DNA from: a virus
Direction: 5' to 3' (one strand)
DNA: 64,000 bases
IMG/VR virus record: IMGVR_UViG_3300042882_000881
Span: 49,951-113,950 of that record
Shown: piece by piece, positions 1 to 64,000 of the stretch
Position numbering within the stretch: position 1 is the stretch's first letter
How the letters are laid out: every line of letters starts with the position of its first letter
The notes under the pieces: generated by a model
Seen by the model: only the letters and a program-made list of their open reading frames with translations
What the model was told of the DNA's origin: nothing
Databases searched by the model: none
Translations under genes and position numbers: made by a program

Positions 1-2709
1 AAACAGCAAGTTCTTGTTAACCTATATGATACTGCTGGTCAACATGGTCCAGCATATGCACTATATACAACATACGAAGAATGGAAAGAAAAAGCTCATA
101 CTGGTTTTGCAGCAAGAATATTTGGATCTAGTCAACCCAATATAGCTCCTAGCGGACAACAATCTTCTCACGTTTGCGGAGATTGTATTCCTGAAAGTGG
201 ATCATCAGTATCTGAATGTGAAGAACTTTGTATAACATTTACTGAAAACGAAACTCCAGAGCAGGGCAGAGACGAGGTATCTTCATGTGCTTGCACAATG
301 GGATCCACAGAGTGTGGATGTCCAGACCCCAATTTGCCAAACTATGATATACTATTCTTAGAAGGATATGCTAGATTTATACATGCTACACTATTAGAAG
401 ATTTATATCCATCTGCTTGTGGAAATAAAACTACTTCTTTTAGTTCAAGCTGCCCATGTGGAACTGCTGCTGCAAATATAGATGGTGAATTATTCTACGG
501 CAATAGTCCAAATGGTCGTAAGCCAACATTCTATACATCATCAGGACAAACCGAATTTAGAATTTTTGATCCATTTCAAGATAGAGAATTCCATAGTCCA
601 TTTAAGGATTTAAAAGCAGGACATAGAGTTTTAGCAATTTTTAATGAAAAAGAGAAAAAATATTATATATATCAATCACAAACTTTAGATAAATTTATTA
701 AGTTTGCATTAATAGAAGATAAAAAAACTGTTAATCAAATTTGTACAAAAGCAATTAGAGTTGATAAATTTAATAGACCCATTAATTCTGATGGTAAATT
801 AATACTATCTGATAGTGAATTAGAAGCTCATAAAATTGTAGTTGTAGACCCAATAGCTGAAAAAGCCTCTTTATATCAACAGTCTCTAAATTTCTCTACT
901 TTAGGTCCAGCTCTAGGATCGTCAAAATATATAGATCATTATAATGGAGAAACTTTATATAGCTATAATAGAGGAAGTTATAGTGGTAGCATTATTAAAC
1001 CATTCACTGGCTATGCAAAATATAGAGATACTCCATGCTCAGATGATTGTGATAATTGTAGTGGACTATCTCCAAATTTACCATCTTATGATATAGTAAC
1101 ATTAGAAAATTTTGCTAATTTTATTGAGTTTGAAGCAGCAGAAGACATAATAGCCTGTAATGGTAAAGGTCCATTATGTTCATATTCACCACCACATTAT
1201 GCTGCTAATTTTTATCATTATTATGATGGTACAGTTCCTGTTGGTCGTAAGCATACAGAAGGATCTTATCATCATGATAGATTAGTTAATATTAATATAT
1301 ATGATGTTATACCAGACACTGAAGAATATAAAAAGCGTCCAAGTTATATTGTTGGTGAAATAGTAGGAAATCTCGGACAAGGCTGCAAAGGTATAGCAAA
1401 ATTAGATTCGAGAAAATCTACCACTGACGAATTAATATATAATATTGTTGATGCTCAAACACAAGCATTATTTGGTAAATTTAAAGTGCTTGATTGCACA
1501 GGGGCTGGACAATTAAATAATGAATGTGAAGCTTTTAATGACGTTCAATGTGATCCTAAGCACGTTAGACTATATTGGTTTGGCGGAGGTTTTGAATGGA
1601 GTGAAGACGATCCATTAACATGTGCTAGAAGAGGCAATGTTAAAATTATTAATAAGCATGAGTGGTGCGGCAAGTGGTATCATGAACCATCAAACCATAA
1701 TGGATCAGTTATTAATACTGATTTAGATGAATATTATATTGATGATGCTTATCCAATAGCAAATGTCAAATTTGGCACATACGATGGATGTGGTGTTCCA
1801 TCAGGATGTGAAGATGCTTGTGATTATCTGGATGGTATTCATCCAACCTGTTGTCACCCAACTAGTGAAAATTGCATAGGTCCATTCTTATCTTATTCTG
1901 GTGCTCAATATGTGGCACAATGGAATGAAGATTCTGCACAATACAATATAATAAATGCAGAAGAATCTCCAATTTTAATAGAAGGAACATTATTAAATAA
2001 TATTGGATGTTGTGTCGGGAATGCTGATGTTGAAGTATATGCAGCAACCAATAATGAGGATGGCTTAGAAGCAGAACCAATTAAAACGCTTGTACATAGT
2101 TGTGAAAATCCAAGAGGTTGGTGTGGTAATGCTGGAGATCAAATAGTAATACATAGAAGACAAGTTAATAACTGTTATACATATAAAGTATTGAGTATTG
2201 GTAAAGTATGTACTCCTGGAGCATCTGTTGAGAGCGGTAATTGTTTATTAGGACCAACAGAAACTCCTCATGAAATAGCCGGTTGTGATTATAGATATTT
2301 TAATGCTAGAATTGAATGTTTCCCAGGATTTGACGAGAGCATAACACAACAACTTATGCATGGAAAAGGCTTTGGTTTGATGTGGGAAAAGATTCAATCT
2401 TACCAAACAAGAGTAATTCATGGTTGCTGGAATGGATCATCAATTAGCGTACAAGGATTTTCTGGCTATGATGGTAAAGATAGTAATGGTAATTCTATTA
2501 TTGGTCAATCTATAGGAGTAACTAATCCAAATTCTTGCTGTAATTCTGAATGTGGAGAAGGTTCTGTATTTAGTGTTCCAGAAGGAGGAACAGCATGGGC
2601 CACAGCAACATATATGAATACTGCAAGCGGATGCTTTTGGACATTAACTAATGCTGAATGCTGTAATTCTTGCGCCTTCTCAGGATGTGATGAATGTGAA
2701 GAATGTTAA
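1..2709 (+). CDS. Large Cys-rich repeat protein, probably virion/tail-associated; 5' end lies outside the window
   Basis: The frame is open from base 1 (KQQVLVNLYD...) through the listed Met at 298. Internal repeat PNLPNYDILFLEGYARFI / PNLPSYDIVTLENFANFI; many CxC/CC clusters. Confidence 0.6.
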   Translation, partial: KQQVLVNLYDTAGQHGPAYALYTTYEEWKEKAHTGFAARIFGSSQPNIAPSGQQSSHVCGDCIPESGSSVSECEELCITFTENETPEQGRDEVSSCACTMGSTECGCPDPNLPNYDILFLEGYARFIHATLLEDLYPSACGNKTTSFSSSCPCGTAAANIDGELFYGNSPNGRKPTFYTSSGQTEFRIFDPFQDREFHSPFKDLKAGHRVLAIFNEKEKKYYIYQSQTLDKFIKFALIEDKKTVNQICTKAIRVDKFNRPINSDGKLILSDSELEAHKIVVVDPIAEKASLYQQSLNFSTLGPALGSSKYIDHYNGETLYSYNRGSYSGSIIKPFTGYAKYRDTPCSDDCDNCSGLSPNLPSYDIVTLENFANFIEFEAAEDIIACNGKGPLCSYSPPHYAANFYHYYDGTVPVGRKHTEGSYHHDRLVNINIYDVIPDTEEYKKRPSYIVGEIVGNLGQGCKGIAKLDSRKSTTDELIYNIVDAQTQALFGKFKVLDCTGAGQLNNECEAFNDVQCDPKHVRLYWFGGGFEWSEDDPLTCARRGNVKIINKHEWCGKWYHEPSNHNGSVINTDLDEYYIDDAYPIANVKFGTYDGCGVPSGCEDACDYLDGIHPTCCHPTSENCIGPFLSYSGAQYVAQWNEDSAQYNIINAEESPILIEGTLLNNIGCCVGNADVEVYAATNNEDGLEAEPIKTLVHSCENPRGWCGNAGDQIVIHRRQVNNCYTYKVLSIGKVCTPGASVESGNCLLGPTETPHEIAGCDYRYFNARIECFPGFDESITQQLMHGKGFGLMWEKIQSYQTRVIHGCWNGSSISVQGFSGYDGKDSNGNSIIGQSIGVTNPNSCCNSECGEGSVFSVPEGGTAWATATYMNTASGCFWTLTNAECCNSCAFSGCDECEEC

Positions 2710-2721
2710 TAGGACTATAAT

Positions 2722-3468
2722 ATGCCATCTCAATTAGGAAACTGTAACTGCTGTAAATGTGACGATTGTAGATGCAAGGTGATACTATATAAATGTGGAG
2801 GATCATGGGCCCCAGCTCCCACTGTTAAATGCGGCAGAAACAGCGTTAGTGGTCGATTTGTGTTTGAGAATTCTGCCGATTGCGGAGGCTGCAAGTGTTG
2901 TGTACAAGAAGGCTGCACAGTAAGTAAAATTTGTTTAGATAAAACATATGTTTTTAAATTTAGAGTATATGGTCATCTAGAAACATCTAGAGCCGGTATG
3001 CATATTGGAGAAATATATTATAGAAAAATATGCTGTAATGGAAAAAAGAAATCATGGAAAAGAGTAGTACATGTAGAATCTGAAGGAGGAGGACTTCCAT
3101 GTTGTAAGAGTAGACCAGTTGATGTTTGTAAAATAAAATTAGCTAGAGGAAAATATGAATTTAAATTTAAAGCTAATTCTGTAGATGGTTTGGATCATTG
3201 TGGCAATTTTTTACAATATGATGTTAAGTGGTGCAAAAATGTGATAGGTAAAAGTTGCTGTCCTACCTTACCAGGTATGGAAGAAGTATCAGATTTTTGT
3301 TGTTCTGTCACAAACAATCCATGTTGTCCTCCTCCTACATGTATACCATTAGGTAAATGCAATCAGGAGGATCCATCTTGCGATGAATGTCCTCCTGGCT
3401 GCGGCACAGATCCATGCGTAGCACACGGATGGATTATAATTCCATGTGACAGTGTTAATCTTGCTTAG
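2722..3468 (+). CDS. Cys-rich hypothetical protein
   Basis: 248-aa ORF with an AGGA RBS; CNCCKCDDCRC and CCPPPTC motifs flank a beta-rich core. Confidence 0.6.
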   Translation: MPSQLGNCNCCKCDDCRCKVILYKCGGSWAPAPTVKCGRNSVSGRFVFENSADCGGCKCCVQEGCTVSKICLDKTYVFKFRVYGHLETSRAGMHIGEIYYRKICCNGKKKSWKRVVHVESEGGGLPCCKSRPVDVCKIKLARGKYEFKFKANSVDGLDHCGNFLQYDVKWCKNVIGKSCCPTLPGMEEVSDFCCSVTNNPCCPPPTCIPLGKCNQEDPSCDECPPGCGTDPCVAHGWIIIPCDSVNLA

Positions 3469-3778
3469 GCGTATACTTGTGCCAGCCCTTATTTGATAGA
3501 TAGTTACCAGCATCATCCTTACGCTTTGGAAATAATGTTCCACCCTTCTTGTGCTGACCAAATCCTAATATTGCCCCACACTCAGCACATCTGAGTTCAA
3601 AGTAGTCATTTCCATCAACATTTCTAACAACAAACTTTAGATTTGTGCTTCCGCACATTCCACACTTTTCTTCTCCAAAGATTTCTTGTATAGAAGCTAA
3701 CTCTTTGAATAATTCCTTTTGGCCCGCGCCCTCTAATTCAAATTCTAATCTATCTCCAACTTTATATTTAACTTTCAT
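3455..3778 (-). CDS. Zn-ribbon protein
   Basis: CGMC...CAEC; AAGGAG RBS; directly downstream of the SSAP gene. Confidence 0.65.
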   Translation of the reverse strand: MKVKYKVGDRLEFELEGAGQKELFKELASIQEIFGEEKCGMCGSTNLKFVVRNVDGNDYFELRCAECGAILGFGQHKKGGTLFPKRKDDAGNYLSNKGWHKYTPKQD

Positions 3779-3788
3779 TATTTACTCC

Positions 3789-4502
3789 TTATTTCCACGA
3801 GGGGTTATATGACTTGACACTATCTGGTATAGTAGTCATATCTTGTTGATAAGCAGTTAATTTTTGCACTATTTCTACCGCTTTATCATGTTCTATAGTA
3901 TAAATCTTAGATGACTCTATATCCATACTATTTAATAGTTTAACAACATCAATGTCCAATCGTTTTGATATTACATCAATAAAATTAATTTGATTATTAT
4001 TAATCTTATTTATATTATGACCATTAATATCATCTTCAATATCTTTAGATAATTCTTCTGCAGCAACAACTTTTCTTAACTTTAATGCTCTTCTTAAAGC
4101 TCTTCCTTCTGCTCTTGTTTCTGCTACAGCAACAGGATGATTTCTATAAATCTTGTCACAGTTGCCCCAATAAACATCTGCTGCTCCACTCACAGTTCGC
4201 TTATTTAAAAGTGACTTGTCTTGATCGTCAGAATTTAAAATAAAGCCTAGTGTGTGAAGCACGGTGGCTCTCTTATCATTATTATTGTCCGGACTCTGAA
4301 CAACTTCGCTTGTGGACTCAACAACCGTACAATTTAGTGCAATTTCAAATATTCTTCTTAAGCCATCTGTTGTTGGATTACCGGCTATTTTTTCATCATC
4401 AGATAATAAACTTAGCACATGATCAGTCCATTCCAGACTATTAGGTGTTACAGTTTGAATATCTTTTTCTTCCACTTTTGTTTTTTTAACTGGCGCCATC
4501 AT
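3789..4502 (-). CDS. Rad52/Sak-like single-strand annealing protein
   Basis: SGAAD...AVAETRAEGRALRRAL...AAEE motif typical of phage SSAPs. Confidence 0.55.
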   Translation of the reverse strand: MMAPVKKTKVEEKDIQTVTPNSLEWTDHVLSLLSDDEKIAGNPTTDGLRRIFEIALNCTVVESTSEVVQSPDNNNDKRATVLHTLGFILNSDDQDKSLLNKRTVSGAADVYWGNCDKIYRNHPVAVAETRAEGRALRRALKLRKVVAAEELSKDIEDDINGHNINKINNNQINFIDVISKRLDIDVVKLLNSMDIESSKIYTIEHDKAVEIVQKLTAYQQDMTTIPDSVKSYNPSWK

Positions 4503-4508
4503 TTCTTC

Positions 4509-5702
4509 TTAGTCTCCATCTAAACTTGGGGTTACGTTTTGGTTATCAATTAAATCTAAACAATCTTCACAATTTTGTAAACTTTCATCAGAATCTAATT
4601 CGTATTGGCTATACCTAAATGGTATACAGAACCCAGCATTATGCCATTTTATAAAGTATACAGCTCCTAGTAGGTTAACATTTGTTACTGGTAAGTTAGC
4701 TGCCTTATTATCGCATGAGTAGTTATATTTATGTATTGGATCAGGATGAGTAGTTCGTCTTATGTTAGGCATCATTGTTTGGTGCCATAAGATTAGATCT
4801 GCATAATAATCATTAACTGCTACTGTATTCAAAAAGCTTGTGTATTGAGCATTTGTAACCAGTGTGGGCCTCATGTTAAATCCAACATTAACGTAGCCAT
4901 TTCCATAATTATCTGGTTGTATTCGTGGAACCTGAATAAAATCTTCTTCTTCACAAGGCTCAGAAGCTGATGGACAATAATCCTCATATCCAGTATCTAT
5001 TATAGGATGAAGACAGAAAAAAATACCTTTATCAGGACACTGTATGCAATAGGGATGGTAGTTTGGGTGGCCTCCTTCACAAGTTGTTGATCCCCACCTA
5101 AATCCTAATCTTGGACCTCTTGTATGTAAACCATCATGCTTAGGATATATGTCAGATCCTCTACCGTGACCAAATATTGCTCCAAACTCAAAAAATGTAT
5201 CACCAGGGAATAAAGCCCATTCTTGAACTCCAACCATTCCTATATCACCAATACCATATTTTGATGCTGATGATCCAGTTTCAATATTAGCAGTTACACA
5301 AGATTGTCCAGTTGGAGTTTCTAACAATCCTCTAAATGGATTTGTTCCAGATGGACATAATGATAGTTCTTGTTCTGATGCATACGTTCTACATCCCTGA
5401 CTATCTGTGTAATAAGCCCATGTTCCCTGACCAGGATTAGCATTATAGAATTCGTCTACAGTACCACCCTCTGGGACCTCCAAAGAAGAAGCAAAATTAT
5501 TCCATTCATATATAACTTCTATAAGATTCTGATTAGGTTTTTCTACTATAGAATAACCACCATAATAAAAAGCTTTCGTCAGCGTGTTAATATCTGGTAA
5601 AAAACACACATGAGAATGTGAACATTCTATACAAGGAAATCTTTCAGCATAACCTTCATCATTCCTGGGACATCCTCCACTATCTAAGGCTGGGTTTGCC
5701 AT
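4509..5702 (-). CDS. Cys-rich protein with a C-terminal FGE-sulfatase (SUMF1/EgtB)-like fragment
   Basis: VTNAQYTSFLN...PVTNVNLLGAVYFIKW matches the FGE motifs EVTNAQY..FLN and PV..VSW..A..F..W. Confidence 0.55.
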   Translation of the reverse strand: MANPALDSGGCPRNDEGYAERFPCIECSHSHVCFLPDINTLTKAFYYGGYSIVEKPNQNLIEVIYEWNNFASSLEVPEGGTVDEFYNANPGQGTWAYYTDSQGCRTYASEQELSLCPSGTNPFRGLLETPTGQSCVTANIETGSSASKYGIGDIGMVGVQEWALFPGDTFFEFGAIFGHGRGSDIYPKHDGLHTRGPRLGFRWGSTTCEGGHPNYHPYCIQCPDKGIFFCLHPIIDTGYEDYCPSASEPCEEEDFIQVPRIQPDNYGNGYVNVGFNMRPTLVTNAQYTSFLNTVAVNDYYADLILWHQTMMPNIRRTTHPDPIHKYNYSCDNKAANLPVTNVNLLGAVYFIKWHNAGFCIPFRYSQYELDSDESLQNCEDCLDLIDNQNVTPSLDGD

Positions 5703-5704
5703 AA

Positions 5705-6505
5705 TCAGTACTCCACAATATTTTTATTAGATTGCATATTTTTGATTAAAAAGGGCTTTATATTTTGATATAAAAGATACGCCCTAGTTTCTGAGAAATC
5801 ACAAGACTGCTTGACTCTTAATATTGATATTCCTTTTCCTATCAATAAACCTTCTTTTTTTAAGTCATATTTTTGATTTCTTGATAATGATTGATCGCCC
5901 CAAATATTCTCAAAATGAGATGGGCCGTCAACCTCTATCGCCAGATTTATATTAGGAAGAAACAGGTCAATCTGCAACTTGGTATTTGATAAGATATGTT
6001 CTTTGTGGAAATCTACCTTGTGTCCATCTTCTATCAGTTTTACCAACAAATATTTCTCTAATTTTGACCCTACCTTACTACTCTCTCTAACTGCTCTATT
6101 AGCTTTACTTATCATTTCTTGTTTTTCATCTTCACTTTTCTTATTCCAATTATCTCTGGCTTTTTCTTTCCTAGAGTCCAAATCCTCATCAGATAAATTT
6201 TTCCAATTTTCTAATATCGATAATCCTATTTTATGTTTAGTCTCCGATGATCTTTCTGTTCCTTTTGTTGGATGTTTATGTGTTCCAACTGATATAGCAT
6301 TAGATTGAGCCTCACTCTTTGATCGTACATTAACTCCTAATCTTTTAGCATCTCTTCTGATCTTGTTAGCATATGTACTATATTCTTTTGCTATAATCTG
6401 GAAGCTTTTCTTATTTTCAATATATTCTTTATTTATAATTTCTATTTTCTTATCATCAGATAAATTTTCATACATATGATAGTTCCTTTGTATAATTAAA
6501 AACAA
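5705..6505 (-). CDS. NUMOD3-like plus DUF559/Vsr-type endonuclease
   Basis: KGTERSSETKHKIG repeat region; IDLFLP...AIEVDGPSH...D..K. Start is probably 6475. Confidence 0.65.
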   Translation of the reverse strand: MFLIIQRNYHMYENLSDDKKIEIINKEYIENKKSFQIIAKEYSTYANKIRRDAKRLGVNVRSKSEAQSNAISVGTHKHPTKGTERSSETKHKIGLSILENWKNLSDEDLDSRKEKARDNWNKKSEDEKQEMISKANRAVRESSKVGSKLEKYLLVKLIEDGHKVDFHKEHILSNTKLQIDLFLPNINLAIEVDGPSHFENIWGDQSLSRNQKYDLKKEGLLIGKGISILRVKQSCDFSETRAYLLYQNIKPFLIKNMQSNKNIVEY

Positions 6506-6854
6506 TATTCATGAATTCAGTAGATATGTTACTAGGTATAATAACCTCATCAATATTTTGAATAAAGGATGAAAGTTGCTTATAACTGATATTATGATTG
6601 GGTGAGTTTGACATATAGTAGATTATCCTGTTATTCTTATCTTTTAGTCTTTCATATAAAGATAAATTATCAATCACGATATCATACCCTAAGTTATTAA
6701 CTTCGGTATAATGAAATCTTGGTAAATCATATTCGCCTTTTGAGGATAGATTGTCATATAGCAATATTATATTTTCATATTTTTCATTACAATAATTAAT
6801 TAGTTTATTATAATTATGATCGCAATAAATAGCTACTGTATTATTTTGAGGCAT
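6468..6854 (-). CDS. Hypothetical protein (glycosylation cluster)
   Basis: ORF overlapping its neighbours in an operon. Confidence 0.45.
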   Translation of the reverse strand: MPQNNTVAIYCDHNYNKLINYCNEKYENIILLYDNLSSKGEYDLPRFHYTEVNNLGYDIVIDNLSLYERLKDKNNRIIYYMSNSPNHNISYKQLSSFIQNIDEVIIPSNISTEFMNIVFNYTKELSYV

Positions 6855-7446
6855 TTGAAAAAAATAGTTCCATGTTATTAATTATAGCGTCACTATTCTC
6901 ATTCCATGAAATAGCGCCCCTTGGCTTGAATATGCCGTAGGTTTTATTATAGAAGCCACACAAGCTCTTTCCAATATTATTATCTATTAAGATCTTAGAG
7001 CTACCAACTATTATATCTGTTAAATCTCTACATGTTTTAATTTGTCCACAATATTGTACATGATTAAAGTTCTCAGATGATGCATTATAAAATCTAACGT
7101 ATGTATCATCATATTTGTATATTTTATTATTCACAACGTCAGGAGAATTAAAAAAAATACACGATATTATATTTTCAACCTTATGATCTTTTTTGGCCAT
7201 AGAGTTCGGTATTATAAAAGGAATATTATATTCGATAATTTTACTAGATATACTTTTAAGATTATAGTTATCTAATGATTCAAAAGCCTTATTTATCCAA
7301 ATAGTATCAGGATTAATACTATCATAATTATCATAGAATGATAGTTTTGGATTTGAAGAATAGAACTTAGTAGAACTATCTATTTGTGAGCACGATGATA
7401 AGCTTTCAATATTAAACTTATGATCATAAACTAAAATTTTGCGCAT
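6841..7446 (-). CDS. Hypothetical protein, possibly a diverged GT-B fragment
   Basis: ORF in operon; weak similarity only. Confidence 0.4.
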   Translation of the reverse strand: MRKILVYDHKFNIESLSSCSQIDSSTKFYSSNPKLSFYDNYDSINPDTIWINKAFESLDNYNLKSISSKIIEYNIPFIIPNSMAKKDHKVENIISCIFFNSPDVVNNKIYKYDDTYVRFYNASSENFNHVQYCGQIKTCRDLTDIIVGSSKILIDNNIGKSLCGFYNKTYGIFKPRGAISWNENSDAIINNMELFFSNASK

Positions 7447-8107
7447 AATATCTTTTTATTTTCTTAAGTGTATTGTTATTTTCAATATGTATTATGTTTT
7501 TAGGATTCTCTATATACTTTGATCTAAACTCTCCGCCAGATGAGATTATCTCATTAATAACTTCAAATATAAAAAAATTATCATTGATATCTATAGATTT
7601 TAAAATATCTAACTCAGACTTTGCTAATCCATAAATTCCACAGGTTTTATTTGGCAAGTTATAGAACAGGTTCTCTATGCTGTCGTTGTCGTTTAATATG
7701 CACCCAATATTATAGGTATTAGAATCATTATCATTTATAAATACCGTTGAACTGTCATAATCAAATCGATTGAAAATCTTGTGACTAAATAATATCTTAT
7801 TAAATAATATTAATACATAATCACTTTCTATATGTTGTAATGCTAGTTTTAAAGAGAAAGCGTTGTTCTTAATATCATATTGATTATTTTCTATAATATT
7901 TATATTTTTGCTCTCATATATTTTAGATGATTGAAATCCACCCACATATATAATATTATTAACATTTAATTTTTTCTTTAAATTATATACTTGACTATCA
8001 AGAATATTTTGATATTTGTTAATCTTAATATTCGAGAATGCTCCAAGAGATTTCATTCCTTTGATAGGCTTGGCACCTAAGATGATAATATCAACTAATT
8101 TCTTCAT
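7424..8107 (-). CDS. Diverged NTP-transferase (LicC/MobA-like nucleotidyltransferase fold)
   Basis: IIILGAKPIKGMKSLG, YVGGFQ, IENNQY...NNAFSLKLAL align with the IILAAG.G.RM, V.GY and N..Y..TN...SL motifs. Confidence 0.55.
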   Translation of the reverse strand: MKKLVDIIILGAKPIKGMKSLGAFSNIKINKYQNILDSQVYNLKKKLNVNNIIYVGGFQSSKIYESKNINIIENNQYDIKNNAFSLKLALQHIESDYVLILFNKILFSHKIFNRFDYDSSTVFINDNDSNTYNIGCILNDNDSIENLFYNLPNKTCGIYGLAKSELDILKSIDINDNFFIFEVINEIISSGGEFRSKYIENPKNIIHIENNNTLKKIKRYYAQNFSL

Positions 8108-8840
8108 ATTTGGTATGCATATCTTTGTTCGTTAATAGATTTGAATCATTCAGACTCTTCACATAGTTAAGTGTTAGATAAGAGAAAAATAAATTATCAT
8201 TAATATTAATACATCCAAAAGAATGTCCATTCTGTATATAAGAATTAATTTTTTCACTAAAATTATAATCTTTATACTGTGATGGATAAATTAAAAAGTA
8301 GAATCTATCCACCGGAGCACTTTTTATGATAGCTCTAACTCTATGATCAAAAGTCATTTCCTCGTCAATAAAGTTCTGTAGTCTCCAAGGAATCTTAAGA
8401 TCATTAAGTATTGGGGATATATCTTTTATTGAAGTACTATATGTTTTATATTTTTCTCTAATAACCATTATACCTTTTGGTTTAATCTTTTGATTTATTA
8501 AAGAATCTATTATTTTATTAAAATCATCCAAAGATGTACTTTCTTCAAAATATATAACGGCTATATACTTTAGCTCATTCTCTTGAACTACTAAACTTTT
8601 AGCATCATTGATAGAAGTTAAGTTTTTTTTATCATACCATTCCTTATTTCGTAAAGATAAACATCTCTTTTTATTTAATACAAAGAATTCTTGCGAATCA
8701 TCGTATACCTCAAGTACTTCAACACCCATATTTCTATAGTGTTCAATCTTATTTAATTCACAAGAAATTTGTGTTTTTCCATTATAAATAGCAAATACGC
8801 ATGACTTACATGGAGTATGAATAATATCAATTTTGGTCAC
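8091..8840 (-). CDS. Hypothetical protein with N-terminal CxxC and a GT-A-like remnant
   Basis: CKSCVFA; SLINQKIKP resembles SL..Q...P of GT2 enzymes. Confidence 0.4.
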   Translation of the reverse strand: MTKIDIIHTPCKSCVFAIYNGKTQISCELNKIEHYRNMGVEVLEVYDDSQEFFVLNKKRCLSLRNKEWYDKKNLTSINDAKSLVVQENELKYIAVIYFEESTSLDDFNKIIDSLINQKIKPKGIMVIREKYKTYSTSIKDISPILNDLKIPWRLQNFIDEEMTFDHRVRAIIKSAPVDRFYFLIYPSQYKDYNFSEKINSYIQNGHSFGCININDNLFFSYLTLNYVKSLNDSNLLTNKDMHTKYEEIS

Positions 8841-9255
8841 TTTGTAATCTCCCGCATTCTATATAATATAGTAGTCGATCTGTTTTTACAGTATTAACTT
8901 TATAGTTATTATCAACTAATAGTTTGATTACTTCAGATAATGGATATATTGTTTTATTCTTTATCAGTCCATTAAACTCTTTAAAATTAAAAAATTTATC
9001 AATATATAGCTCACAGATTTTATTTAGATCAACCCCAATCAATGATACTACTCCTTTTAACCTTAGCTTTGATAATAGAAGTTTTAATGTCTCATTTGGT
9101 TCATCCAATAATTCGATAGTGTTATATATATTAATACTCTCTATACTATGATCATTTAAGCTCTGTATATTAGATAATGATATTTTTTCAATATCTGGCT
9201 GATAATCTTTTATTGACTCATGTTGTATTTGATATTTCATATTAACGATCTCCAA
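8827..9255 (-). CDS. Truncated SAM-methyltransferase-like protein
   Basis: DHSIESI...IE...KLRLKGVV resembles the C-terminal half of class I MTases; no GxG motif. Confidence 0.4.
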   Translation of the reverse strand: MEIVNMKYQIQHESIKDYQPDIEKISLSNIQSLNDHSIESINIYNTIELLDEPNETLKLLLSKLRLKGVVSLIGVDLNKICELYIDKFFNFKEFNGLIKNKTIYPLSEVIKLLVDNNYKVNTVKTDRLLYYIECGRLQSDQN

Positions 9256-9662
9256 GTTTGTTTATCTTCTATGTCTATTAGTAAGTTGTGAGACTGGTTT
9301 GAATTTAAATATTCGTACTCGTTTAATGCCACGAATATGGACGTATAATTATTATTGTATAGCGAATATGTCGAGCTTAATTCTGTCCAATAAGATATTT
9401 CACTTCTGGCAACGCTGTGAGAAATATTATCTATGATAATTATATTAGACAAGAATCTTCTATAAAATCCGTCTATCTTATTTAGATTAGTTTGATCTGT
9501 AATAATACAATCAAAATTATTAAAAACCTGTAATCTATCTAGTATGGTCACATCATATGCGTCAAAGTGTTTTAATAATACGTTTGCATATTCTGTATCT
9601 AATAATATTTTTTTAGTTATATTTTTTGTAGCGCTTCTAATTAATGAATTAATTTTAGTCAT
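9237..9662 (-). CDS. Hypothetical protein
   Basis: ORF in operon. Confidence 0.45.
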   Translation of the reverse strand: MTKINSLIRSATKNITKKILLDTEYANVLLKHFDAYDVTILDRLQVFNNFDCIITDQTNLNKIDGFYRRFLSNIIIIDNISHSVARSEISYWTELSSTYSLYNNNYTSIFVALNEYEYLNSNQSHNLLIDIEDKQTWRSLI

Positions 9663-10711
9663 TTAAAGAACCCATTCTCCTCAAAAGATTCATAGCATTT
9701 ATTTGAAGCAATTTTATTGTTAATATTTTCATAGATTTTTACCAGTTTATCCTGGATAGACATATCATTAATTTTTGGATAACTATTTAGTTCATTGAAA
9801 TAGATTTTATCTCCATGAAAAACTCTATAATTTGAAGGGGTAGTTTCAATAAGGCTATCCAATGAATATGTAAGTATATTTTTAATGTTTATAATAGATA
9901 ATATATATTTACCAAGATATGATGCCGTGAATATATCTGGATTTATTATATAATCTATATTGATATAACAATCTCCTAAAATATGACACTCAATATGTTG
10001 CTCAAAATCAGAATATGGGTTGCCTGATATTATAGTTAATAAACTATCTATTACAGATGAATCTATAAATTTAAATTGATTTTTTATTTTTTCTATAAGA
10101 TTCTTTATTATATCATCTAATTCTGAGCCATTCTCATTTTTCAGATATATTGTTAAATTGGCATTAACCTTATGAAATACTAATATAAAATTAAAGATTA
10201 AACTCTCTATATTCTCAATATTAGATATATCAGTTATTGTATAAAAAATTTGTTTATCATTTTTAGTCTTTTTCTTATTATCAAATAATTTTGCTATTCT
10301 ATCCTTGGAATATGGATATCCAATAGTTTTAGTCTTGTCTTTTAAAGAATCCCCAAGAAAATCTTTATATTGATCATCAAAAACCCATATTTCATCAGCC
10401 AAGGATAACTTGTCTAATCTTGATAAATTTCTTTTTGGAAAATGTTTAATATCTGGAATAAATATATTTTTATAACCAGAGTGATATTCCATATCATCGA
10501 TTGGTACATATTGAATAATAGTATCAATATCGTCAGACTTTTCTGATGTTAAAGGACTTAGTATTTCGTCATATTGATTTAATGATAAAAAATCTGGTAA
10601 GTTTCTAATCACGCAATCATTTTTTAATAATAAACCATCACACAATCCTTTTGCCCAGAATCCATTCTCTGTGCATGATTCAAAACTTGTTATTAATAAT
10701 TTATTTTTCAT
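9659..10711 (-). CDS. Diverged GT-B glycosyltransferase-like protein
   Basis: ADEIWV, FYTI, HILGDCYIN follow a GT4 layout, but the EGF/E-x7-E motif is missing. Confidence 0.5.
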   Translation of the reverse strand: MKNKLLITSFESCTENGFWAKGLCDGLLLKNDCVIRNLPDFLSLNQYDEILSPLTSEKSDDIDTIIQYVPIDDMEYHSGYKNIFIPDIKHFPKRNLSRLDKLSLADEIWVFDDQYKDFLGDSLKDKTKTIGYPYSKDRIAKLFDNKKKTKNDKQIFYTITDISNIENIESLIFNFILVFHKVNANLTIYLKNENGSELDDIIKNLIEKIKNQFKFIDSSVIDSLLTIISGNPYSDFEQHIECHILGDCYINIDYIINPDIFTASYLGKYILSIINIKNILTYSLDSLIETTPSNYRVFHGDKIYFNELNSYPKINDMSIQDKLVKIYENINNKIASNKCYESFEENGFFK

Positions 10712-12294
10712 TTAATATAATCTTCGTTTATTTTACCAGGTGTTGTTCTAATATGTTCTATCATAGCCTTTTGACGTGCAAATCTTTCAAGATTTTCTGC
10801 CGCATGTCTTTTAGTATATTGTTCAATATTCGATCCATTTTTGGATGTTCCATGATCTAAAGAATGCAGAGTATGTTGTATCATTTGTGTCTTCATTAAT
10901 CCTGGCTCTTTAATTATATTGCAGCAAATATCATTAATGAAATCAAAATTGCTTAATGAATAATCTAATCTTATATTATCTGGCAATTCATATTTATCAG
11001 TACTGTTCCAGTCTTTTGATGTTGATAGATCTATTGAATCTATAGCATCTTCCCAAACCTTAACAATGTTATTCCAAGAATAATATTCTATAGTCTTTGT
11101 TCTTGTATTATTTTTTATAGTATTTTTATCATCATCACTAAGATTTCTATATTCATTTATTAAATCTATAGTTTTATCAATATCTGGATATGCTCTTTTT
11201 GCATGACTTTCCATTTCATATTGTAGATTAGCTAGTGGTAATGGGAAACCATCTATATTTCTTACAACCTCTGACATAGCACTATAGTCTACTGAAAATA
11301 CAGGAATTCCACAAGAAGAAGCCTCAATTTGAGGCATGCCAAATCCTTCGCAAACAGCATATTGTACATATATATCAAATGTGTTATATATCTCAGATAA
11401 TTGCTCATCAGTTATTCCGCTTGATGTGGTAGCAAACATTGAACTTGGTTTTGAACAATATTTACACACAGTATTAATACCAGAATAATGAGAACAATAA
11501 TGTTTTTTACATAATCGACACTTATATGTAAAATAAACCTTATTCATAACATTAAACTGTAATAATAATGATGGAATATTCCAACCATTTAATTCAGGAT
11601 AAGTTGTATGTAAATAAAGTATACAATTATCCAATTTGCTGATCATCTCAAATAAAGCTGGTATAAGTTTTCGTTTTTGGTTTCTCATTACAGCACCAAT
11701 AACAAAAGAGTCTTTTGGTAGTCCAAATTCTTCTTTTGATACCTTCTTTGATTTGAAAGTATCATGATCAACACCAGCCGGACTAATCTTATTAAATAAT
11801 TTTAAGTTCTTAAAATAAGATAGATAATCCTTTGCCCAATTTGTATAAGGAATGACTAAATCCGCATTACTAAATATGGTAATCCATTCGTTCCTTTGTG
11901 GTATAGAATCCACTGGTGGCATTATGATCCATTTGAAATATCTTCTAAGAGGAGAAAACGATTGATAATCAAACATCCAAGGATCACGAAAATCAATTAC
12001 TATATCTGGTTTAAAGTCCAAACAAACAGCATCAAATCTCCATTGACCAAAAGCATTATTAGGATTTGACTTATATGTTTTGTATCTTTCATCAGAAGGT
12101 ATTACTGAGTTTGGATATATTTTCCATTTGGTCTTAATTGACTTCAAATCATTTATGCTGCAAAAACATGCGAATTCTGCAAGTTCGTATTTATTAGAGC
12201 TATGTAAGCCTTCTAATAGATTTCTACTCCAATTAGCATAACCAGAGTTTAATCCGCTATATTCGCCACACAGTAGTATTCTTTTTTTTGTCAT
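10708..12294 (-). CDS. GT4-family glycosyltransferase with an inserted Zn-ribbon
   Basis: SGYA, RNQKRK, EGFGMPQIEASSCGIPV...YSAMSE; CRLC...CKYC insertion. Confidence 0.85.
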   Translation of the reverse strand: MTKKRILLCGEYSGLNSGYANWSRNLLEGLHSSNKYELAEFACFCSINDLKSIKTKWKIYPNSVIPSDERYKTYKSNPNNAFGQWRFDAVCLDFKPDIVIDFRDPWMFDYQSFSPLRRYFKWIIMPPVDSIPQRNEWITIFSNADLVIPYTNWAKDYLSYFKNLKLFNKISPAGVDHDTFKSKKVSKEEFGLPKDSFVIGAVMRNQKRKLIPALFEMISKLDNCILYLHTTYPELNGWNIPSLLLQFNVMNKVYFTYKCRLCKKHYCSHYSGINTVCKYCSKPSSMFATTSSGITDEQLSEIYNTFDIYVQYAVCEGFGMPQIEASSCGIPVFSVDYSAMSEVVRNIDGFPLPLANLQYEMESHAKRAYPDIDKTIDLINEYRNLSDDDKNTIKNNTRTKTIEYYSWNNIVKVWEDAIDSIDLSTSKDWNSTDKYELPDNIRLDYSLSNFDFINDICCNIIKEPGLMKTQMIQHTLHSLDHGTSKNGSNIEQYTKRHAAENLERFARQKAMIEHIRTTPGKINEDYIK

Positions 12295-12301
12295 AATATA
12301 A

Positions 12302-12339
12302 AAGAAGCCCCCTCACCACTAGGATGAGAGGGCCTCTTA
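12302..12339 (-). terminator. Intrinsic terminator-like hairpin after ssb
   Basis: AAGAGGCCCTCTCA-N-TGAGGGGGCTTCTT stem with G:U pairs just after the ssb stop; short U tract. Confidence 0.6.
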
Positions 12340-12351
12340 TTTGATTATAGA

Positions 12352-12726
12352 TCAGAATGCAACAGCTTCTTCTTCTGATACTGAAGTGTTCTTCCTTGGT
12401 AGCTTTGGAATCTTAGCAAAGTTATTTACTCTAATCTTTAATGTTGAGTGCTTAACTCCATCCTTTTCCCAACTATCATTTCGGATAGAACCCTCAACAA
12501 ACACAAGATCACCCTTCTTGAATGTTTGAGAAATATTCTCCGCTCCAGAATCCCATGCTTCACAAGGAATAAACGATGTAATCTTATCCTTGGTTCCATC
12601 AGCCCTTGTAAACTCCCTTGATGTTGCAACAGTAAAGTTAACAACAGAAGTAGCCTTGTCTCCTGTACCAACCTTGCGTAGTTCAGGATCTCGTGCCAAA
12701 TTACCTCTTAGTGCTACCATATTCAT
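12352..12726 (-). CDS. ssb: Single-stranded DNA-binding protein
   Basis: MN.V.L.GNL.RDPELR, F.VATSR, KGDLVFVEGSIR, acidic tail ending in F. Confidence 0.95.
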   Translation of the reverse strand: MNMVALRGNLARDPELRKVGTGDKATSVVNFTVATSREFTRADGTKDKITSFIPCEAWDSGAENISQTFKKGDLVFVEGSIRNDSWEKDGVKHSTLKIRVNNFAKIPKLPRKNTSVSEEEAVAF

Positions 12727-12776
12727 ATAAAGTTCCTTATCTTAAAAAAGTTGATTCCAATACCAAACACAAACTT

Positions 12777-12804
12777 ATTATAGGATGACCACAGGAGTAG
12801 TCAA
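12777..12804 (-). promoter_or_regulatory. Sigma70-type promoter of ssb
   Basis: TTGACT-N16-TATAAT. Confidence 0.75.
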
Positions 12805-12806
12805 GC

Positions 12807-14447
12807 CTACAACTGCCACATCTTTTTAATAATCAAGCTAGTGCCTTCCTTGTTTTTAGACCCGGCAATCAGAACAGTGTTACCGGTATCTAACAGATGA
12901 TTATATTCCAAATGTTGCTCTGGAAAACATACAACACAGTCCATTCCTCCAGTAGAATCAGATATGCTGATGAATGACATTTCTTGTCCAGGATTTTTTC
13001 CCTTTTTTGTTTTTATAACATTTATATCTTGTAGTTCACAAGCTATAACTATTTCTTTTCTGTTAGTATTTTTAAATTCTTTACATGTTGTATTAGCATT
13101 AAGAATATCACAACCATCAATTTTAGAACATGTTATAGATGTTCCTAGCAAACTATGTTCATTATCTGCTATCCATTCTGGAGTATCAATTAAACTATAT
13201 GGCGGATGTTTCAAAATATTATATATGTCTTTAACAACTATTAGTCTTTTTGCCGATGCTATACAGGATTTTTTGCCCACTTCGCAAGTGAGAATAAACT
13301 CTAATACATCTTGTAAATTTTTAAATTCTGCAAGCTTAAGATTGGATATGATCCATGATCGTTCTCTGTCTGTGAATCCAGAAACAGCATTATATATTGC
13401 CATCATATAATTTCTGTTCATCTTTAGAAAGTCTAATGATCCAGAACATATCAAAGATTTGGCTGCTGTTGAGTTTAGTTTAATTAGTACATTAAAACAT
13501 AGCTCTATGAATGTCATATTACTAATGTCATAATTATTCTCTTTAATTATTACCATTAGTTTATCATACATTGAGTCTCCAAAACCTTTGATGTTAGTTA
13601 GTCCAAAATATACGATATTCTCTTTAAGGATAAAATTTTTATTTAACAGTCTGAGGTCTGGAACTTTAATAGATATGTCCATCTCAATAGCATTATTTAC
13701 CAATTCCCTAATTTCTTTCTGAGGATCTATTTTATCTTTAGCAAACATGAGATATGATGTAAAGAATATCTTAGGAAAGTGGGCCTTCGCATATGCTGAT
13801 AAATATGCATTAAACGCATAACTAACGGCATGACTTTTATTGAATGAATATCTTTGAGATTTTTCAATCCAATTAAATAGCTCGTTAGCCTCAGGCTCAT
13901 TTACTGTTTTTAGCTTTTTTGATCCTTCCAAAAACATTTGTTTAACTTTTGCCATTTCTTCTGGCTTCTTTTTACCAATAGCTTTTCTTAACATGTCCGC
14001 TTCTTTAAGATCGAACCCTGCTATTTTTTGTGCTATTTGCATAGCCTGTTCTTGGTAGATCATCTCCCCATATGTTTTATTCAGAATTGGCTCAAGAGAA
14101 CTATGGAAATAGTCTATAGACTCAAGATGATTCTTTTTATCAATATAATGATGAGTTACACTTTTACCTTCTCTAAAAGCTTCCAAACATCCTGGCCTCA
14201 TAATACTAACCAGAGCAGCAAGTTGTTCTATGTTCTCTGGTTTGAGTTTTTTGGCCAAGGATTGGCCTAGTCTAGACTCTAGCTGAAAACATCCCTTTGT
14301 ATTACCATCTGATATAATCTGCCAAGTTTTTTTACAGTCTAGATTAATATTTTCAATATTTAAATCGAAAACTATACTAGGTCGCTCCGGACCCACTTTT
14401 GTAATATCAAAAGAGCATCCGCAGTCCTTATATGTAAATTTTTTCAT
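12807..14447 (-). CDS. dnaE: DNA polymerase III alpha, C-terminal half (fingers, HhH, OB)
   Basis: GCFQLES, RPGCL, TYGEMIYQEQ, RKAIGKK, YSFNKSHAVSY, GLTNIKGFG; C-terminal OB fold. Confidence 0.9.
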   Translation of the reverse strand: MKKFTYKDCGCSFDITKVGPERPSIVFDLNIENINLDCKKTWQIISDGNTKGCFQLESRLGQSLAKKLKPENIEQLAALVSIMRPGCLEAFREGKSVTHHYIDKKNHLESIDYFHSSLEPILNKTYGEMIYQEQAMQIAQKIAGFDLKEADMLRKAIGKKKPEEMAKVKQMFLEGSKKLKTVNEPEANELFNWIEKSQRYSFNKSHAVSYAFNAYLSAYAKAHFPKIFFTSYLMFAKDKIDPQKEIRELVNNAIEMDISIKVPDLRLLNKNFILKENIVYFGLTNIKGFGDSMYDKLMVIIKENNYDISNMTFIELCFNVLIKLNSTAAKSLICSGSLDFLKMNRNYMMAIYNAVSGFTDRERSWIISNLKLAEFKNLQDVLEFILTCEVGKKSCIASAKRLIVVKDIYNILKHPPYSLIDTPEWIADNEHSLLGTSITCSKIDGCDILNANTTCKEFKNTNRKEIVIACELQDINVIKTKKGKNPGQEMSFISISDSTGGMDCVVCFPEQHLEYNHLLDTGNTVLIAGSKNKEGTSLIIKKMWQL

Positions 14448-15133
14448 ACAAATGAATCTTTAAACTTTATCTTCTCAAATAATTTTCTGTGTAGTTTTAG
14501 AAACCTGATCAAAATCTCAGCAGTATCTTTAACGTCCTTCAGAGCGTCGTGTGACCCCGCTGTTGATATACCAAGATAACCTCTGAGGCTATCCATTGTC
14601 AAGTTCTTTATTTCTTTAGATCCTTCAAACCAATAAAAAATAAGATTCATCACATCAATTGTATCTCTAGGATAAAATATAGATGATGTTCCATCATTGG
14701 TAACATTGTCATATTTTTTAGATAGTCTTTCTGTAATCTTAAGATCAAATCTAAAGATGTTATATCCTGCCGCTACTGGAGCACTAAACATACTCTTTCT
14801 AGTTGATCTAGAATGATACTTATCTAAATAATTGATAAATGTTTCCCACGATTTATTTTGTGCAGGATATGTCTTCCATTCTGATAAAATTTGTTCTGGC
14901 GAAGATCCTTTGACTTTTGCATGCCAGTCTAATATATCAGAATCAGTATATGGATTATCAACTATATCTTCTAATTTTTCTGGTTTTAAATTAATATTAA
15001 ACTCAGAATCTTTAATAATTTCTAACCTTGTTGGATCCACCATTATTGCGGCCAATTGAACTGGGCTACAAGAATACGGATCGCTTCCGTCCGTCTCCAT
15101 ATCGAAGACGCAAATTTTCCTATTATTTAACAT
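14444..15133 (-). CDS. dnaQ: DEDDh 3'-5' exonuclease (Pol III epsilon-like)
   Basis: FDMETDG, GYNIFRFD, HDALKD. Confidence 0.85.
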   Translation of the reverse strand: MLNNRKICVFDMETDGSDPYSCSPVQLAAIMVDPTRLEIIKDSEFNINLKPEKLEDIVDNPYTDSDILDWHAKVKGSSPEQILSEWKTYPAQNKSWETFINYLDKYHSRSTRKSMFSAPVAAGYNIFRFDLKITERLSKKYDNVTNDGTSSIFYPRDTIDVMNLIFYWFEGSKEIKNLTMDSLRGYLGISTAGSHDALKDVKDTAEILIRFLKLHRKLFEKIKFKDSFV

Positions 15134-15137
15134 TTAA

Positions 15138-15323
15138 TTAGTTTTGTGCTGGTGCCTTCACAACGTCTTGTAGTGGTGTGACAACAATCTTGCTGGCTTC
15201 ATCACCAACAATCTTGGCATTACATCCAACCTTGCAGCATGAGATGCGTTCTTCTTTAACCTTAACGTGCTTAATATCATTTAGTACGAATTCATCACCA
15301 ACGGCCAATTCAAAAAATTTCAT
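15138..15323 (-). CDS. Small Cys-containing hypothetical protein
   Basis: 61 aa with an AAGGAG RBS and its own promoter. Confidence 0.6.
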   Translation of the reverse strand: MKFFELAVGDEFVLNDIKHVKVKEERISCCKVGCNAKIVGDEASKIVVTPLQDVVKAPAQN

Positions 15324-15355
15324 ATTTAACTCCTTTGAAATTTGTAGTTATACTT

Positions 15356-15383
15356 ATTTTAGATACACTATAGAAAAAGTCAA
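15356..15383 (-). promoter_or_regulatory. Sigma70-type promoter between the two dnaE halves
   Basis: TTGACT-N16-TAAAAT. Confidence 0.6.
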
Positions 15384-17218
15384 TCAACCAGAAAATCTCT
15401 TATCTGCATTATTTTGTCTAATAATGCTACACCTAATATATCAAACTTTACAATTCCCAATGACTCTAGATCACCCATCTCTAATCCGGCTATATTTTGA
15501 CCAGTTTTTGTATCATGAATCATTGGACATAATTCGTTCAAACCTAATGCCGAAATAGCCACACCAGCAGCGTGTTTAGACTGATGGCATTTTGTCCCCT
15601 CAAGTCTAATAGCCTGCTCAAAACGCTTTGCCAGAGGCCCAGCAAGCTGATTGGAGTCATCCACATAGCACCATTGTTTTAGCTTTTCTGAATTATTTTC
15701 TAATGCCCATCGAATAATTGAGGCTTCGCCGTATTCTTCTTTCATTTCTTGAAGTTCATCTGCTATTTTTGCCTCATCTGGTATATTTTCTGTTATCCTA
15801 TTTGTTTCTTCGAAAGAAATATTACCATATACCCTTAATACTTCTTTTAGGGCACCTCTACCTTTAAGAGTATTAAATGTGATCATTTGGCTTACTTTAT
15901 CAGAACCATACTTTTGCTTAATATAATCTATAACGCTTTCTCTTTTGTCAATAGGAACGTCAACATCAATATCTGGCATGGATATTCTTTCTGATGTATT
16001 TCTTCCACTATTGTAAAATCTTTCAAAGATCAAATCATATTTAATAGGATCAATAGATGTTATTCCTAATAAGTATGATATTAAACATCCAGCCGCACTA
16101 CCTCTTCCTGGTCCTGGTAGCCAATTATTGGATTTTATATAGTCTATAATATCTCTTACTATTAAGAAATACCCAGCAAGTTTAGCCTCTTTTAGAACAG
16201 TCAACTCTTGATCAAGTCTAGACGAGTATTCTTGTCCAAGTTTTAAATCAAGCAGCTTTTGTTTTGTTATTTGAGTTAGATATTCATGTTCAGAAATTCC
16301 ATTAGGACAAGAGAATGGTGGAAGTCTAGGATTACTCAATATATCATATTCTTCTATCATATTTGAGATTTTAATAGTGTTAGATAATTCTACCTCTGAA
16401 TGTAATGCTTCCATCTCTTCATTACTTAGTATATGATAATTATCTGATTTAAAAAAGATATCCATACCAAATTTCTCATTGCTGATTAACTTTTGATTGA
16501 TATCACTAAAGGTTGTTTTTAGATTATTGCACAATAAAATCCGCTGATCAACAGCATCTTCCTTCTTGCAATAATGAGCATCGCATGTTGCAACAAGATT
16601 TATATTATTCCCAATTTTTCTATAAAATTCGGTCAAAGTTTTTTGTACAGGATTTATGTCTTGATCCATGAGTTGACACTCTAAAAATACGTTCTCAGAT
16701 CCAAAGATTTTATTTAATTCATTTATTTTATTCAATAGGAGTTCAACAGCATTATCTTTTAATGTCTCACCATCAAGCATATCGTCTGCGATCACAGATC
16801 CAGGGTGACCAGTTATACAGATAAGATTTGAGCAGTCAAATTCTGCCAAGTCTTTGAGAGATAGTCTTGGCTTATAATAAAAGAATTCTGAACTATTCGA
16901 TCTAGAAACCAATTCAATAAGAGTTTTCCATCCCTTATAGTTCTTGCAAAGAACCACCATATGGGACAGTTCGGCATTTTCTTTAGTTTTAACTAATGCG
17001 TCTTCTTTACAGATATAAAGTTCTACCCCAAGAATTGGCTTTATTCCAGCCTTTTTCATTTTCTGATAAAATTGGATTGCTCCACAAATATTACCATGAT
17101 CTGTTATGGCACAGGATTTAATTCCTAATTCTTTACATCTATCTGCAATTTGATCTGGCTTAGATAATCCATCCAATAAACTATAGTGACTATGAACGTG
17201 AAGTGGTATATATGGCAT
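15380..17218 (-). CDS. dnaE: DNA polymerase III alpha, N-terminal half (PHP plus palm)
   Basis: HVHSHYSLLDG, TDHG, GPGRGSAAG, MPDIDVD, KHAAGV, KFDILG. Confidence 0.92.
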   Translation of the reverse strand: MPYIPLHVHSHYSLLDGLSKPDQIADRCKELGIKSCAITDHGNICGAIQFYQKMKKAGIKPILGVELYICKEDALVKTKENAELSHMVVLCKNYKGWKTLIELVSRSNSSEFFYYKPRLSLKDLAEFDCSNLICITGHPGSVIADDMLDGETLKDNAVELLLNKINELNKIFGSENVFLECQLMDQDINPVQKTLTEFYRKIGNNINLVATCDAHYCKKEDAVDQRILLCNNLKTTFSDINQKLISNEKFGMDIFFKSDNYHILSNEEMEALHSEVELSNTIKISNMIEEYDILSNPRLPPFSCPNGISEHEYLTQITKQKLLDLKLGQEYSSRLDQELTVLKEAKLAGYFLIVRDIIDYIKSNNWLPGPGRGSAAGCLISYLLGITSIDPIKYDLIFERFYNSGRNTSERISMPDIDVDVPIDKRESVIDYIKQKYGSDKVSQMITFNTLKGRGALKEVLRVYGNISFEETNRITENIPDEAKIADELQEMKEEYGEASIIRWALENNSEKLKQWCYVDDSNQLAGPLAKRFEQAIRLEGTKCHQSKHAAGVAISALGLNELCPMIHDTKTGQNIAGLEMGDLESLGIVKFDILGVALLDKIMQIRDFLVD

Positions 17219-18264
17219 TACTCTACTGATCCTGGGTCTTTGTACTTACTAACATTATGGCCAAGATGAGTGTAGTTGTCAATTACAAAATCTAGACCAT
17301 GCAAATCAGTGTCATGTTTAATCTGCTCACACTTGCACATAGCGTATCCAGGATTTGTTTTCATCCTGTCTCTGTATTCTACTATTGGATCGATATTAGT
17401 ATCCTCAAATGTTGTTTTTCCAAAATGACACAGCTTATTACATTTCCAAGTTTTATTTAATCTTGGTCTTTGTGTATTTTTAATAGTTTCAAATTTTTGT
17501 CTTAACATATTCTCAGTTTCTGGAATATCGCTTTTATCAAAACAAACAGAAAACGCTCCACCGTCGTTGATAAAGTTAATTGATACTATTATGTGTTGTA
17601 TTTCTGGAAATAAAATACTCACAGCATAATGATACATTCTTAATTGTGGATCTTTTTGCAGTTTGGCTAATGTTTTTTCTTCACCTGTTGCCCAATCTAA
17701 TCTTCTTCCTGTTTTCCAATCTATTATCTCTAAAGTATCATCTTGTATTTTAGTTATAAGATCAATAGTTCCTTTGATTCCAAGATTTCCAGAGATTTTA
17801 CCTTCATTTGTATCAAACTCATATTTAGCCCATGGTTTATTAATAACGATGTCAAATTTTTGTTCTGGTTGAACTATATTTCTTAGTCGTGGGTCAAACA
17901 TTCTATTATTATAGACAAGAGCTTGATTAATCCACTTTATACAATCCTTCTTATCTTTCTCTTCCCATTCATGATGAGTAAATTGTGAAGTGTAATAAGA
18001 GTAAACCTTATTTATTAATGAATGTATGAATGTTGCATCAAACATACTATTTTCTTCTAGATCTATTTGTCCAACAATATCATCTATTATAAAAGATTCT
18101 TTTTTCTGTTCCCCATGTTTCATGATAGCTAATATTTCTAGTACTTTATGTACTATCGTTCCTTTATCAGCTTTTTTATTCGACGGAGATCTATGTCCAA
18201 GAACATACTCTATAAAGTATTGTTGCTCGCACATTGAATGAGTATTAAATGAACTACTTCTCAA
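17218..18264 (-). CDS. PD-(D/E)XK exonuclease, Cas4/AddB-like
   Basis: GTIVH..LE, GTIDL, IIDWKTG, QLRMY; one N-terminal Cys plus a C-terminal Cys cluster. Confidence 0.8.
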   Translation of the reverse strand: MRSSSFNTHSMCEQQYFIEYVLGHRSPSNKKADKGTIVHKVLEILAIMKHGEQKKESFIIDDIVGQIDLEENSMFDATFIHSLINKVYSYYTSQFTHHEWEEKDKKDCIKWINQALVYNNRMFDPRLRNIVQPEQKFDIVINKPWAKYEFDTNEGKISGNLGIKGTIDLITKIQDDTLEIIDWKTGRRLDWATGEEKTLAKLQKDPQLRMYHYAVSILFPEIQHIIVSINFINDGGAFSVCFDKSDIPETENMLRQKFETIKNTQRPRLNKTWKCNKLCHFGKTTFEDTNIDPIVEYRDRMKTNPGYAMCKCEQIKHDTDLHGLDFVIDNYTHLGHNVSKYKDPGSVE

Positions 18265-18272
18265 GTATGTTA

Positions 18273-18866
18273 TTATAATGGTAATATTCCTTTATTTACT
18301 AAATAATTATATAAGAATTTATTCTGTTCATCAATAGTCATTAAGCTATTTTGAATAACAAGATCAAAATTTTCCATAGGATAATTCGCTATATCTAGCG
18401 CTGTTTCGCTTTCATGATCCGAATTATATGGATTTCTAGTCAACTTTATAACAGCCCCACCAGCATCTTGTATGGCTTTAACTTCATTTGGAAATCTACA
18501 GTCTGCTATTATGGAAAGAGGCTTTTTTTCAGAAGTTATTTTATTTATTGTAGCATCTACCCACACACTATTTTTTAACTTTCTAAAAAAGTCTGTTCCA
18601 ACAAATTGCATAACTTCTCGTGCAGTAAGATTTTTACCTTCCCAAAAACAATCTGTCATAGTATTTTTATACTCATCAGATCCATAGCATTGGTCATGCG
18701 TGAGTCCTAGTATGTTTATACAAATATCTTTTTTAAGAGCATCTGCAAAATTATATACCTGTGCCTTTTGTCCACACATCTTAGATATGTATTGTTCTGC
18801 AACAAAGTTTGCACATGTTGTTTTTCCAGACTGTTTTCTTCCAGCAAATGCTATAATTTTTATCAT
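18273..18866 (-). CDS. Deoxynucleoside monophosphate kinase
   Basis: GRKQSGKTT, FADALK, REVMQFVGTD, DCRFPNE, HESE. Confidence 0.85.
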   Translation of the reverse strand: MIKIIAFAGRKQSGKTTCANFVAEQYISKMCGQKAQVYNFADALKKDICINILGLTHDQCYGSDEYKNTMTDCFWEGKNLTAREVMQFVGTDFFRKLKNSVWVDATINKITSEKKPLSIIADCRFPNEVKAIQDAGGAVIKLTRNPYNSDHESETALDIANYPMENFDLVIQNSLMTIDEQNKFLYNYLVNKGILPL

Positions 18867-20044
18867 AAAATTTTCCCTAAATAATTTTTAATTTCAGAAT
18901 CAATTTCTTCTTTTGTCATATCTCCAACATCATTTTTTGAAATTTTTGGAGAGAATATCCTATATGTTTTTGAACACTTACTAATGATTTGTTTTTTTGC
19001 TGTTTCACCAGCACTATCATTATCTGTTAATATAACCAGTGTCATAGCGCCTGCAAGATCAAGCAATATTTTCTGCTTATCGCTTAATGTGGACCCAAAC
19101 ATTGCTACGCTATTATGTATTCCACTTTCTTCTAATCTCCAAACATTGCCCGGACCTTCTACTAGAATAGCAACTCCTGATGATTTAATATGGTCTTTAG
19201 CAAACCAGTAATTATAAAGATTCTCTTGACTTTTAAAATCAAAATTGTGTTTCCATTTTGAGTATTTATATCTGTCCTTAACGTCTGGACAAGGATTGCC
19301 CGAATTATGATGAGACTTACAGTTTTCACACTTTTCAAATATGCTACGACCAGTGCATCCTATCATAAACTTATAATCATTATCATAAATAGGAGCAACA
19401 ATTCTATTGTACATCTCCTTACCTTTTGATAAACATACTCCAATATCATATTTATCTAATATTTCTGATGAATATCCTCTATCAAGATAATATTGACAAG
19501 GAAAACTTAATAGTTTCCTAACCTTATCTCTTGGCACACCCATGATTTTTTTATTAGCATTGGGTCTTAAATTAGTAACTATTTGATTAAACTTATTCTT
19601 TTCTGTATTTTTAGGTTTTGATATTTGAGGACTATCATTAGATAAAAACTTTTGTATAAAGACTAATGTGTCAGCAAAAGAAACTACTTGGTCGCCCTTT
19701 TGTTTCCAATTCTTACTCCTATTAGATAGTACTCCTCTTATAAAGCCTATTATTGAACCCATAAAAACTTGTTCGCATTTATGAGTTCTACATTTCCAGT
19801 TTCCTCTATATGAGTCCCCATACGGATATATATTAAATGCTGAAGGATTATCTCCACCATGTATTGGACAATTACAGATGAACATCTTGGATGTTTTTCT
19901 GGCATCTATCTCAAAGTATTCAAATAGATCATCTATCTTATCACACAAAGAATCTGAGATATTTTTCAGATCTTCTGTATTATATGAAGGAGATGTTGTC
20001 GTTGTCATCTTGTGCTTCTTCTTTGTCTTCAATAACAAATCCAT
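18863..20044 (-). CDS. DnaG-like primase (CHC2-like Zn finger plus TOPRIM)
   Basis: CPIHGGDNP...C..H, YYLDRG, LVEGPG, DNDSAG, KNDVG. Start is probably 20008. Confidence 0.85.
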   Translation of the reverse strand: MDLLLKTKKKHKMTTTTSPSYNTEDLKNISDSLCDKIDDLFEYFEIDARKTSKMFICNCPIHGGDNPSAFNIYPYGDSYRGNWKCRTHKCEQVFMGSIIGFIRGVLSNRSKNWKQKGDQVVSFADTLVFIQKFLSNDSPQISKPKNTEKNKFNQIVTNLRPNANKKIMGVPRDKVRKLLSFPCQYYLDRGYSSEILDKYDIGVCLSKGKEMYNRIVAPIYDNDYKFMIGCTGRSIFEKCENCKSHHNSGNPCPDVKDRYKYSKWKHNFDFKSQENLYNYWFAKDHIKSSGVAILVEGPGNVWRLEESGIHNSVAMFGSTLSDKQKILLDLAGAMTLVILTDNDSAGETAKKQIISKCSKTYRIFSPKISKNDVGDMTKEEIDSEIKNYLGKIL

Positions 20045-21449
20045 CAGATTTACTTCCCTTATTTTTCATCAACTCTATCCTAGTTTTACCTTCAGTTATC
20101 TTAGCACACCAACCCTTCATATGACAGTTGATGTAATCATTCTCATCAAGTCCTCCGCCGTGCCTACTAATTAATGGTACTAATTTACGATTACCATTTT
20201 GAGGACCGTCTTCCGCCATCTCTTCGTCAGTTTTTCTTTTAAAGATCGTAAAGTTACTACACAACCAAACTATTCTATCAGATCCGCTTGCAGTATCTGT
20301 ACTTTCTTTATTGATTCCATCCCTATTTAATTGTATAAATGCTACAACTGGTATTTTGTATTTAACAGCGAAGTTGTGAAGTGATGTCATCATGAATCCC
20401 AATAGTTGATACTCTTTAAGATCCTGGCTCATTCCTTGGGTATCCATAAGCTTTAAATAGTCATAAAATATAACACAGTCTTTTGCAGACCCATCATTAT
20501 TCAATCCTACAACTTTTGTTACCCATCTTCGCATAATGCCTAATTGTTCATCAAATGCTTTTCCTGCAATTGACTTATAATATATGGGAGCATTTTCTAA
20601 TTGCTTTGTGGCATTATATATCTTTTCTTTTTTCGCTGGTGATTGTGCGAATTTGCCAGTTTCTATATCTCTTAAATCATTTTCAGAGATCATACCCAAT
20701 AAGCGATTAATATGATCTTCTCTGGTCATTTCTGTATCTAGATTAAGAACAGGAATATTTTTATTAGCAATATTCCAACCCATATTATCTACAAGCAATG
20801 TTTTACCAGTTTTTGGTCTTGCTGCGATAACATTAATAGTTCCTCTTCTAAGGCCGCCACCTATTGCTTCATCATAAACAGGAAATCCTGTTGCTATACC
20901 AATTTGATCTACAGGATTATTTTCTAAATCTTCTATATATGATGTTGCATTTTCTCCCACAAGACACGGATTGTGTTCGCCATCATTTAATAAACTTGTA
21001 AAATCAAATACAGTATCTTCTGCTAATGATAGAATTTGATTAATAGATTCGCTTCCGCTAACATCTAAAAGCTTATCTTGAGCTAACTCAAGTTGCTTAT
21101 GTAATAGTCTAGCTATTTCTAGCTTTCTTATTTTAGCCGCAAATTTTCTAACGTTATCTTTATTAACAGGAAAATCTATAATAGATTTTAAGTGTATTGT
21201 TTCGTCATTTTTAGATAAGATATGATAAAGATTTAATTCTTGAGCAACTGAATATATAGATGCTATATCTACAGTCTTAATTTCTTGTATTTCAAATAAT
21301 CTTTTTAAACACTTATATATGATAGTATTACTATCAACACTAAATGTCGCCTCTTGTATTATATCAACAACATCCAGATATGACTCATTTCCATATTGGA
21401 TAATTCCCGAAAGAACAGCTCTTTCTGCTGCTGGATCACTAAGTATCAT
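19980..21449 (-). CDS. dnaB: Replicative helicase
   Basis: AERAVL, AARPKTGKT, DTEM, DYLKL, QLNRDG. Confidence 0.9.
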   Translation of the reverse strand: MILSDPAAERAVLSGIIQYGNESYLDVVDIIQEATFSVDSNTIIYKCLKRLFEIQEIKTVDIASIYSVAQELNLYHILSKNDETIHLKSIIDFPVNKDNVRKFAAKIRKLEIARLLHKQLELAQDKLLDVSGSESINQILSLAEDTVFDFTSLLNDGEHNPCLVGENATSYIEDLENNPVDQIGIATGFPVYDEAIGGGLRRGTINVIAARPKTGKTLLVDNMGWNIANKNIPVLNLDTEMTREDHINRLLGMISENDLRDIETGKFAQSPAKKEKIYNATKQLENAPIYYKSIAGKAFDEQLGIMRRWVTKVVGLNNDGSAKDCVIFYDYLKLMDTQGMSQDLKEYQLLGFMMTSLHNFAVKYKIPVVAFIQLNRDGINKESTDTASGSDRIVWLCSNFTIFKRKTDEEMAEDGPQNGNRKLVPLISRHGGGLDENDYINCHMKGWCAKITEGKTRIELMKNKGSKSDGFVIEDKEEAQDDNDNISFI

Positions 21450-21450
21450 T

Positions 21451-21846
21451 TTAGCCTTGTGTTGAAGAACAGTTGTTGCACTTATATCTATCGGCGGATT
21501 CTGGTAATAACTTTGGACTTACTTCATCAGTTTTGCCACAGATTCTGCATGTTACATTGATAAGAGAAAATTCTCTTGATCGTGGAGTTGGTGGGAATTT
21601 TTGTAACTGTTTGTCAATACTAGTATCAGACTTATGCATATTCATTTCTGGCATAGATAAGAATTTGTTTTGTCTTTCCTGATCAACTATCCTTTTTGAC
21701 TTTGTTACACTTTGAAGTTTTTGTTCTTTTGCTTTGGATTTAGTCTTAGACTTTTTTGGAGTAGCTTCTTCCTTGGGAAGCATTTGTTGTAAAAGCCCAA
21801 TTAATTGGTTTATTTGAGTAGGATCAAGATCGCCTAAATTAGCCAT
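21451..21846 (-). CDS. Zn-ribbon hypothetical protein
   Basis: CRICG...CNNC at the C-terminus. Confidence 0.6.
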   Translation of the reverse strand: MANLGDLDPTQINQLIGLLQQMLPKEEATPKKSKTKSKAKEQKLQSVTKSKRIVDQERQNKFLSMPEMNMHKSDTSIDKQLQKFPPTPRSREFSLINVTCRICGKTDEVSPKLLPESADRYKCNNCSSTQG

Positions 21847-22342
21847 TCTTCACCTTCATTTTTTGAATATTTAGTAGGATATTTGACATATTATTGATTG
21901 ACGTTGCTAAGTATGATAGTCGATTTAGCCTCTGCTTCGCATACTTTCTTATTTTCTCAAGGGAACTAGCTTTTTCATTATGTTTGATAGCTTGTAATGA
22001 TTTTTCCACATATCCATAACCCTTATATGAATTGATTTCATCTGCTATAATAGACTTAATAGTATCTTCTGACCAATCATATCTTGCTTGTTCTCTATTA
22101 ATTGTTCTTTGTGTATGAAAGCTAAACTGAGACAATCTATATGCGATCTGTCCACAATCTTCTGGAGTAAGCTTTTCTATCTCATCTCTATTCATAGATA
22201 AATATTTACTTAATTCCTCTTCGGACATTAATGCCGCATTATATTTTGGCAGACCAATAGAGTTCTCATATTCATCCAGAATATTATCCCAATACGATAC
22301 TTCGTCTTTTGAATTCATACTTTTATTATTCGCTGTTTCCAT
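21839..22342 (-). CDS. Helical hypothetical protein (possible recombination mediator)
   Basis: Coiled-coil-like sequence in the recA-dnaB operon. Confidence 0.45.
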   Translation of the reverse strand: METANNKSMNSKDEVSYWDNILDEYENSIGLPKYNAALMSEEELSKYLSMNRDEIEKLTPEDCGQIAYRLSQFSFHTQRTINREQARYDWSEDTIKSIIADEINSYKGYGYVEKSLQAIKHNEKASSLEKIRKYAKQRLNRLSYLATSINNMSNILLNIQKMKVKNG

Positions 22343-22719
22343 TCTTCTAAGCTTTCATTAAATGGTAGTTCTATATATTCTATATTATTTATTTCGCACC
22401 ATTCTTTTTTCTCATTATCTCTTTTTTTATGCTTTATAAAACCCATAGCATTATTATGATAATAAGCCACAAATTTATAATGTTGTTCACCATGAACTTC
22501 TATAGCTTTTTTTAAAAGAGGAATATAAAAGTCTAAATATAGGGTCTCATTTCGCCTTAATGGTATGCCAATTTCTTGTAATAATGGAATTGTTGGATAT
22601 ATTTGTATCAATAGTTGATTAGCGGCCTTATGAAGACCAGAGACATTTGACCTTAAATTTTTAATCTTTCCTAATAAAGACCAATTGTGCTCATGACCAT
22701 CAAGATCTTTTATGATCAT
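22315..22719 (-). CDS. Vsr/DUF559-like endonuclease
   Basis: LDFYIP...AIEVHGEQHY...RD..K..WC..NNI. Confidence 0.7.
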   Translation of the reverse strand: MIIKDLDGHEHNWSLLGKIKNLRSNVSGLHKAANQLLIQIYPTIPLLQEIGIPLRRNETLYLDFYIPLLKKAIEVHGEQHYKFVAYYHNNAMGFIKHKKRDNEKKEWCEINNIEYIELPFNESLEEWKQRIIKV

Positions 22720-23735
22720 TTTAATCCCATAACAGACTTAATTTGCTTATACAGTTCATTATATGCTTCTGGATTGTCCACTAAAAATTGACGAACTTTC
22801 TCAACTCCTTGAAACTTCTCTTTTGACCCTGTTAAAAATGACATGGTATACCAAGCACCAGCTTTTGTAATAAGTCCCATATCTGTTCCTAGGGTGGTTA
22901 ATTCCATTGCCTTGTCTATACCTAGACCATATCGAATGAAACTTTTTATGCTGCCGCCAGGAGGTCCAAGAGCAGAACATTGAGCATTCCAATCTATTTC
23001 TTGGCCAATTTGGGTTTCATCATCTTTTGATCCTACCTTCCAAGGCTGATGATATTTGGCTCTTAATTTTATATCTGTTTGATATGCTATTGCTTGTCCG
23101 CTTTTTTCTTTCCATTCGCTATGTCCCATTCCAGGGTTACCCATAAGATGAGTAATTCCAATTACAATGTTTTTGTTAACAGGAATAACGTTAGCAACTT
23201 TTCTACAGAACTTTGCCAATAGTTTGGCTCCGTCTGCTCTTTGCATCTTACTCATATCTGTTGTAATTTCTGCTTCTGTGCATAGTGCTGAGTATGAGTC
23301 TATTATAAGAACACATTCAGGTTCTTCATTAATTATTCTTTCTGCAATTTGAAGGTATTCTTCTGCATGCAGAATCTTCCCTGTTTGAGATCCTATAATA
23401 TGAAACCTATCTAGATCGAGTCCTGGTATTCCTTCTAAGTCCCTTTTCTTTAGTCTACCTTCAATGTTTAGGTAAAACACTTTCCTTGGACCTCTTTCTC
23501 CATTATATTCTGGCTTTTGTGCTGTAGCACAGAAGTCTAAGGAAGTTGTGGTTTTACCACACTTTGGTTGACCTGTCAATATCACGAAACTTCCTTCTGG
23601 AACACCACCGCTCAAGATAATATCAAGAGCAGGGCTGATAGGAATAGTCATAACCTTCTTATCAACCAGAGACTTTCCTGACAAAATAATATTATCACCA
23701 AAATCTTTTTTGACAGCTTCTTTTAAACTACTCAT
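22716..23735 (-). CDS. recA: RecA/UvsX recombinase
   Basis: SPALD..L.GGVP.G, GQPKCGKTT, IIDS. Confidence 0.9.
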   Translation of the reverse strand: MSSLKEAVKKDFGDNIILSGKSLVDKKVMTIPISPALDIILSGGVPEGSFVILTGQPKCGKTTTSLDFCATAQKPEYNGERGPRKVFYLNIEGRLKKRDLEGIPGLDLDRFHIIGSQTGKILHAEEYLQIAERIINEEPECVLIIDSYSALCTEAEITTDMSKMQRADGAKLLAKFCRKVANVIPVNKNIVIGITHLMGNPGMGHSEWKEKSGQAIAYQTDIKLRAKYHQPWKVGSKDDETQIGQEIDWNAQCSALGPPGGSIKSFIRYGLGIDKAMELTTLGTDMGLITKAGAWYTMSFLTGSKEKFQGVEKVRQFLVDNPEAYNELYKQIKSVMGLK

Positions 23736-24144
23736 TATCTAAATCCTCTAATGTTGTAAGAATATTTTTACTAACGCTATGCTTTTTAATATTTGGATTC
23801 TCAATCCTGTTAATATTCAAATTGGCAGAACTAGCCTTGAGATCAGAACTCTTGGATTGTTGTTCAAGTATCATAGGGATAAAATGCTTTGCTCGCAAAG
23901 AATATATTCTTTGACCCTTTGGTGTTTTTAGGGCCTTAATAATATCCAATGGATCGTACTGCTTAAGTAACTTATTTGCTGATGCAATTTGATCTCTATA
24001 AAACTTTGCCCATTCTTTATTATTCCAGAATCTAAAATGAAGATCTTTTTTGTCTACTTTTGCTTTGTTTTCACAAATTAATTCTGTAATAAATTGTGCC
24101 GCTGATACTTCTTTGTTATTAGAATATTTTGAGATAAAACTCAT
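23728..24144 (-). CDS. Hypothetical protein
   Basis: ORF in operon. Confidence 0.55.
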   Translation of the reverse strand: MSFISKYSNNKEVSAAQFITELICENKAKVDKKDLHFRFWNNKEWAKFYRDQIASANKLLKQYDPLDIIKALKTPKGQRIYSLRAKHFIPMILEQQSKSSDLKASSANLNINRIENPNIKKHSVSKNILTTLEDLDNE

Positions 24145-24458
24145 TTGATCCTATAAATATTGGGATTAGACTCAGCACTTTTCCTCTGTATTGTTGCTCT
24201 GTTTGCATCATTTAATTCTGATGCTTCTTTAGTCATTATGGCAACAGAATTGGCTTTCTTTGCAGAAGTTTCAGTAATCATTAGGTCTTTACTCGTTGGC
24301 TTCTTAATCTTAGTATACTGATGATAATCAGTGTCTAAAAATCCTTGAAGTCTTTCTTGAGATATTCCTAGTTCTTGTGCTATATTTTCTATTTGAAGAT
24401 TGTTAACATCTTTTAGATAAAGAATCGCATATATTTGACTTTTGTTTAAAGCTTTCAT
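24141..24458 (-). CDS. HTH-like hypothetical protein
   Basis: IENIAQELGIS motif; AGGAG RBS. Confidence 0.5.
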   Translation of the reverse strand: MKALNKSQIYAILYLKDVNNLQIENIAQELGISQERLQGFLDTDYHQYTKIKKPTSKDLMITETSAKKANSVAIMTKEASELNDANRATIQRKSAESNPNIYRIK

Positions 24459-24468
24459 AATTTTCTCC

Positions 24469-24852
24469 TTAGTTCATTTCTCTTTGTGCGGTATTAAGCC
24501 ATGCTACGTTTTTTGTTTTCAGAAAATTTAAATACATATCAAACACCTTAGGATTAACTTTGGTAAATTTCCACTCTGGTTTACCAAGTTTAGCAAGGAA
24601 CTTGTTGTGATTGCCCTCAGAAAACATTCCTATAGGATTATATATTTTTCCATTTGGCCCTACCTTGATATAATAGGTTAATTGTCCCTTATATACTTTT
24701 TTAGCAAACGCTCTTGATTCTTCCTTTGTTATTGGATATCCGTCTGAATCAAAAGTATTATCTTTGCCTATGGCTGTATAATAGGTTATGGTAGGTTCAC
24801 CGATATCATCTTGTTCTTTAGTTGAATATATACTCATTTGTTTTTTGTCCAT
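24469..24852 (-). CDS. Hypothetical protein
   Basis: ORF in operon; start is probably 24837. Confidence 0.55.
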   Translation of the reverse strand: MDKKQMSIYSTKEQDDIGEPTITYYTAIGKDNTFDSDGYPITKEESRAFAKKVYKGQLTYYIKVGPNGKIYNPIGMFSEGNHNKFLAKLGKPEWKFTKVNPKVFDMYLNFLKTKNVAWLNTAQREMN

Positions 24853-25184
24853 TTAATTTTAGGTGGTTTCTTTATGCGACTCATACCCTTTGGTAATTGC
24901 TTTTCTGAAACATCTTCTTTATATGAATTATGTTTACGATATAATTCATTTCTTTGATCCTCACTCATTCTATCAGTATTACGTTGTGCTAAATGACCAA
25001 TAGTTTTTAATTCATTATCCCCCAGTTTTACAGAAGCGTTTAATGTTGATAAATCTTCTAAATAGTCTCTTTTACAATCTGATCCACATTTATCGCAAAG
25101 ATGATCTTCTCTATATTCTCTCATAGAGCATACTATTGAGAATGTTATATTGCAGGAATCACACCTATATGAGTATTCTGGCAT
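24834..25184 (-). CDS. FmdB-family Zn-ribbon protein
   Basis: MPEYSYRCDSC...CDKCGS. Confidence 0.75.
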   Translation of the reverse strand: MPEYSYRCDSCNITFSIVCSMREYREDHLCDKCGSDCKRDYLEDLSTLNASVKLGDNELKTIGHLAQRNTDRMSEDQRNELYRKHNSYKEDVSEKQLPKGMSRIKKPPKIKWTKNK

Positions 25185-25188
25185 TATA

Positions 25189-25752
25189 TTATTTTGTATT
25201 TAAATACATACTCCACTCGCTTGGTATATCATCCCTTATTCTAGATAAAAAGTGGGTGATTGGCAAGTATTTTGTATGCTTAGTTGGTATATATGGGTGA
25301 TTTAAAAGTTTCATTTTAGCTTGTTCTGGTGTTCTATTTCCTTTTTTATTATTGCACTTTACACAAGCTGTTACTATATTTGTCCATGTTGTGGGTGAAC
25401 CATGTTTTCTATTCCAAACAGACTTTGGAATAATATGATCATATGTTAATGATGCTTCAGATACATCTAGTCCACAATATTGACAAGTAAAATCATCTCG
25501 TATAAATACATTTTTCCTAGAAAAGTTTACTCGTTGACTATTTAATCTATAGTAAGTTTTGCTTTTTATAACTGATGGTATTGGATATTTTTTGCCACAT
25601 GTGCCTTGTATATAATCATCTTTATAGAAGTCTATTATTTCAATATTAGAATTTTCTTTTGTTAACCACGTTATTGCTCTTTTCCAATCAACAATTATTA
25701 ATGGACTATAATCTCCATTTAAAACTAAACACCTAGTATTTTCCTGTTTCAT
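25189..25752 (-). CDS. HNH endonuclease
   Basis: RDDFTCQYCG, TYDHIIP, NIVTACVKCNNKK. Confidence 0.9.
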   Translation of the reverse strand: MKQENTRCLVLNGDYSPLIIVDWKRAITWLTKENSNIEIIDFYKDDYIQGTCGKKYPIPSVIKSKTYYRLNSQRVNFSRKNVFIRDDFTCQYCGLDVSEASLTYDHIIPKSVWNRKHGSPTTWTNIVTACVKCNNKKGNRTPEQAKMKLLNHPYIPTKHTKYLPITHFLSRIRDDIPSEWSMYLNTK

Positions 25753-26470
25753 TTTCGTAAATTTCTAATCTTTCTAATATTTTTATTATTATAGGATTTC
25801 TAACTATATCTGATGATTCTAATTTAATAATACCAACATTATCTATACTGGTAAGAGTATTCATCAGATCATTAAAGCCACCTTGCATATGCCTACTAAG
25901 ATCAGATTGTTTAATATCACCAGTTAATACCATTTTACTATTTTGGCCAACTCTGGTTAGTAACATTTTTAATTGATCATATGATGCATTTTGACATTCA
26001 TCAGCAATAATAAAAGCGTCATGAAAATTTCGACCTCTCATGAGTCCTAATGGAACAACCTCTATTTTATTATTCAACTTTAATGAAGCATATTGAGATA
26101 CTGGTATAAAGTGTAAGATTTCATCAACTATTGGTAATAGATAAGGATGAAGTTTTTCCTCTGCTGTTCCTGGTAGATATCCTATTCTTTCTCCTGCTTC
26201 TATAACTGGTCGTGTTATAATTATCTTTTTAACTTTTTCTTCTAATAAGTATTCAAGTCCAACACCAACTGCAATATGTGTTTTACCACTACCAGCGAGT
26301 CCTTGGCAAAAAGTTATTGTGTTCTTATTGATTTCTTCAATATATTTTTTTTGATTAAGCGTTCTAGGCTTTAATTTATTCCTATAAGCATAACCACTAT
26401 TAGAATTTGGATTTAAAGAATTTGTAGCATCAATAACATTTTTTTTCTTGTTCTTATTATTTTTTCTCAA
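25733..26470 (-). CDS. phoH: PhoH-family ATPase
   Basis: GLAGSGKT, GYLPG, MRGRNF, DECQN, LTRVG, GD..QSDL. Confidence 0.95.
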   Translation of the reverse strand: MRKNNKNKKKNVIDATNSLNPNSNSGYAYRNKLKPRTLNQKKYIEEINKNTITFCQGLAGSGKTHIAVGVGLEYLLEEKVKKIIITRPVIEAGERIGYLPGTAEEKLHPYLLPIVDEILHFIPVSQYASLKLNNKIEVVPLGLMRGRNFHDAFIIADECQNASYDQLKMLLTRVGQNSKMVLTGDIKQSDLSRHMQGGFNDLMNTLTSIDNVGIIKLESSDIVRNPIIIKILERLEIYENETGKY

Positions 26471-26492
26471 TGATATACCCTTTAGTATAGAG

Positions 26493-28688
26493 TTAAATTA
26501 GACAGGCGCCGCCAGCACAACTAATTTCCTCTATCCCGGCAGTATTATCTTCTGTTTCTAATAGTTGTGTATAATCAACTTTTTGAAAACTATTAAATAG
26601 ATCACAATAAAGCTTCCAATTATAAACATCTTTCATACAGTATGTTAATCGTTTAACATCTCCATCAAAATATTTACCAGCAAAATTCTTCATTTTGGTA
26701 ATAAATACTAATTTATCCTCATTATCATTTTCTTTGGCTTGATTTAAACTAACATAATCACATGCTGCCCATAGATTATGATTAAAAGCATTTAAAGCTA
26801 GTTCTATTAATCCTGAACACCATAATGCAGCATCACCATATTCTTTAACAATTTCACGGCTAGTATAAACTGTTGTGAATGGTGCTTGTGGATAATCTTT
26901 ATCTCCACTTTGTGGAATCAAACTTATTCCAGCAAAATATTTACGATTATCATAAATGTATTTTGTAACAGAGTCCCATTCATCTGGCTTTACTGTTACA
27001 GTATTGCTAACATTATGACTAAGATAATCTTGGGTACATAATGATTTATTTTTACCAGAATTTACCCAATATCTTTGAGTATCTTTCACAACACTAAGCA
27101 TTTCCACAGCAGGAAGTTGGTTCTTTAATTTTGCTCCGTCTGGAACTTCTATGGGGAATTTAACCACTTCATCAGTGTCATTAGCAGACCATGAAGATTT
27201 TTCACATGCTTGAGGATTAACTTTCTTAAAGTGTTGATATGGTGCCTCTAATATATTGGCCTGAACATGACGAATATATCTTTTAGCATGATGAGGATGA
27301 ATACCAGAACTTGTACCAAGCATGCTTGAACTTGTTCCTTCTGGTTTTAAACAGGTAACTCTAGCAGCCTGATTTATACCTATCTTTTTTGATATTTCCT
27401 TATTTGTTTCAACAGCTATTTTTGCTCCTGCCCTAAGAACCTTTTCAGATAACACAAGATCGTGTTTTTCCATTGTTCCAGTTAGTGATACTCCTAACAG
27501 AGCTTCTCTTTCAAAGATCTTTTCACTAATTTCACCAAGATAATCTAACTTAGTAAATCCAGCTTGTAGAGTACCTATTATAGCAGCAGCACGGCATCTT
27601 TCATAAAAATCTTCTTCATCTTCAACGCTAGAACAGTTAATTGTTGATAGGTTGCATCCTTGCCAGCCACTCTTGCCACTAGCCTCGTCAACGGGCCACA
27701 TGCCAATTTCTACGCATGGATTAAAAATCATTTCGGTAGACTCACTCCAGATAAAACCGGGCTCTCCAAACTCTTTCACGCTTTCCATGAGAGTTTCAAA
27801 TTGTTCCAATGTTGTTTCATCTTTTAATAGCAAAGCAGAGTTATTACTTCGTGCCCTTTGTGGATTTTCTATATACCAGTTGCCCGTTTTTGCCTTTGCC
27901 ATTTCTTCATCATCAGGACTAAATAGTGCTAAACTGGCTGATCTACGAACTCCACCACTTAATACAGCATCACTGCTATGCATAACTATATCATATGCGT
28001 CTATTGGTCGTAGTTTCTTTTGACCATTCTTGATACATCTGTCAAGTAGTGTTCTGATCTTTTCTAAGCCCTTTTGAAGAGGTTCAAATCCTGGGGCTTT
28101 GCCAATGCCAGAACTTAATTCTGAACCTTTTTCTCGTATGTTAGAATAGTCAAATACAACATAACTATTCTTATACATCTTAAATTCTTCAACAGGCTTG
28201 CTAGAATAACTGCTTAATAAGACCCCAAGAGCATCTGCCCAGCCTTCAATACTATCTTCTATGGTATATTTAATACCTTCATTATTTTCTGGAATATCAT
28301 GTTCTAATGTTGGAAGTTTTGAAACATGATGCTTTTGAACACTAAATCCTGTTCCGCTTCCGCACAATAATAACCAAAAACACTCTTGAAAAAATCGTAA
28401 TCTGTCACAATATGAACTTGTGCAGTTATATATTTTTGCGTGTCTTTTAAGAATAGGATCACCACCAAATTGTAATCCTCTTTGACTACCAAGAACCTTT
28501 TTCTTATACATTATTTCGTATGCCCAATCAATATTTTCAGAAATATTTTTATCAGCATATTTAGTATGCATCATATTCTTAACTCTTTCAACCGCCTCTT
28601 TCCAAGTTTCCCTTCTATTCTTATCTGAGAGCCAGCGAGCATATTTACTAACGAATGTATAGTTCTGTAATTCTTGTAATGATGACAT
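26493..28688 (-). CDS. nrdJ: Class II (B12-dependent) monomeric ribonucleotide reductase
   Basis: YNC, GGVRRSA, NPCVEI, CNL, KPEGT; C-terminal CAGGAC. Confidence 0.9.
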   Translation of the reverse strand: MSSLQELQNYTFVSKYARWLSDKNRRETWKEAVERVKNMMHTKYADKNISENIDWAYEIMYKKKVLGSQRGLQFGGDPILKRHAKIYNCTSSYCDRLRFFQECFWLLLCGSGTGFSVQKHHVSKLPTLEHDIPENNEGIKYTIEDSIEGWADALGVLLSSYSSKPVEEFKMYKNSYVVFDYSNIREKGSELSSGIGKAPGFEPLQKGLEKIRTLLDRCIKNGQKKLRPIDAYDIVMHSSDAVLSGGVRRSASLALFSPDDEEMAKAKTGNWYIENPQRARSNNSALLLKDETTLEQFETLMESVKEFGEPGFIWSESTEMIFNPCVEIGMWPVDEASGKSGWQGCNLSTINCSSVEDEEDFYERCRAAAIIGTLQAGFTKLDYLGEISEKIFEREALLGVSLTGTMEKHDLVLSEKVLRAGAKIAVETNKEISKKIGINQAARVTCLKPEGTSSSMLGTSSGIHPHHAKRYIRHVQANILEAPYQHFKKVNPQACEKSSWSANDTDEVVKFPIEVPDGAKLKNQLPAVEMLSVVKDTQRYWVNSGKNKSLCTQDYLSHNVSNTVTVKPDEWDSVTKYIYDNRKYFAGISLIPQSGDKDYPQAPFTTVYTSREIVKEYGDAALWCSGLIELALNAFNHNLWAACDYVSLNQAKENDNEDKLVFITKMKNFAGKYFDGDVKRLTYCMKDVYNWKLYCDLFNSFQKVDYTQLLETEDNTAGIEEISCAGGACLI

Positions 28689-28690
28689 AT

Positions 28691-28822
28691 TTATTTCTTT
28701 AAAAGAGATATTATTCCTAGTATAATTGTTGAAAAAATTGAGACTTGTACGTTTGAATTATTTTGTATAATATTATATAATGTTATGAATAATGATATAA
28801 TGAATATTGTTTTATATATCAT
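28691..28822 (-). CDS. 43-aa membrane peptide (not in ORF track)
   Basis: MIYKTIFIISLFITLYNIIQNNSNVQVSIFSTIILGIISLLKK fills the gap between the deaminase and nrdJ. Confidence 0.4.
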   Translation of the reverse strand: MIYKTIFIISLFITLYNIIQNNSNVQVSIFSTIILGIISLLKK

Positions 28823-29279
28823 CTATACACCTTCTTAGCCACGACAGATCAGGAGTAACTCTGAATATTTTTATGCCACTCATTGAAACAAATGTGTCAA
28901 AAATCTGTTGTTGTTTTTCATCAAACAATTTTGTACCGTGACTATTAGCCATTACAACAGTTTTTATTCCTTCTTGCCACAATGCCATGATGCAATCATT
29001 ACAGCATTGACCAGTTACATAAGCTATTCCATTCTCTGGACGTATTGTACAATTGGATAACGCATTTCTTTCAGCATGAATCATCCAGTTATATTTTTCT
29101 GGACGATTTGTTGGTAGAGATTCATCATCTAGACCTCTTGGAAATCCATTGTATCCTAATCCCAGAATTCTATTGTGAGAGTCTGTAATGATACAACCAT
29201 GCTGAGTATGAACGTCGTGGCTTTTTTTAGACGCGACCACTGCGAGTCCTAAGAAATAATTTGTCCACGAAAGCTTCAT
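28812..29279 (-). CDS. dCMP deaminase
   Basis: GYNGFPRG, HAERNA, CCNDC. The ATG at 29279 is preferred over the TTG at 29312. Confidence 0.9.
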   Translation of the reverse strand: MKLSWTNYFLGLAVVASKKSHDVHTQHGCIITDSHNRILGLGYNGFPRGLDDESLPTNRPEKYNWMIHAERNALSNCTIRPENGIAYVTGQCCNDCIMALWQEGIKTVVMANSHGTKLFDEKQQQIFDTFVSMSGIKIFRVTPDLSWLRRCIDDI

Positions 29280-29284
29280 GTTGT

Positions 29285-29312
29285 ATGATAACGTGATCAG
29301 GAAAAAAGTCAA
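29285..29312 (-). promoter_or_regulatory. Sigma70-type promoter, probably giving a leaderless mRNA
   Basis: TTGACT-N16-TATCAT ending 5 nt before the ATG. Confidence 0.6.
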
Positions 29313-29327
29313 TTGGCCTTAGTCTTA

Positions 29328-31307
29328 TTAAAAACTAAAATCTTTACAGCTATTAATCTCTTTAACATCTTCTAATATAGACTTTATTAGATCTTGAACT
29401 TTCTTTTTGATATCACCAAATAATTCCGATGCTTCATCTGCTTCGTTTTTGATATTTAGACTGGGTAATACTATTGATATTAAAAATAAGAATTCAATAA
29501 AACCAAATCGTTCTTCTTGCATATATATACTTGGATATCCCAAGCAATTATTTGGCATTGCGTATTCACCACAATTTACAGGACCATTTTTTTTGTCATC
29601 TTTTGGATTTGGATCATTTCCCCAGTTTTGGTCGGTTCTATTTGGCCAAGTATATTCGCAAAATGAACCATCTACACCTCCTATTCTTTTGAGTGGTCTA
29701 CCAAGATCTTGTGATGTTCGTATTAATCTATCTAATGGAGACAATCCACACGAAGGTAGTCTTGTTGCATTCAAAACTTTTACCAAATCACCCATTAAAC
29801 TAGCTATATCACCATTATCACAACTTTTTGTATTACCATTTTCATCTATATAAGTAACTACATTTTGACCCCTATTCCATGCTATACTTGGCTTAAATTC
29901 GTATTGTATAGCTAATTGACCATCTGTTTTTGTTATTCCTATTATTTTTGTGACCCCACTACACTGAGTATAAGGATCATTTTGATTTTTAATTAAATTT
30001 TGAGCATCAGCTATTGTAAAATCATCATCTATTGATCGTCCCATATTTTCAAGATCATTCGCAGTGAAATATTGTGTACTTATTACTCTGCAATTAGGAT
30101 CTAATGTTTCCATTATTGGTTTAATACAAGCATTTGCTTCGGCCACCTCTTTCCAATAGACTCCATTTGGTGGAGCAAAAGTCTCAGAGTGTCTTTTTCC
30201 GCACAGATTTCTTGATCCTTGACAAGCCTCCAGTGCTCTTCCAGACAGGCCTGCACAATTATGTCTTTCATAACCTCCAAGGCTATTTCCTATTGTTAAA
30301 GTTAAATATTGTCTTAAAGTATAATTAGTGTTACCTCCCGCTCCCGCTAGTAGCCCTAGAGCACCTTTTAAATTACTTAACCATAGTCCAGAATTTAGAT
30401 TAGCTTTATTAAATTCTTCGCTTAAGGCGCCGTTTATAAAGTCGTTTACCATTGTGGTATATGCTCCGACTATTCGTCCGGGCAAACTCTTTAAAAGGGC
30501 TGCTTTTGCTTCTGGGCCATCATATTTTTCAAGTAACTTAAGATATATCTTCTTAGGAGCAGGGTCAGAAATCTTTCCTATATATGAGTCTCCTTGTTCT
30601 TGCACCCAGATATCTCCACGAGTAACAGTTTCGTAAACAGCAACGAAAATTTGACCTTTGCATGTTGAACTTAGAGAAGGAAGATCCTCGAATTTTATTA
30701 TGAATTTAGAATCACAAACTGTTCCTATTTGTATTTCAGCATCTTCTGTTAATTCGAAAGTTGTATACGTTACCTCATTATGAAGAGTTTCATCACGTAC
30801 CTCTACCCAATTTTTACTTATTGTATAAATTCCATTCATACAATTATTAGGAACGGTCCATCCAGCAAAAGGACTAATGCAGCTATTCTCATATGCAGGA
30901 CAATCACTAAACCAATCAGCATCTGCCCAGGCTCCTATGTTATCACATAATGTGACCGGAGATCCTGTAGCATCTCCACCAAAATTCCCCTCACGAGTAC
31001 CACATAATTTATTACGCATATAATCTGTAATAGCTTTCTCAACGAGGAAGCAATTATTAAGACCATTATACCCTTTTGTTCCAAGTGTTGCTTGAATTAC
31101 AGCTTTAACTTTAGCTTTTCCTGATTTTATATTATCTTCTGTGCAAACATTTCTATTTCCACAAAAAGCATTTAGTTTACTAGCAATTAAAGATACTCCT
31201 TGTGGGCCAGTAATAGCCTCTATTATTTGTGGATGAATTACACCTGTGATATGATTTATGATAGCGTCTACGCAAGCTTTTAGAGGACCAGAACAATCTG
31301 TTGCCAT
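29328..31307 (-). CDS. Large Cys-rich hypothetical protein
   Basis: 659 aa with an AAGGA RBS, dispersed Cys and a hydrophobic stretch near the C-terminus. Confidence 0.6.
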   Translation of the reverse strand: MATDCSGPLKACVDAIINHITGVIHPQIIEAITGPQGVSLIASKLNAFCGNRNVCTEDNIKSGKAKVKAVIQATLGTKGYNGLNNCFLVEKAITDYMRNKLCGTREGNFGGDATGSPVTLCDNIGAWADADWFSDCPAYENSCISPFAGWTVPNNCMNGIYTISKNWVEVRDETLHNEVTYTTFELTEDAEIQIGTVCDSKFIIKFEDLPSLSSTCKGQIFVAVYETVTRGDIWVQEQGDSYIGKISDPAPKKIYLKLLEKYDGPEAKAALLKSLPGRIVGAYTTMVNDFINGALSEEFNKANLNSGLWLSNLKGALGLLAGAGGNTNYTLRQYLTLTIGNSLGGYERHNCAGLSGRALEACQGSRNLCGKRHSETFAPPNGVYWKEVAEANACIKPIMETLDPNCRVISTQYFTANDLENMGRSIDDDFTIADAQNLIKNQNDPYTQCSGVTKIIGITKTDGQLAIQYEFKPSIAWNRGQNVVTYIDENGNTKSCDNGDIASLMGDLVKVLNATRLPSCGLSPLDRLIRTSQDLGRPLKRIGGVDGSFCEYTWPNRTDQNWGNDPNPKDDKKNGPVNCGEYAMPNNCLGYPSIYMQEERFGFIEFLFLISIVLPSLNIKNEADEASELFGDIKKKVQDLIKSILEDVKEINSCKDFSF

Positions 31308-31330
31308 TTTTAATTCCTTTTATTAATTTA

Positions 31331-32212
31331 TTAATTTGGTTTTGATATATTTATTGTTTGACTTGGTTTATCATAAGTTCCATTTTTTGTAATAACAGTT
31401 AATGGCTTATTATTTGAATCAACAGACAGATTAAAATCACTATTTAGAATATTAGTAATGCCTACCTTGTCAAGAGAAAAACCAAATAGATATTGCTTAG
31501 CAGTAAGAGATAGTGCTGGTAACTGATTAACAAAGTCCCAAACATAAGGAGCTAATCCATTATTTGGCATTAAATTTGAATTAAATTTTAATAAGCTTTC
31601 AATAAGAAATACTTCTTCTGTTGATAGTTCTAAATCATTTTTATAATTGTTCTTAATTTTAAAGTTATAATTTGAATCTTTTGTGGTTATTGAACTTAGT
31701 AAGTTTAATGATAGATCATCTACTATCCAAGATTTAACTCTGTTAGTATCAATATTTAATTTATTTCTGATAAATCCACCAGAAGTTTGAAGAGTAAAAT
31801 CAACAAATACATTAAGTCCATCACTATACATAGTATCTGATAGCGTATTATAAAGTTGATCTAATAAATCTCTGTCTGATGCTGATTCAAATGATAATTC
31901 TGGAAATACTGAACTATGATAATTATTACCTTGCTCTAATGTTATATTATATTTTGATTCTAAAAAATCTAACCATTGATCACCAGTAATTACTGATGTT
32001 GATGATGGAGCCAAAATATTTAATAGATCATAGTAGTACGATCCGTTGTTGTTTCTTACAGCAACATTAGATTTAACATAAATATCTGCATTAATGACAA
32101 ATTTATATGTGGGGTCAGTTTTCAAAACTCTATGCTTTAAGATCATGCATGGAATTCTGGTTTTGTGCCATTCGCCAGATGTGAGTTTTATATTTGTATT
32201 TTTAGTATTCAT
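31331..32212 (-). CDS. Hypothetical protein
   Basis: 293-aa ORF in operon. Confidence 0.55.
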   Translation of the reverse strand: MNTKNTNIKLTSGEWHKTRIPCMILKHRVLKTDPTYKFVINADIYVKSNVAVRNNNGSYYYDLLNILAPSSTSVITGDQWLDFLESKYNITLEQGNNYHSSVFPELSFESASDRDLLDQLYNTLSDTMYSDGLNVFVDFTLQTSGGFIRNKLNIDTNRVKSWIVDDLSLNLLSSITTKDSNYNFKIKNNYKNDLELSTEEVFLIESLLKFNSNLMPNNGLAPYVWDFVNQLPALSLTAKQYLFGFSLDKVGITNILNSDFNLSVDSNNKPLTVITKNGTYDKPSQTINISKPN

Positions 32213-32451
32213 AGTCTAGACTCTACAACCTTTGGTGCATTATTTAATAATTTGTATGACACATAACCTTTTACTAATGATCTATTATGAGTATAAATTG
32301 GGTCTAAATTAATAGTTCCCTTATTATATGTATTTTGATTAGAAGTATAAGAAGAAGCCACAGCACAACAATTTAAACCATCAGATGCTGACTGCATTCT
32401 GGAAGTTCCTCTTGTTGGTGGTCTATCGGGTGATGGACTATAAGAAGACAT
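32209..32451 (-). CDS. Small hypothetical protein
   Basis: 80 aa, downstream of a GGTGTAT motif. Confidence 0.5.
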   Translation of the reverse strand: MSSYSPSPDRPPTRGTSRMQSASDGLNCCAVASSYTSNQNTYNKGTINLDPIYTHNRSLVKGYVSYKLLNNAPKVVESRL

Positions 32452-32484
32452 AGTTTGACCTATTTATTTAGAGAATTAAATCAA

Positions 32485-32499
32485 TGTATAATACACCGG
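32485..32499 (-). promoter_or_regulatory. Putative phage late-promoter motif
   Basis: CCGGTGTATTATA in an intergenic gap; the motif recurs in other gaps. Confidence 0.5.
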
Positions 32500-32504
32500 C
32501 ATAT

Positions 32505-32750
32505 TTATTTTTGTAGTTTATTGTACACTACTAAGGCTAGTACTGATCCAATAATACCCATAAAAATACCAGCAGGAGAAACTGCATCATATGTTCCTAA
32601 TAGGTACAATATTGAACCCCCAACATATGATCCAGCAACACCAAGAGCTATTGTTTTTACAAATCCGAAATTTTCTTCACCAGGAACTAGAGCTTTGGCT
32701 ATAGCACCAGTAAATATACCATAAACACACCATACTAAAAGATTAAACAT
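32505..32750 (-). CDS. GlsB/YeaQ/YmgE (transglycosylase-associated) membrane protein
   Basis: G...GAIAKALVPG...TIALGVAGSYVGG...GIIGSVL; three TM segments. Confidence 0.85.
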   Translation of the reverse strand: MFNLLVWCVYGIFTGAIAKALVPGEENFGFVKTIALGVAGSYVGGSILYLLGTYDAVSPAGIFMGIIGSVLALVVYNKLQK

Positions 32751-33135
32751 TCGCGGCCTCCACTAGGGTTGAAACTTCCTCGTCCGTGAGATTCTCTCCT
32801 ATATCAAGCAATGCTTCAGTTAATTTAATACCATATTTATTAAATTCATCTTGAGTTAATTCTTTTCTGATTACTCTTTTAATTCTCATACGAGTAAACC
32901 AGCCTCTTTTTTTGCTGAAAGATCTTATACTTTCACCATAAGTGGCACACTTATCTTGAGCAGTCATATTCTCTGTTTTATTCTTATTACATTCTTGTAA
33001 AACTCTGATAACAGTAAGAATAATACTTATAACCATTAAGATAGCTATAATACTGCCAAATTTTTCGTCCTCATTAATATTAACTCTTTTCAATACTTTT
33101 TTAGCTAATTCTTTTAGTTCTTCATTTTCTGACAT
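32743..33135 (-). CDS. Membrane protein
   Basis: TM segment FGSIIAILMVISIILTVIRVL. Confidence 0.6.
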   Translation of the reverse strand: MSENEELKELAKKVLKRVNINEDEKFGSIIAILMVISIILTVIRVLQECNKNKTENMTAQDKCATYGESIRSFSKKRGWFTRMRIKRVIRKELTQDEFNKYGIKLTEALLDIGENLTDEEVSTLVEAANV

Positions 33136-33136
33136 A

Positions 33137-33481
33137 TTATCTCCTAATAATTTTGGAGTTTGATGAACATGAATTATCTTTACATTGTGGTTGTTGTGGC
33201 TGAACTTTTAATACTGTTGGAGGAAGAGGACTAAGTAGTTGTTGTTCTGGTTCGCAGTATCCACAATCTACTTTTTTAATACCATCACCACTAATATACC
33301 ACCCTTTACCCTCACATACCGGACAATCTTTTCTTTTATACTTTTTAACACTAACTACTGTTCTACTTTTTAGAATACCACCAGCTAATGTTACAGCCGC
33401 TTTTGTTGATCCATCATATTGTGATGAACCAAATATTAAAGAGGCTAATAATAATATTGACAAACTATTGTTTAGTGTCAT
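33137..33481 (-). CDS. Signal-anchored protein with a CxxCxGxG Zn finger
   Basis: Hydrophobic N-terminus; CPVCEGKG...CGYC. Confidence 0.6.
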   Translation of the reverse strand: MTLNNSLSILLLASLIFGSSQYDGSTKAAVTLAGGILKSRTVVSVKKYKRKDCPVCEGKGWYISGDGIKKVDCGYCEPEQQLLSPLPPTVLKVQPQQPQCKDNSCSSNSKIIRR

Positions 33482-33635
33482 CTTTGATAAGATTAGGAAA
33501 TAATCTTTTCCTTTTTTTAGGTTTAGTATCTATATTATCTACACTATTTGGTGCAAATATTTTTAAAATTCCAACAATAAAATTAAGAATCATAGAAATT
33601 AATCTATTTAGTACAATCTGATCTAGAATTTTCAT
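33465..33635 (-). CDS. 56-aa amphipathic/basic peptide (not in ORF track)
   Basis: MKILDQIVLNRLISMILNFIVGILKIFAP...KPKKRKRLFP; ATGA overlap with the peptidase stop. Confidence 0.55.
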   Translation of the reverse strand: MKILDQIVLNRLISMILNFIVGILKIFAPNSVDNIDTKPKKRKRLFPNLIKDDTKQ

Positions 33636-34558
33636 AAATAATCATCAAATCCATAAGTAGGAAGTTTTTGCACAGGAAAACCGTCAAAATTACTAAAAGC
33701 ATAACTACCATTTGCTGCTAACATTCCAGCAGCAACTTCAGCACGAATAAGAAATGATCCATCAGGAATTGGGCCCCATTCTGGATGACCACCATCATTC
33801 CATTTGCCCCAACTATTTTGTACTAAGAATAATGGTTCACTACCAGTATCATCACACGCTATCCAGGCCATACAATGGGCCCAGTTTCCGCTAGTGTTAG
33901 AGATGCCCTTTTTATCTCTTTTATTGGAGAATCCATAATTTGAACATACTGCTAAACCATAACCATTAGCAAGAGCATCACGAGCTTCTTCTATTGTTTG
34001 TATCAAACTAACAGTTTTAATTTGATGATCATTAGCAAGATCAATAACAGGATCTGGTAAGCCTCGTCCTCCCCAACCAGCACCAAGGTTACCATTATAT
34101 TTAGTAAAGTCAGCAACACCTTTGTAGTTTTGGCGTAACACTATACCACCATTCTTGCTAACGAACTCTGCTGCTCTAGAGCAACTCATTCCTTGTCCAC
34201 CATGTCCGCGAGCACCATAAATAGCCTCAGTTGCCCCTCTGGCCATCCATGCTTCTCTTTCATTATGAACATCTATTTCTACTGCTCTGCTAACATCACA
34301 AGCGTTTCGTGTTCCGTGGGACACACAATCTCCAGTGGTTTGTCTTTCATTATATGGATTACTATCAAATTTTAACACACTCTTGTATGGTGTTGATAGT
34401 TTACCCTTACCACTATTCTTAATTCTTCTGCTAGCATCTCCAAATAAAGGATACTTGCTATTTTCCATTAGATGATCAAAAACGTGTTGTTCCCACAAAC
34501 AACCACTAAATCCTTTGCGATAGTTATTATATAATTCTTCAGGAGATAGTCTAGCCAT
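33632..34558 (-). CDS. Papain-like (C1) cysteine peptidase
   Basis: Q-TTGD-C-VSH, W-A-H-C-M and QNSWG give the Gln/Cys/His/Asn catalytic set. Confidence 0.8.
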   Translation of the reverse strand: MARLSPEELYNNYRKGFSGCLWEQHVFDHLMENSKYPLFGDASRRIKNSGKGKLSTPYKSVLKFDSNPYNERQTTGDCVSHGTRNACDVSRAVEIDVHNEREAWMARGATEAIYGARGHGGQGMSCSRAAEFVSKNGGIVLRQNYKGVADFTKYNGNLGAGWGGRGLPDPVIDLANDHQIKTVSLIQTIEEARDALANGYGLAVCSNYGFSNKRDKKGISNTSGNWAHCMAWIACDDTGSEPLFLVQNSWGKWNDGGHPEWGPIPDGSFLIRAEVAAGMLAANGSYAFSNFDGFPVQKLPTYGFDDYL

Positions 34559-35043
34559 TATTTTGCCCCCTGATCACAAGCCCACGCTAAAGCCCTAAAT
34601 CCATCTACAGCCTTAGCTCTTAAATCTTTGTTTAAAGGAACATTATCATCTCCAATTGATGATACAATAACTGCTTTTGCTGCTGAAGCCAACTCTGGAT
34701 ACTTGCCTTTGATATTCATCTTTAGCATAAGTCCGCTTAGACTATTAGCTTGACGAATATCATCAGTATTCTTAACTATTTGATCTTCTCCATCAAGTTC
34801 AACAAGAGATGCCATATCCATATATAATGAGGCTAATCTTTTTGATTCAGACGATGAAGCCCCACCACTTTTTAATGCTTTTGTTACTAGATCACATTCA
34901 TCTAATAGTTCGACATTAGTTGGCTTTGATATATTTAGATCAGAAGGACTGTTATTCTTAAATAGATTAGTTAGATCAGGCTTTAAAAGACCTATTGCTA
35001 ATAATAATCCACCAAGAACTAATAATACTTTTTTGTTATTCAT
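34558..35043 (-). CDS. Membrane-anchored helical protein
   Basis: N-terminal TM KKVLLVLGGLLLAIGLL. Confidence 0.6.
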   Translation of the reverse strand: MNNKKVLLVLGGLLLAIGLLKPDLTNLFKNNSPSDLNISKPTNVELLDECDLVTKALKSGGASSSESKRLASLYMDMASLVELDGEDQIVKNTDDIRQANSLSGLMLKMNIKGKYPELASAAKAVIVSSIGDDNVPLNKDLRAKAVDGFRALAWACDQGAK

Positions 35044-35411
35044 AGAACTACTCCATCTTTACCACAACCATTTGGACTTAGATACGGAAACATTTGATCA
35101 GCAACCTTAACGGCTTCTGAGCATTTGTTTTGAACAGCCAAGTCTCTGGTCTTTTTCCATGATGTTACTAATTCAAAAAACAAATCATCGCCAGCTACTG
35201 GTTCTGCTGTTACGACTGATGGAACAACAGCAGAAACTACTGAGGATGTTTTATTAGTTACATTATTAAATAGCTTAAGAACAGCGCTCTTTAATGGATC
35301 TAGCTTTTCTTTAAATAAAACATAAACAATTATGCCAGCACCAGCATATAGTAAAAGATCTGTTGGGCCTAATCTTGTTGAAAATTGCTCAAAACTTTCT
35401 GCGTAATTCAT
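35040..35411 (-). CDS. Membrane protein
   Basis: TM LLLYAGAGIIVYVLF. Confidence 0.6.
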   Translation of the reverse strand: MNYAESFEQFSTRLGPTDLLLYAGAGIIVYVLFKEKLDPLKSAVLKLFNNVTNKTSSVVSAVVPSVVTAEPVAGDDLFFELVTSWKKTRDLAVQNKCSEAVKVADQMFPYLSPNGCGKDGVVL

Positions 35412-35791
35412 GATGTCTCCTCTTTCTTTTTGAAAATACCTACACTTTTGAATATTGTTACAGTAGCATCTATTGATGATCCAACCATAGTCATTAATAT
35501 GCTCTTAACGTACCTATGTATAATAGGCTCAAAAACATTTGGAACAAATGGAATATCTATTACTACGAACACAGCATCATAAAAACCGTTAATTGAATTT
35601 AGGGCTAATTGTTTCTTATCTTTTCCAGCTAAATCAGTTGCTATATTTTCTATACGCTGTACAACAATTGCTGTTGTTAGTTGTAATATTTTCCAAGCCT
35701 CACTTAGGGCTATTTTTTGGACGTTTTGTATTGACTCTTTTGTTTGACTTGCTAGTTTTTCTACTTCTTGATTTAGTAACTGCTGGCTCAT
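35408..35791 (-). CDS. Holin-associated-like helical protein
   Basis: G.DKK..AL motif seen in small phage membrane-associated proteins; start MSQQ at 35791. Confidence 0.45.
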   Translation of the reverse strand: MSQQLLNQEVEKLASQTKESIQNVQKIALSEAWKILQLTTAIVVQRIENIATDLAGKDKKQLALNSINGFYDAVFVVIDIPFVPNVFEPIIHRYVKSILMTMVGSSIDATVTIFKSVGIFKKKEETS

Positions 35792-36029
35792 TTTCAACCT
35801 TTTGTTCTGTAAAAGCTTTTTTAACTGTTGATCTACCTTTGATATATTTGTATAAGATAAATAACTGTCCACCAATTAATATACACGATTCAACACCATG
35901 ACTAACATCTCTTATAAGATCTTCTTTTTGACCATTTTCCCCTATTATTCCCACCAAATACAGACCGCTGAATATAAAACTTACAAATGTAAACCAAAAT
36001 TCACTAGTTCTATACCCTGGTTTTATCAT
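35700..36029 (-). CDS. Holin-like protein
   Basis: KPGYRTSEFW N-terminus, two TM segments and a very basic tail; ATG overlaps the upstream TGA. Confidence 0.55.
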   Translation of the reverse strand: MIKPGYRTSEFWFTFVSFIFSGLYLVGIIGENGQKEDLIRDVSHGVESCILIGGQLFILYKYIKGRSTVKKAFTEQKVENEPAVTKSRSRKTSKSNKRVNTKRPKNSPK

Positions 36030-38164
36030 GGACAACCTCCGGCTGTTGGAGCCTCATTTATATTGTCAGGACAGCAGTACCAGCCTTCGAAAGTGAGTTT
36101 TCCAGACGGACACTCTGTTGGCTCAGCCCCCCATGAAACTTTAAGAACATTTCCATTGGCAGCATCTCTCCAAAGTCTACCAGGAACTAGAGGGTCTATA
36201 CTAGGAACGGTGGTAAAATCGATATCATTAATATTAAAACTATATGGTTCCCATAATTCAGTAGTAAAATTATATCTTAATAATTGTTTATCCGTGACTC
36301 CAGTAACAGATACATTATGTAGTTCTTCTAATTCGTACCCATTTTGAACTCTAACTTCAACGACGCCTGCATTTTGATGTGTTCTTACTATAACGCCCAT
36401 AGCAACCATATGATTTGGTGCTGAAGGCTTTGTGGTTGTAAATCCTCCAGCAACACTGGGACTTAACCATAGTGTTGTACCATTAACATTTCCTGTTGGT
36501 GCGGTAGGATTAAATTGATCTGTATTTATCCCGGTTAAGGCTCCAAATACAATAACTTTTCCTGTGCTCATATGATTAATTGCTTCTGCTGTTATTCCAT
36601 AAGTTTTACTACTGGTTGATTCTGTATTAGCTTGTGCTAAGCTAATTGTGGGAGTATCTCCTTGTCCACCGTTAACATATATAGCAGTAAATTTAGGAAT
36701 AATACTTCCAGTTTGATTAAAAACAGTAGTAATAACAGATGCTGACTCTTGAACAGCGGTTGGGCCATCTAGCGTAAAGGCCCCATTCACCTCTGTAACA
36801 GTTATATTGCTTCCCTGAATAATATCATTAACAGGATAAGGAATATTTGGTATATCTCTACCATCAAGATTTAGTCTATATCCAGAACCAACATTGGTCC
36901 AATAGGTTGTGTCTGTAACGGGCAAGCTCTCATTATCAAAATTAGCCTTATATAAAGTACCAGCATGATAAACAACATCATTGGCTAAATACCTAGTACC
37001 ATCAGCAAGAGTATGATTAGCTGTCCACTGAAGAGCAGTATTAACAGACGCTGTGCTTTGCGTTGTATTATTTGGAAATGTTAAGGTGCCGTCTACACCA
37101 AAAGTCCAGTGATTATTATTTGAGTCGGTACCAATAACAACGTTCCCACCATCTTTTTCGATCTTAACGTACTGATCATCATCTCCTAAATAAATATCAA
37201 CATTTTCTGGATCTCCTGCCACAAGATGCACATGACTATGTTCTGAATTTGATATATCGTTATTCGTCACAGTAACATATTGACCAATGGGCATAGCATT
37301 TTCTTCAAAGTTATAATATAATGCTGGATCATTTTCTGTCTCTATATTAGTTGATCTTGTTCCATCAACACTTGTTATTGTTAAAGTAAATTCAGTAATC
37401 TGACTATCGACTGGTATAGTCCAAGTAATAGTTTCTGTGTCTGGACCAGATGTGCTTACAAAAGTTAATTTACCGGTTAATGGTCGTCCCAATGATTGTT
37501 CTGTTACTCCACTGCCAGTAATAGTATAGTTTACTGTTCCAAAATAAGCCCAAGTTTGAAGAGTTACAGAAATTGTAATAGGACTACCATAGACTATAAA
37601 ATCACTAGAGTTTATACTCCAAATAGCGGCAGTTGGTCGAATGACTAAACTTTGTCCAGCGGCTGCTGTTGGAGGCATTAAAGATATTGTATTATTTGTT
37701 TCGCTTAGTATGCTACCATTGGGTAATGTTAGTTCACCATCTGTATTAAAAGTCCACTGATATGTGTATGTGTCGCTATTGGATTCTATTCTAACTTCAC
37801 TTGCGGCCATAATAACAACATCATCACCAAGTGCTTCAAGCCATAGATCGTCTGCGGCAGAGATGCCAATGTCAGCATCTTGTTCACCATCAGTTCTAGT
37901 AGTCTTAATTTGAAAATCATCATCCACTGCACCCCATAGAGTTTTAGTTCCTTCTATTACTGGGAATGAAGTCATACCATCGCTGCCAAGTACCACTTGA
38001 TATTCACCATTGACCAATCGATCATTAATAATGGATTTCAGTTCAGATAGTGATATCTTTTTAGTAATCCCACCACTCGAAGGACTGTCCATAAAAATGA
38101 AAACATCATCATTACTTAAGTTGCCACTACCTTCTGGTAATTCATTAATTCTAATTATAGCCAT
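36026..38164 (-). CDS. Tail fibre / virion appendage protein
   Basis: MAIIRINELP N-terminus; WTF..DG.LT.P repeats; CBM-like RY..NDVV...G.LYKA...YW; ELEELHNV...LLRYN motif. Confidence 0.65.
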   Translation of the reverse strand: MAIIRINELPEGSGNLSNDDVFIFMDSPSSGGITKKISLSELKSIINDRLVNGEYQVVLGSDGMTSFPVIEGTKTLWGAVDDDFQIKTTRTDGEQDADIGISAADDLWLEALGDDVVIMAASEVRIESNSDTYTYQWTFNTDGELTLPNGSILSETNNTISLMPPTAAAGQSLVIRPTAAIWSINSSDFIVYGSPITISVTLQTWAYFGTVNYTITGSGVTEQSLGRPLTGKLTFVSTSGPDTETITWTIPVDSQITEFTLTITSVDGTRSTNIETENDPALYYNFEENAMPIGQYVTVTNNDISNSEHSHVHLVAGDPENVDIYLGDDDQYVKIEKDGGNVVIGTDSNNNHWTFGVDGTLTFPNNTTQSTASVNTALQWTANHTLADGTRYLANDVVYHAGTLYKANFDNESLPVTDTTYWTNVGSGYRLNLDGRDIPNIPYPVNDIIQGSNITVTEVNGAFTLDGPTAVQESASVITTVFNQTGSIIPKFTAIYVNGGQGDTPTISLAQANTESTSSKTYGITAEAINHMSTGKVIVFGALTGINTDQFNPTAPTGNVNGTTLWLSPSVAGGFTTTKPSAPNHMVAMGVIVRTHQNAGVVEVRVQNGYELEELHNVSVTGVTDKQLLRYNFTTELWEPYSFNINDIDFTTVPSIDPLVPGRLWRDAANGNVLKVSWGAEPTECPSGKLTFEGWYCCPDNINEAPTAGGCP

Positions 38165-38166
38165 AA

Positions 38167-38403
38167 TTATACTCCGAGAACATCTTCACCATAGAATCCG
38201 CCGTCGGTATCTCCACGGCCACCATAATAGTAGCTTGGATCATCAAATCTGTTATCATATTTAGATGATACTGATCCAATGTTTGGTCTATTGCTAGACG
38301 ATGATAAATTTAATGAATATTTACCAGTTTTGGAGCAAGTTAATACTATGCTACCATTGTGAATACTTTTAGACGAAATAGAAAGTTGAACATCATTAGC
38401 CAT
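38167..38403 (-). CDS. Small hypothetical protein
   Basis: AAGGTG RBS; downstream of a GGTGTAAT motif. Confidence 0.55.
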   Translation of the reverse strand: MANDVQLSISSKSIHNGSIVLTCSKTGKYSLNLSSSSNRPNIGSVSSKYDNRFDDPSYYYGGRGDTDGGFYGEDVLGV

Positions 38404-38429
38404 AAATCACCTTTAATTTGTTAAGACAA

Positions 38430-38444
38430 TTTATATTACACCAG
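38430..38444 (-). promoter_or_regulatory. Putative phage late-promoter motif
   Basis: CTGGTGTAATATAAA in an intergenic gap. Confidence 0.45.
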
Positions 38445-38448
38445 AAAG

Positions 38449-38766
38449 CTATTTTGATTCTATTCTATATTCTATGGCTTCAAGAGTTTTTGTGAGTGTA
38501 GCTATCTGAATTTTTAACTCATTCATAACATCAGTATTTCTTTGTAAAGCCTGAGAAAATGCTGCTTGAATTTCCTTATTAGAGTTCAATCTCTCCATAA
38601 TAAATTGACGATCTTGAAGATATGGCGATTTGGTTTCTATAAGATCGCACACTTCTGCTTTAGTTGCCATATTTTTGCCTACGGCAACCCAAAAACCTAT
38701 CATGGTAACAATAATGCCAACAGAAGTTGTGGCAATATGTTGCCAAAAATTAGTTAATTCTGCCAT
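38449..38766 (-). CDS. TM plus coiled-coil protein (XhlA/holin-like architecture)
   Basis: N-terminal TM followed by heptad repeats. Confidence 0.5.
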   Translation of the reverse strand: MAELTNFWQHIATTSVGIIVTMIGFWVAVGKNMATKAEVCDLIETKSPYLQDRQFIMERLNSNKEIQAAFSQALQRNTDVMNELKIQIATLTKTLEAIEYRIESK

Positions 38767-38773
38767 TATAAGC

Positions 38774-39313
38774 TCAATTAGTTTTTGATTGATATGGGAC
38801 TACTGATATATTTCTGCCATTTTTGAAAAACATAGTGCCAGGATTTTTTCTACTTGGATAAGCAGCTTCATCAGAACCAAAATCATCCTGTTGATTATCT
38901 GGATATCCAAAATCATATTTACCAGTAAGAACATTCAACTTACCATTTACAAATGCTGTATGCTGTAATCTGGTACGATATGAAATAATCGGATGAATAG
39001 AGGAAGTTAAATTTGGAGCAAGATTACCTGGTGATAGTAAAACGTCAGAAGATTGAGCGGCTATGGTTTTTGTTGCTCTTTTGATTAATGGTCTTTTGCT
39101 GTTATATGGAACTGGAGTTAAAACCGATTGTGTAGCATTGGTTACATTAACACCATCGACTATTGTTGAAGCAAAAGGAAATTCATAGGTTCTTCTTTTG
39201 TTGTAGAATGTTTTTATTGACTGAGCATTATCTGAGTATGGAACACCAGAGTTTAGTGCGACTCCGCCATTATTTTTGATGCTATCATTGTATGATGGAT
39301 TGTATATAGACAT
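38774..39313 (-). CDS. Hypothetical protein, probably structural
   Basis: AAAGGT RBS; downstream of a GGTGTAT motif. Confidence 0.55.
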   Translation of the reverse strand: MSIYNPSYNDSIKNNGGVALNSGVPYSDNAQSIKTFYNKRRTYEFPFASTIVDGVNVTNATQSVLTPVPYNSKRPLIKRATKTIAAQSSDVLLSPGNLAPNLTSSIHPIISYRTRLQHTAFVNGKLNVLTGKYDFGYPDNQQDDFGSDEAAYPSRKNPGTMFFKNGRNISVVPYQSKTN

Positions 39314-39344
39314 ATTTTTACCTTTAGTAAGAGATACAATATAA

Positions 39345-39359
39345 CTTGTTATACACCCA
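39345..39359 (-). promoter_or_regulatory. Putative phage late-promoter motif
   Basis: GGGTGTATAAC in an intergenic gap. Confidence 0.45.
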
Positions 39360-39362
39360 ATT

Positions 39363-40025
39363 TTATTTTTTGTTATTATAATTGAATAAGACGATATCTT
39401 TAATTATATCTATAGAGCCGCTTCTTACGGCGTAAAACTTTTGGCCAAATATCATTTCAAAATGATGATTATTCCAAAAATTAGCAGATAATATAACTTT
39501 TAGATTATCAAAATGACCTTTTAAAAATTGAGAGGCTATGATATAATCGGCTAAATTATCTATTCTATATCCTGATCCTGGAACAATGGTTGTAATATCT
39601 GCTGCTATAAGGATCTCGCACATCTTCTTTAAATAATTATGATCAAATATTCTATATTCTAATATATATCTTATTTTTGACGGATCAATATGTTCTTTTT
39701 GACACTTGATATCTTCTCTAATCTTATCATATTTTCGATTGGTAAGATAAGATGCTGGTAATACGATATCTATCATATCCGCACCATTTTTTAATGCCCA
39801 AGATGTTAATGATGCTCTTGACTTTATATCAGAAAATCCTAAAGGATAATCAATTACGCATGAAATTTTTTTATTCTCGGCCAATAAGCCCTTAGTTAAT
39901 TTAAGAAAATATTGGGGAATTACTATAGTATCAATTTCATTAATTTTATTAATTTCGTCTTTAATCAAATTAGACAGTTCGTTATCTGTTAAATCGCATG
40001 ATGTATTAACATATTCTAATTGCAT
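39363..40025 (-). CDS. DeoC (deoxyribose-phosphate aldolase)-like protein lacking catalytic lysines
   Basis: CVIDYPLG, GADMIDIV and RYILE are present; KTSTG is replaced by IVPGSG. Confidence 0.7.
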   Translation of the reverse strand: MQLEYVNTSCDLTDNELSNLIKDEINKINEIDTIVIPQYFLKLTKGLLAENKKISCVIDYPLGFSDIKSRASLTSWALKNGADMIDIVLPASYLTNRKYDKIREDIKCQKEHIDPSKIRYILEYRIFDHNYLKKMCEILIAADITTIVPGSGYRIDNLADYIIASQFLKGHFDNLKVILSANFWNNHHFEMIFGQKFYAVRSGSIDIIKDIVLFNYNNKK

Positions 40026-40687
40026 TTGAGACTTTCTATTGTAGGATATTTCTTTGATCCTAAAATACCATCCGCAAAACCATAATACACCGCTTCATCA
40101 GCATCTAATAACCAATCGCACTTATTTGAAATTTGACTCACAAGATGTTTTTTAATTATATGTGGACTATTCTTCCATTTTTTTTCTTTTGCTATTGGAC
40201 TCTTTAAACATCTATCTACAAATATATTCACCATTTTATCAGTTTCTTTTTCGCTCCACTGAACGCTACTAGCAGCAGCCTTGCTATGCTCATTATCAAA
40301 ACTGATACTTCCATAATGAATTAATAATGTTGCATTTGGCATCATTATTCTTTGATGTCCAGCTTGAAATAATACTCCGCTAGCAGATTGTATTTTTCCA
40401 TATCCAAGAATTGTGGTTCTACATTTGGATAGTTTTAAGGTATCATACATAGATAAGCAGTCTTCCCAATCTCCACCAGGAATATGCATGTGTATTAATA
40501 TCGGCTCTTGAGAATTAAATGATAAGAATCTTATATTTTTTTCTAAAATTACAGATGCTCTATAATCAACTCCACTATCTTCTTCTCCATCAAAATATGA
40601 ATGTAAAAATATTTCCCTTTGTTCAGGTATAATACTATTATTATGTAAGCAATTTAATTGATCATGTATTGATAGCTGTTGATTCAT
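40016..40687 (-). CDS. clpP: ClpP-family protease
   Basis: PGG, SAS (Ser), R...PNA..LIH (His), DWLLDADEAVYYGFAD (Asp). Confidence 0.85.
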   Translation of the reverse strand: MNQQLSIHDQLNCLHNNSIIPEQREIFLHSYFDGEEDSGVDYRASVILEKNIRFLSFNSQEPILIHMHIPGGDWEDCLSMYDTLKLSKCRTTILGYGKIQSASGVLFQAGHQRIMMPNATLLIHYGSISFDNEHSKAAASSVQWSEKETDKMVNIFVDRCLKSPIAKEKKWKNSPHIIKKHLVSQISNKCDWLLDADEAVYYGFADGILGSKKYPTIESLKCN

Positions 40688-41066
40688 TTTTATATTCTAT
40701 ATATGAGTATAGTTTACTATTTATATCTGACATTACATCTCTATCATTAAATCCTTTGCCAACGCTTATTCTAAATCTATATCTTGTATAGATATCTAAA
40801 GTTTCAACTCCTTCTACATTTTCAACTAATGAAACAATATTATGTGATATTGTAAAATTAGTATGACCTAACCAAAATTTAAAAATTTTAGAAGCATCTG
40901 TATTTTCTGACATTGGAATCAAACCCATAGGAGTTACCATAACTCTGGATTTTGTTATTTCAATATCATCATTTTCTTCTTCATTATTCTCCCAATTGTT
41001 ATCTTCTTCATCAGTACCATATGGATCCTTCCATTTTTCCCATATTATTAATGGTTTATTATTCAT
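40662..41066 (-). CDS. Hypothetical protein
   Basis: ORF in operon (W.GHTNF...GVE.L....RY). Confidence 0.6.
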   Translation of the reverse strand: MNNKPLIIWEKWKDPYGTDEEDNNWENNEEENDDIEITKSRVMVTPMGLIPMSENTDASKIFKFWLGHTNFTISHNIVSLVENVEGVETLDIYTRYRFRISVGKGFNDRDVMSDINSKLYSYIEYKNESTAINT

Positions 41067-41407
41067 TGAGAAAATACTTTGGTTGGACTTATATATGGAT
41101 TATTGTTATTTAGATTTTTATTTTTAACCCAATAATGAATTATTTCTTCTATGATAGTACTATATTGTGGATTTGATTTGCTAAAATCGACCAACATATT
41201 GGCAATAGGCTCTTCTAAATTACCAGAGTTTATACTATATAATAGTTCACCAATAGATTTTCCAACATTCTCCATACTAGGATCAAGATCTAATGCTATT
41301 GATATTTTATTATTCTCATTAAGAGATAATATTATCTTATTAACAAATTTCTCTTTTTTATTTTTTTGGAAAAAATTGAGATTGAACATTATTTTAAGTT
41401 TTGGCAA
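41063..41407 (-). CDS. Hypothetical protein
   Basis: ORF in operon; start is probably 41389. Confidence 0.5.
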   Translation of the reverse strand: MPKLKIMFNLNFFQKNKKEKFVNKIILSLNENNKISIALDLDPSMENVGKSIGELLYSINSGNLEEPIANMLVDFSKSNPQYSTIIEEIIHYWVKNKNLNNNNPYISPTKVFSQ

Positions 41408-41796
41408 ACCTCGAAAATATTTGAACTATAATCATTAGGTAATTCATAATTAAATTCTATCCAATAAAAATCATCTTTTACAGGCGGAATTGGGTCAACT
41501 AGACACCCATATACTGTTTGAATATCAGTATCATTGAAATCTTTATTAAGTTTTTTATAAGCATTGGCCAAATTTGAGGAATGTAATGTTATAATTTGTG
41601 GTAAAATTCCAAGTGTATGCATAGGAATTATAGACCGTATATATTCTGATAAAGAATTTTTAATCTTATTTTTATTAAGATCATCTAACGATATTTGTGG
41701 TATGCAAATTTCATTATTACATTTTGATAAGATATATTTCTTTTCTGTTTTTATATCAACAGAAATTATGAATAGATTAAGATAAATTTTACTCAT
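41389..41796 (-). CDS. Hypothetical protein, possibly a degenerate Nudix fold
   Basis: The beta pattern suggests Nudix, but there is no Nudix box. Confidence 0.4.
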   Translation of the reverse strand: MSKIYLNLFIISVDIKTEKKYILSKCNNEICIPQISLDDLNKNKIKNSLSEYIRSIIPMHTLGILPQIITLHSSNLANAYKKLNKDFNDTDIQTVYGCLVDPIPPVKDDFYWIEFNYELPNDYSSNIFEVCQNLK

Positions 41797-42427
41797 TTGG
41801 ATTCACCATCATTTCTTTTAATTTAGCTATAGTCTTGTTTATATTTTGTCTAACGGCTTCTCTTGTTACTCCGAACTGATTACCGATCTTTTCTAATGTT
41901 AGACCCTTAAAATAGTATAATTCAATATATTGCTTCTGTTTATCACTAAGCAAATCGCTCTCTAATAGAGATTTTATATCATCGCACAAATCAGAATTAG
42001 TCTCTTTATCACAAAGAGCTTCTCCTGGATCTACACACCTTGTATCTTCAAGAAAATCAAAATTATTTCTATTATCACATGAGCTAATAGTTTCATCTAA
42101 TGAAAATGTTTTTGGTCGTTTCTTTCTTTTTGAAACTAAAGTTTTTATAGCCCAAATAGCACATTGATTTCTATAAGAGTAAAGATCTTTCTTTCTTCCT
42201 TCTTTGCTTTGATATTCATTATCCCATCTCCAATCAGCCATCATTATAGCATTAGCAACATAAGATATAACATCTTCTGTATTAAGAAGCTTTTTATTAT
42301 ACTGACTAGACAATTTTGATACTATCTTCTTAGCCATCAATATATAATCGTATAGTGGCAAGAATTCTGTGTCCTTGTATTCTCTATACTTTAGTTTCTG
42401 ATCGCCTATACCACCTATATCTAACAT
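41789..42427 (-). CDS. Phage RNA polymerase sigma factor (sigma70 family)
   Basis: Region 4 LSDKQK...LTLEKIGNQFGVTREAVRQ; diverged region 2 EDVIS...LYSYRNQCAIWAI. Confidence 0.85.
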   Translation of the reverse strand: MLDIGGIGDQKLKYREYKDTEFLPLYDYILMAKKIVSKLSSQYNKKLLNTEDVISYVANAIMMADWRWDNEYQSKEGRKKDLYSYRNQCAIWAIKTLVSKRKKRPKTFSLDETISSCDNRNNFDFLEDTRCVDPGEALCDKETNSDLCDDIKSLLESDLLSDKQKQYIELYYFKGLTLEKIGNQFGVTREAVRQNINKTIAKLKEMMVNPNE

Positions 42428-43065
42428 ATTTTTTTAATTCCTTTATTTAGTTTTTTCCATTTATTATTAACATTGTCCCAACATACCAACAGATTCTTAT
42501 TTATTAAACACGCATCACTGTTATTGTATTTAAATAAATTTGTATTTGGATTTATTATATATGTATTATTATTATAATATATTTCCTTCTTTTTATAAAA
42601 GTATGATTTCAGAAAATCTATAAAATTATCATCTAGATCATTGAAACATAAGAAAGTGCAAGATGAAGTCTTACAATTCACACAACCAATATTAGCAAGA
42701 TGGCATATATTGCCGAATGTCTTATGATCTGATATAGAATTTTTTCTTATAAATTCATTTATTGAAAGATTTTTTTCTTTGATCGTTATTGATTTTTTAG
42801 GAAATAGAACTATTGATTTTTTATGATGACATGGTAGAAAGAATATGTCATTAAGATATTTTTTATTAAATAGTTTATCTATATTTATTAGACAATATCT
42901 ATTTACAATTAAATTTATATCACACAAAGAGATATCTTTTAGCTTAGAAGCATCATTTATGATACTAATTTCTACATCATCCCTGTCAGCTATTTGTGCT
43001 GTTAAAAAACTAATAAATGGTATAAAATTTATATGTTGTTTATTAACTAAAATTCCTAATTTCAT
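42421..43065 (-). CDS. Hypothetical protein
   Basis: 214-aa ORF, very AT-rich. Confidence 0.45.
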   Translation of the reverse strand: MKLGILVNKQHINFIPFISFLTAQIADRDDVEISIINDASKLKDISLCDINLIVNRYCLINIDKLFNKKYLNDIFFLPCHHKKSIVLFPKKSITIKEKNLSINEFIRKNSISDHKTFGNICHLANIGCVNCKTSSCTFLCFNDLDDNFIDFLKSYFYKKKEIYYNNNTYIINPNTNLFKYNNSDACLINKNLLVCWDNVNNKWKKLNKGIKKIC

Positions 43066-43080
43066 TATCCTAAATTTATA

Positions 43081-43551
43081 TTACTTGGTTAGCTTTTTCC
43101 ATTGCTCTGAATCTGGCCTGTCTTTATCACCTGGTTTTGCAGGTTTATACTTCTTGCCTTCTCGTTCTTTTTTCTTTCTAATGTTATCCCATAACCCAGG
43201 TTTCGATCCAGCGTCACTATCATTATCGGATCCTTCTGATACGAACATGACAAAATCGTGGATCGTTCTCATATAATCCTCAGTAATGGCGATTTTACCC
43301 TGTAGCCAGCTTTCTGTCAAGTTTTCTGCTACAGTTGGATCTTCAAGATTTTCTAATATTCTTTGAGCATGAGACATTATGGCTTTTATGGAACCAACAC
43401 TCATATCATAAAAATCTTTTTTATATTCCATCATTTCCATGTCTGGACTTTCAATTTCGATATCTTCTACTTTTAGAAAGTCACCTTCTTCAGCTTTATT
43501 TTTAATAATTTCTTTTTGAATATTATTCATTATGGGTCTTAGTCTATCCAT
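43081..43551 (-). CDS. Phage hypothetical protein
   Basis: GGAG RBS; ESWLQGKI and GLWDNIRKKK motifs. Confidence 0.6.
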   Translation of the reverse strand: MDRLRPIMNNIQKEIIKNKAEEGDFLKVEDIEIESPDMEMMEYKKDFYDMSVGSIKAIMSHAQRILENLEDPTVAENLTESWLQGKIAITEDYMRTIHDFVMFVSEGSDNDSDAGSKPGLWDNIRKKKEREGKKYKPAKPGDKDRPDSEQWKKLTK

Positions 43552-43563
43552 TTTATATCTCCA

Positions 43564-44076
43564 TTACCATGCTTTACAGGACCAGTATTTTGCTTTCCAC
43601 TTTGGGCCGGGGCTATCACAATTATGTCTTGCTCTAAAACTTTTTCTACGCTCCGGTATATTTTTCTTTATTTTCATATTTGGATCGCCAAAGTTCACTT
43701 TTACAATATTGCCTTTGTCATTCTTAACATAAACACTAGACTTTTTTGGTCCATCTGGTGTTCTAAAAGGCTTGTTTAGCTGAACCTTCCGTCCTTGGTA
43801 TTCGGCAGCCTCTGACATGAATATTAAATGACGACCATTTTTTTGATAAGAACTTCTTCTTTCAAAGTAGTATATCTCATTTGTAACAGGATCTCTATAT
43901 GCGTATTTTGCAATTGATAAGTCTATTTCTTCTACTTCTTCGCCAAGATCGAAATATTCTTCATCTTTGGGTATATACATCGTTTCTAAAGACTCAACAT
44001 ATTCTTCTGAACCATACATTTCATTATACAATGAATTCTGAACTTGTTCAAGTATTGATGATTTAGGTGTTGACAT
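43564..44076 (-). CDS. DUF6321-like phage protein
   Basis: VKVNFGDPNM...RRKSFRARHNC...YWSCKAW. Confidence 0.6.
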   Translation of the reverse strand: MSTPKSSILEQVQNSLYNEMYGSEEYVESLETMYIPKDEEYFDLGEEVEEIDLSIAKYAYRDPVTNEIYYFERRSSYQKNGRHLIFMSEAAEYQGRKVQLNKPFRTPDGPKKSSVYVKNDKGNIVKVNFGDPNMKIKKNIPERRKSFRARHNCDSPGPKWKAKYWSCKAW

Positions 44077-45154
44077 ATATTATCTCCGCCGTATTATTCC
44101 ATGAATATTTATTACTAGTATCAATACCATTAGGGTTTGATCTGATATCATTATTATACACATATCTCATATGTTCAACAATATTATCTATCTGATTTTG
44201 ACCTATTTTTGCCCATTGTCCTTGACCAAAGAACCATTTATTATCATTGGCCAATTCATCATCATCTATATCTACTAAAAATGAATTGTTTTGATCACAA
44301 TAATGAGTATGTGCTGAATAATTAGTTACTATACATGGTTTATTCATACTCATAGCTTCCAATATTTCATTATTCCAACCTTCTGCTCTTGATATAAAAA
44401 CTCCGCAATCACAATCAGCTATAATATTTGCTAAATCATATTGCGTTGGAAATCTATTAAAGACTTTAATTTTATTAGAGAGTTTGTTGTTATTCACAAG
44501 ATTGAGCCAAAATCTTGTTTCTGACTCATTTAGGAATGGATTGTGAGGACATAGCCATAATTCTACATTATCATGACTATTAAAAGCTTGTTCAAAACAT
44601 TGTAATAAAATATCTTGAGATTTTCTTTTTTCCCATTTTCCAATATGAAAAAATCTATACAAAGAATTAGGTTTTTTTGTGGATTGTTTTCTAAATTGTT
44701 GATGACTTTTTAAGGTTGGCAAAAATATTGATCTATCAACACCGAGAGGACAAACAATAATAGGTATAGTAACTCCATTTTCAATTAAAACTTGTTTGGA
44801 CCAATCAGTAGCAGTAAATACATTATCACAGGAATTTATTTGATGAACTTCTATTTTAGATAAAGTATCTAATTCAAAAAAAGGGAAGCTATAATATGTG
44901 CCTTTTCCTACTCTTGATGCTAGATCATGTTGATGCCATATTTTTAATGTTGATGCATTATAGTCAAAATATTGAGCATTATGAATACATTTTTTAATTA
45001 CTGATACATCATGATCCGAATTTAGTCCACTAGGTTGATTTCCTATAGGAAATAACGATACTTCACATTTATTATTTAAATTATGTAATATATTTAATGA
45101 TGTGATGCCGTATCCAGTATATCCTAATGGACACATTAAATTAATTTTTTTCAT
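44063..45154 (-). CDS. GT4-family glycosyltransferase
   Basis: TGYG, GKWEKRK, SRAEGWNNEILEAM...TNYSAH. Confidence 0.85.
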   Translation of the reverse strand: MKKINLMCPLGYTGYGITSLNILHNLNNKCEVSLFPIGNQPSGLNSDHDVSVIKKCIHNAQYFDYNASTLKIWHQHDLASRVGKGTYYSFPFFELDTLSKIEVHQINSCDNVFTATDWSKQVLIENGVTIPIIVCPLGVDRSIFLPTLKSHQQFRKQSTKKPNSLYRFFHIGKWEKRKSQDILLQCFEQAFNSHDNVELWLCPHNPFLNESETRFWLNLVNNNKLSNKIKVFNRFPTQYDLANIIADCDCGVFISRAEGWNNEILEAMSMNKPCIVTNYSAHTHYCDQNNSFLVDIDDDELANDNKWFFGQGQWAKIGQNQIDNIVEHMRYVYNNDIRSNPNGIDTSNKYSWNNTAEIIYVNT

Positions 45155-46271
45155 ATATTTTATTATGAGTATTATTTACTTGTATAAATGTTGTTTTTTT
45201 ACCAAAGTCTTTGATCTTATTAGCTCCGATATATGTACAGGCACTTCTTAATCCACCATAAATATCTTGAACAATTTCTTCTGCTTTACCTTTATATGGT
45301 ACAGTAACACACTTTCCTTCTGCTGTTCTATATTCAGCAACTCCATTGTGGTGTTTATTCATAGCTTTTTCAGAGCTCATACCATAATATTTTAGAGATA
45401 TTTTTCTTTTTATATTATCATGTTCTGGATCAATTGGTTGCCAAAATCCAGGAGCACATGATCCTGCTTCTACTAAATATTCATATTTCCATTCTCCTTC
45501 GCACTCATCTGTACCAGCAAATATGCTGCCCAACATGACAAAATCAGCATTTGCACCAAATGCCTTACAAATATCGCCGACTACTTTACATCCTCCATCA
45601 GAACAAACGTGTCCACCAAGACCATGAGCAGCGTCAGAACATTCCATTACAGCACTCAATTGAGGGTATCCAACGCCAGTTTTTAAACGAGTGGTACATA
45701 CACTACCCGAACCTATACCAACCTTTACTATATCAACTTGACCATGAATAATCAATTCTTCTGTCATTTCCTGAGTAACAACATTTCCGGCCATAATAAT
45801 CGACTCTGGATATAAACTTCTTATTTTATGAGCAATTTTAACAAATTGTTCTGTGTAGCCATTTGCAACATCCAAACATATATTCGGGGTGGGAAAGTTA
45901 TATTTATGAATTTGATTAAATACTTCAATTAATTTTTCCAAATCCTTTTGACTTGTGCCAATAGAATAAAATGCAAGACTTTTATTTATAACACTAGGAT
46001 CTGTATAAAAAGCAACATATTCATTAATCTTATAGTGCTTGTGCAAACATACTATAGCTTGAAATGTCGATAGTGATCTTGCCATATCAAAAGTTCCGAC
46101 AGTATCCATATTGGCCACCATAATCGGCACCGCTAATAATTTTCGTGGAGAATACTTAAATTTAAATTCTCGCTGGATACAAACTTCTGATCGACTATTA
46201 AGAGTTGATCTTTTAGGACGAATAAGAACATCGTCAAAATCAAGCTTTATTTCATTAATTATTTTTTGCAT
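45141..46271 (-). CDS. guaC: GMP reductase
   Basis: KLDFDDVLIRPKRSTL.SR, ANMDTVG, CLDVANGY, GIGSGSVCTTR, LRSACTY.GA. Confidence 0.95.
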   Translation of the reverse strand: MQKIINEIKLDFDDVLIRPKRSTLNSRSEVCIQREFKFKYSPRKLLAVPIMVANMDTVGTFDMARSLSTFQAIVCLHKHYKINEYVAFYTDPSVINKSLAFYSIGTSQKDLEKLIEVFNQIHKYNFPTPNICLDVANGYTEQFVKIAHKIRSLYPESIIMAGNVVTQEMTEELIIHGQVDIVKVGIGSGSVCTTRLKTGVGYPQLSAVMECSDAAHGLGGHVCSDGGCKVVGDICKAFGANADFVMLGSIFAGTDECEGEWKYEYLVEAGSCAPGFWQPIDPEHDNIKRKISLKYYGMSSEKAMNKHHNGVAEYRTAEGKCVTVPYKGKAEEIVQDIYGGLRSACTYIGANKIKDFGKKTTFIQVNNTHNKIYEKN

Positions 46272-48484
46272 ATCTTATCGCATTCCTTATAAAAACATGA
46301 TACAAATTTGTCTATACTAAGATTATCTCTTAATTTATTATTTTCTTTTAAATATACATGAGCTTCTTTGATTCGATCTAAATTATTTGATAAAGACGAA
46401 GCTTGATTAATATCTCTAAAATATAGGGGATAGTCTTCTCCCAAGTATTCAACTATTGATGGAAGTTTATTAACTAATAGTGGCGTTGATGATGCTATGC
46501 ACTCTACTACAGTATTGCTTGCTGCACAATCATAAAAATTAACATAGACTAGTGATGATTGTAATATCTTATCAAAGTATTCATTGCTAGAATTAGTTAT
46601 GTAAACTTGATTAATTGATCCTGACTGCTTATTTACAATTAAATTATTTATATCTATAATATTTTGCTGACTAAGTATATCTTTTTTTCCAAGAACTATA
46701 TTCTCTATGTCAAGCATTCTTGCTGCAAAATTATGTCCATAAAGCCATATCTTATTTAAGTTAGTATTGAGTTCCCAAAAAGAATGCATTTTTCTCATCC
46801 AGTATCCGATTTGGGTAATATTTTTAGATTCTAAAAACATTTCGTATTTCCAAACTTTTGATTCTGGAAGATACGGAAAAGGATGCTTTAGGCTTTTTAT
46901 TTTTATATCTAGATCATATTTATCGAATAAAATTTCTAGTTCATTTTTTAGATTATCACTCAATACGAATATTAATTCACAATTATCTAGTGATTCCAAG
47001 AAATCTTTATTATGTAATAGAGATTTTATATTTTGATTATAGTCAAACCATCGTGGCATATTTATTGGATTATGCAAAAATCCAATCCAGCTATTAGTTT
47101 TGTATGTTTCTATTTTTTGAAACATAATATCTTTTTTAAAAGAATCGTCACACCTTATTGGTTCCCACGAATTGGTATCATTACTCCATATAAAACGGTT
47201 CGTATTATCTGTAAAAATATCGGTACCATTACTAGAAAATAGATTATATCCTCTTACTAAGCCATATTTTTTATTATTAAGAATTATTGATATATTATCA
47301 TTATCATTTCTGAATGTATGTTCAATAAAATCATTACAATATAAATCGTTAGTAGATTTATTCTTTGTGATAGTATTATTTTTTTGCAGATTTGACATTA
47401 CCCAGGGCCAGCCAAATCTATGAGAGAATTGGGTTTCCTTAATCAGAAGATTATCTAATTGTTCATTTTTATTTTTATTTTTTTTCTGACGATTATTTTT
47501 AGATACAGAAATATCAATATGTTGAAGATACTTTTGAAATTCAGAAGTAAAATAATCTATTGTTAGTTCTGTTTTTGGTTTATTTTTTAAATATTCAGCA
47601 GAGGTTTGGATGCTGTCATAGGTTAGTAGATCAGATATTTCTGAGGAATCTTTAAAATAAGATGGATAGTCTTTACCAAGATATTCTATAATAGCAGGAT
47701 GCTTATTTATTACCAGCGGAGTATTTCTGATCATTGATTCAATGATAGCATTATTGCATGAGGTATCATATAAATCTAGCAGAACTACCGATTGCTCCAA
47801 TATCTTGTCGTAGAAATTATTATCTTGCCAAGTTAATATTTTAACTCTGGTTTTATCAATATCAATAGACTTGTAAGATATTTCTCTTTCAAGATTGTCT
47901 ATAGCCATCTCTAAGTGTGACGGTAGTAATATTTTATCAATTTTTTTATTCGCAGATGTTGTGAATATGGTTGATAAATTTCTTAAAAAGTACCCAATGG
48001 ATAATAACTTTATCCCAGAGTCATTGTAGAATGTCTTAAACTTATTAAAGTTCCAATCATATAATCCGAATTCTGTTGGATGTTTTAATGAAAAAATTGG
48101 AATGTTCTTGAACTGACTAAAATTTTTCTCAAGATAGCTTTTAAGATATTCTGATAAAACAAAAATTCCCTTACAGTTTTCTAAAGATGATAGAAATACT
48201 TCTGTATTTAAGAAGTTATGTATATCTATAGACTCTCTATAATTTTCTTCATACCACGGACATATTTTTGGAGGATGATGTAGGAATCCTATCCATGGTT
48301 TTTTATATGGTATTATTTTTTTCTTCAGATTAGTATCAAAATTGTATCCAAAAGTTATATCTATAAAATCATCCAATAGAATACTATCATATGAATGAAA
48401 CTTCATTAGATTATGCATAACATATCCCCAACCAGATCTATGGGCAGAGAAATATGTCGGATTAGATATATTAACCGTTTTCAT
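46259..48484 (-). CDS. Tandem two-domain GT-B-like protein
   Basis: Two copies of HR.GW...WIGFLH...LKHP...IGY..R...TPL..NK.P.I.EYLG.DYP.YF. Confidence 0.6.
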   Translation of the reverse strand: MKTVNISNPTYFSAHRSGWGYVMHNLMKFHSYDSILLDDFIDITFGYNFDTNLKKKIIPYKKPWIGFLHHPPKICPWYEENYRESIDIHNFLNTEVFLSSLENCKGIFVLSEYLKSYLEKNFSQFKNIPIFSLKHPTEFGLYDWNFNKFKTFYNDSGIKLLSIGYFLRNLSTIFTTSANKKIDKILLPSHLEMAIDNLEREISYKSIDIDKTRVKILTWQDNNFYDKILEQSVVLLDLYDTSCNNAIIESMIRNTPLVINKHPAIIEYLGKDYPSYFKDSSEISDLLTYDSIQTSAEYLKNKPKTELTIDYFTSEFQKYLQHIDISVSKNNRQKKNKNKNEQLDNLLIKETQFSHRFGWPWVMSNLQKNNTITKNKSTNDLYCNDFIEHTFRNDNDNISIILNNKKYGLVRGYNLFSSNGTDIFTDNTNRFIWSNDTNSWEPIRCDDSFKKDIMFQKIETYKTNSWIGFLHNPINMPRWFDYNQNIKSLLHNKDFLESLDNCELIFVLSDNLKNELEILFDKYDLDIKIKSLKHPFPYLPESKVWKYEMFLESKNITQIGYWMRKMHSFWELNTNLNKIWLYGHNFAARMLDIENIVLGKKDILSQQNIIDINNLIVNKQSGSINQVYITNSSNEYFDKILQSSLVYVNFYDCAASNTVVECIASSTPLLVNKLPSIVEYLGEDYPLYFRDINQASSLSNNLDRIKEAHVYLKENNKLRDNLSIDKFVSCFYKECDKICKK

Positions 48485-49011
48485 ATATTAAAGAAATACC
48501 ATCTATTATGAGAATCTATTTCTGAGCTAGTATTTATACTATTCAAATAGTTCTCGATCTCATTCCATGATGAAAAAATCATTTCATGTGGGATGGTTCC
48601 AAATAACCAATCTGGAGCATTTTGTTTGCCTTGAACCATATGTATTATAATAGGCTTCTTTTGTCTGTTTGCCCAAAAAATTTCTTCCAGAGTTCCACAA
48701 GGATGAGTATCTAAATCAAGATTAACTATAATAAAATCACTAATATCTACCAATCGCAAATCAACTGATCTGATAGACTTCATTAGTCTTGATAGTTCAT
48801 CGTATTCTAAATCTTTTTTATATCTTTTCTTGAGAAGCTGAACTTCCTCATCTTCTTTTCCTATATCTGTAGGTTTTTTTATAGGATTAAACACTATAAT
48901 GCCAAGATTTTCTAGAAATGGAGTTATACTATCTCTCCAACCTATGCCCCTGTCTGGTACTCTATCCATAGCACCAGCGAGATAAACCCGTTGATTTTTT
49001 AGCCTATTCAC
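48481..49011 (-). CDS. Nucleoside 2-deoxyribosyltransferase-like protein
   Basis: VYLAGAM, FNP, DL..VD.SD, GTLEEI. Confidence 0.75.
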   Translation of the reverse strand: MNRLKNQRVYLAGAMDRVPDRGIGWRDSITPFLENLGIIVFNPIKKPTDIGKEDEEVQLLKKRYKKDLEYDELSRLMKSIRSVDLRLVDISDFIIVNLDLDTHPCGTLEEIFWANRQKKPIIIHMVQGKQNAPDWLFGTIPHEMIFSSWNEIENYLNSINTSSEIDSHNRWYFFNI

Positions 49012-49073
49012 CGTATCCTAGTCCTTTCAAACACCCGATTATCAATGCTATTGAAAAAATAATTACATACATA

Positions 49074-49811
49074 TTAATTAAAAATTGTATACCACAATCT
49101 CTCCATGATGAATCCGTGTGACCAATCTTTTAAAACAAAATTCTTCAATTTAATATAAAAATCTTTATCATTTTTTAGAATTTTATCTTTACTAACACCA
49201 AAGATACCACCATAATTAAATTTTAAGAATCCACAATAAGGTATATTTAGATCCAATATATGATATACATGTTTTAATGTTTTAGTAATATCTGTGATTC
49301 GATGAACGTTCCTATAATGACTTAAAGTTCCAAGTATACCCCTATCAGTATATCCTATAGGATATAATCTTTCTTCAACTGTTTCCATATATATTTGATA
49401 TGGTCCAACATATTCACGAGTATCATATAAAATATTCTCAATTGGTGGAACACGTTCATTAATTTTCCATCCATGAGTCAATGGTTGAAATGATTTAAAC
49501 TCTTGATTTTTGATCATATAAAGAACTATATCAATAAATTCTGGAGAATGATCGAATGGATCTGCTTGAGAAAATATAATATAATCATCAATATTATCTA
49601 AATTATTTATTATATGTGTTAAATGAGTGTCTGACTCTCTACCCCAATTTGGGTTATTTGATAAATTAATAATTTCTGTTTTATATATTTTATTTAAGCT
49701 TAACTCTGGTCCTTTATTATAAATAATAGCATTATCTGCTATTACAGGATAATCATATATCCAAGATATATCTTCATTGTATCTTGCAAAAATAAATTTA
49801 GGTGTTATCAT
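49074..49811 (-). CDS. DUF3431-like protein (GT-A-related)
   Basis: ARYNEDISW, IYNKG, GRESDTHL.HII, FSQADPFDH, MERLW. Confidence 0.7.
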   Translation of the reverse strand: MITPKFIFARYNEDISWIYDYPVIADNAIIYNKGPELSLNKIYKTEIINLSNNPNWGRESDTHLTHIINNLDNIDDYIIFSQADPFDHSPEFIDIVLYMIKNQEFKSFQPLTHGWKINERVPPIENILYDTREYVGPYQIYMETVEERLYPIGYTDRGILGTLSHYRNVHRITDITKTLKHVYHILDLNIPYCGFLKFNYGGIFGVSKDKILKNDKDFYIKLKNFVLKDWSHGFIMERLWYTIFN

Positions 49812-49812
49812 A

Positions 49813-50901
49813 TTAAGCCTTATTATATATATTCATAGCAGAACCGATAATCTGATGCATATCATAATACTTATATTCTGCTAATCTTCCCCCAAAAATA
49901 TATTTATTATTTAATGAAGAAAGTTTTTTATAATTATTGTAAATTGTATTATTTAATTCATTATTAATAGGATAGTATTCATCTAATCCTGGTTTCCAAT
50001 TTTGAGGATATTCTTTAGATACTATCGTATTTGTACTATTATGAGTTGTAAAGTGCTTATGCTCTATAGTTCTTGTATATGGAATAGATTCACTAGTATA
50101 ATTTATTATAGCATTTCCCTGATAATCTTCTATTTGATATTCTGAGATTTCAAATCTTAAACTTCTATAAGATAGAGTTCCATGAGAGTAATCAAAAAAC
50201 TTATCTATAGGGCCGGTATAAAGCACTCTCTTAGCCAAGGAATCGTAATAATCTTTCTTCTCAAGATAATCACAATGCAAATCTAAATCTATTCCATCTA
50301 TCATGTTGGATATCATCTTCGTATAACCATACTCTGGTATGCCCTGATATTTGTCAAAAAAATAGTTATCATCAAAATTTAATCTGATGGGCAGTCTTTT
50401 AATGATGAAAGATGGAAGATTTCTTGGTTCTGTGTTCCATTGCTTTTTTGTATATCCATATATGAAAGTATAATATATTTCTTCTCCAACTTGAGAAAGA
50501 ATCCATTCTTCTAAATTTTTTGGATCTTCTATTTTAATTTTTACATTATCTAATTTTGTTCTTGCTTCTTCTGGAGTTTTAATATTCCATAGCTGATAAA
50601 GAGTCATTAAATTGATAGGAAATGAATATATTTTATCATTAAAATTAACTTTTGGTCTATTAATATAATTACTAAACTTAGTAAATTTATTAACATAATT
50701 CCATATATTATCATTATTGGTATGAAAAACATGTGGGCCATACATATGAACATCTATGCCGGACACATTCTTAGTGTAACAATTGCCACCTATATGATCT
50801 CTTTTATCAATGATAAGACATTTCTTACCATCTTCTTTGGCTAATTGTGCGAATGTTGATCCAAATAAACCCGAACCAACAATAAGATAGTCGTACTTCA
50901 T
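49813..50901 (-). CDS. glf: UDP-galactopyranose mutase
   Basis: GSGLFG, HIGGNCY, YGPHVFHT, YRSL.F, GRLAEYKYYDMH. Confidence 0.95.
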   Translation of the reverse strand: MKYDYLIVGSGLFGSTFAQLAKEDGKKCLIIDKRDHIGGNCYTKNVSGIDVHMYGPHVFHTNNDNIWNYVNKFTKFSNYINRPKVNFNDKIYSFPINLMTLYQLWNIKTPEEARTKLDNVKIKIEDPKNLEEWILSQVGEEIYYTFIYGYTKKQWNTEPRNLPSFIIKRLPIRLNFDDNYFFDKYQGIPEYGYTKMISNMIDGIDLDLHCDYLEKKDYYDSLAKRVLYTGPIDKFFDYSHGTLSYRSLRFEISEYQIEDYQGNAIINYTSESIPYTRTIEHKHFTTHNSTNTIVSKEYPQNWKPGLDEYYPINNELNNTIYNNYKKLSSLNNKYIFGGRLAEYKYYDMHQIIGSAMNIYNKA

Positions 50902-51428
50902 TTCTTAATATATATAAACGTATTAATATTGCCCCAGATATCATCTATCAAATCTGCAATAAATAACCAGTTTCCGCCAGCTAATCCGCTACCAAATTTG
51001 GGAGCATGAATTTCTACTCTAGATTCTGTATTATTTGCTAAATTTTTACAAAAAGTATTTACGTCTATCATAGATCGTACTAAAGAAGGATAATGGAGAG
51101 GTCTTTTATTTTTAGAATTTATAAGTCCATTTTGAGCTATCATATTAGCAACAATAATTTTATTATGCTTTTTAGTTTCAGCAGTAATAAACTGTGTGTG
51201 TCCTAATTTTTGTGATCCATTAACATGGAAATTAGCTTTAACAGAAGGATACTTCTCTGATAATGCGTCAGCAAACCCAGCGCCAAAAGCATTAACATTA
51301 TTACAAACATGTGGGATAATAATAGATATTTGATCATTAGATGAAATAATCCTTGATGTCATATCAAAGATATTCTCGTTTGATAAATTAAACGAATTTG
51401 TATTTTTGTGCAAATTTGATATTTTCAT
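50898..51428 (-). CDS. Macrodomain ADP-ribosylhydrolase (TARG1/DarG-like class)
   Basis: HVCNN..AFGAGFA, PKFGSGLAGGNW. Confidence 0.8.
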   Translation of the reverse strand: MKISNLHKNTNSFNLSNENIFDMTSRIISSNDQISIIIPHVCNNVNAFGAGFADALSEKYPSVKANFHVNGSQKLGHTQFITAETKKHNKIIVANMIAQNGLINSKNKRPLHYPSLVRSMIDVNTFCKNLANNTESRVEIHAPKFGSGLAGGNWLFIADLIDDIWGNINTFIYIKK

Positions 51429-51444
51429 ACAGTCCTCCTAGAGC

Positions 51445-51473
51445 ATTGTAACCGCGATCACACAGAAAGTCAA
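51445..51473 (-). promoter_or_regulatory. Sigma70-type promoter of the macrodomain/glf operon
   Basis: TTGACT-N17-TACAAT followed by an AGGAGG RBS. Confidence 0.7.
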
Positions 51474-51712
51474 ATCAGCTTTTTCCATTTTCCCATAGGA
51501 CATTCTTGGTCGGCCCATGCTAATTTATTCATAAAAATACGCTTATTATTAATATTACATCCACAAACTAAACATTGCTGTTGTATCTTTTCGTGATATT
51601 CACAAGAATTACACACATCTAGTCTCTCATTAATTTGAGCCTGAGTTGATTTTGGAAATCCTAGCCATATATGCCAAGATAGTGATTTAAGAAATGTTAA
51701 TATTTTTCTCAT
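51470..51712 (-). CDS. DUF6171-like Cys-rich small protein
   Basis: RLDVCNSC...CLVCGC...CPMGKW. Confidence 0.65.
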   Translation of the reverse strand: MRKILTFLKSLSWHIWLGFPKSTQAQINERLDVCNSCEYHEKIQQQCLVCGCNINNKRIFMNKLAWADQECPMGKWKKLI

Positions 51713-51932
51713 TAGTAATATCCTTTTTTAAGTTAACAATATTGTTGTCATTATCAATATAATACACCGGCGTCTTATCTATGATATCAGATGATTCAAA
51801 CCATCTTTGAGTACCATCGACAAGGTTGGTGCATAATCTTGAGCCATTTTTTTTAAAATCTGTGGTCAAAATAAACTTATCTTCTTTATAAGAGAATGTT
51901 TCTCCATTAGCTAATTCTTCAATATAATTCAT
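51687..51932 (-). CDS. Small hypothetical protein
   Basis: ORF in operon. Confidence 0.5.
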   Translation of the reverse strand: MNYIEELANGETFSYKEDKFILTTDFKKNGSRLCTNLVDGTQRWFESSDIIDKTPVYYIDNDNNIVNLKKDITNEKNINIS

Positions 51933-52104
51933 CTATATCTTCCTCCCAATTATCTTCTGTTAAGTGTTGTTTTTTTCTTTTAAATTCTTTGTTCCTTTTT
52001 GCAACATCCCCATATTCTTCAGGATATTGCGTAGTTTTTTTGACATCTCTCTTTTTCTTATTAAATTTTTCTCTTCTGTAGTCTTTATTATTAAAATCTG
52101 TCAT
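51919..52104 (-). CDS. Small charged hypothetical protein
   Basis: Basic N-terminus, acidic tail. Confidence 0.5.
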   Translation of the reverse strand: MTDFNNKDYRREKFNKKKRDVKKTTQYPEEYGDVAKRNKEFKRKKQHLTEDNWEEDIDELY

Positions 52105-52105
52105 A

Positions 52106-52708
52106 TTAATTCTCTATCAAATGTTTAAATTGAGGATTAACGCGAAGGTCATGAAAACCAAATGAATTATAATTATAATATCCGCCGTATTCTGTTGAAA
52201 ATCTATATGCTATATTAGGTGGTGCATATTTGCAATCTTTATTAATAAAATCATTTCTATGTTTAACACATAAGGCAACGTCGTCTGGATCATTAACAAT
52301 ATAATTATTATCAAATAATATTTTTTGGGTTTCCAGAAACTTTTTACTTTTCATACAAAATCCACCATTTCCACAAATATTATTCCACCAATGCCAAGGA
52401 GCCCCAATATAATCGTATTCAAAAAAAGAATCTGTCCAAGCATAAGGATTTACTATAAATCCATCCCAATGTATACTTAATACGAAATCAGAATCTATAT
52501 AATATGGAAGTTTTTGAATTATAAAATTGTCATATTCTCTTATAGAATTTAATCTATTAATTTTTATAGTATATTCCGTATCGGCATCTGTAAGATATTT
52601 AATATCATAAAAATTTGCATATTTTTTACAAATATCTATTGCCTTAAGTGTATATTCTATTTTTGTTGATCCAATAGCAACTAATGTTGTATTTTTAAGG
52701 TCTATCAT
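52106..52708 (-). CDS. DUF5672-like GT-A protein
   Basis: HWDGFI, YDYIGAPW, GNGGF, FGFH. Confidence 0.75.
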   Translation of the reverse strand: MIDLKNTTLVAIGSTKIEYTLKAIDICKKYANFYDIKYLTDADTEYTIKINRLNSIREYDNFIIQKLPYYIDSDFVLSIHWDGFIVNPYAWTDSFFEYDYIGAPWHWWNNICGNGGFCMKSKKFLETQKILFDNNYIVNDPDDVALCVKHRNDFINKDCKYAPPNIAYRFSTEYGGYYNYNSFGFHDLRVNPQFKHLIEN

Positions 52709-53523
52709 TATAAATAATCTTTTATTTTATCTTGTACCCACGAGGCAGGTTTTTTAGCAGTAGATTGTACTACTGTAAACCAGTGGTCTGGTTTGTCGAA
52801 AGATTTAGCTGGATCCCATGATTCGGTCTCACTTTCATACCATATAGAATTACTGTATAATAAATAATTTTTATCTTGACAATGATATTTTTCAAGCATT
52901 CCTGTATTATGTGCATAAATATGGTATAAACAATATTCTGTCCATACATTTTTTTTATAGTCCATATGAAGATAATTTAATAAATTTTCATAATAATTTT
53001 TATTGTATAGAAGAGTTAAATATTTATCTAATCCTGATAATATTTTTTTCGAAAAAACAAATGGAGTAACATTTATTGTTTTATTAGCATCAAATTTAAA
53101 TGGCAATTTTAATATATTTGATGAAGCTGAATACCAGTTGATATAAGATCCTCCACTAGATAGATTGATTTTTATTTTTGATTTTTTAACTATATCATTA
53201 TATGATAATGGTTTATTTAAAAAACAATCACAATCAACAGACAGTATAGTATCAGATGAACAAATTTTATGAGAAGATAATTTTATTAGTTGCTGTTTCC
53301 ACCATCCTAATTCGTCAAATTTTTTATTAGAAAAAGACGGAAATAACTCTGTTTCTTTTATGGGTATAATATTATTTGATGAAATTGGACTTTTTCCTGA
53401 TGGAGAAACTAGGAATAGTCGATAATCATCAATCTTAAGAAATTTCTCTAAAGATTTCCATAAAATTATAAATCTATCCTTATCTCGTTCAATATAAGGA
53501 CAAATGATATCCAAGCTACTCAT
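52708..53523 (-). CDS. DUF6492-like GT-A protein
   Basis: GWWKQQLIKL, DCD (DxD), WTEY.LY. Confidence 0.7.
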   Translation of the reverse strand: MSSLDIICPYIERDKDRFIILWKSLEKFLKIDDYRLFLVSPSGKSPISSNNIIPIKETELFPSFSNKKFDELGWWKQQLIKLSSHKICSSDTILSVDCDCFLNKPLSYNDIVKKSKIKINLSSGGSYINWYSASSNILKLPFKFDANKTINVTPFVFSKKILSGLDKYLTLLYNKNYYENLLNYLHMDYKKNVWTEYCLYHIYAHNTGMLEKYHCQDKNYLLYSNSIWYESETESWDPAKSFDKPDHWFTVVQSTAKKPASWVQDKIKDYL

Positions 53524-53530
53524 GATCTTA

Positions 53531-53857
53531 TCAGGTTATTCTTTCAAGTCCTGACATTAAAGAAGGATCTCTTTTTAGATGTGATACTGCTATACTAAGA
53601 ATATTATTTGGAATTAGATAAACTCCATGAATAGTATAGTCTTGTTTATAACCTGTTTCACATTCAATAACAGTAATTTGATATTGTGCGTGTTCTTTTA
53701 GTTCTTTAATATTAACTATTGCAGAAATTTTTTCAGCAGTATTATGTGGGTCTGATTTTCCAGAACCAACATTATCTGATGCGAAAGTTTTTTCTTTAAT
53801 AAAATAAACAATACCATCTTCAAATTTGGCTAAATTATAAGTTAATTGATTACTCAT
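53531..53857 (-). CDS. Hypothetical protein
   Basis: 108-aa ORF. Confidence 0.5.
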   Translation of the reverse strand: MSNQLTYNLAKFEDGIVYFIKEKTFASDNVGSGKSDPHNTAEKISAIVNIKELKEHAQYQITVIECETGYKQDYTIHGVYLIPNNILSIAVSHLKRDPSLMSGLERIT

Positions 53858-53878
53858 GATATTCTATGGTTTTAATTA

Positions 53879-55945
53879 TTATCCAGGGAAAACATATGCT
53901 CCGTTGCATGTGTCTGAACAATAGTTATTATAGCCATACCAAATTCCTCCGCCACCCTCACATTGCATTTTTGCTGTCATATCAGCATCCCACAATATTA
54001 CACAATTGCCATTATTTTGGCCACCTATTATACCAACACAACATCCACCCCATTTACCAGTACCGGTATTAGTATTAACTACTGGTTTATCTGATATTAC
54101 TTGTGTTGTTATGCAACTGCTATCACTACATACAGTATTATAACCATTCCAAGTGCCACCATAACCATAACATACATCTTCTGCCTTTTGATATGGAGTA
54201 TCATTTAAAACTACACATGCTTCTCTATATGGACTATCTTCATAACAACAAGCTCCAGCAGTTTGCTTAGGAATATCTAAACTATCACAAACAGCATCAT
54301 GGCAAGATTTATTTGGTGTGAAAACAGTATCTGGACCCACACATTGATCACTTGTTGTTTGTTGACATACTATTCTAGATTCAATATTTCCCTTATAGAA
54401 TACTGGTTCATAAGTTCTTATGCCTTGAGCTTTGGTAACATCTTGAGTAGAAATATCAATTTTGAAATTATAAAATACTGTTTTAGGATTCCAAGATACA
54501 TCAAAAGATGTATTTTGTGGTAAATAACTACCAGTATCATAAGAATTTGTTCCTAAGAAAAGAGAAACATCAAGAATATCTACTACTCCGTCATAATTAA
54601 AGTCTCCCTCAAACCAATGAGCAAATTCACCATTATCATATTTATTTGAAGCTAATATATCAGAAACGTCTAATATATCAATTACTCCGTCTAAATTAGT
54701 ATCTCCTGGTGCTGCCCAAGCAACAGTTGTAGAGCCATCATCATTAAATTTATAGCCAATGCTCTTTATTCCGTTAACATCAATGTCTGTTACAAATCCA
54801 ACATCACCATCCCATGATCCACCATTTCTGCCACTGATTAATAAATTTCTAAGATCAGCTGAATTAATACCATTTTGAGCAATATTTATACGACCATATC
54901 CAATATTTATTTTACCATATAGATTAAGATCAGTATTATTTGATGTATATGAGAAACCGCTATTTCCACCGTCTCTTACATCACTACCAAAATCAATACT
55001 ATTAACACTGATTGTAGAATTTCCAAGAATACCAAATCCACATGTGAAAAGTTTACCAAATGTTATTTTGGTATCTGTGGAAGTAAAACCTGTTTCAACG
55101 CCTGGTTTTAGTATACAATTACCTTCTTGAATATTTAAAACTTTACATATTGGAGGTAATACTGGAGGATTTGATACTGGAGGAGGAATTATAACTACAG
55201 TACCAGGACCAGTTTTAGTAATTCTTGGATCTAATTGACATGTTTTTACTTCTCCTTCTCCAACATATATCACAGTTGTTTCTTGATCTGGATTATTATC
55301 GTCTCTTTCTACAACTGGACAACATTGATCTGGAACGCAGTTTCTAACTGAAACATCTATGTAATGAGTATCTATTGATGTTCCGGGAGGAAATAGTGAT
55401 CCTCCATCATCACAGGTTACGCATGGGAATGAGTCTCTTTCTACGCAGTTTCCATTGATACAATCTTCACATTCTTCACAAGCAGGATCACACTCATTAT
55501 CATCTCTTGGTACAACTGGACAACAACCACCCTCTGTAGAAACCTGTGCTGTAATATCAATATAAAAATCATCAATTGAATTATCTCCTAACCCACAATT
55601 AACACATGGATATAGTTGTGGGTTTGGTGGTTTAGGAAGAACAGGACAGCACTCAGCATCACCAGCAGCATCTATTGCTACTTGAGCATTTGTGTTTACA
55701 TAATGTGTTTCAGCATTGGTTCCCGGAGTAAAACCACAATTAAAACAATTTTTTGTTCTTGGTAATGTTGGACAACAAGAATTTTCAGCATCTCTTCTAA
55801 CAAGAACAGAGGTATCTTGATAATGAGTGTCTATATTTGTTCCTGGTGGAAATGCACATGCTTCACAAGGAATCATATCTCCACCAGATCCAGAGCCTGA
55901 ACCTTCAGTATATGAGAATGTTTTTGGAAAAATATATTCAGACAT
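53879..55945 (-). CDS. Cys-rich mosaic protein: four CxxC..CCP repeats, planctomycete-type dockerin-like module, GACC repeats
   Basis: GDTNLDGVIDILD and GDFNYDGVVDILD; GRNGGSW; AGACC and WGGCC. Confidence 0.7.
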   Translation of the reverse strand: MSEYIFPKTFSYTEGSGSGSGGDMIPCEACAFPPGTNIDTHYQDTSVLVRRDAENSCCPTLPRTKNCFNCGFTPGTNAETHYVNTNAQVAIDAAGDAECCPVLPKPPNPQLYPCVNCGLGDNSIDDFYIDITAQVSTEGGCCPVVPRDDNECDPACEECEDCINGNCVERDSFPCVTCDDGGSLFPPGTSIDTHYIDVSVRNCVPDQCCPVVERDDNNPDQETTVIYVGEGEVKTCQLDPRITKTGPGTVVIIPPPVSNPPVLPPICKVLNIQEGNCILKPGVETGFTSTDTKITFGKLFTCGFGILGNSTISVNSIDFGSDVRDGGNSGFSYTSNNTDLNLYGKINIGYGRINIAQNGINSADLRNLLISGRNGGSWDGDVGFVTDIDVNGIKSIGYKFNDDGSTTVAWAAPGDTNLDGVIDILDVSDILASNKYDNGEFAHWFEGDFNYDGVVDILDVSLFLGTNSYDTGSYLPQNTSFDVSWNPKTVFYNFKIDISTQDVTKAQGIRTYEPVFYKGNIESRIVCQQTTSDQCVGPDTVFTPNKSCHDAVCDSLDIPKQTAGACCYEDSPYREACVVLNDTPYQKAEDVCYGYGGTWNGYNTVCSDSSCITTQVISDKPVVNTNTGTGKWGGCCVGIIGGQNNGNCVILWDADMTAKMQCEGGGGIWYGYNNYCSDTCNGAYVFPG

Positions 55946-55958
55946 TATTAGCCTCTCT

Positions 55959-58154
55959 TTATTGTTTATCTACTGATAATATTATACAATTACCTTCAAT
56001 CTTATTAACTGTTGTTTTCCAATCTGAAGTTGCCTGACCATTATTCATAACCGAAAAGTCAGATTCTATTTTTGAATTATCATAACTTACGCTATTCATA
56101 TAATTATCAAATACTGTTGGATTATTAAAACATAATTTAACAATACTTCCATCATTTAACATAGTAAAGTTAACATCAGAAGAAGATACAACTGATCCTG
56201 TATTACTACGATATGCTGGTATGGTTACGGTCTTAGTGTGAATGACAGAATTTGTTAAAATTAATGGATCAATAGTTTTTGTAGCAACAATAGAACAGCA
56301 GGCTCCGTTTACTACTCCGGGATTATCTGAACCAATTGTTGGATTTGTCTGTTCGTATATTGAACAATCTCTTGGACCAATAAAAATAGTGGTAACTGTT
56401 GAATCATCTAATGGAACGCACTGTATACCACCAGATGAACACGATGGAGGATTATATCCGCCAAGTCCGTCTGGTTGTGCTGGTTGCCAGAAGCCTTCAA
56501 GATTGCTACACTCAGATTGAGTATTAACTTTGCAACCCCATACTTCTGGATCTGTTTCTGTTATATAACAGCAAGTTCCCAAAGCAGATGGATATGATCT
56601 TGGAATATCAAATTGACAATTTGCTTCTGAACAATCAACACCAGTAGTAAAATAACTTTCTACAATTACAACTTTATTTTCTGGATTTGTCAATAAGTCT
56701 TCATTTAATCTATCAATTGTGCAACCTTCAGAAGTCATATCTGATAAGCAACCAATTCTGTAAACAGATTTGGCATCAACACTCATAAAACAACAAGTTC
56801 CAGTGCCAATATCGTTAGCAAACTTTTTCTGATATTCAAGTTTTAATCTAGAAAATTCTGTAGGATTGGTTTCTGATAGAAATTTCGCAGTATTTGGAAT
56901 GTACCTAACAATGATCTGTTCTGGTATAAGTACTTCTGGTTCACGATCAACAATGATTTCAATTAATTGACCAGTATTCGTATCAAATAAGATCACAAGA
57001 TTCTTATTACTAACCGGTGGGGCCGGATTAGCAATTGTTGGTGCTGGGGTTATATAGATATATTTTCTTATTATGTTTGATTGATCATTCTGAAAAGAGT
57101 TTGTATCTCTTACTAGTTTATAATCATTATCTAGTTTCCAAGTTTCTAAAAATACTTTATATATATTAGCATCAGGTATTCCTTGACTATTTGTATATGT
57201 TGGTTGTCCAGTAGCAGGGTCGATACCGCCTTCTATATATCCATAGAATAAGACAACAGCATTTTTATATTTTTCATCAAACTGTGGATGACTTTTATTA
57301 ATATCTACCCATTTTTGATATACTGAGATAAATTCTTTTGCTGGACCATATGAATTTACTGCTATTGGTCTATTCTTTACATTAGCATCATCTAATTCAT
57401 ACAATACATTGCAATGTAAATCACCATTAGGAGGAGGGTTCATTAAACAGCTGGCACATAAACCGGGAGATGTTTTTGAATGCTTGCAAGTGACACTGCT
57501 TGAGCTTGTTGTTATTCCTGTATTAGTCAACTCTAAAGAAAGAAATGGACCTTGAAACCATGGCATTTTACCATGTTGAGGACATCCAGTATTTCCTGGC
57601 ATATCTATACATCTATCTTCATCTGGATATGCTGGCATACTACCAATATTTGTAGGATTAGAACTCAATAGTCTTTTCCATGTTGTTGCATTCCTACCAT
57701 TTAATAAATAATCTTTACCTTGATAAGTTATTTTTTCAGGCAAAGCAACTGTTGGAACACCAATTTTTAATTTTCCACCATTTAATTCTACATATTGTTT
57801 TAACTGTAAATACGCTACTGGATCATCAACTATTTCTGGAAATATTTTGGTAGGATTATTCTCTAACCATGTTTTGATAAAAGGAAGTGTTGGACAATCT
57901 CCACATTTTGGAACTTCATCAAATGCCAATAGTCTTATTATAACGTCTCCACTCTCCCATGCTGATAATCTCCAATCGTGATATAGTTGACTATTGCTGT
58001 AGTCACCAATATTACCTACTGGGCTAACAGGAGGAGCACCAAGAAATTGAAAGCAATTATACCAAATACACTTGGTAATATAATCTCCAACCATACATTC
58101 GCCGTCTACTGGTGGATATCTATTGTCGATTAGTAAAGGATCTAATTGGCCCAT
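55959..58154 (-). CDS. Cys-rich protein with G(A/T)CC repeats
   Basis: GTCCFM, LGTCCYI...TQSEC..LEGFW, NGACCS. Confidence 0.6.
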   Translation of the reverse strand: MGQLDPLLIDNRYPPVDGECMVGDYITKCIWYNCFQFLGAPPVSPVGNIGDYSNSQLYHDWRLSAWESGDVIIRLLAFDEVPKCGDCPTLPFIKTWLENNPTKIFPEIVDDPVAYLQLKQYVELNGGKLKIGVPTVALPEKITYQGKDYLLNGRNATTWKRLLSSNPTNIGSMPAYPDEDRCIDMPGNTGCPQHGKMPWFQGPFLSLELTNTGITTSSSSVTCKHSKTSPGLCASCLMNPPPNGDLHCNVLYELDDANVKNRPIAVNSYGPAKEFISVYQKWVDINKSHPQFDEKYKNAVVLFYGYIEGGIDPATGQPTYTNSQGIPDANIYKVFLETWKLDNDYKLVRDTNSFQNDQSNIIRKYIYITPAPTIANPAPPVSNKNLVILFDTNTGQLIEIIVDREPEVLIPEQIIVRYIPNTAKFLSETNPTEFSRLKLEYQKKFANDIGTGTCCFMSVDAKSVYRIGCLSDMTSEGCTIDRLNEDLLTNPENKVVIVESYFTTGVDCSEANCQFDIPRSYPSALGTCCYITETDPEVWGCKVNTQSECSNLEGFWQPAQPDGLGGYNPPSCSSGGIQCVPLDDSTVTTIFIGPRDCSIYEQTNPTIGSDNPGVVNGACCSIVATKTIDPLILTNSVIHTKTVTIPAYRSNTGSVVSSSDVNFTMLNDGSIVKLCFNNPTVFDNYMNSVSYDNSKIESDFSVMNNGQATSDWKTTVNKIEGNCIILSVDKQ

Positions 58155-58178
58155 GTTATGTTACCCCTATAATTAGTT

Positions 58179-58898
58179 TTAGAATAATCCGCCAGCGGCT
58201 TTGCAGTTATATTCAACTTCAGCTTCTCTCCATGCTTGTAAAAGCTCAGTGATTCCACCACATACACCATATAAATTAGGACCACATCCAGCACCAGGAC
58301 ATCCACAAGCACAAGCTTCTTGAGGATCTCCACCAGTTGATATATATGGTTGTGGCATAGCTTGTAATAACTCTTTAATGTCTTTTGAAACTTCTGGTAC
58401 ATAAACAGTATAAGTTACAGATTGGCCGAACTCATCGACATCTCCGCAACAACACTCTGTTCCATTAACAGAAAGTTTGCTATCAAAACTACCACAACCA
58501 TTTTTGCAACATTCATTACTAACTGAAAATGTGGTAAGAATAAGTGGTCTTGGTTCTGGAGAAGCATTTACATATGTTGTGAATAACCATTGTTGATTTC
58601 CAGTATAACGCATAACAGAACCATCTTTATTACATCTATCCAAACATGGATCACAAAATACTTGAGTATATTTACCGGTAGTTGATTTATTAAGTCCACA
58701 GATATCCCAATATGTTATACTGGGATCCCAATAAGGACGTCCTGGTGGACAAATACCAATTCCTCCATTCTCAAAAAAAACAGCATATGTTCCAGGTTCT
58801 GAACAACAGGTTATATTAGTTTGCCATGGACATGTGAATCCAAAACTGTTTCCACTAATAGTTATATCTAATGATCCTTCTACGAGAATATTACACAT
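58179..58898 (-). CDS. Cys-rich hypothetical protein
   Basis: GAGG RBS; CC, CCC and CACGC clusters. Confidence 0.6.
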   Translation of the reverse strand: MCNILVEGSLDITISGNSFGFTCPWQTNITCCSEPGTYAVFFENGGIGICPPGRPYWDPSITYWDICGLNKSTTGKYTQVFCDPCLDRCNKDGSVMRYTGNQQWLFTTYVNASPEPRPLILTTFSVSNECCKNGCGSFDSKLSVNGTECCCGDVDEFGQSVTYTVYVPEVSKDIKELLQAMPQPYISTGGDPQEACACGCPGAGCGPNLYGVCGGITELLQAWREAEVEYNCKAAGGLF

Positions 58899-58926
58899 AT
58901 TTAATGCCTCTTTAGAGATTGATGTA

Positions 58927-58942
58927 TTTTATCATACACCAA
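58927..58942 (-). promoter_or_regulatory. Putative phage late-promoter motif
   Basis: TTGGTGTATGATAAA in an intergenic gap. Confidence 0.45.
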
Positions 58943-58959
58943 TTTTTGATAGACATTAA

Positions 58960-59715
58960 TTATTCATTATCGGCTATTGTTGAATTTATCCAGTCGATAA
59001 AGAGAGAAATTCTGGTGTGGCCGCTTTCGTCAGTCCATGAAGAATCAGTTTTACCATCTGTGCAAAAAACTAAAGAATTAATACCAGCTAATTTTTTATC
59101 AATAAATAATCCACCACCACTATCCCCATGAGATATTAGAAATTCTAAGGCTGAGGCTTGATCATTTTGACTAGTATCACACATTAACAAATGCTTATCA
59201 ACATCAGATATTCTATTAGTACCACATCTAAGTTTTGAATCATCTGTAAAAGCTCCTCTATTAAAGGATCCTGTTACTCCCCAGCCAATAATATCTGCTA
59301 TTTTATTTTTTTCATTTTTTGCAGTATGTAACTCTGGATAATTTATCTCTAAAGTATTTTTTTCGGCCAACATACCAAGAGCAATATCATTGTATCCTGG
59401 TTTATCTGCATCAAATTTATTTTGTACAAAAATTTTAGACACAATATATTGTTTATTATTAATAATTACAAATGTATCATGATCTTGTTTATTTTCAAAT
59501 ATATGGGCTGCTGTTAATATCCATTTTGGATTGATAATAACACATGATGATGAACTTGTTATTCTATTATTTTTTTTGGTAATTAATTTTAGAACACAAT
59601 TATATTTTTGTGCATAATCAATATATTGAGAATCTTTATTTGACGGATGAATAGTACCGGCTGTGGATATTGTGCTAATTACGAATAAAAATAGAAAAAA
59701 GATAAGCCTATTCAT
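58960..59715 (-). CDS. Secreted trypsin-like (S1) serine protease
   Basis: Signal peptide; LTAAH, DIAL, GWG, GDSGG. Confidence 0.9.
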   Translation of the reverse strand: MNRLIFFLFLFVISTISTAGTIHPSNKDSQYIDYAQKYNCVLKLITKKNNRITSSSSCVIINPKWILTAAHIFENKQDHDTFVIINNKQYIVSKIFVQNKFDADKPGYNDIALGMLAEKNTLEINYPELHTAKNEKNKIADIIGWGVTGSFNRGAFTDDSKLRCGTNRISDVDKHLLMCDTSQNDQASALEFLISHGDSGGGLFIDKKLAGINSLVFCTDGKTDSSWTDESGHTRISLFIDWINSTIADNE

Positions 59716-59744
59716 TGTAGCACCTCTAATGGTAGTATATAATA

Positions 59745-60650
59745 TTATACACTAATATTAGACTGTAGATTGAATATTCTACCCTTCTGAGTTCTTATCA
59801 CATAACCCATTCGTACCATAAATGGCTCAATACTATTTTCGATAGTTTCAATAGCAATGCCTGTCATTGATGAGATACTTTTTAGGCCAATAGGGTTAGT
59901 TTTAGCATTAATAAGAACTTGCAAATACATTCTATCATAAATATCAAAACCATATTGGTCAATACCCTGAGCATTAAAGATATCGTCAATATTTGTCTCT
60001 TTATCACTTGACAAAATATAGTTTTTATACCATTGCAATCTTGCATTTAATATTCTTGGTGTTCCTTTACTTCTTTTGGCGATTTCCAAAAGACCCTCAT
60101 CGTCTATGACTATGTTAAGTTTAGCAGAATTCGACCTTGCTAGTTCAGCTAATTCATCGTGATCATAATAGACCAAATGTTCTTTGAGAGTGAACCTGTC
60201 GTAAAACGGCTGACTTAAACTACCACCACTAGTGGTTGCTCCAACAAGAGTAAATTGTGGAAGATCAATAGATTCAATCTTAGAATCACTAGAAATATTA
60301 AGAACAAAGTCTTCCATAATAGGATATAGAAATTCTTCAACAATTTTAGGCAGCCTATGAATCTCGTCAATAAATAGGATTGATCTTGGAGCAATACCCA
60401 TTAGGTAAGGAAGCAAACTTTTAATACTCCTTAAATTTGCTGCATTTAATGTATATAAATTAACATTCATCTCATTTGCTATAGCACTAGCAATTGTTGT
60501 CTTGCCTAAACCCGGAGGCCCATCAAGTAAAATATGAGGCATCACACCATTAGATATTGCACATCCCTTTGTGCATATTCTAAGTCTAGACACAACACCT
60601 TTCTGCCCAATAATATCTTCAAATTTTGACGGTCTAATAATGTTATTCAT
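59745..60650 (-). CDS. ruvB: Holliday junction branch-migration ATPase
   Basis: RP..F...IGQ, GPPGLGKTT, FIDEIHRL, GATT, GTPRI, IEPF...RT.KGR. Confidence 0.92.
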   Translation of the reverse strand: MNNIIRPSKFEDIIGQKGVVSRLRICTKGCAISNGVMPHILLDGPPGLGKTTIASAIANEMNVNLYTLNAANLRSIKSLLPYLMGIAPRSILFIDEIHRLPKIVEEFLYPIMEDFVLNISSDSKIESIDLPQFTLVGATTSGGSLSQPFYDRFTLKEHLVYYDHDELAELARSNSAKLNIVIDDEGLLEIAKRSKGTPRILNARLQWYKNYILSSDKETNIDDIFNAQGIDQYGFDIYDRMYLQVLINAKTNPIGLKSISSMTGIAIETIENSIEPFMVRMGYVIRTQKGRIFNLQSNISV

Positions 60651-61089
60651 TTTTTATCCAAAAAAGAGAGTGTTTAACCAATTTAACGTGATCATCAATA
60701 TTAGGATTCTCAGCCAATGTCTTTTCAATAAGAACATTTGCTTCAGTTTCAGTAAATCCATATTTCTTTAATAGAGATACTGATTCTGATTTTATATCTG
60801 TTTCTTTATTTTCGTTTTCAAATGACCCAGGAATTTGCCGATCTAGAGTATTTTCTACTGTATTAGTTTCTACTACTGGAGCAGGAATTACTTTCTCACA
60901 ATATTCAACATTAAATTTTTGTAGTCTTTTAACTTTGAAAATTTGTCCACATTCACAAACCACTCTGAAGTTTTTGGCAGATGCTTCCTTGAATGATAGC
61001 CAATGCTGACAACAACAAGATGGGTTTGGACATAGATATTTCAAATGAATATCATAATCAATCGGTTTCAGGCTTTTCTTTATTTTCAT
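60643..61089 (-). CDS. Zn-ribbon fused to a RuvA domain III-like helical bundle
   Basis: CPNPSC...CECG; SVSLLKKYGFTETEANVLI...KLVKHSL resembles RuvA A..AL..LGY...EA...LI..AL. Confidence 0.6.
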   Translation of the reverse strand: MKIKKSLKPIDYDIHLKYLCPNPSCCCQHWLSFKEASAKNFRVVCECGQIFKVKRLQKFNVEYCEKVIPAPVVETNTVENTLDRQIPGSFENENKETDIKSESVSLLKKYGFTETEANVLIEKTLAENPNIDDHVKLVKHSLFWIKNE

Positions 61090-61483
61090 CTTTCACCCAA
61101 AATATAAAGTCATTGATTTTATCATCAAATGCCATCTCAATAAATCCTTTGTTCACTAATCCTTGTAGGATATTACTAGTCATTCTGTCGCTTAGACTTT
61201 GAATTAGATTTAAAAATATTTCATCATTTAACACATATCTTATCTCGTCAGTCTTTTTATTCTTTTGCTTTTGCATTACTGATTTAACTATCATCAGTGA
61301 TTCATCATAAGATAATATTAATTCTAATTCTTTTTGATCCTCAGTTGACAAATCAGAGATAGTATCTAATTCATCTTTTTCTGATGGCTTATTTTTATCA
61401 CCAAAAGAAGTATAGGTTAATGTTCTTACATAATCTGTAAAAATATCTAAATCTTTTATAACGAACCAATTATCATCAGTCAT
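61058..61483 (-). CDS. Hypothetical protein
   Basis: Acidic ORF with a winged-helix-like end (LVNKGFIE.AFD...F.F). Confidence 0.55.
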   Translation of the reverse strand: MTDDNWFVIKDLDIFTDYVRTLTYTSFGDKNKPSEKDELDTISDLSTEDQKELELILSYDESLMIVKSVMQKQKNKKTDEIRYVLNDEIFLNLIQSLSDRMTSNILQGLVNKGFIEMAFDDKINDFIFWVKDENKEKPETD

Positions 61484-61491
61484 AAAATTTC

Positions 61492-61866
61492 CTAATTAAG
61501 TATTTCGTGCAATCCTTGATAGTATCTAGGCAGACTAACCACATACCCAGCATGACTTTGTAAATGTAACTCATATTCTTTCTGTAATTTATTATAAACA
61601 AAATACTTTAACTTCCAAATACCCTCATTGTAACAGTTATTCCCCAAATACAGAGAGGTTTTATCCTCTGCTGTATTGGAGAAGTAACCGTTCACAGGTA
61701 ACTCAACAGGAGTTACATTTTTTGGTAATAAAGGTAGATCCCATAGTTCTTCACTTAGTTTATTTATTTGTTCTTGATACTTTTTAATCCACTCAGTATC
61801 TATTTGAAAATACCAAGTAAACGGATTATATGGTGGGTCTTTGTCTGTCATTTTTAACCCACACAA
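61492..61866 (-). CDS. Hypothetical protein
   Basis: ORF in operon; start is probably 61851. Confidence 0.5.
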   Translation of the reverse strand: MCGLKMTDKDPPYNPFTWYFQIDTEWIKKYQEQINKLSEELWDLPLLPKNVTPVELPVNGYFSNTAEDKTSLYLGNNCYNEGIWKLKYFVYNKLQKEYELHLQSHAGYVVSLPRYYQGLHEILN

Positions 61867-63032
61867 AACTTATCACTAATCTGGCTTGCTAAGTCTCTAG
61901 CAGCACCAGAAAGGAATCGATTGTTGCTGAAATACAACGCTGTAGACGCTTGGTTGAGGTACTCGACCACCGTTTTTAAAAGTTTGGACTGCTCCCCACT
62001 CAAAACTAAACCACTGTCACCAGCATGAGAAGGCAATACTGGCGACGGATCACCATAAGCCTTTTCAAACTTGCTGTTGTAAGCCTTTGAAAGATCCTCA
62101 TTATAACTGTCTGGAGTCTGATTATAAGACGCCCAAGCACTACTCATAGAGTTCTTTTGACCACAACAATCAGAGGTACTATTTGTATAGGTTGCTCTTT
62201 GACTATTAAGTTCGTTCAGAATCTTTGCAGCAGCATCAACCGTCACTGGAAGTCCAGTAGCATCAGACTTTTTGTAGGTTTTTCTCCACTGTTCAAACCA
62301 AGCATCACTAGTAGCATTAGGAACAATGGTTACTGTTGCTGGTTGACCATTTAATGCAGAGATTAAGTCTTGAACATTAACGCTCTGACCAGTTGAACCA
62401 TTTAGAATACTGGTAAAGTAAGATGCCTTCTTTTCCCAGCACTTACGCCACCAAGTATAAGGAACTCGGTAAATCTGATTGATCTTGATGGCTCGTGCAT
62501 CTCCGCCAAAATAATTTACCAGTTTTTTCTGAATACCATTCCATGTGGTTTGATTAATCAGAGTTCGACTTTGATCATCCATAATCCAATAAATCTGATA
62601 ACCATTACGAGTATCTACTACCCAACTTGGCTTAACAGGAAAATTATTGATCTTGTCAAGAGAGGACTGCTTAAACTTCATAACCTCTTTACTAGGCAGA
62701 TAGTTTCCAGCATCATCTCGTCCAGCATCAATATCCACAAAGCAACAAGCAATAGTGTTGATAGCATACTGCTTTCGTCCACCGTTAACGTAGAAGTAAG
62801 CATCAGAGTTGCTATTCTCGTTAGCATCATGTACCTCGTTTAGATCACTAGTATGCTTCATGCTACTAATCTTTCTGCGAGGATCTCCATTGTAGCAAAA
62901 GATATGACCAGTATTTAGATTAAAAGAATCTAGAAACTGCTGCTGTAGTCTACTCCACGAATTAACATGACGCTTTCCAGTATTGCTGTTAGCCTTATCA
63001 TACGGATTAAAACCAAGTTCCATCTTAAACAT
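61854..63032 (-). CDS. RepB-type (AEP superfamily) primase-domain protein
   Basis: YFYVN, FVDID, PSWVVDT.NGYQIYW, GGD...INQIYRVP. Confidence 0.7.
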   Translation of the reverse strand: MFKMELGFNPYDKANSNTGKRHVNSWSRLQQQFLDSFNLNTGHIFCYNGDPRRKISSMKHTSDLNEVHDANENSNSDAYFYVNGGRKQYAINTIACCFVDIDAGRDDAGNYLPSKEVMKFKQSSLDKINNFPVKPSWVVDTRNGYQIYWIMDDQSRTLINQTTWNGIQKKLVNYFGGDARAIKINQIYRVPYTWWRKCWEKKASYFTSILNGSTGQSVNVQDLISALNGQPATVTIVPNATSDAWFEQWRKTYKKSDATGLPVTVDAAAKILNELNSQRATYTNSTSDCCGQKNSMSSAWASYNQTPDSYNEDLSKAYNSKFEKAYGDPSPVLPSHAGDSGLVLSGEQSKLLKTVVEYLNQASTALYFSNNRFLSGAARDLASQISDKFCVG

Positions 63033-63072
63033 ATTTCACCGTTACCTGTAATTGTAAACAACCTCAAAATAA

Positions 63073-63105
63073 GCCGGGATAGTAAACGCTACCATCATGG
63101 TCGGC
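63073..63105 (-). promoter_or_regulatory. Hairpin (terminator/attenuator- or ssi-like)
   Basis: GCCG..GATGGTAG-CGT-TTACTATC.CGGC followed by TTATTTT. Confidence 0.45.
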
Positions 63106-63108
63106 AAA

Positions 63109-63172
63109 AAGGAATTAGGGGATCGAACCCTAAGAGTTAGCACTAACTAATCCAGTCCCCAGACTATTCCTT
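63109..63172 (-). ncRNA. tRNA-like element lacking an anticodon loop
   Basis: 7-bp stem AAGGAAT/ATTCCTT stacked on the T-arm TAGGG-TTCGATC-CCCTA; mini D-arm AGTC-TGGG-GACT; AGTTA-GTGC-TAACT arm. Confidence 0.55.
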
Positions 63173-63181
63173 CGATTTTAA

Positions 63182-64000
63182 TCAACCAGGATAGGAGTTG
63201 TCGAACTCATCATCCTCGTCATCTTCAGCATAAGCCTCTTCGTCATCATCCTCATTCCATCCCCAATCATAATCATTGTCATAATCTTCGTCCTCGTCCT
63301 CGTAATCATCCTCACTAAAGACAGATGAATAAAGAGGCTTGAGAAGTTCGCCTTGATACTCTCCGACAACTTCATATCGGCAAGTGCGAAGTTTCTCATA
63401 GTTACAATCACTAGGAACACTCACAACATCAGCAGGATTAATCTTAACGATAACAATCTTATCACCACTTTCCAGACTACCATAACCGGCCACATAATTC
63501 AATGCACCAGCATGAAGTCCATTTGAACAACCTCTACCACGATCATCGTCAACCTTTGATCGTGTCATTTCACAGATTTGACCAACACGATTATCAAAAA
63601 CTCCACGATACTTGTCCTTATAATCACTTCTGACTGCCTTATAAGCAAGGAAATAACCATCCTCAGTAATAGGCAGATGTTCATGCTCAAGGAAATCATA
63701 GAGTTCCTTTTGACTCTGCATACTAGGATTTTCCATAAGATTATTCAGGAAATTAACAAGAGGCTGAAAAGGCAGACCCTTGCTCATAAACTCCAGAATT
63801 CTCTTGCTAATCGACCCATGAACAACCTCACCCTCATAAGTTACCTGACCATTCTTGATCTCAACAAGACCGTCACTAAAAGTAGCAACCGCCTTCTCAA
63901 TATCAATCATTTCAATCAACTCGTCAGATGTTGCAGTAGGCAATGCCTCCAGAATCATCTTGTAGTTAAGGTGGTCAGGCAGAACTTGAAAACTCTTGTT
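63182..64000 (-). CDS. rIIB: rIIB-like protein; 5' end lies outside the window
   Basis: NPS, ITEDGYFLAYK, CSNGLH, VKINPADVVSVP.D....K.R.CRYEV; acidic tail; frame open to 64000. Confidence 0.85.
   Translation of the reverse strand, partial: NKSFQVLPDHLNYKMILEALPTATSDELIEMIDIEKAVATFSDGLVEIKNGQVTYEGEVVHGSISKRILEFMSKGLPFQPLVNFLNNLMENPSMQSQKELYDFLEHEHLPITEDGYFLAYKAVRSDYKDKYRGVFDNRVGQICEMTRSKVDDDRGRGCSNGLHAGALNYVAGYGSLESGDKIVIVKINPADVVSVPSDCNYEKLRTCRYEVVGEYQGELLKPLYSSVFSEDDYEDEDEDYDNDYDWGWNEDDDEEAYAEDDEDDEFDNSYPG

Follow-up and report, generated by a model that had tools for sequence, protein, structure and literature searches.

The window, meaning the whole 64,000-nucleotide stretch analysed here, makes up the final 64 kb of a phage record of 114 kb, which has a GC content of 0.33 and is ~82% complete. 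An earlier sequence-only reading had described nine tightly coupled genes in it, and all nine ORFs (g1 to g9) were found at positions 32505-36029, each on the minus strand. Adjacent ORFs overlap by 1-17 nt or sit 1 nt apart, with the exception of g1 and g2, which overlap by 92 nt. Conservation of the module was borne out as well, as its gene order is kept in 75 to 80 of 80 related IMG/VR loci at protein identities of 45-86%, by which g1-g9 are judged to be real genes. The carriers form a large group of uncultured freshwater phages, in which the median identity of the peptidase is 86% compared to 88% for the ribonucleotide reductase (80 loci). In this clade the block lies inside a strand with replication and nucleotide-metabolism genes, where it adjoins a reductase gene, and not beside head or tail genes.

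A position directly after the tail fibre, as previously proposed, holds in this genome, where a 712-aa fibre-like protein is encoded at 36026..38164 on the minus strand. However, this gene lies outside the conserved module and gave only partial matches, in 21-22 of 80 loci, and g1 comes right after gm1 in many relatives. The fibre-like gene is thus a variable insert by sequence comparison, which makes the position of the module next to it incidental. A stretch of 169 aa is 69% identical between this protein and a structural ORF on the plus strand (genome positions 21133-22737). In relatives that lack the fibre insert, the small conserved protein gm1 (38167..38403, minus strand) is encoded immediately before g1. 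Also conserved upstream of the module is gm2 (38449..38766, minus strand; median 73% identity in 50 loci), a 105-aa protein whose N-terminal TM segment spans residues 11-29 and which also has a coiled coil; it is possibly an accessory membrane protein. One protein of gm2-like architecture comes after the peptidase in Planctomycetota prophages.

A promoter-like motif, GGTGTA, is located at 38437..38442 on the minus strand, 39 nt upstream of gm1, and is the copy nearest upstream of the module in this genome. For nine of the 21 copies in the genome, a start codon follows at a distance of 29-66 nt, and three of these start codons belong to genes of the structural plus-strand block. Across the 80 relatives, 322 copies were counted on the coding strand versus 56 on the other strand, and a copy sits 26-61 nt before g1 in 39 of 76 loci, before g2 in 26 of 77 loci and before g6 in 12 of 48 loci. 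Since this strand-biased motif is found ahead of structural genes and, in relatives, also ahead of g1, g2 and g6, the module would probably be expressed late.

The peptidase and its neighbours

The enzyme of the block, g5 (33632-34558), is a 308-aa protein whose N-terminus resembles a propeptide and which lacks an export signal, a hydrophobic N-terminus and a TM segment. Its residues Q73, C78 and H228 are invariant in 46 homologs with identities down to 32%, while N248 is conserved in at least 90% of them and S249 is nearly invariant. The catalytic order Gln (oxyanion hole)-Cys-His-Asn is that of C1 peptidases, and in homologs the motifs of the Cys, the His and the Asn are the exact insertion sites of inteins. 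With 16.5 bits (E = 0.009), g5 falls below the gathering cut-off of 20.7 for the Pfam C1 family (PF00112), and its homolog P0122 reached 17.0 bits. The g5 family profile (alignment A4) matched caricain (1.5e-5) and many cathepsins among PDB sequences and aligned to 3OIS over positions 60-281. An AlphaFold2 model of g5 with a pLDDT of 94.1 matched only C1 enzymes in Foldseek, the best being xylellain at 2.6e-9.

The model has the two-lobed fold of the papain family (MEROPS C1, clan CA, PF00112), and the nearest solved structure is xylellain of Xylella fastidiosa (3OIS; VIA Z 21.0, rmsd 3.0, 232 residues aligned). Proenzymes of papain and cathepsins B, K and L gave VIA Z values of 17-19, with g5 residues 5-48 superposing on the propeptide segment. 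While the order Gln-Cys-His-Asn and an NSWG motif are shared with the papain family, g5 differs in an identity of only 10-17%, its score under the Pfam gathering cut-off, the lack of a secretion signal, its phage origin and its constant position beside a membrane-anchored helical partner. Judged by sequence and model, g5 is a divergent papain-fold (C1-like) peptidase that looks active, which upholds the earlier description of a signal-less C1 peptidase with an intact Q/C/H/N set. The cassette enzyme would be a cysteine peptidase of papain fold and not a glycosidase, amidase or metallopeptidase.

Two proteins at the head of the block have holin-like traits. At the sequence level g1 (35700-36029) resembles a class II holin, with two hydrophobic segments and a strongly basic C-terminal tail of net charge +12, and these features are conserved in 76 of 80 loci. 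Its ATG start at 36029 agrees with the MIKPGY/MVKPGY starts of relatives, and no Pfam or PHROG family was matched; the proposed holin-like gene thus stands as a candidate by sequence features. The 127-aa helical protein g2 (35408-35791) is a sub-threshold relative of Holin_LLH (Phage_holin_6_1, PF09682), with E = 0.0013 and 19.5 bits under a cut-off of 24.9. Sub-threshold matches to this family occurred in 9 of 20 related phage genomes, and the best of them (22.7 bits, E = 1.4e-5, under the same cut-off) was checked and is a g2 homolog.

Between these and the peptidase lie two anchored proteins. The N-terminal TM segment of g3 (35040-35411; conserved in 79 of 80 loci) is followed by a C-terminal domain with two conserved cysteines and the motif ...SWKQTRDLA..C.EAVKV.DQMFP.LSP..C. 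A five-helix bundle behind an N-terminal TM segment or signal anchor is predicted for g4 (34558-35043), which was found in all 80 loci and whose stop overlaps the start of g5. Its AlphaFold2 model (pLDDT 85.8) had no significant PDB match. A g4-like gene also lies just upstream of the peptidase gene in several Planctomycetota loci, and g4 is a putative partner of g5.

Downstream of g5, the 56-aa hydrophobic or amphipathic peptide g6 (33465-33635) has a hydrophobic segment at residues 6-24 and a basic tail and was detected by blastp in 48 of 80 loci. The CxxCxGxG...CxxC protein g7 (33137-33481; 78 of 80 loci) carries a hydrophobic N-terminus followed by CPVCEGKGW...CGYC and a tail rich in Pro/Gln and Cys. 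Its homolog in Planctomycetota prophages is a lipoprotein (LVAC|G, VAG|C), followed by a TM and helical protein, and in other relatives its place is taken by a thioredoxin-like CxxC protein or tail. It is a candidate for an exported or anchored thiol-redox partner or for an outer-membrane-directed component. A single TM segment (residues 28-46) and a helical C-terminal domain characterize g8 (32743-33135), conserved in 75 of 80 loci. The small membrane protein g9 (32505-32750) belongs to the GlsB/YeaQ/YmgE family (PF04226, Transgly_assoc; E = 1.9e-8, 34.8 bits, above the cut-off of 25.3), with a median identity of 73% in 75 loci. A lipobox was found neither in g1-g9 nor in their clade homologs, and the 64-kb window held no spanin pair with a lipobox.

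Fused relatives and the predicted site of action

Twelve peptidase representatives carry a long N-terminal extension, defined as over 150 aa preceding the catalytic Cys, and 11 of these start with a TM segment. In all six that were inspected, the TM segment is followed by a g4-like domain. Fusions with the g4 domain N-terminal to the peptidase were found in P0152, P0157, P0160, P0168, P0181 and L102, and the flanking charges favour an N-in, C-out topology in most of the fused forms inspected. The peptidases of P0157, P0160 and L102 carry the g7 motif as a C-terminal fusion, those of P0181 and P0212 have a thioredoxin-like CxxC, and P0126 has a Tat-like signal (RRHFL). None of the 73 stand-alone representatives has a signal peptide or TM segment.

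The fused anchor and g4 copy, the g7-like or thioredoxin-like tails and the one Tat-type signal suggest that the peptidase probably works beyond the cytoplasmic membrane, in concert with g4 and g7. They also bear on the earlier proposal that a holin releases a protease. The holin-like character of g1 agrees with it, but with 11 of 12 long-extension homologs membrane-anchored and one bearing a Tat-like signal, release by a holin would not be universal in the family.

Wall hydrolase searches and the Planctomycetota link

No muralytic family of Pfam or PHROG was found in the g1-g9 block, in agreement with the earlier statement that it lacks a recognisable lysozyme, amidase or spanin lipobox, and none of the muralytic Pfam families was found among the other scanned ORFs of this genome. 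The search for a canonical endolysin was extended to 20 phage genomes (G000 and 19 relatives), of which 17 are at least 90% complete. Nine families were absent from all of them: PF00959, PF01510, PF01464, PF13539, PF01551, PF00877 and PF05257, as well as PF00182 and PF05838, for which the match lists held no positive control. Three more (PF01183, PF01520 and PF08291) had no match in five complete relative genomes. Pfam likewise missed the terminase, portal and capsid of this phage, and since it is that divergent, its many ORFs lacking annotation could conceal a wall-cutting enzyme from an unrecognised family.

The cellular genomes in which the peptidase was found on host-like, high-GC contigs all belong to Planctomycetota. 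A surface module encoded within another gene of the phage matched proteins whose named sources are all Planctomycetes. These two independent lines favour the planctomycete link already suspected, and a planctomycete is a plausible candidate host. The accompanying premise that planctomycete envelopes contain little peptidoglycan is dated, as peptidoglycan was reportedly demonstrated in Planctomycetes in 2015.

In Planctomycetota prophages g2-like genes come before g4-like genes. Prophage L110 has a g2-like and a g4-like gene, then those for the peptidase and a secreted thioredoxin-like protein, and after two small ORFs the terminase and portal genes. This places two to three small ORFs between its g2-like, g4-like and peptidase genes and the downstream terminase gene. 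The same set in L097 and L100 is flanked by replication genes on one side and a ParB-methylase gene on the other. The host genomes of these prophages had no match at all to PF00959 or PF01464, and PF01510 matched only far from the prophages.

Proposed lysis cassette and competing explanations

With a probability of roughly 55%, we interpret the module as a late-expressed lysis or envelope-breaching cassette made up of a holin and a peptidase. In this cassette, g5 would be made in the cytoplasm in a zymogen-like form without an export signal. At the end of infection g1 would open the cytoplasmic membrane, possibly helped by g2, g6, g8 and g9, and g5 would enter the periplasm to work with the membrane-anchored, periplasm-facing g4. 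The CxxC protein g7 would set or keep the catalytic thiol in this oxidising compartment. The peptidase would then cut a load-bearing component of the envelope, either peptide cross-links of the peptidoglycan or envelope proteins. Enzymes of the C1 family are classically proteases of L-peptides, and we know of none that cuts peptidoglycan.

Similar to cassettes of the lambda S-R-Rz/Rz1 type in phages that infect Gram-negative bacteria, a two-TM protein with a basic tail heads a coupled block with one signal-less hydrolase, and in L110 the terminase gene likewise follows shortly after the block. In contrast to those cassettes, the hydrolase falls outside all 12 wall-hydrolase families tested, at least six further membrane or exported proteins are present, and a lipobox spanin is missing in this clade. 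In SAR endolysins such as P1 Lyz, a disulfide cages the catalytic Cys until thiol exchange releases it. The fused g5 homologs resemble these in their tether, a Gly/Ala-rich N-terminal TM segment, and g5 itself has a predicted thiol dependence and is accompanied by CxxC partners, although here anchor (g4) and enzyme (g5) are separate proteins and g5 has no TM segment of its own.

CHAP, NlpC/P60 and the pseudomurein endoisopeptidases PeiW and PeiP of methanogen viruses are papain-fold enzymes that are genuinely wall-lytic (PMC10318531). On this ground g5 may itself be the endolysin, and the earlier idea of a protease in place of an endolysin is not supported as it stands. Clan CA wall-lytic enzymes (CHAP, NlpC/P60, Amidase_5, PeiW/PeiP) use a papain-like core as a viral lytic enzyme, as proposed for g5, and PeiW and PeiP are precedents for an unusual wall being lysed by a cysteine peptidase alone. 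They differ from g5 in family, with PF05257 and PF00877 unmatched in the 20 genomes, and the C1-type fold of g5 is larger and two-lobed.

It is doubtful, yet worth weighing, that the anchored peptidase and its partners instead modify surface or periplasmic proteins of the host, for example for receptor destruction, a superinfection block or preparation of the membrane for assembly, with lysis left to another factor. The anchors, the Tat-like signal and the fusions fit such remodelling or exclusion too. The block sits among non-structural genes and far exceeds a minimal lysis cassette in its number of membrane proteins, and rIIB, with a function in membrane integrity or lysis timing, is encoded elsewhere in the genome. 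Against this stand the holin-like features of g1, the promoter-like motif common to the module and structural genes, the position in L110, which is classical for a lysis cassette, and the failure to find another lytic enzyme in the 17 near-complete genomes (12 families, three of them searched in five complete genomes).

A cytoplasmic host-takeover protease, acting in the manner of C1B bleomycin hydrolase beside functionally unrelated membrane genes, would suit the lack of signal peptides and TM segments in g5 and the stand-alone representatives. It is very improbable given the translational coupling, the g4-g5 pairing that recurs in several Planctomycetota prophages and the fusions with g4-like and g7-like parts, which tie the neighbours together functionally. 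Virion or prohead maturation, or the processing of structural proteins, is very improbable despite the core-gene-like conservation, the propeptide-like N-terminus and the vicinity of the peptidase gene to the capsid gene in prophage L109, because that capsid gene has its own fused protease (phrog_4523), a separate ClpP-like protein at 40016-40687 matches head-maturation-protease PHROGs, arguing against the maturation role once considered for g5, and the anchors, Tat-like signal and lipoprotein partner of relatives place the enzyme beyond the cytoplasm, away from the site of head assembly.

Within the preferred reading as a lysis cassette, a more speculative and rather unlikely form would do without any peptidoglycan hydrolase. 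A papain-type protease, guided by or tethered to a membrane partner, and a periplasmic thiol-disulfide protein, either a CxxC zinc ribbon or thioredoxin-like, would together dismantle a disulfide-cross-linked, protein-based layer that bears the load in the envelope of Planctomycetes. If true, the release of these phages would rest on proteolysis and disulfide chemistry and not on the cleavage of murein.

Genome context and conservation of the module

The module is carried by a single viral contig of 113,950 bp with a GC content of 0.33, which is linear according to IMG/VR and approximately 82% complete according to CheckV. The window covers its final 64 kb. Packaging and tail genes form a block on the + strand (genome 1-53.4 kb) that includes terminase and tail PHROGs, a tape measure protein of 3,071 aa (PF10145), and two Mtd_N proteins. 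On the - strand, a long block carries the replication and nucleotide genes, namely those for a DnaE-type polymerase in two pieces, primase, DnaB, SSB, a UvsX/RecA-like protein, PhoH, ribonucleotide reductase, and dCMP deaminase. Further products of this block are rIIB, sigma factors, glycosyltransferases, a trypsin-like protein, and a ClpP-like protease for head maturation. The polymerase occupies two ORFs of 612 and 546 aa (12807-17218, - strand) with ORFs of 229 and 61 aa between them, and no intein was seen at this split. It shares at most 36% identity with known phages, and a tblastn search with the peptidase g5 and two structural ORFs against 50,697 phage records returned no match, so the phage has no cultured relative. 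The ClpP-like protein (40016-40687, - strand) matches head-maturation-protease PHROGs, sits some 4 kb upstream of the module on the strand of the non-structural genes, and is kept in 33 related loci at 58% identity. The second protease belongs to the trypsin family (58960-59715, - strand; PF00089, E = 2e-18).

The nine tightly coupled genes described by the sequence-only reading are all present as ORFs on the - strand (g1-g9, 32505-36029), with the starts of g1 and g2 set at 36029 and 35791 by comparison with relatives. Scanning IMG/VR with the peptidase yielded 160 related stretches, and conservation was counted in the best 80 of these 160 loci. The genes occurred in the same order in 75-80 of the best 80 loci, except for the small g6, which was detected in 40-48 of them. 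Within these loci the peptidase had a median identity of 86% and g9 one of 73%, and the medians of the other module proteins were 47-59%. The neighbouring ribonucleotide reductase reached 88%, which puts the constraint on the peptidase on a par with that on core enzymes.

The 712-aa fibre-like gene upstream of g1 (36026-38164, - strand) is a variable insert among relatives, in which the small gene gm1 (38167-38403) often directly precedes g1. The earlier argument that the module occupies the usual place after the tail fibre is therefore not transferable to the clade. A stretch of 169 aa in the fibre-like protein is 69% identical to part of an ORF of the structural block (genome 21133-22737, + strand) and looks like an exchanged receptor-binding-type segment. 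On the other side, the order in relatives is g9, a homolog of 28812-29312, and the reductase gene. Here, a strain-specific insert of three genes (29328-32451, - strand) without counterpart in the 80 related loci separates the module from the reductase gene; it is preceded by a GGTGTA motif, and one of its products, 659 aa long, contains 24 cysteines and has a hydrophobic segment at the C-terminus. In one related contig (L004:3084-3782), g2 and g3 read as one ORF of 232 aa, explicable by a natural fusion or by misassembly.

The motif GGTGTA has 21 copies in the genome, nine of which are placed 29-66 nt upstream of start codons. The genes preceded by it include three structural genes on the + strand, gm1 (at 38442), and g10 (at 32497). 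Copies were located at 38437-38442, 39352-39357, 32492-32497, 58935-58940, and 51763-51768 in the window and at 18691, 26982, and 31379 on the + strand of the genome. Across 80 relatives, the motif occurred 322 times on the coding strand versus 56 times on the other, and it was found 26-61 nt upstream of g1 at 39 of 76 loci, of g2 at 26 of 77, and of g6 at 12 of 48. Judged by this placement, GGTGTA is probably the late promoter element of the clade. Scans for sigma-70 promoters and terminators gave results not above shuffled controls.

Searches of the nine module proteins against PHROGs found nothing except unnamed families for g7. The features of g1 resemble those of a class II holin and are kept in 76 loci: two hydrophobic segments, an acidic loop, an N-terminus that is short and basic, and a tail that is very basic. 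The helical protein g2 and its homologs repeatedly gave sub-threshold matches to Holin_LLH, and in the ESM Atlas g2 had a single weak lead to PF09682 (score 0.81), while g2 and g4 otherwise matched only unnamed viral or bacterial clusters. Two cysteines are kept in the TM-anchored g3, g8 and gm2 (38449-38766) are single-TM proteins with helical domains, and g9 is a true member of the GlsB/YeaQ family.

The papain-type peptidase and its partners

The 308-aa product of g5 (33632-34558) matched Pfam Peptidase_C1 below threshold (E = 0.009, 16.5 bits, cut-off 20.7), and a phmmer search with g5 alone against PDB sequences gave nothing significant. A profile of the family alignment recovered solved C1 enzymes (caricain, 1.5e-5), with xylellain aligned over positions 60-281. 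The AlphaFold2 model (pLDDT 94.1) had structural matches to the papain family only, led by xylellain in Foldseek (2.6e-9), while VIA gave a Z of 21.0 with 3OIS (rmsd 3.0, 232 residues aligned) and of 17-19 with procathepsins and propapain. The alignment to g5 begins near residue 48 for mature enzymes and at residue 5, via the propeptide segment, for zymogens, which suggests that the N-terminus of g5 is propeptide-like.

The family is very large: a database clustered at 90% gave at least 2,274 matches, grouping at 50% identity gave at least 1,427 clusters (E up to 0.001), and the contigs concerned reach 238 kb. Q73, C78, H228, and W250 were invariant in 46 members down to 32% identity, and D77, S80, N248, and S249 were nearly invariant in the same set. 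Several homologs (P0121, P0122, P0124, P0125, P0128, P0131, P0135, P0148, and L102:6992-9733) are interrupted by LAGLIDADG inteins exactly at the catalytic motifs. The insertion points are D77|C78, with the catalytic Cys as the +1 residue, H228|C229, and the position following N248, and some of these proteins carry two inteins. Inteins typically occupy the most strongly constrained sites, and these positions argue for a functional catalytic centre. Since all three motifs are hit, the family illustrates neatly how inteins home to active sites.

More than 150 residues precede the catalytic Cys in 12 of the best 150 peptidase representatives, and an N-terminal hydrophobic segment is present in 11 of these 12 versus none of 73 stand-alone forms. 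In the extensions inspected, a Gly/Ala-rich TM segment is followed by a linker, acidic or rich in Pro, and then by a helical domain with the motif ...AWAC/AWG... at its end, as in the TM-anchored g4. Thus g4 and g5 form a single polypeptide in other phages. The g7 motif, CxRCNxxGW...C..C, ends the representatives P0157 and P0160 and the 913-aa protein of L102, while P0181 and P0212 carry a thioredoxin-like CxxC in its place. In the prophage locus L110, the peptidase is followed by a secreted thioredoxin-like protein with WCPYC, and P0126 has a twin-arginine-type signal, RRHFL. In most of the fused forms inspected, the flanking charges would fit an N-in, C-out topology, and g7 has a hydrophobic N-terminus and occurs as a lipoprotein form in prophages. 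Taken together, these charges and the two features of g7 suggest that the peptidase acts outside the cytoplasmic membrane. The g5 of the present clade has no signal, and it would therefore need a hole-forming protein to reach its site of action.

Complex prediction for g5 with residues 38-161 of g4 gave a score of 0.02, which carries no weight for or against binding. The g4 model is a five-helix bundle, for which Foldseek (best E 0.62) and VIA (best Z 6.8) returned generic helical matches and no lysozyme-like or other informative fold among known structures.

Endolysin searches, Planctomycetota loci, and host

No muralytic domain was found by Pfam (lists of 13, 18, 6, and 1 families) in the other ORFs of the genome, all of which were scanned except ten replication enzymes or glycosyltransferases identified by PHROGs. 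Since the genome is incomplete, a six-frame search of it and 19 relatives was added (114-238 kb; 17 at least 90% complete, seven with terminal repeats). Phage_lysozyme, Amidase_2, SLT, Peptidase_M15_4, GH19, GH108, M23, NlpC/P60, and CHAP were found in none of the 20 genomes, and GH25, Amidase_3, and M15_3 in none of five complete ones; positive controls matched in every family but GH19 and GH108. These searches are strong evidence that the clade is without an ordinary endolysin, though not proof, because Pfam fails to recognise even the terminase, portal, and capsid of so divergent a clade.

A pattern scan of one genome per species (185,579 species) gave 17 peptidase loci. Eight of them, which have low GC and share replication genes with this phage, belong to related phage contigs that had ended up in various MAGs. 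The other nine, of host-like GC (0.58-0.67), were all in MAGs of Planctomycetota, and some of these contigs are 0.4 to 5.5 Mb long. A strong peptidase match occurred in about five of 301 sampled Planctomycetota genomes. Five prophage-bearing genomes of 5.5-8.5 Mb (G020, G021, G024, G214, and G294; loci L101 and L103-L113) were identified, three of them with two peptidase copies. A g4-like gene stands just upstream of the peptidase gene in several Planctomycetota loci, often preceded by a g2-like gene. In L110, the g2-like, g4-like, and peptidase genes are followed by that for the secreted thioredoxin-like protein, by two small ORFs, and then by the genes for the terminase large subunit and the portal. 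Lambda-type lysis cassettes classically stand shortly upstream of the terminase gene, and the L110 module is placed alike. The set lies between helicase and primase genes and a ParB-methylase gene in L097 and L100, and after an integrase gene and a capsid gene with its own fused protease in L109. Phage_lysozyme and SLT had no match anywhere in the five host genomes, and Amidase_2 matched only far from the prophages.

The planctomycete link of the sequence-only reading is supported by a surface module, and a planctomycete host is plausible only, at about even odds. Residues 240-480 of a 688-aa protein (53879-55945, - strand) form a PATR-repeat plus dockerin-like module matching the C-terminal module of many cellular PF12951-repeat proteins (41-53% identity, E 1e-24 to 1e-33), and all organism-named matches are Planctomycetes. 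In composition the matching proteins are of a high-GC type and the phage proteome is not, so phage and host would differ widely in GC; an equally large difference separates phiKZ and Pseudomonas. The surface module had no match in 401 sampled Planctomycetota genomes, a result that says little because the search lacked a positive control. A Flavobacteriales host was considered, as two Flavobacteriales MAGs hold related contigs with matching GC, and was rated weak, since SAR202, Dehalococcoidia, and Promethearchaeota MAGs contain similar contigs as well.

Proposed role and significance

The module is best read, at a probability of roughly 0.55, as a late cassette for lysis or for breaching the envelope, in which the zymogen-like peptidase of papain type would enter the periplasm by way of g1. 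There g5 would cooperate with g4, which is anchored, and with g7, the CxxC protein, and its candidate substrates are peptidoglycan peptides or envelope proteins. Clan CA lysins, which target peptidoglycan peptides, are a precedent for the first option (PMC10318531). A role in envelope remodelling or exclusion is distinctly less probable. That g5 is a cytoplasmic protease unrelated to its module neighbours is improbable, as the peptidase fusions speak against it. Virion maturation is likewise improbable, given the separate ClpP-like protease and the export features of the peptidase family.

The literature searched held no description of the g5 family, the module, or planctomycete phage lysis; a jumbo-phage lineage described elsewhere concerns other phages (PMC12619734). 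The module is a variant of the holin-lysin theme, made new by its dedicated partners and an enzyme of C1 type. Textbook accounts of phage lysis rest on a few muralytic enzyme families. A very large uncultured clade appears to be without any common one and keeps a papain-type peptidase with membrane and CxxC partners dedicated to it. If g5 is the lysis enzyme, it would represent a new enzyme class with a new accessory logic (an anchor protein and a thiol partner) for phage lysis. The wall of Planctomycetes has been debated for decades, and such an enzyme would give a direct experimental way to learn how the envelope of the host, possibly a planctomycete, is held together, as well as a marker gene to find such phages and prophages.
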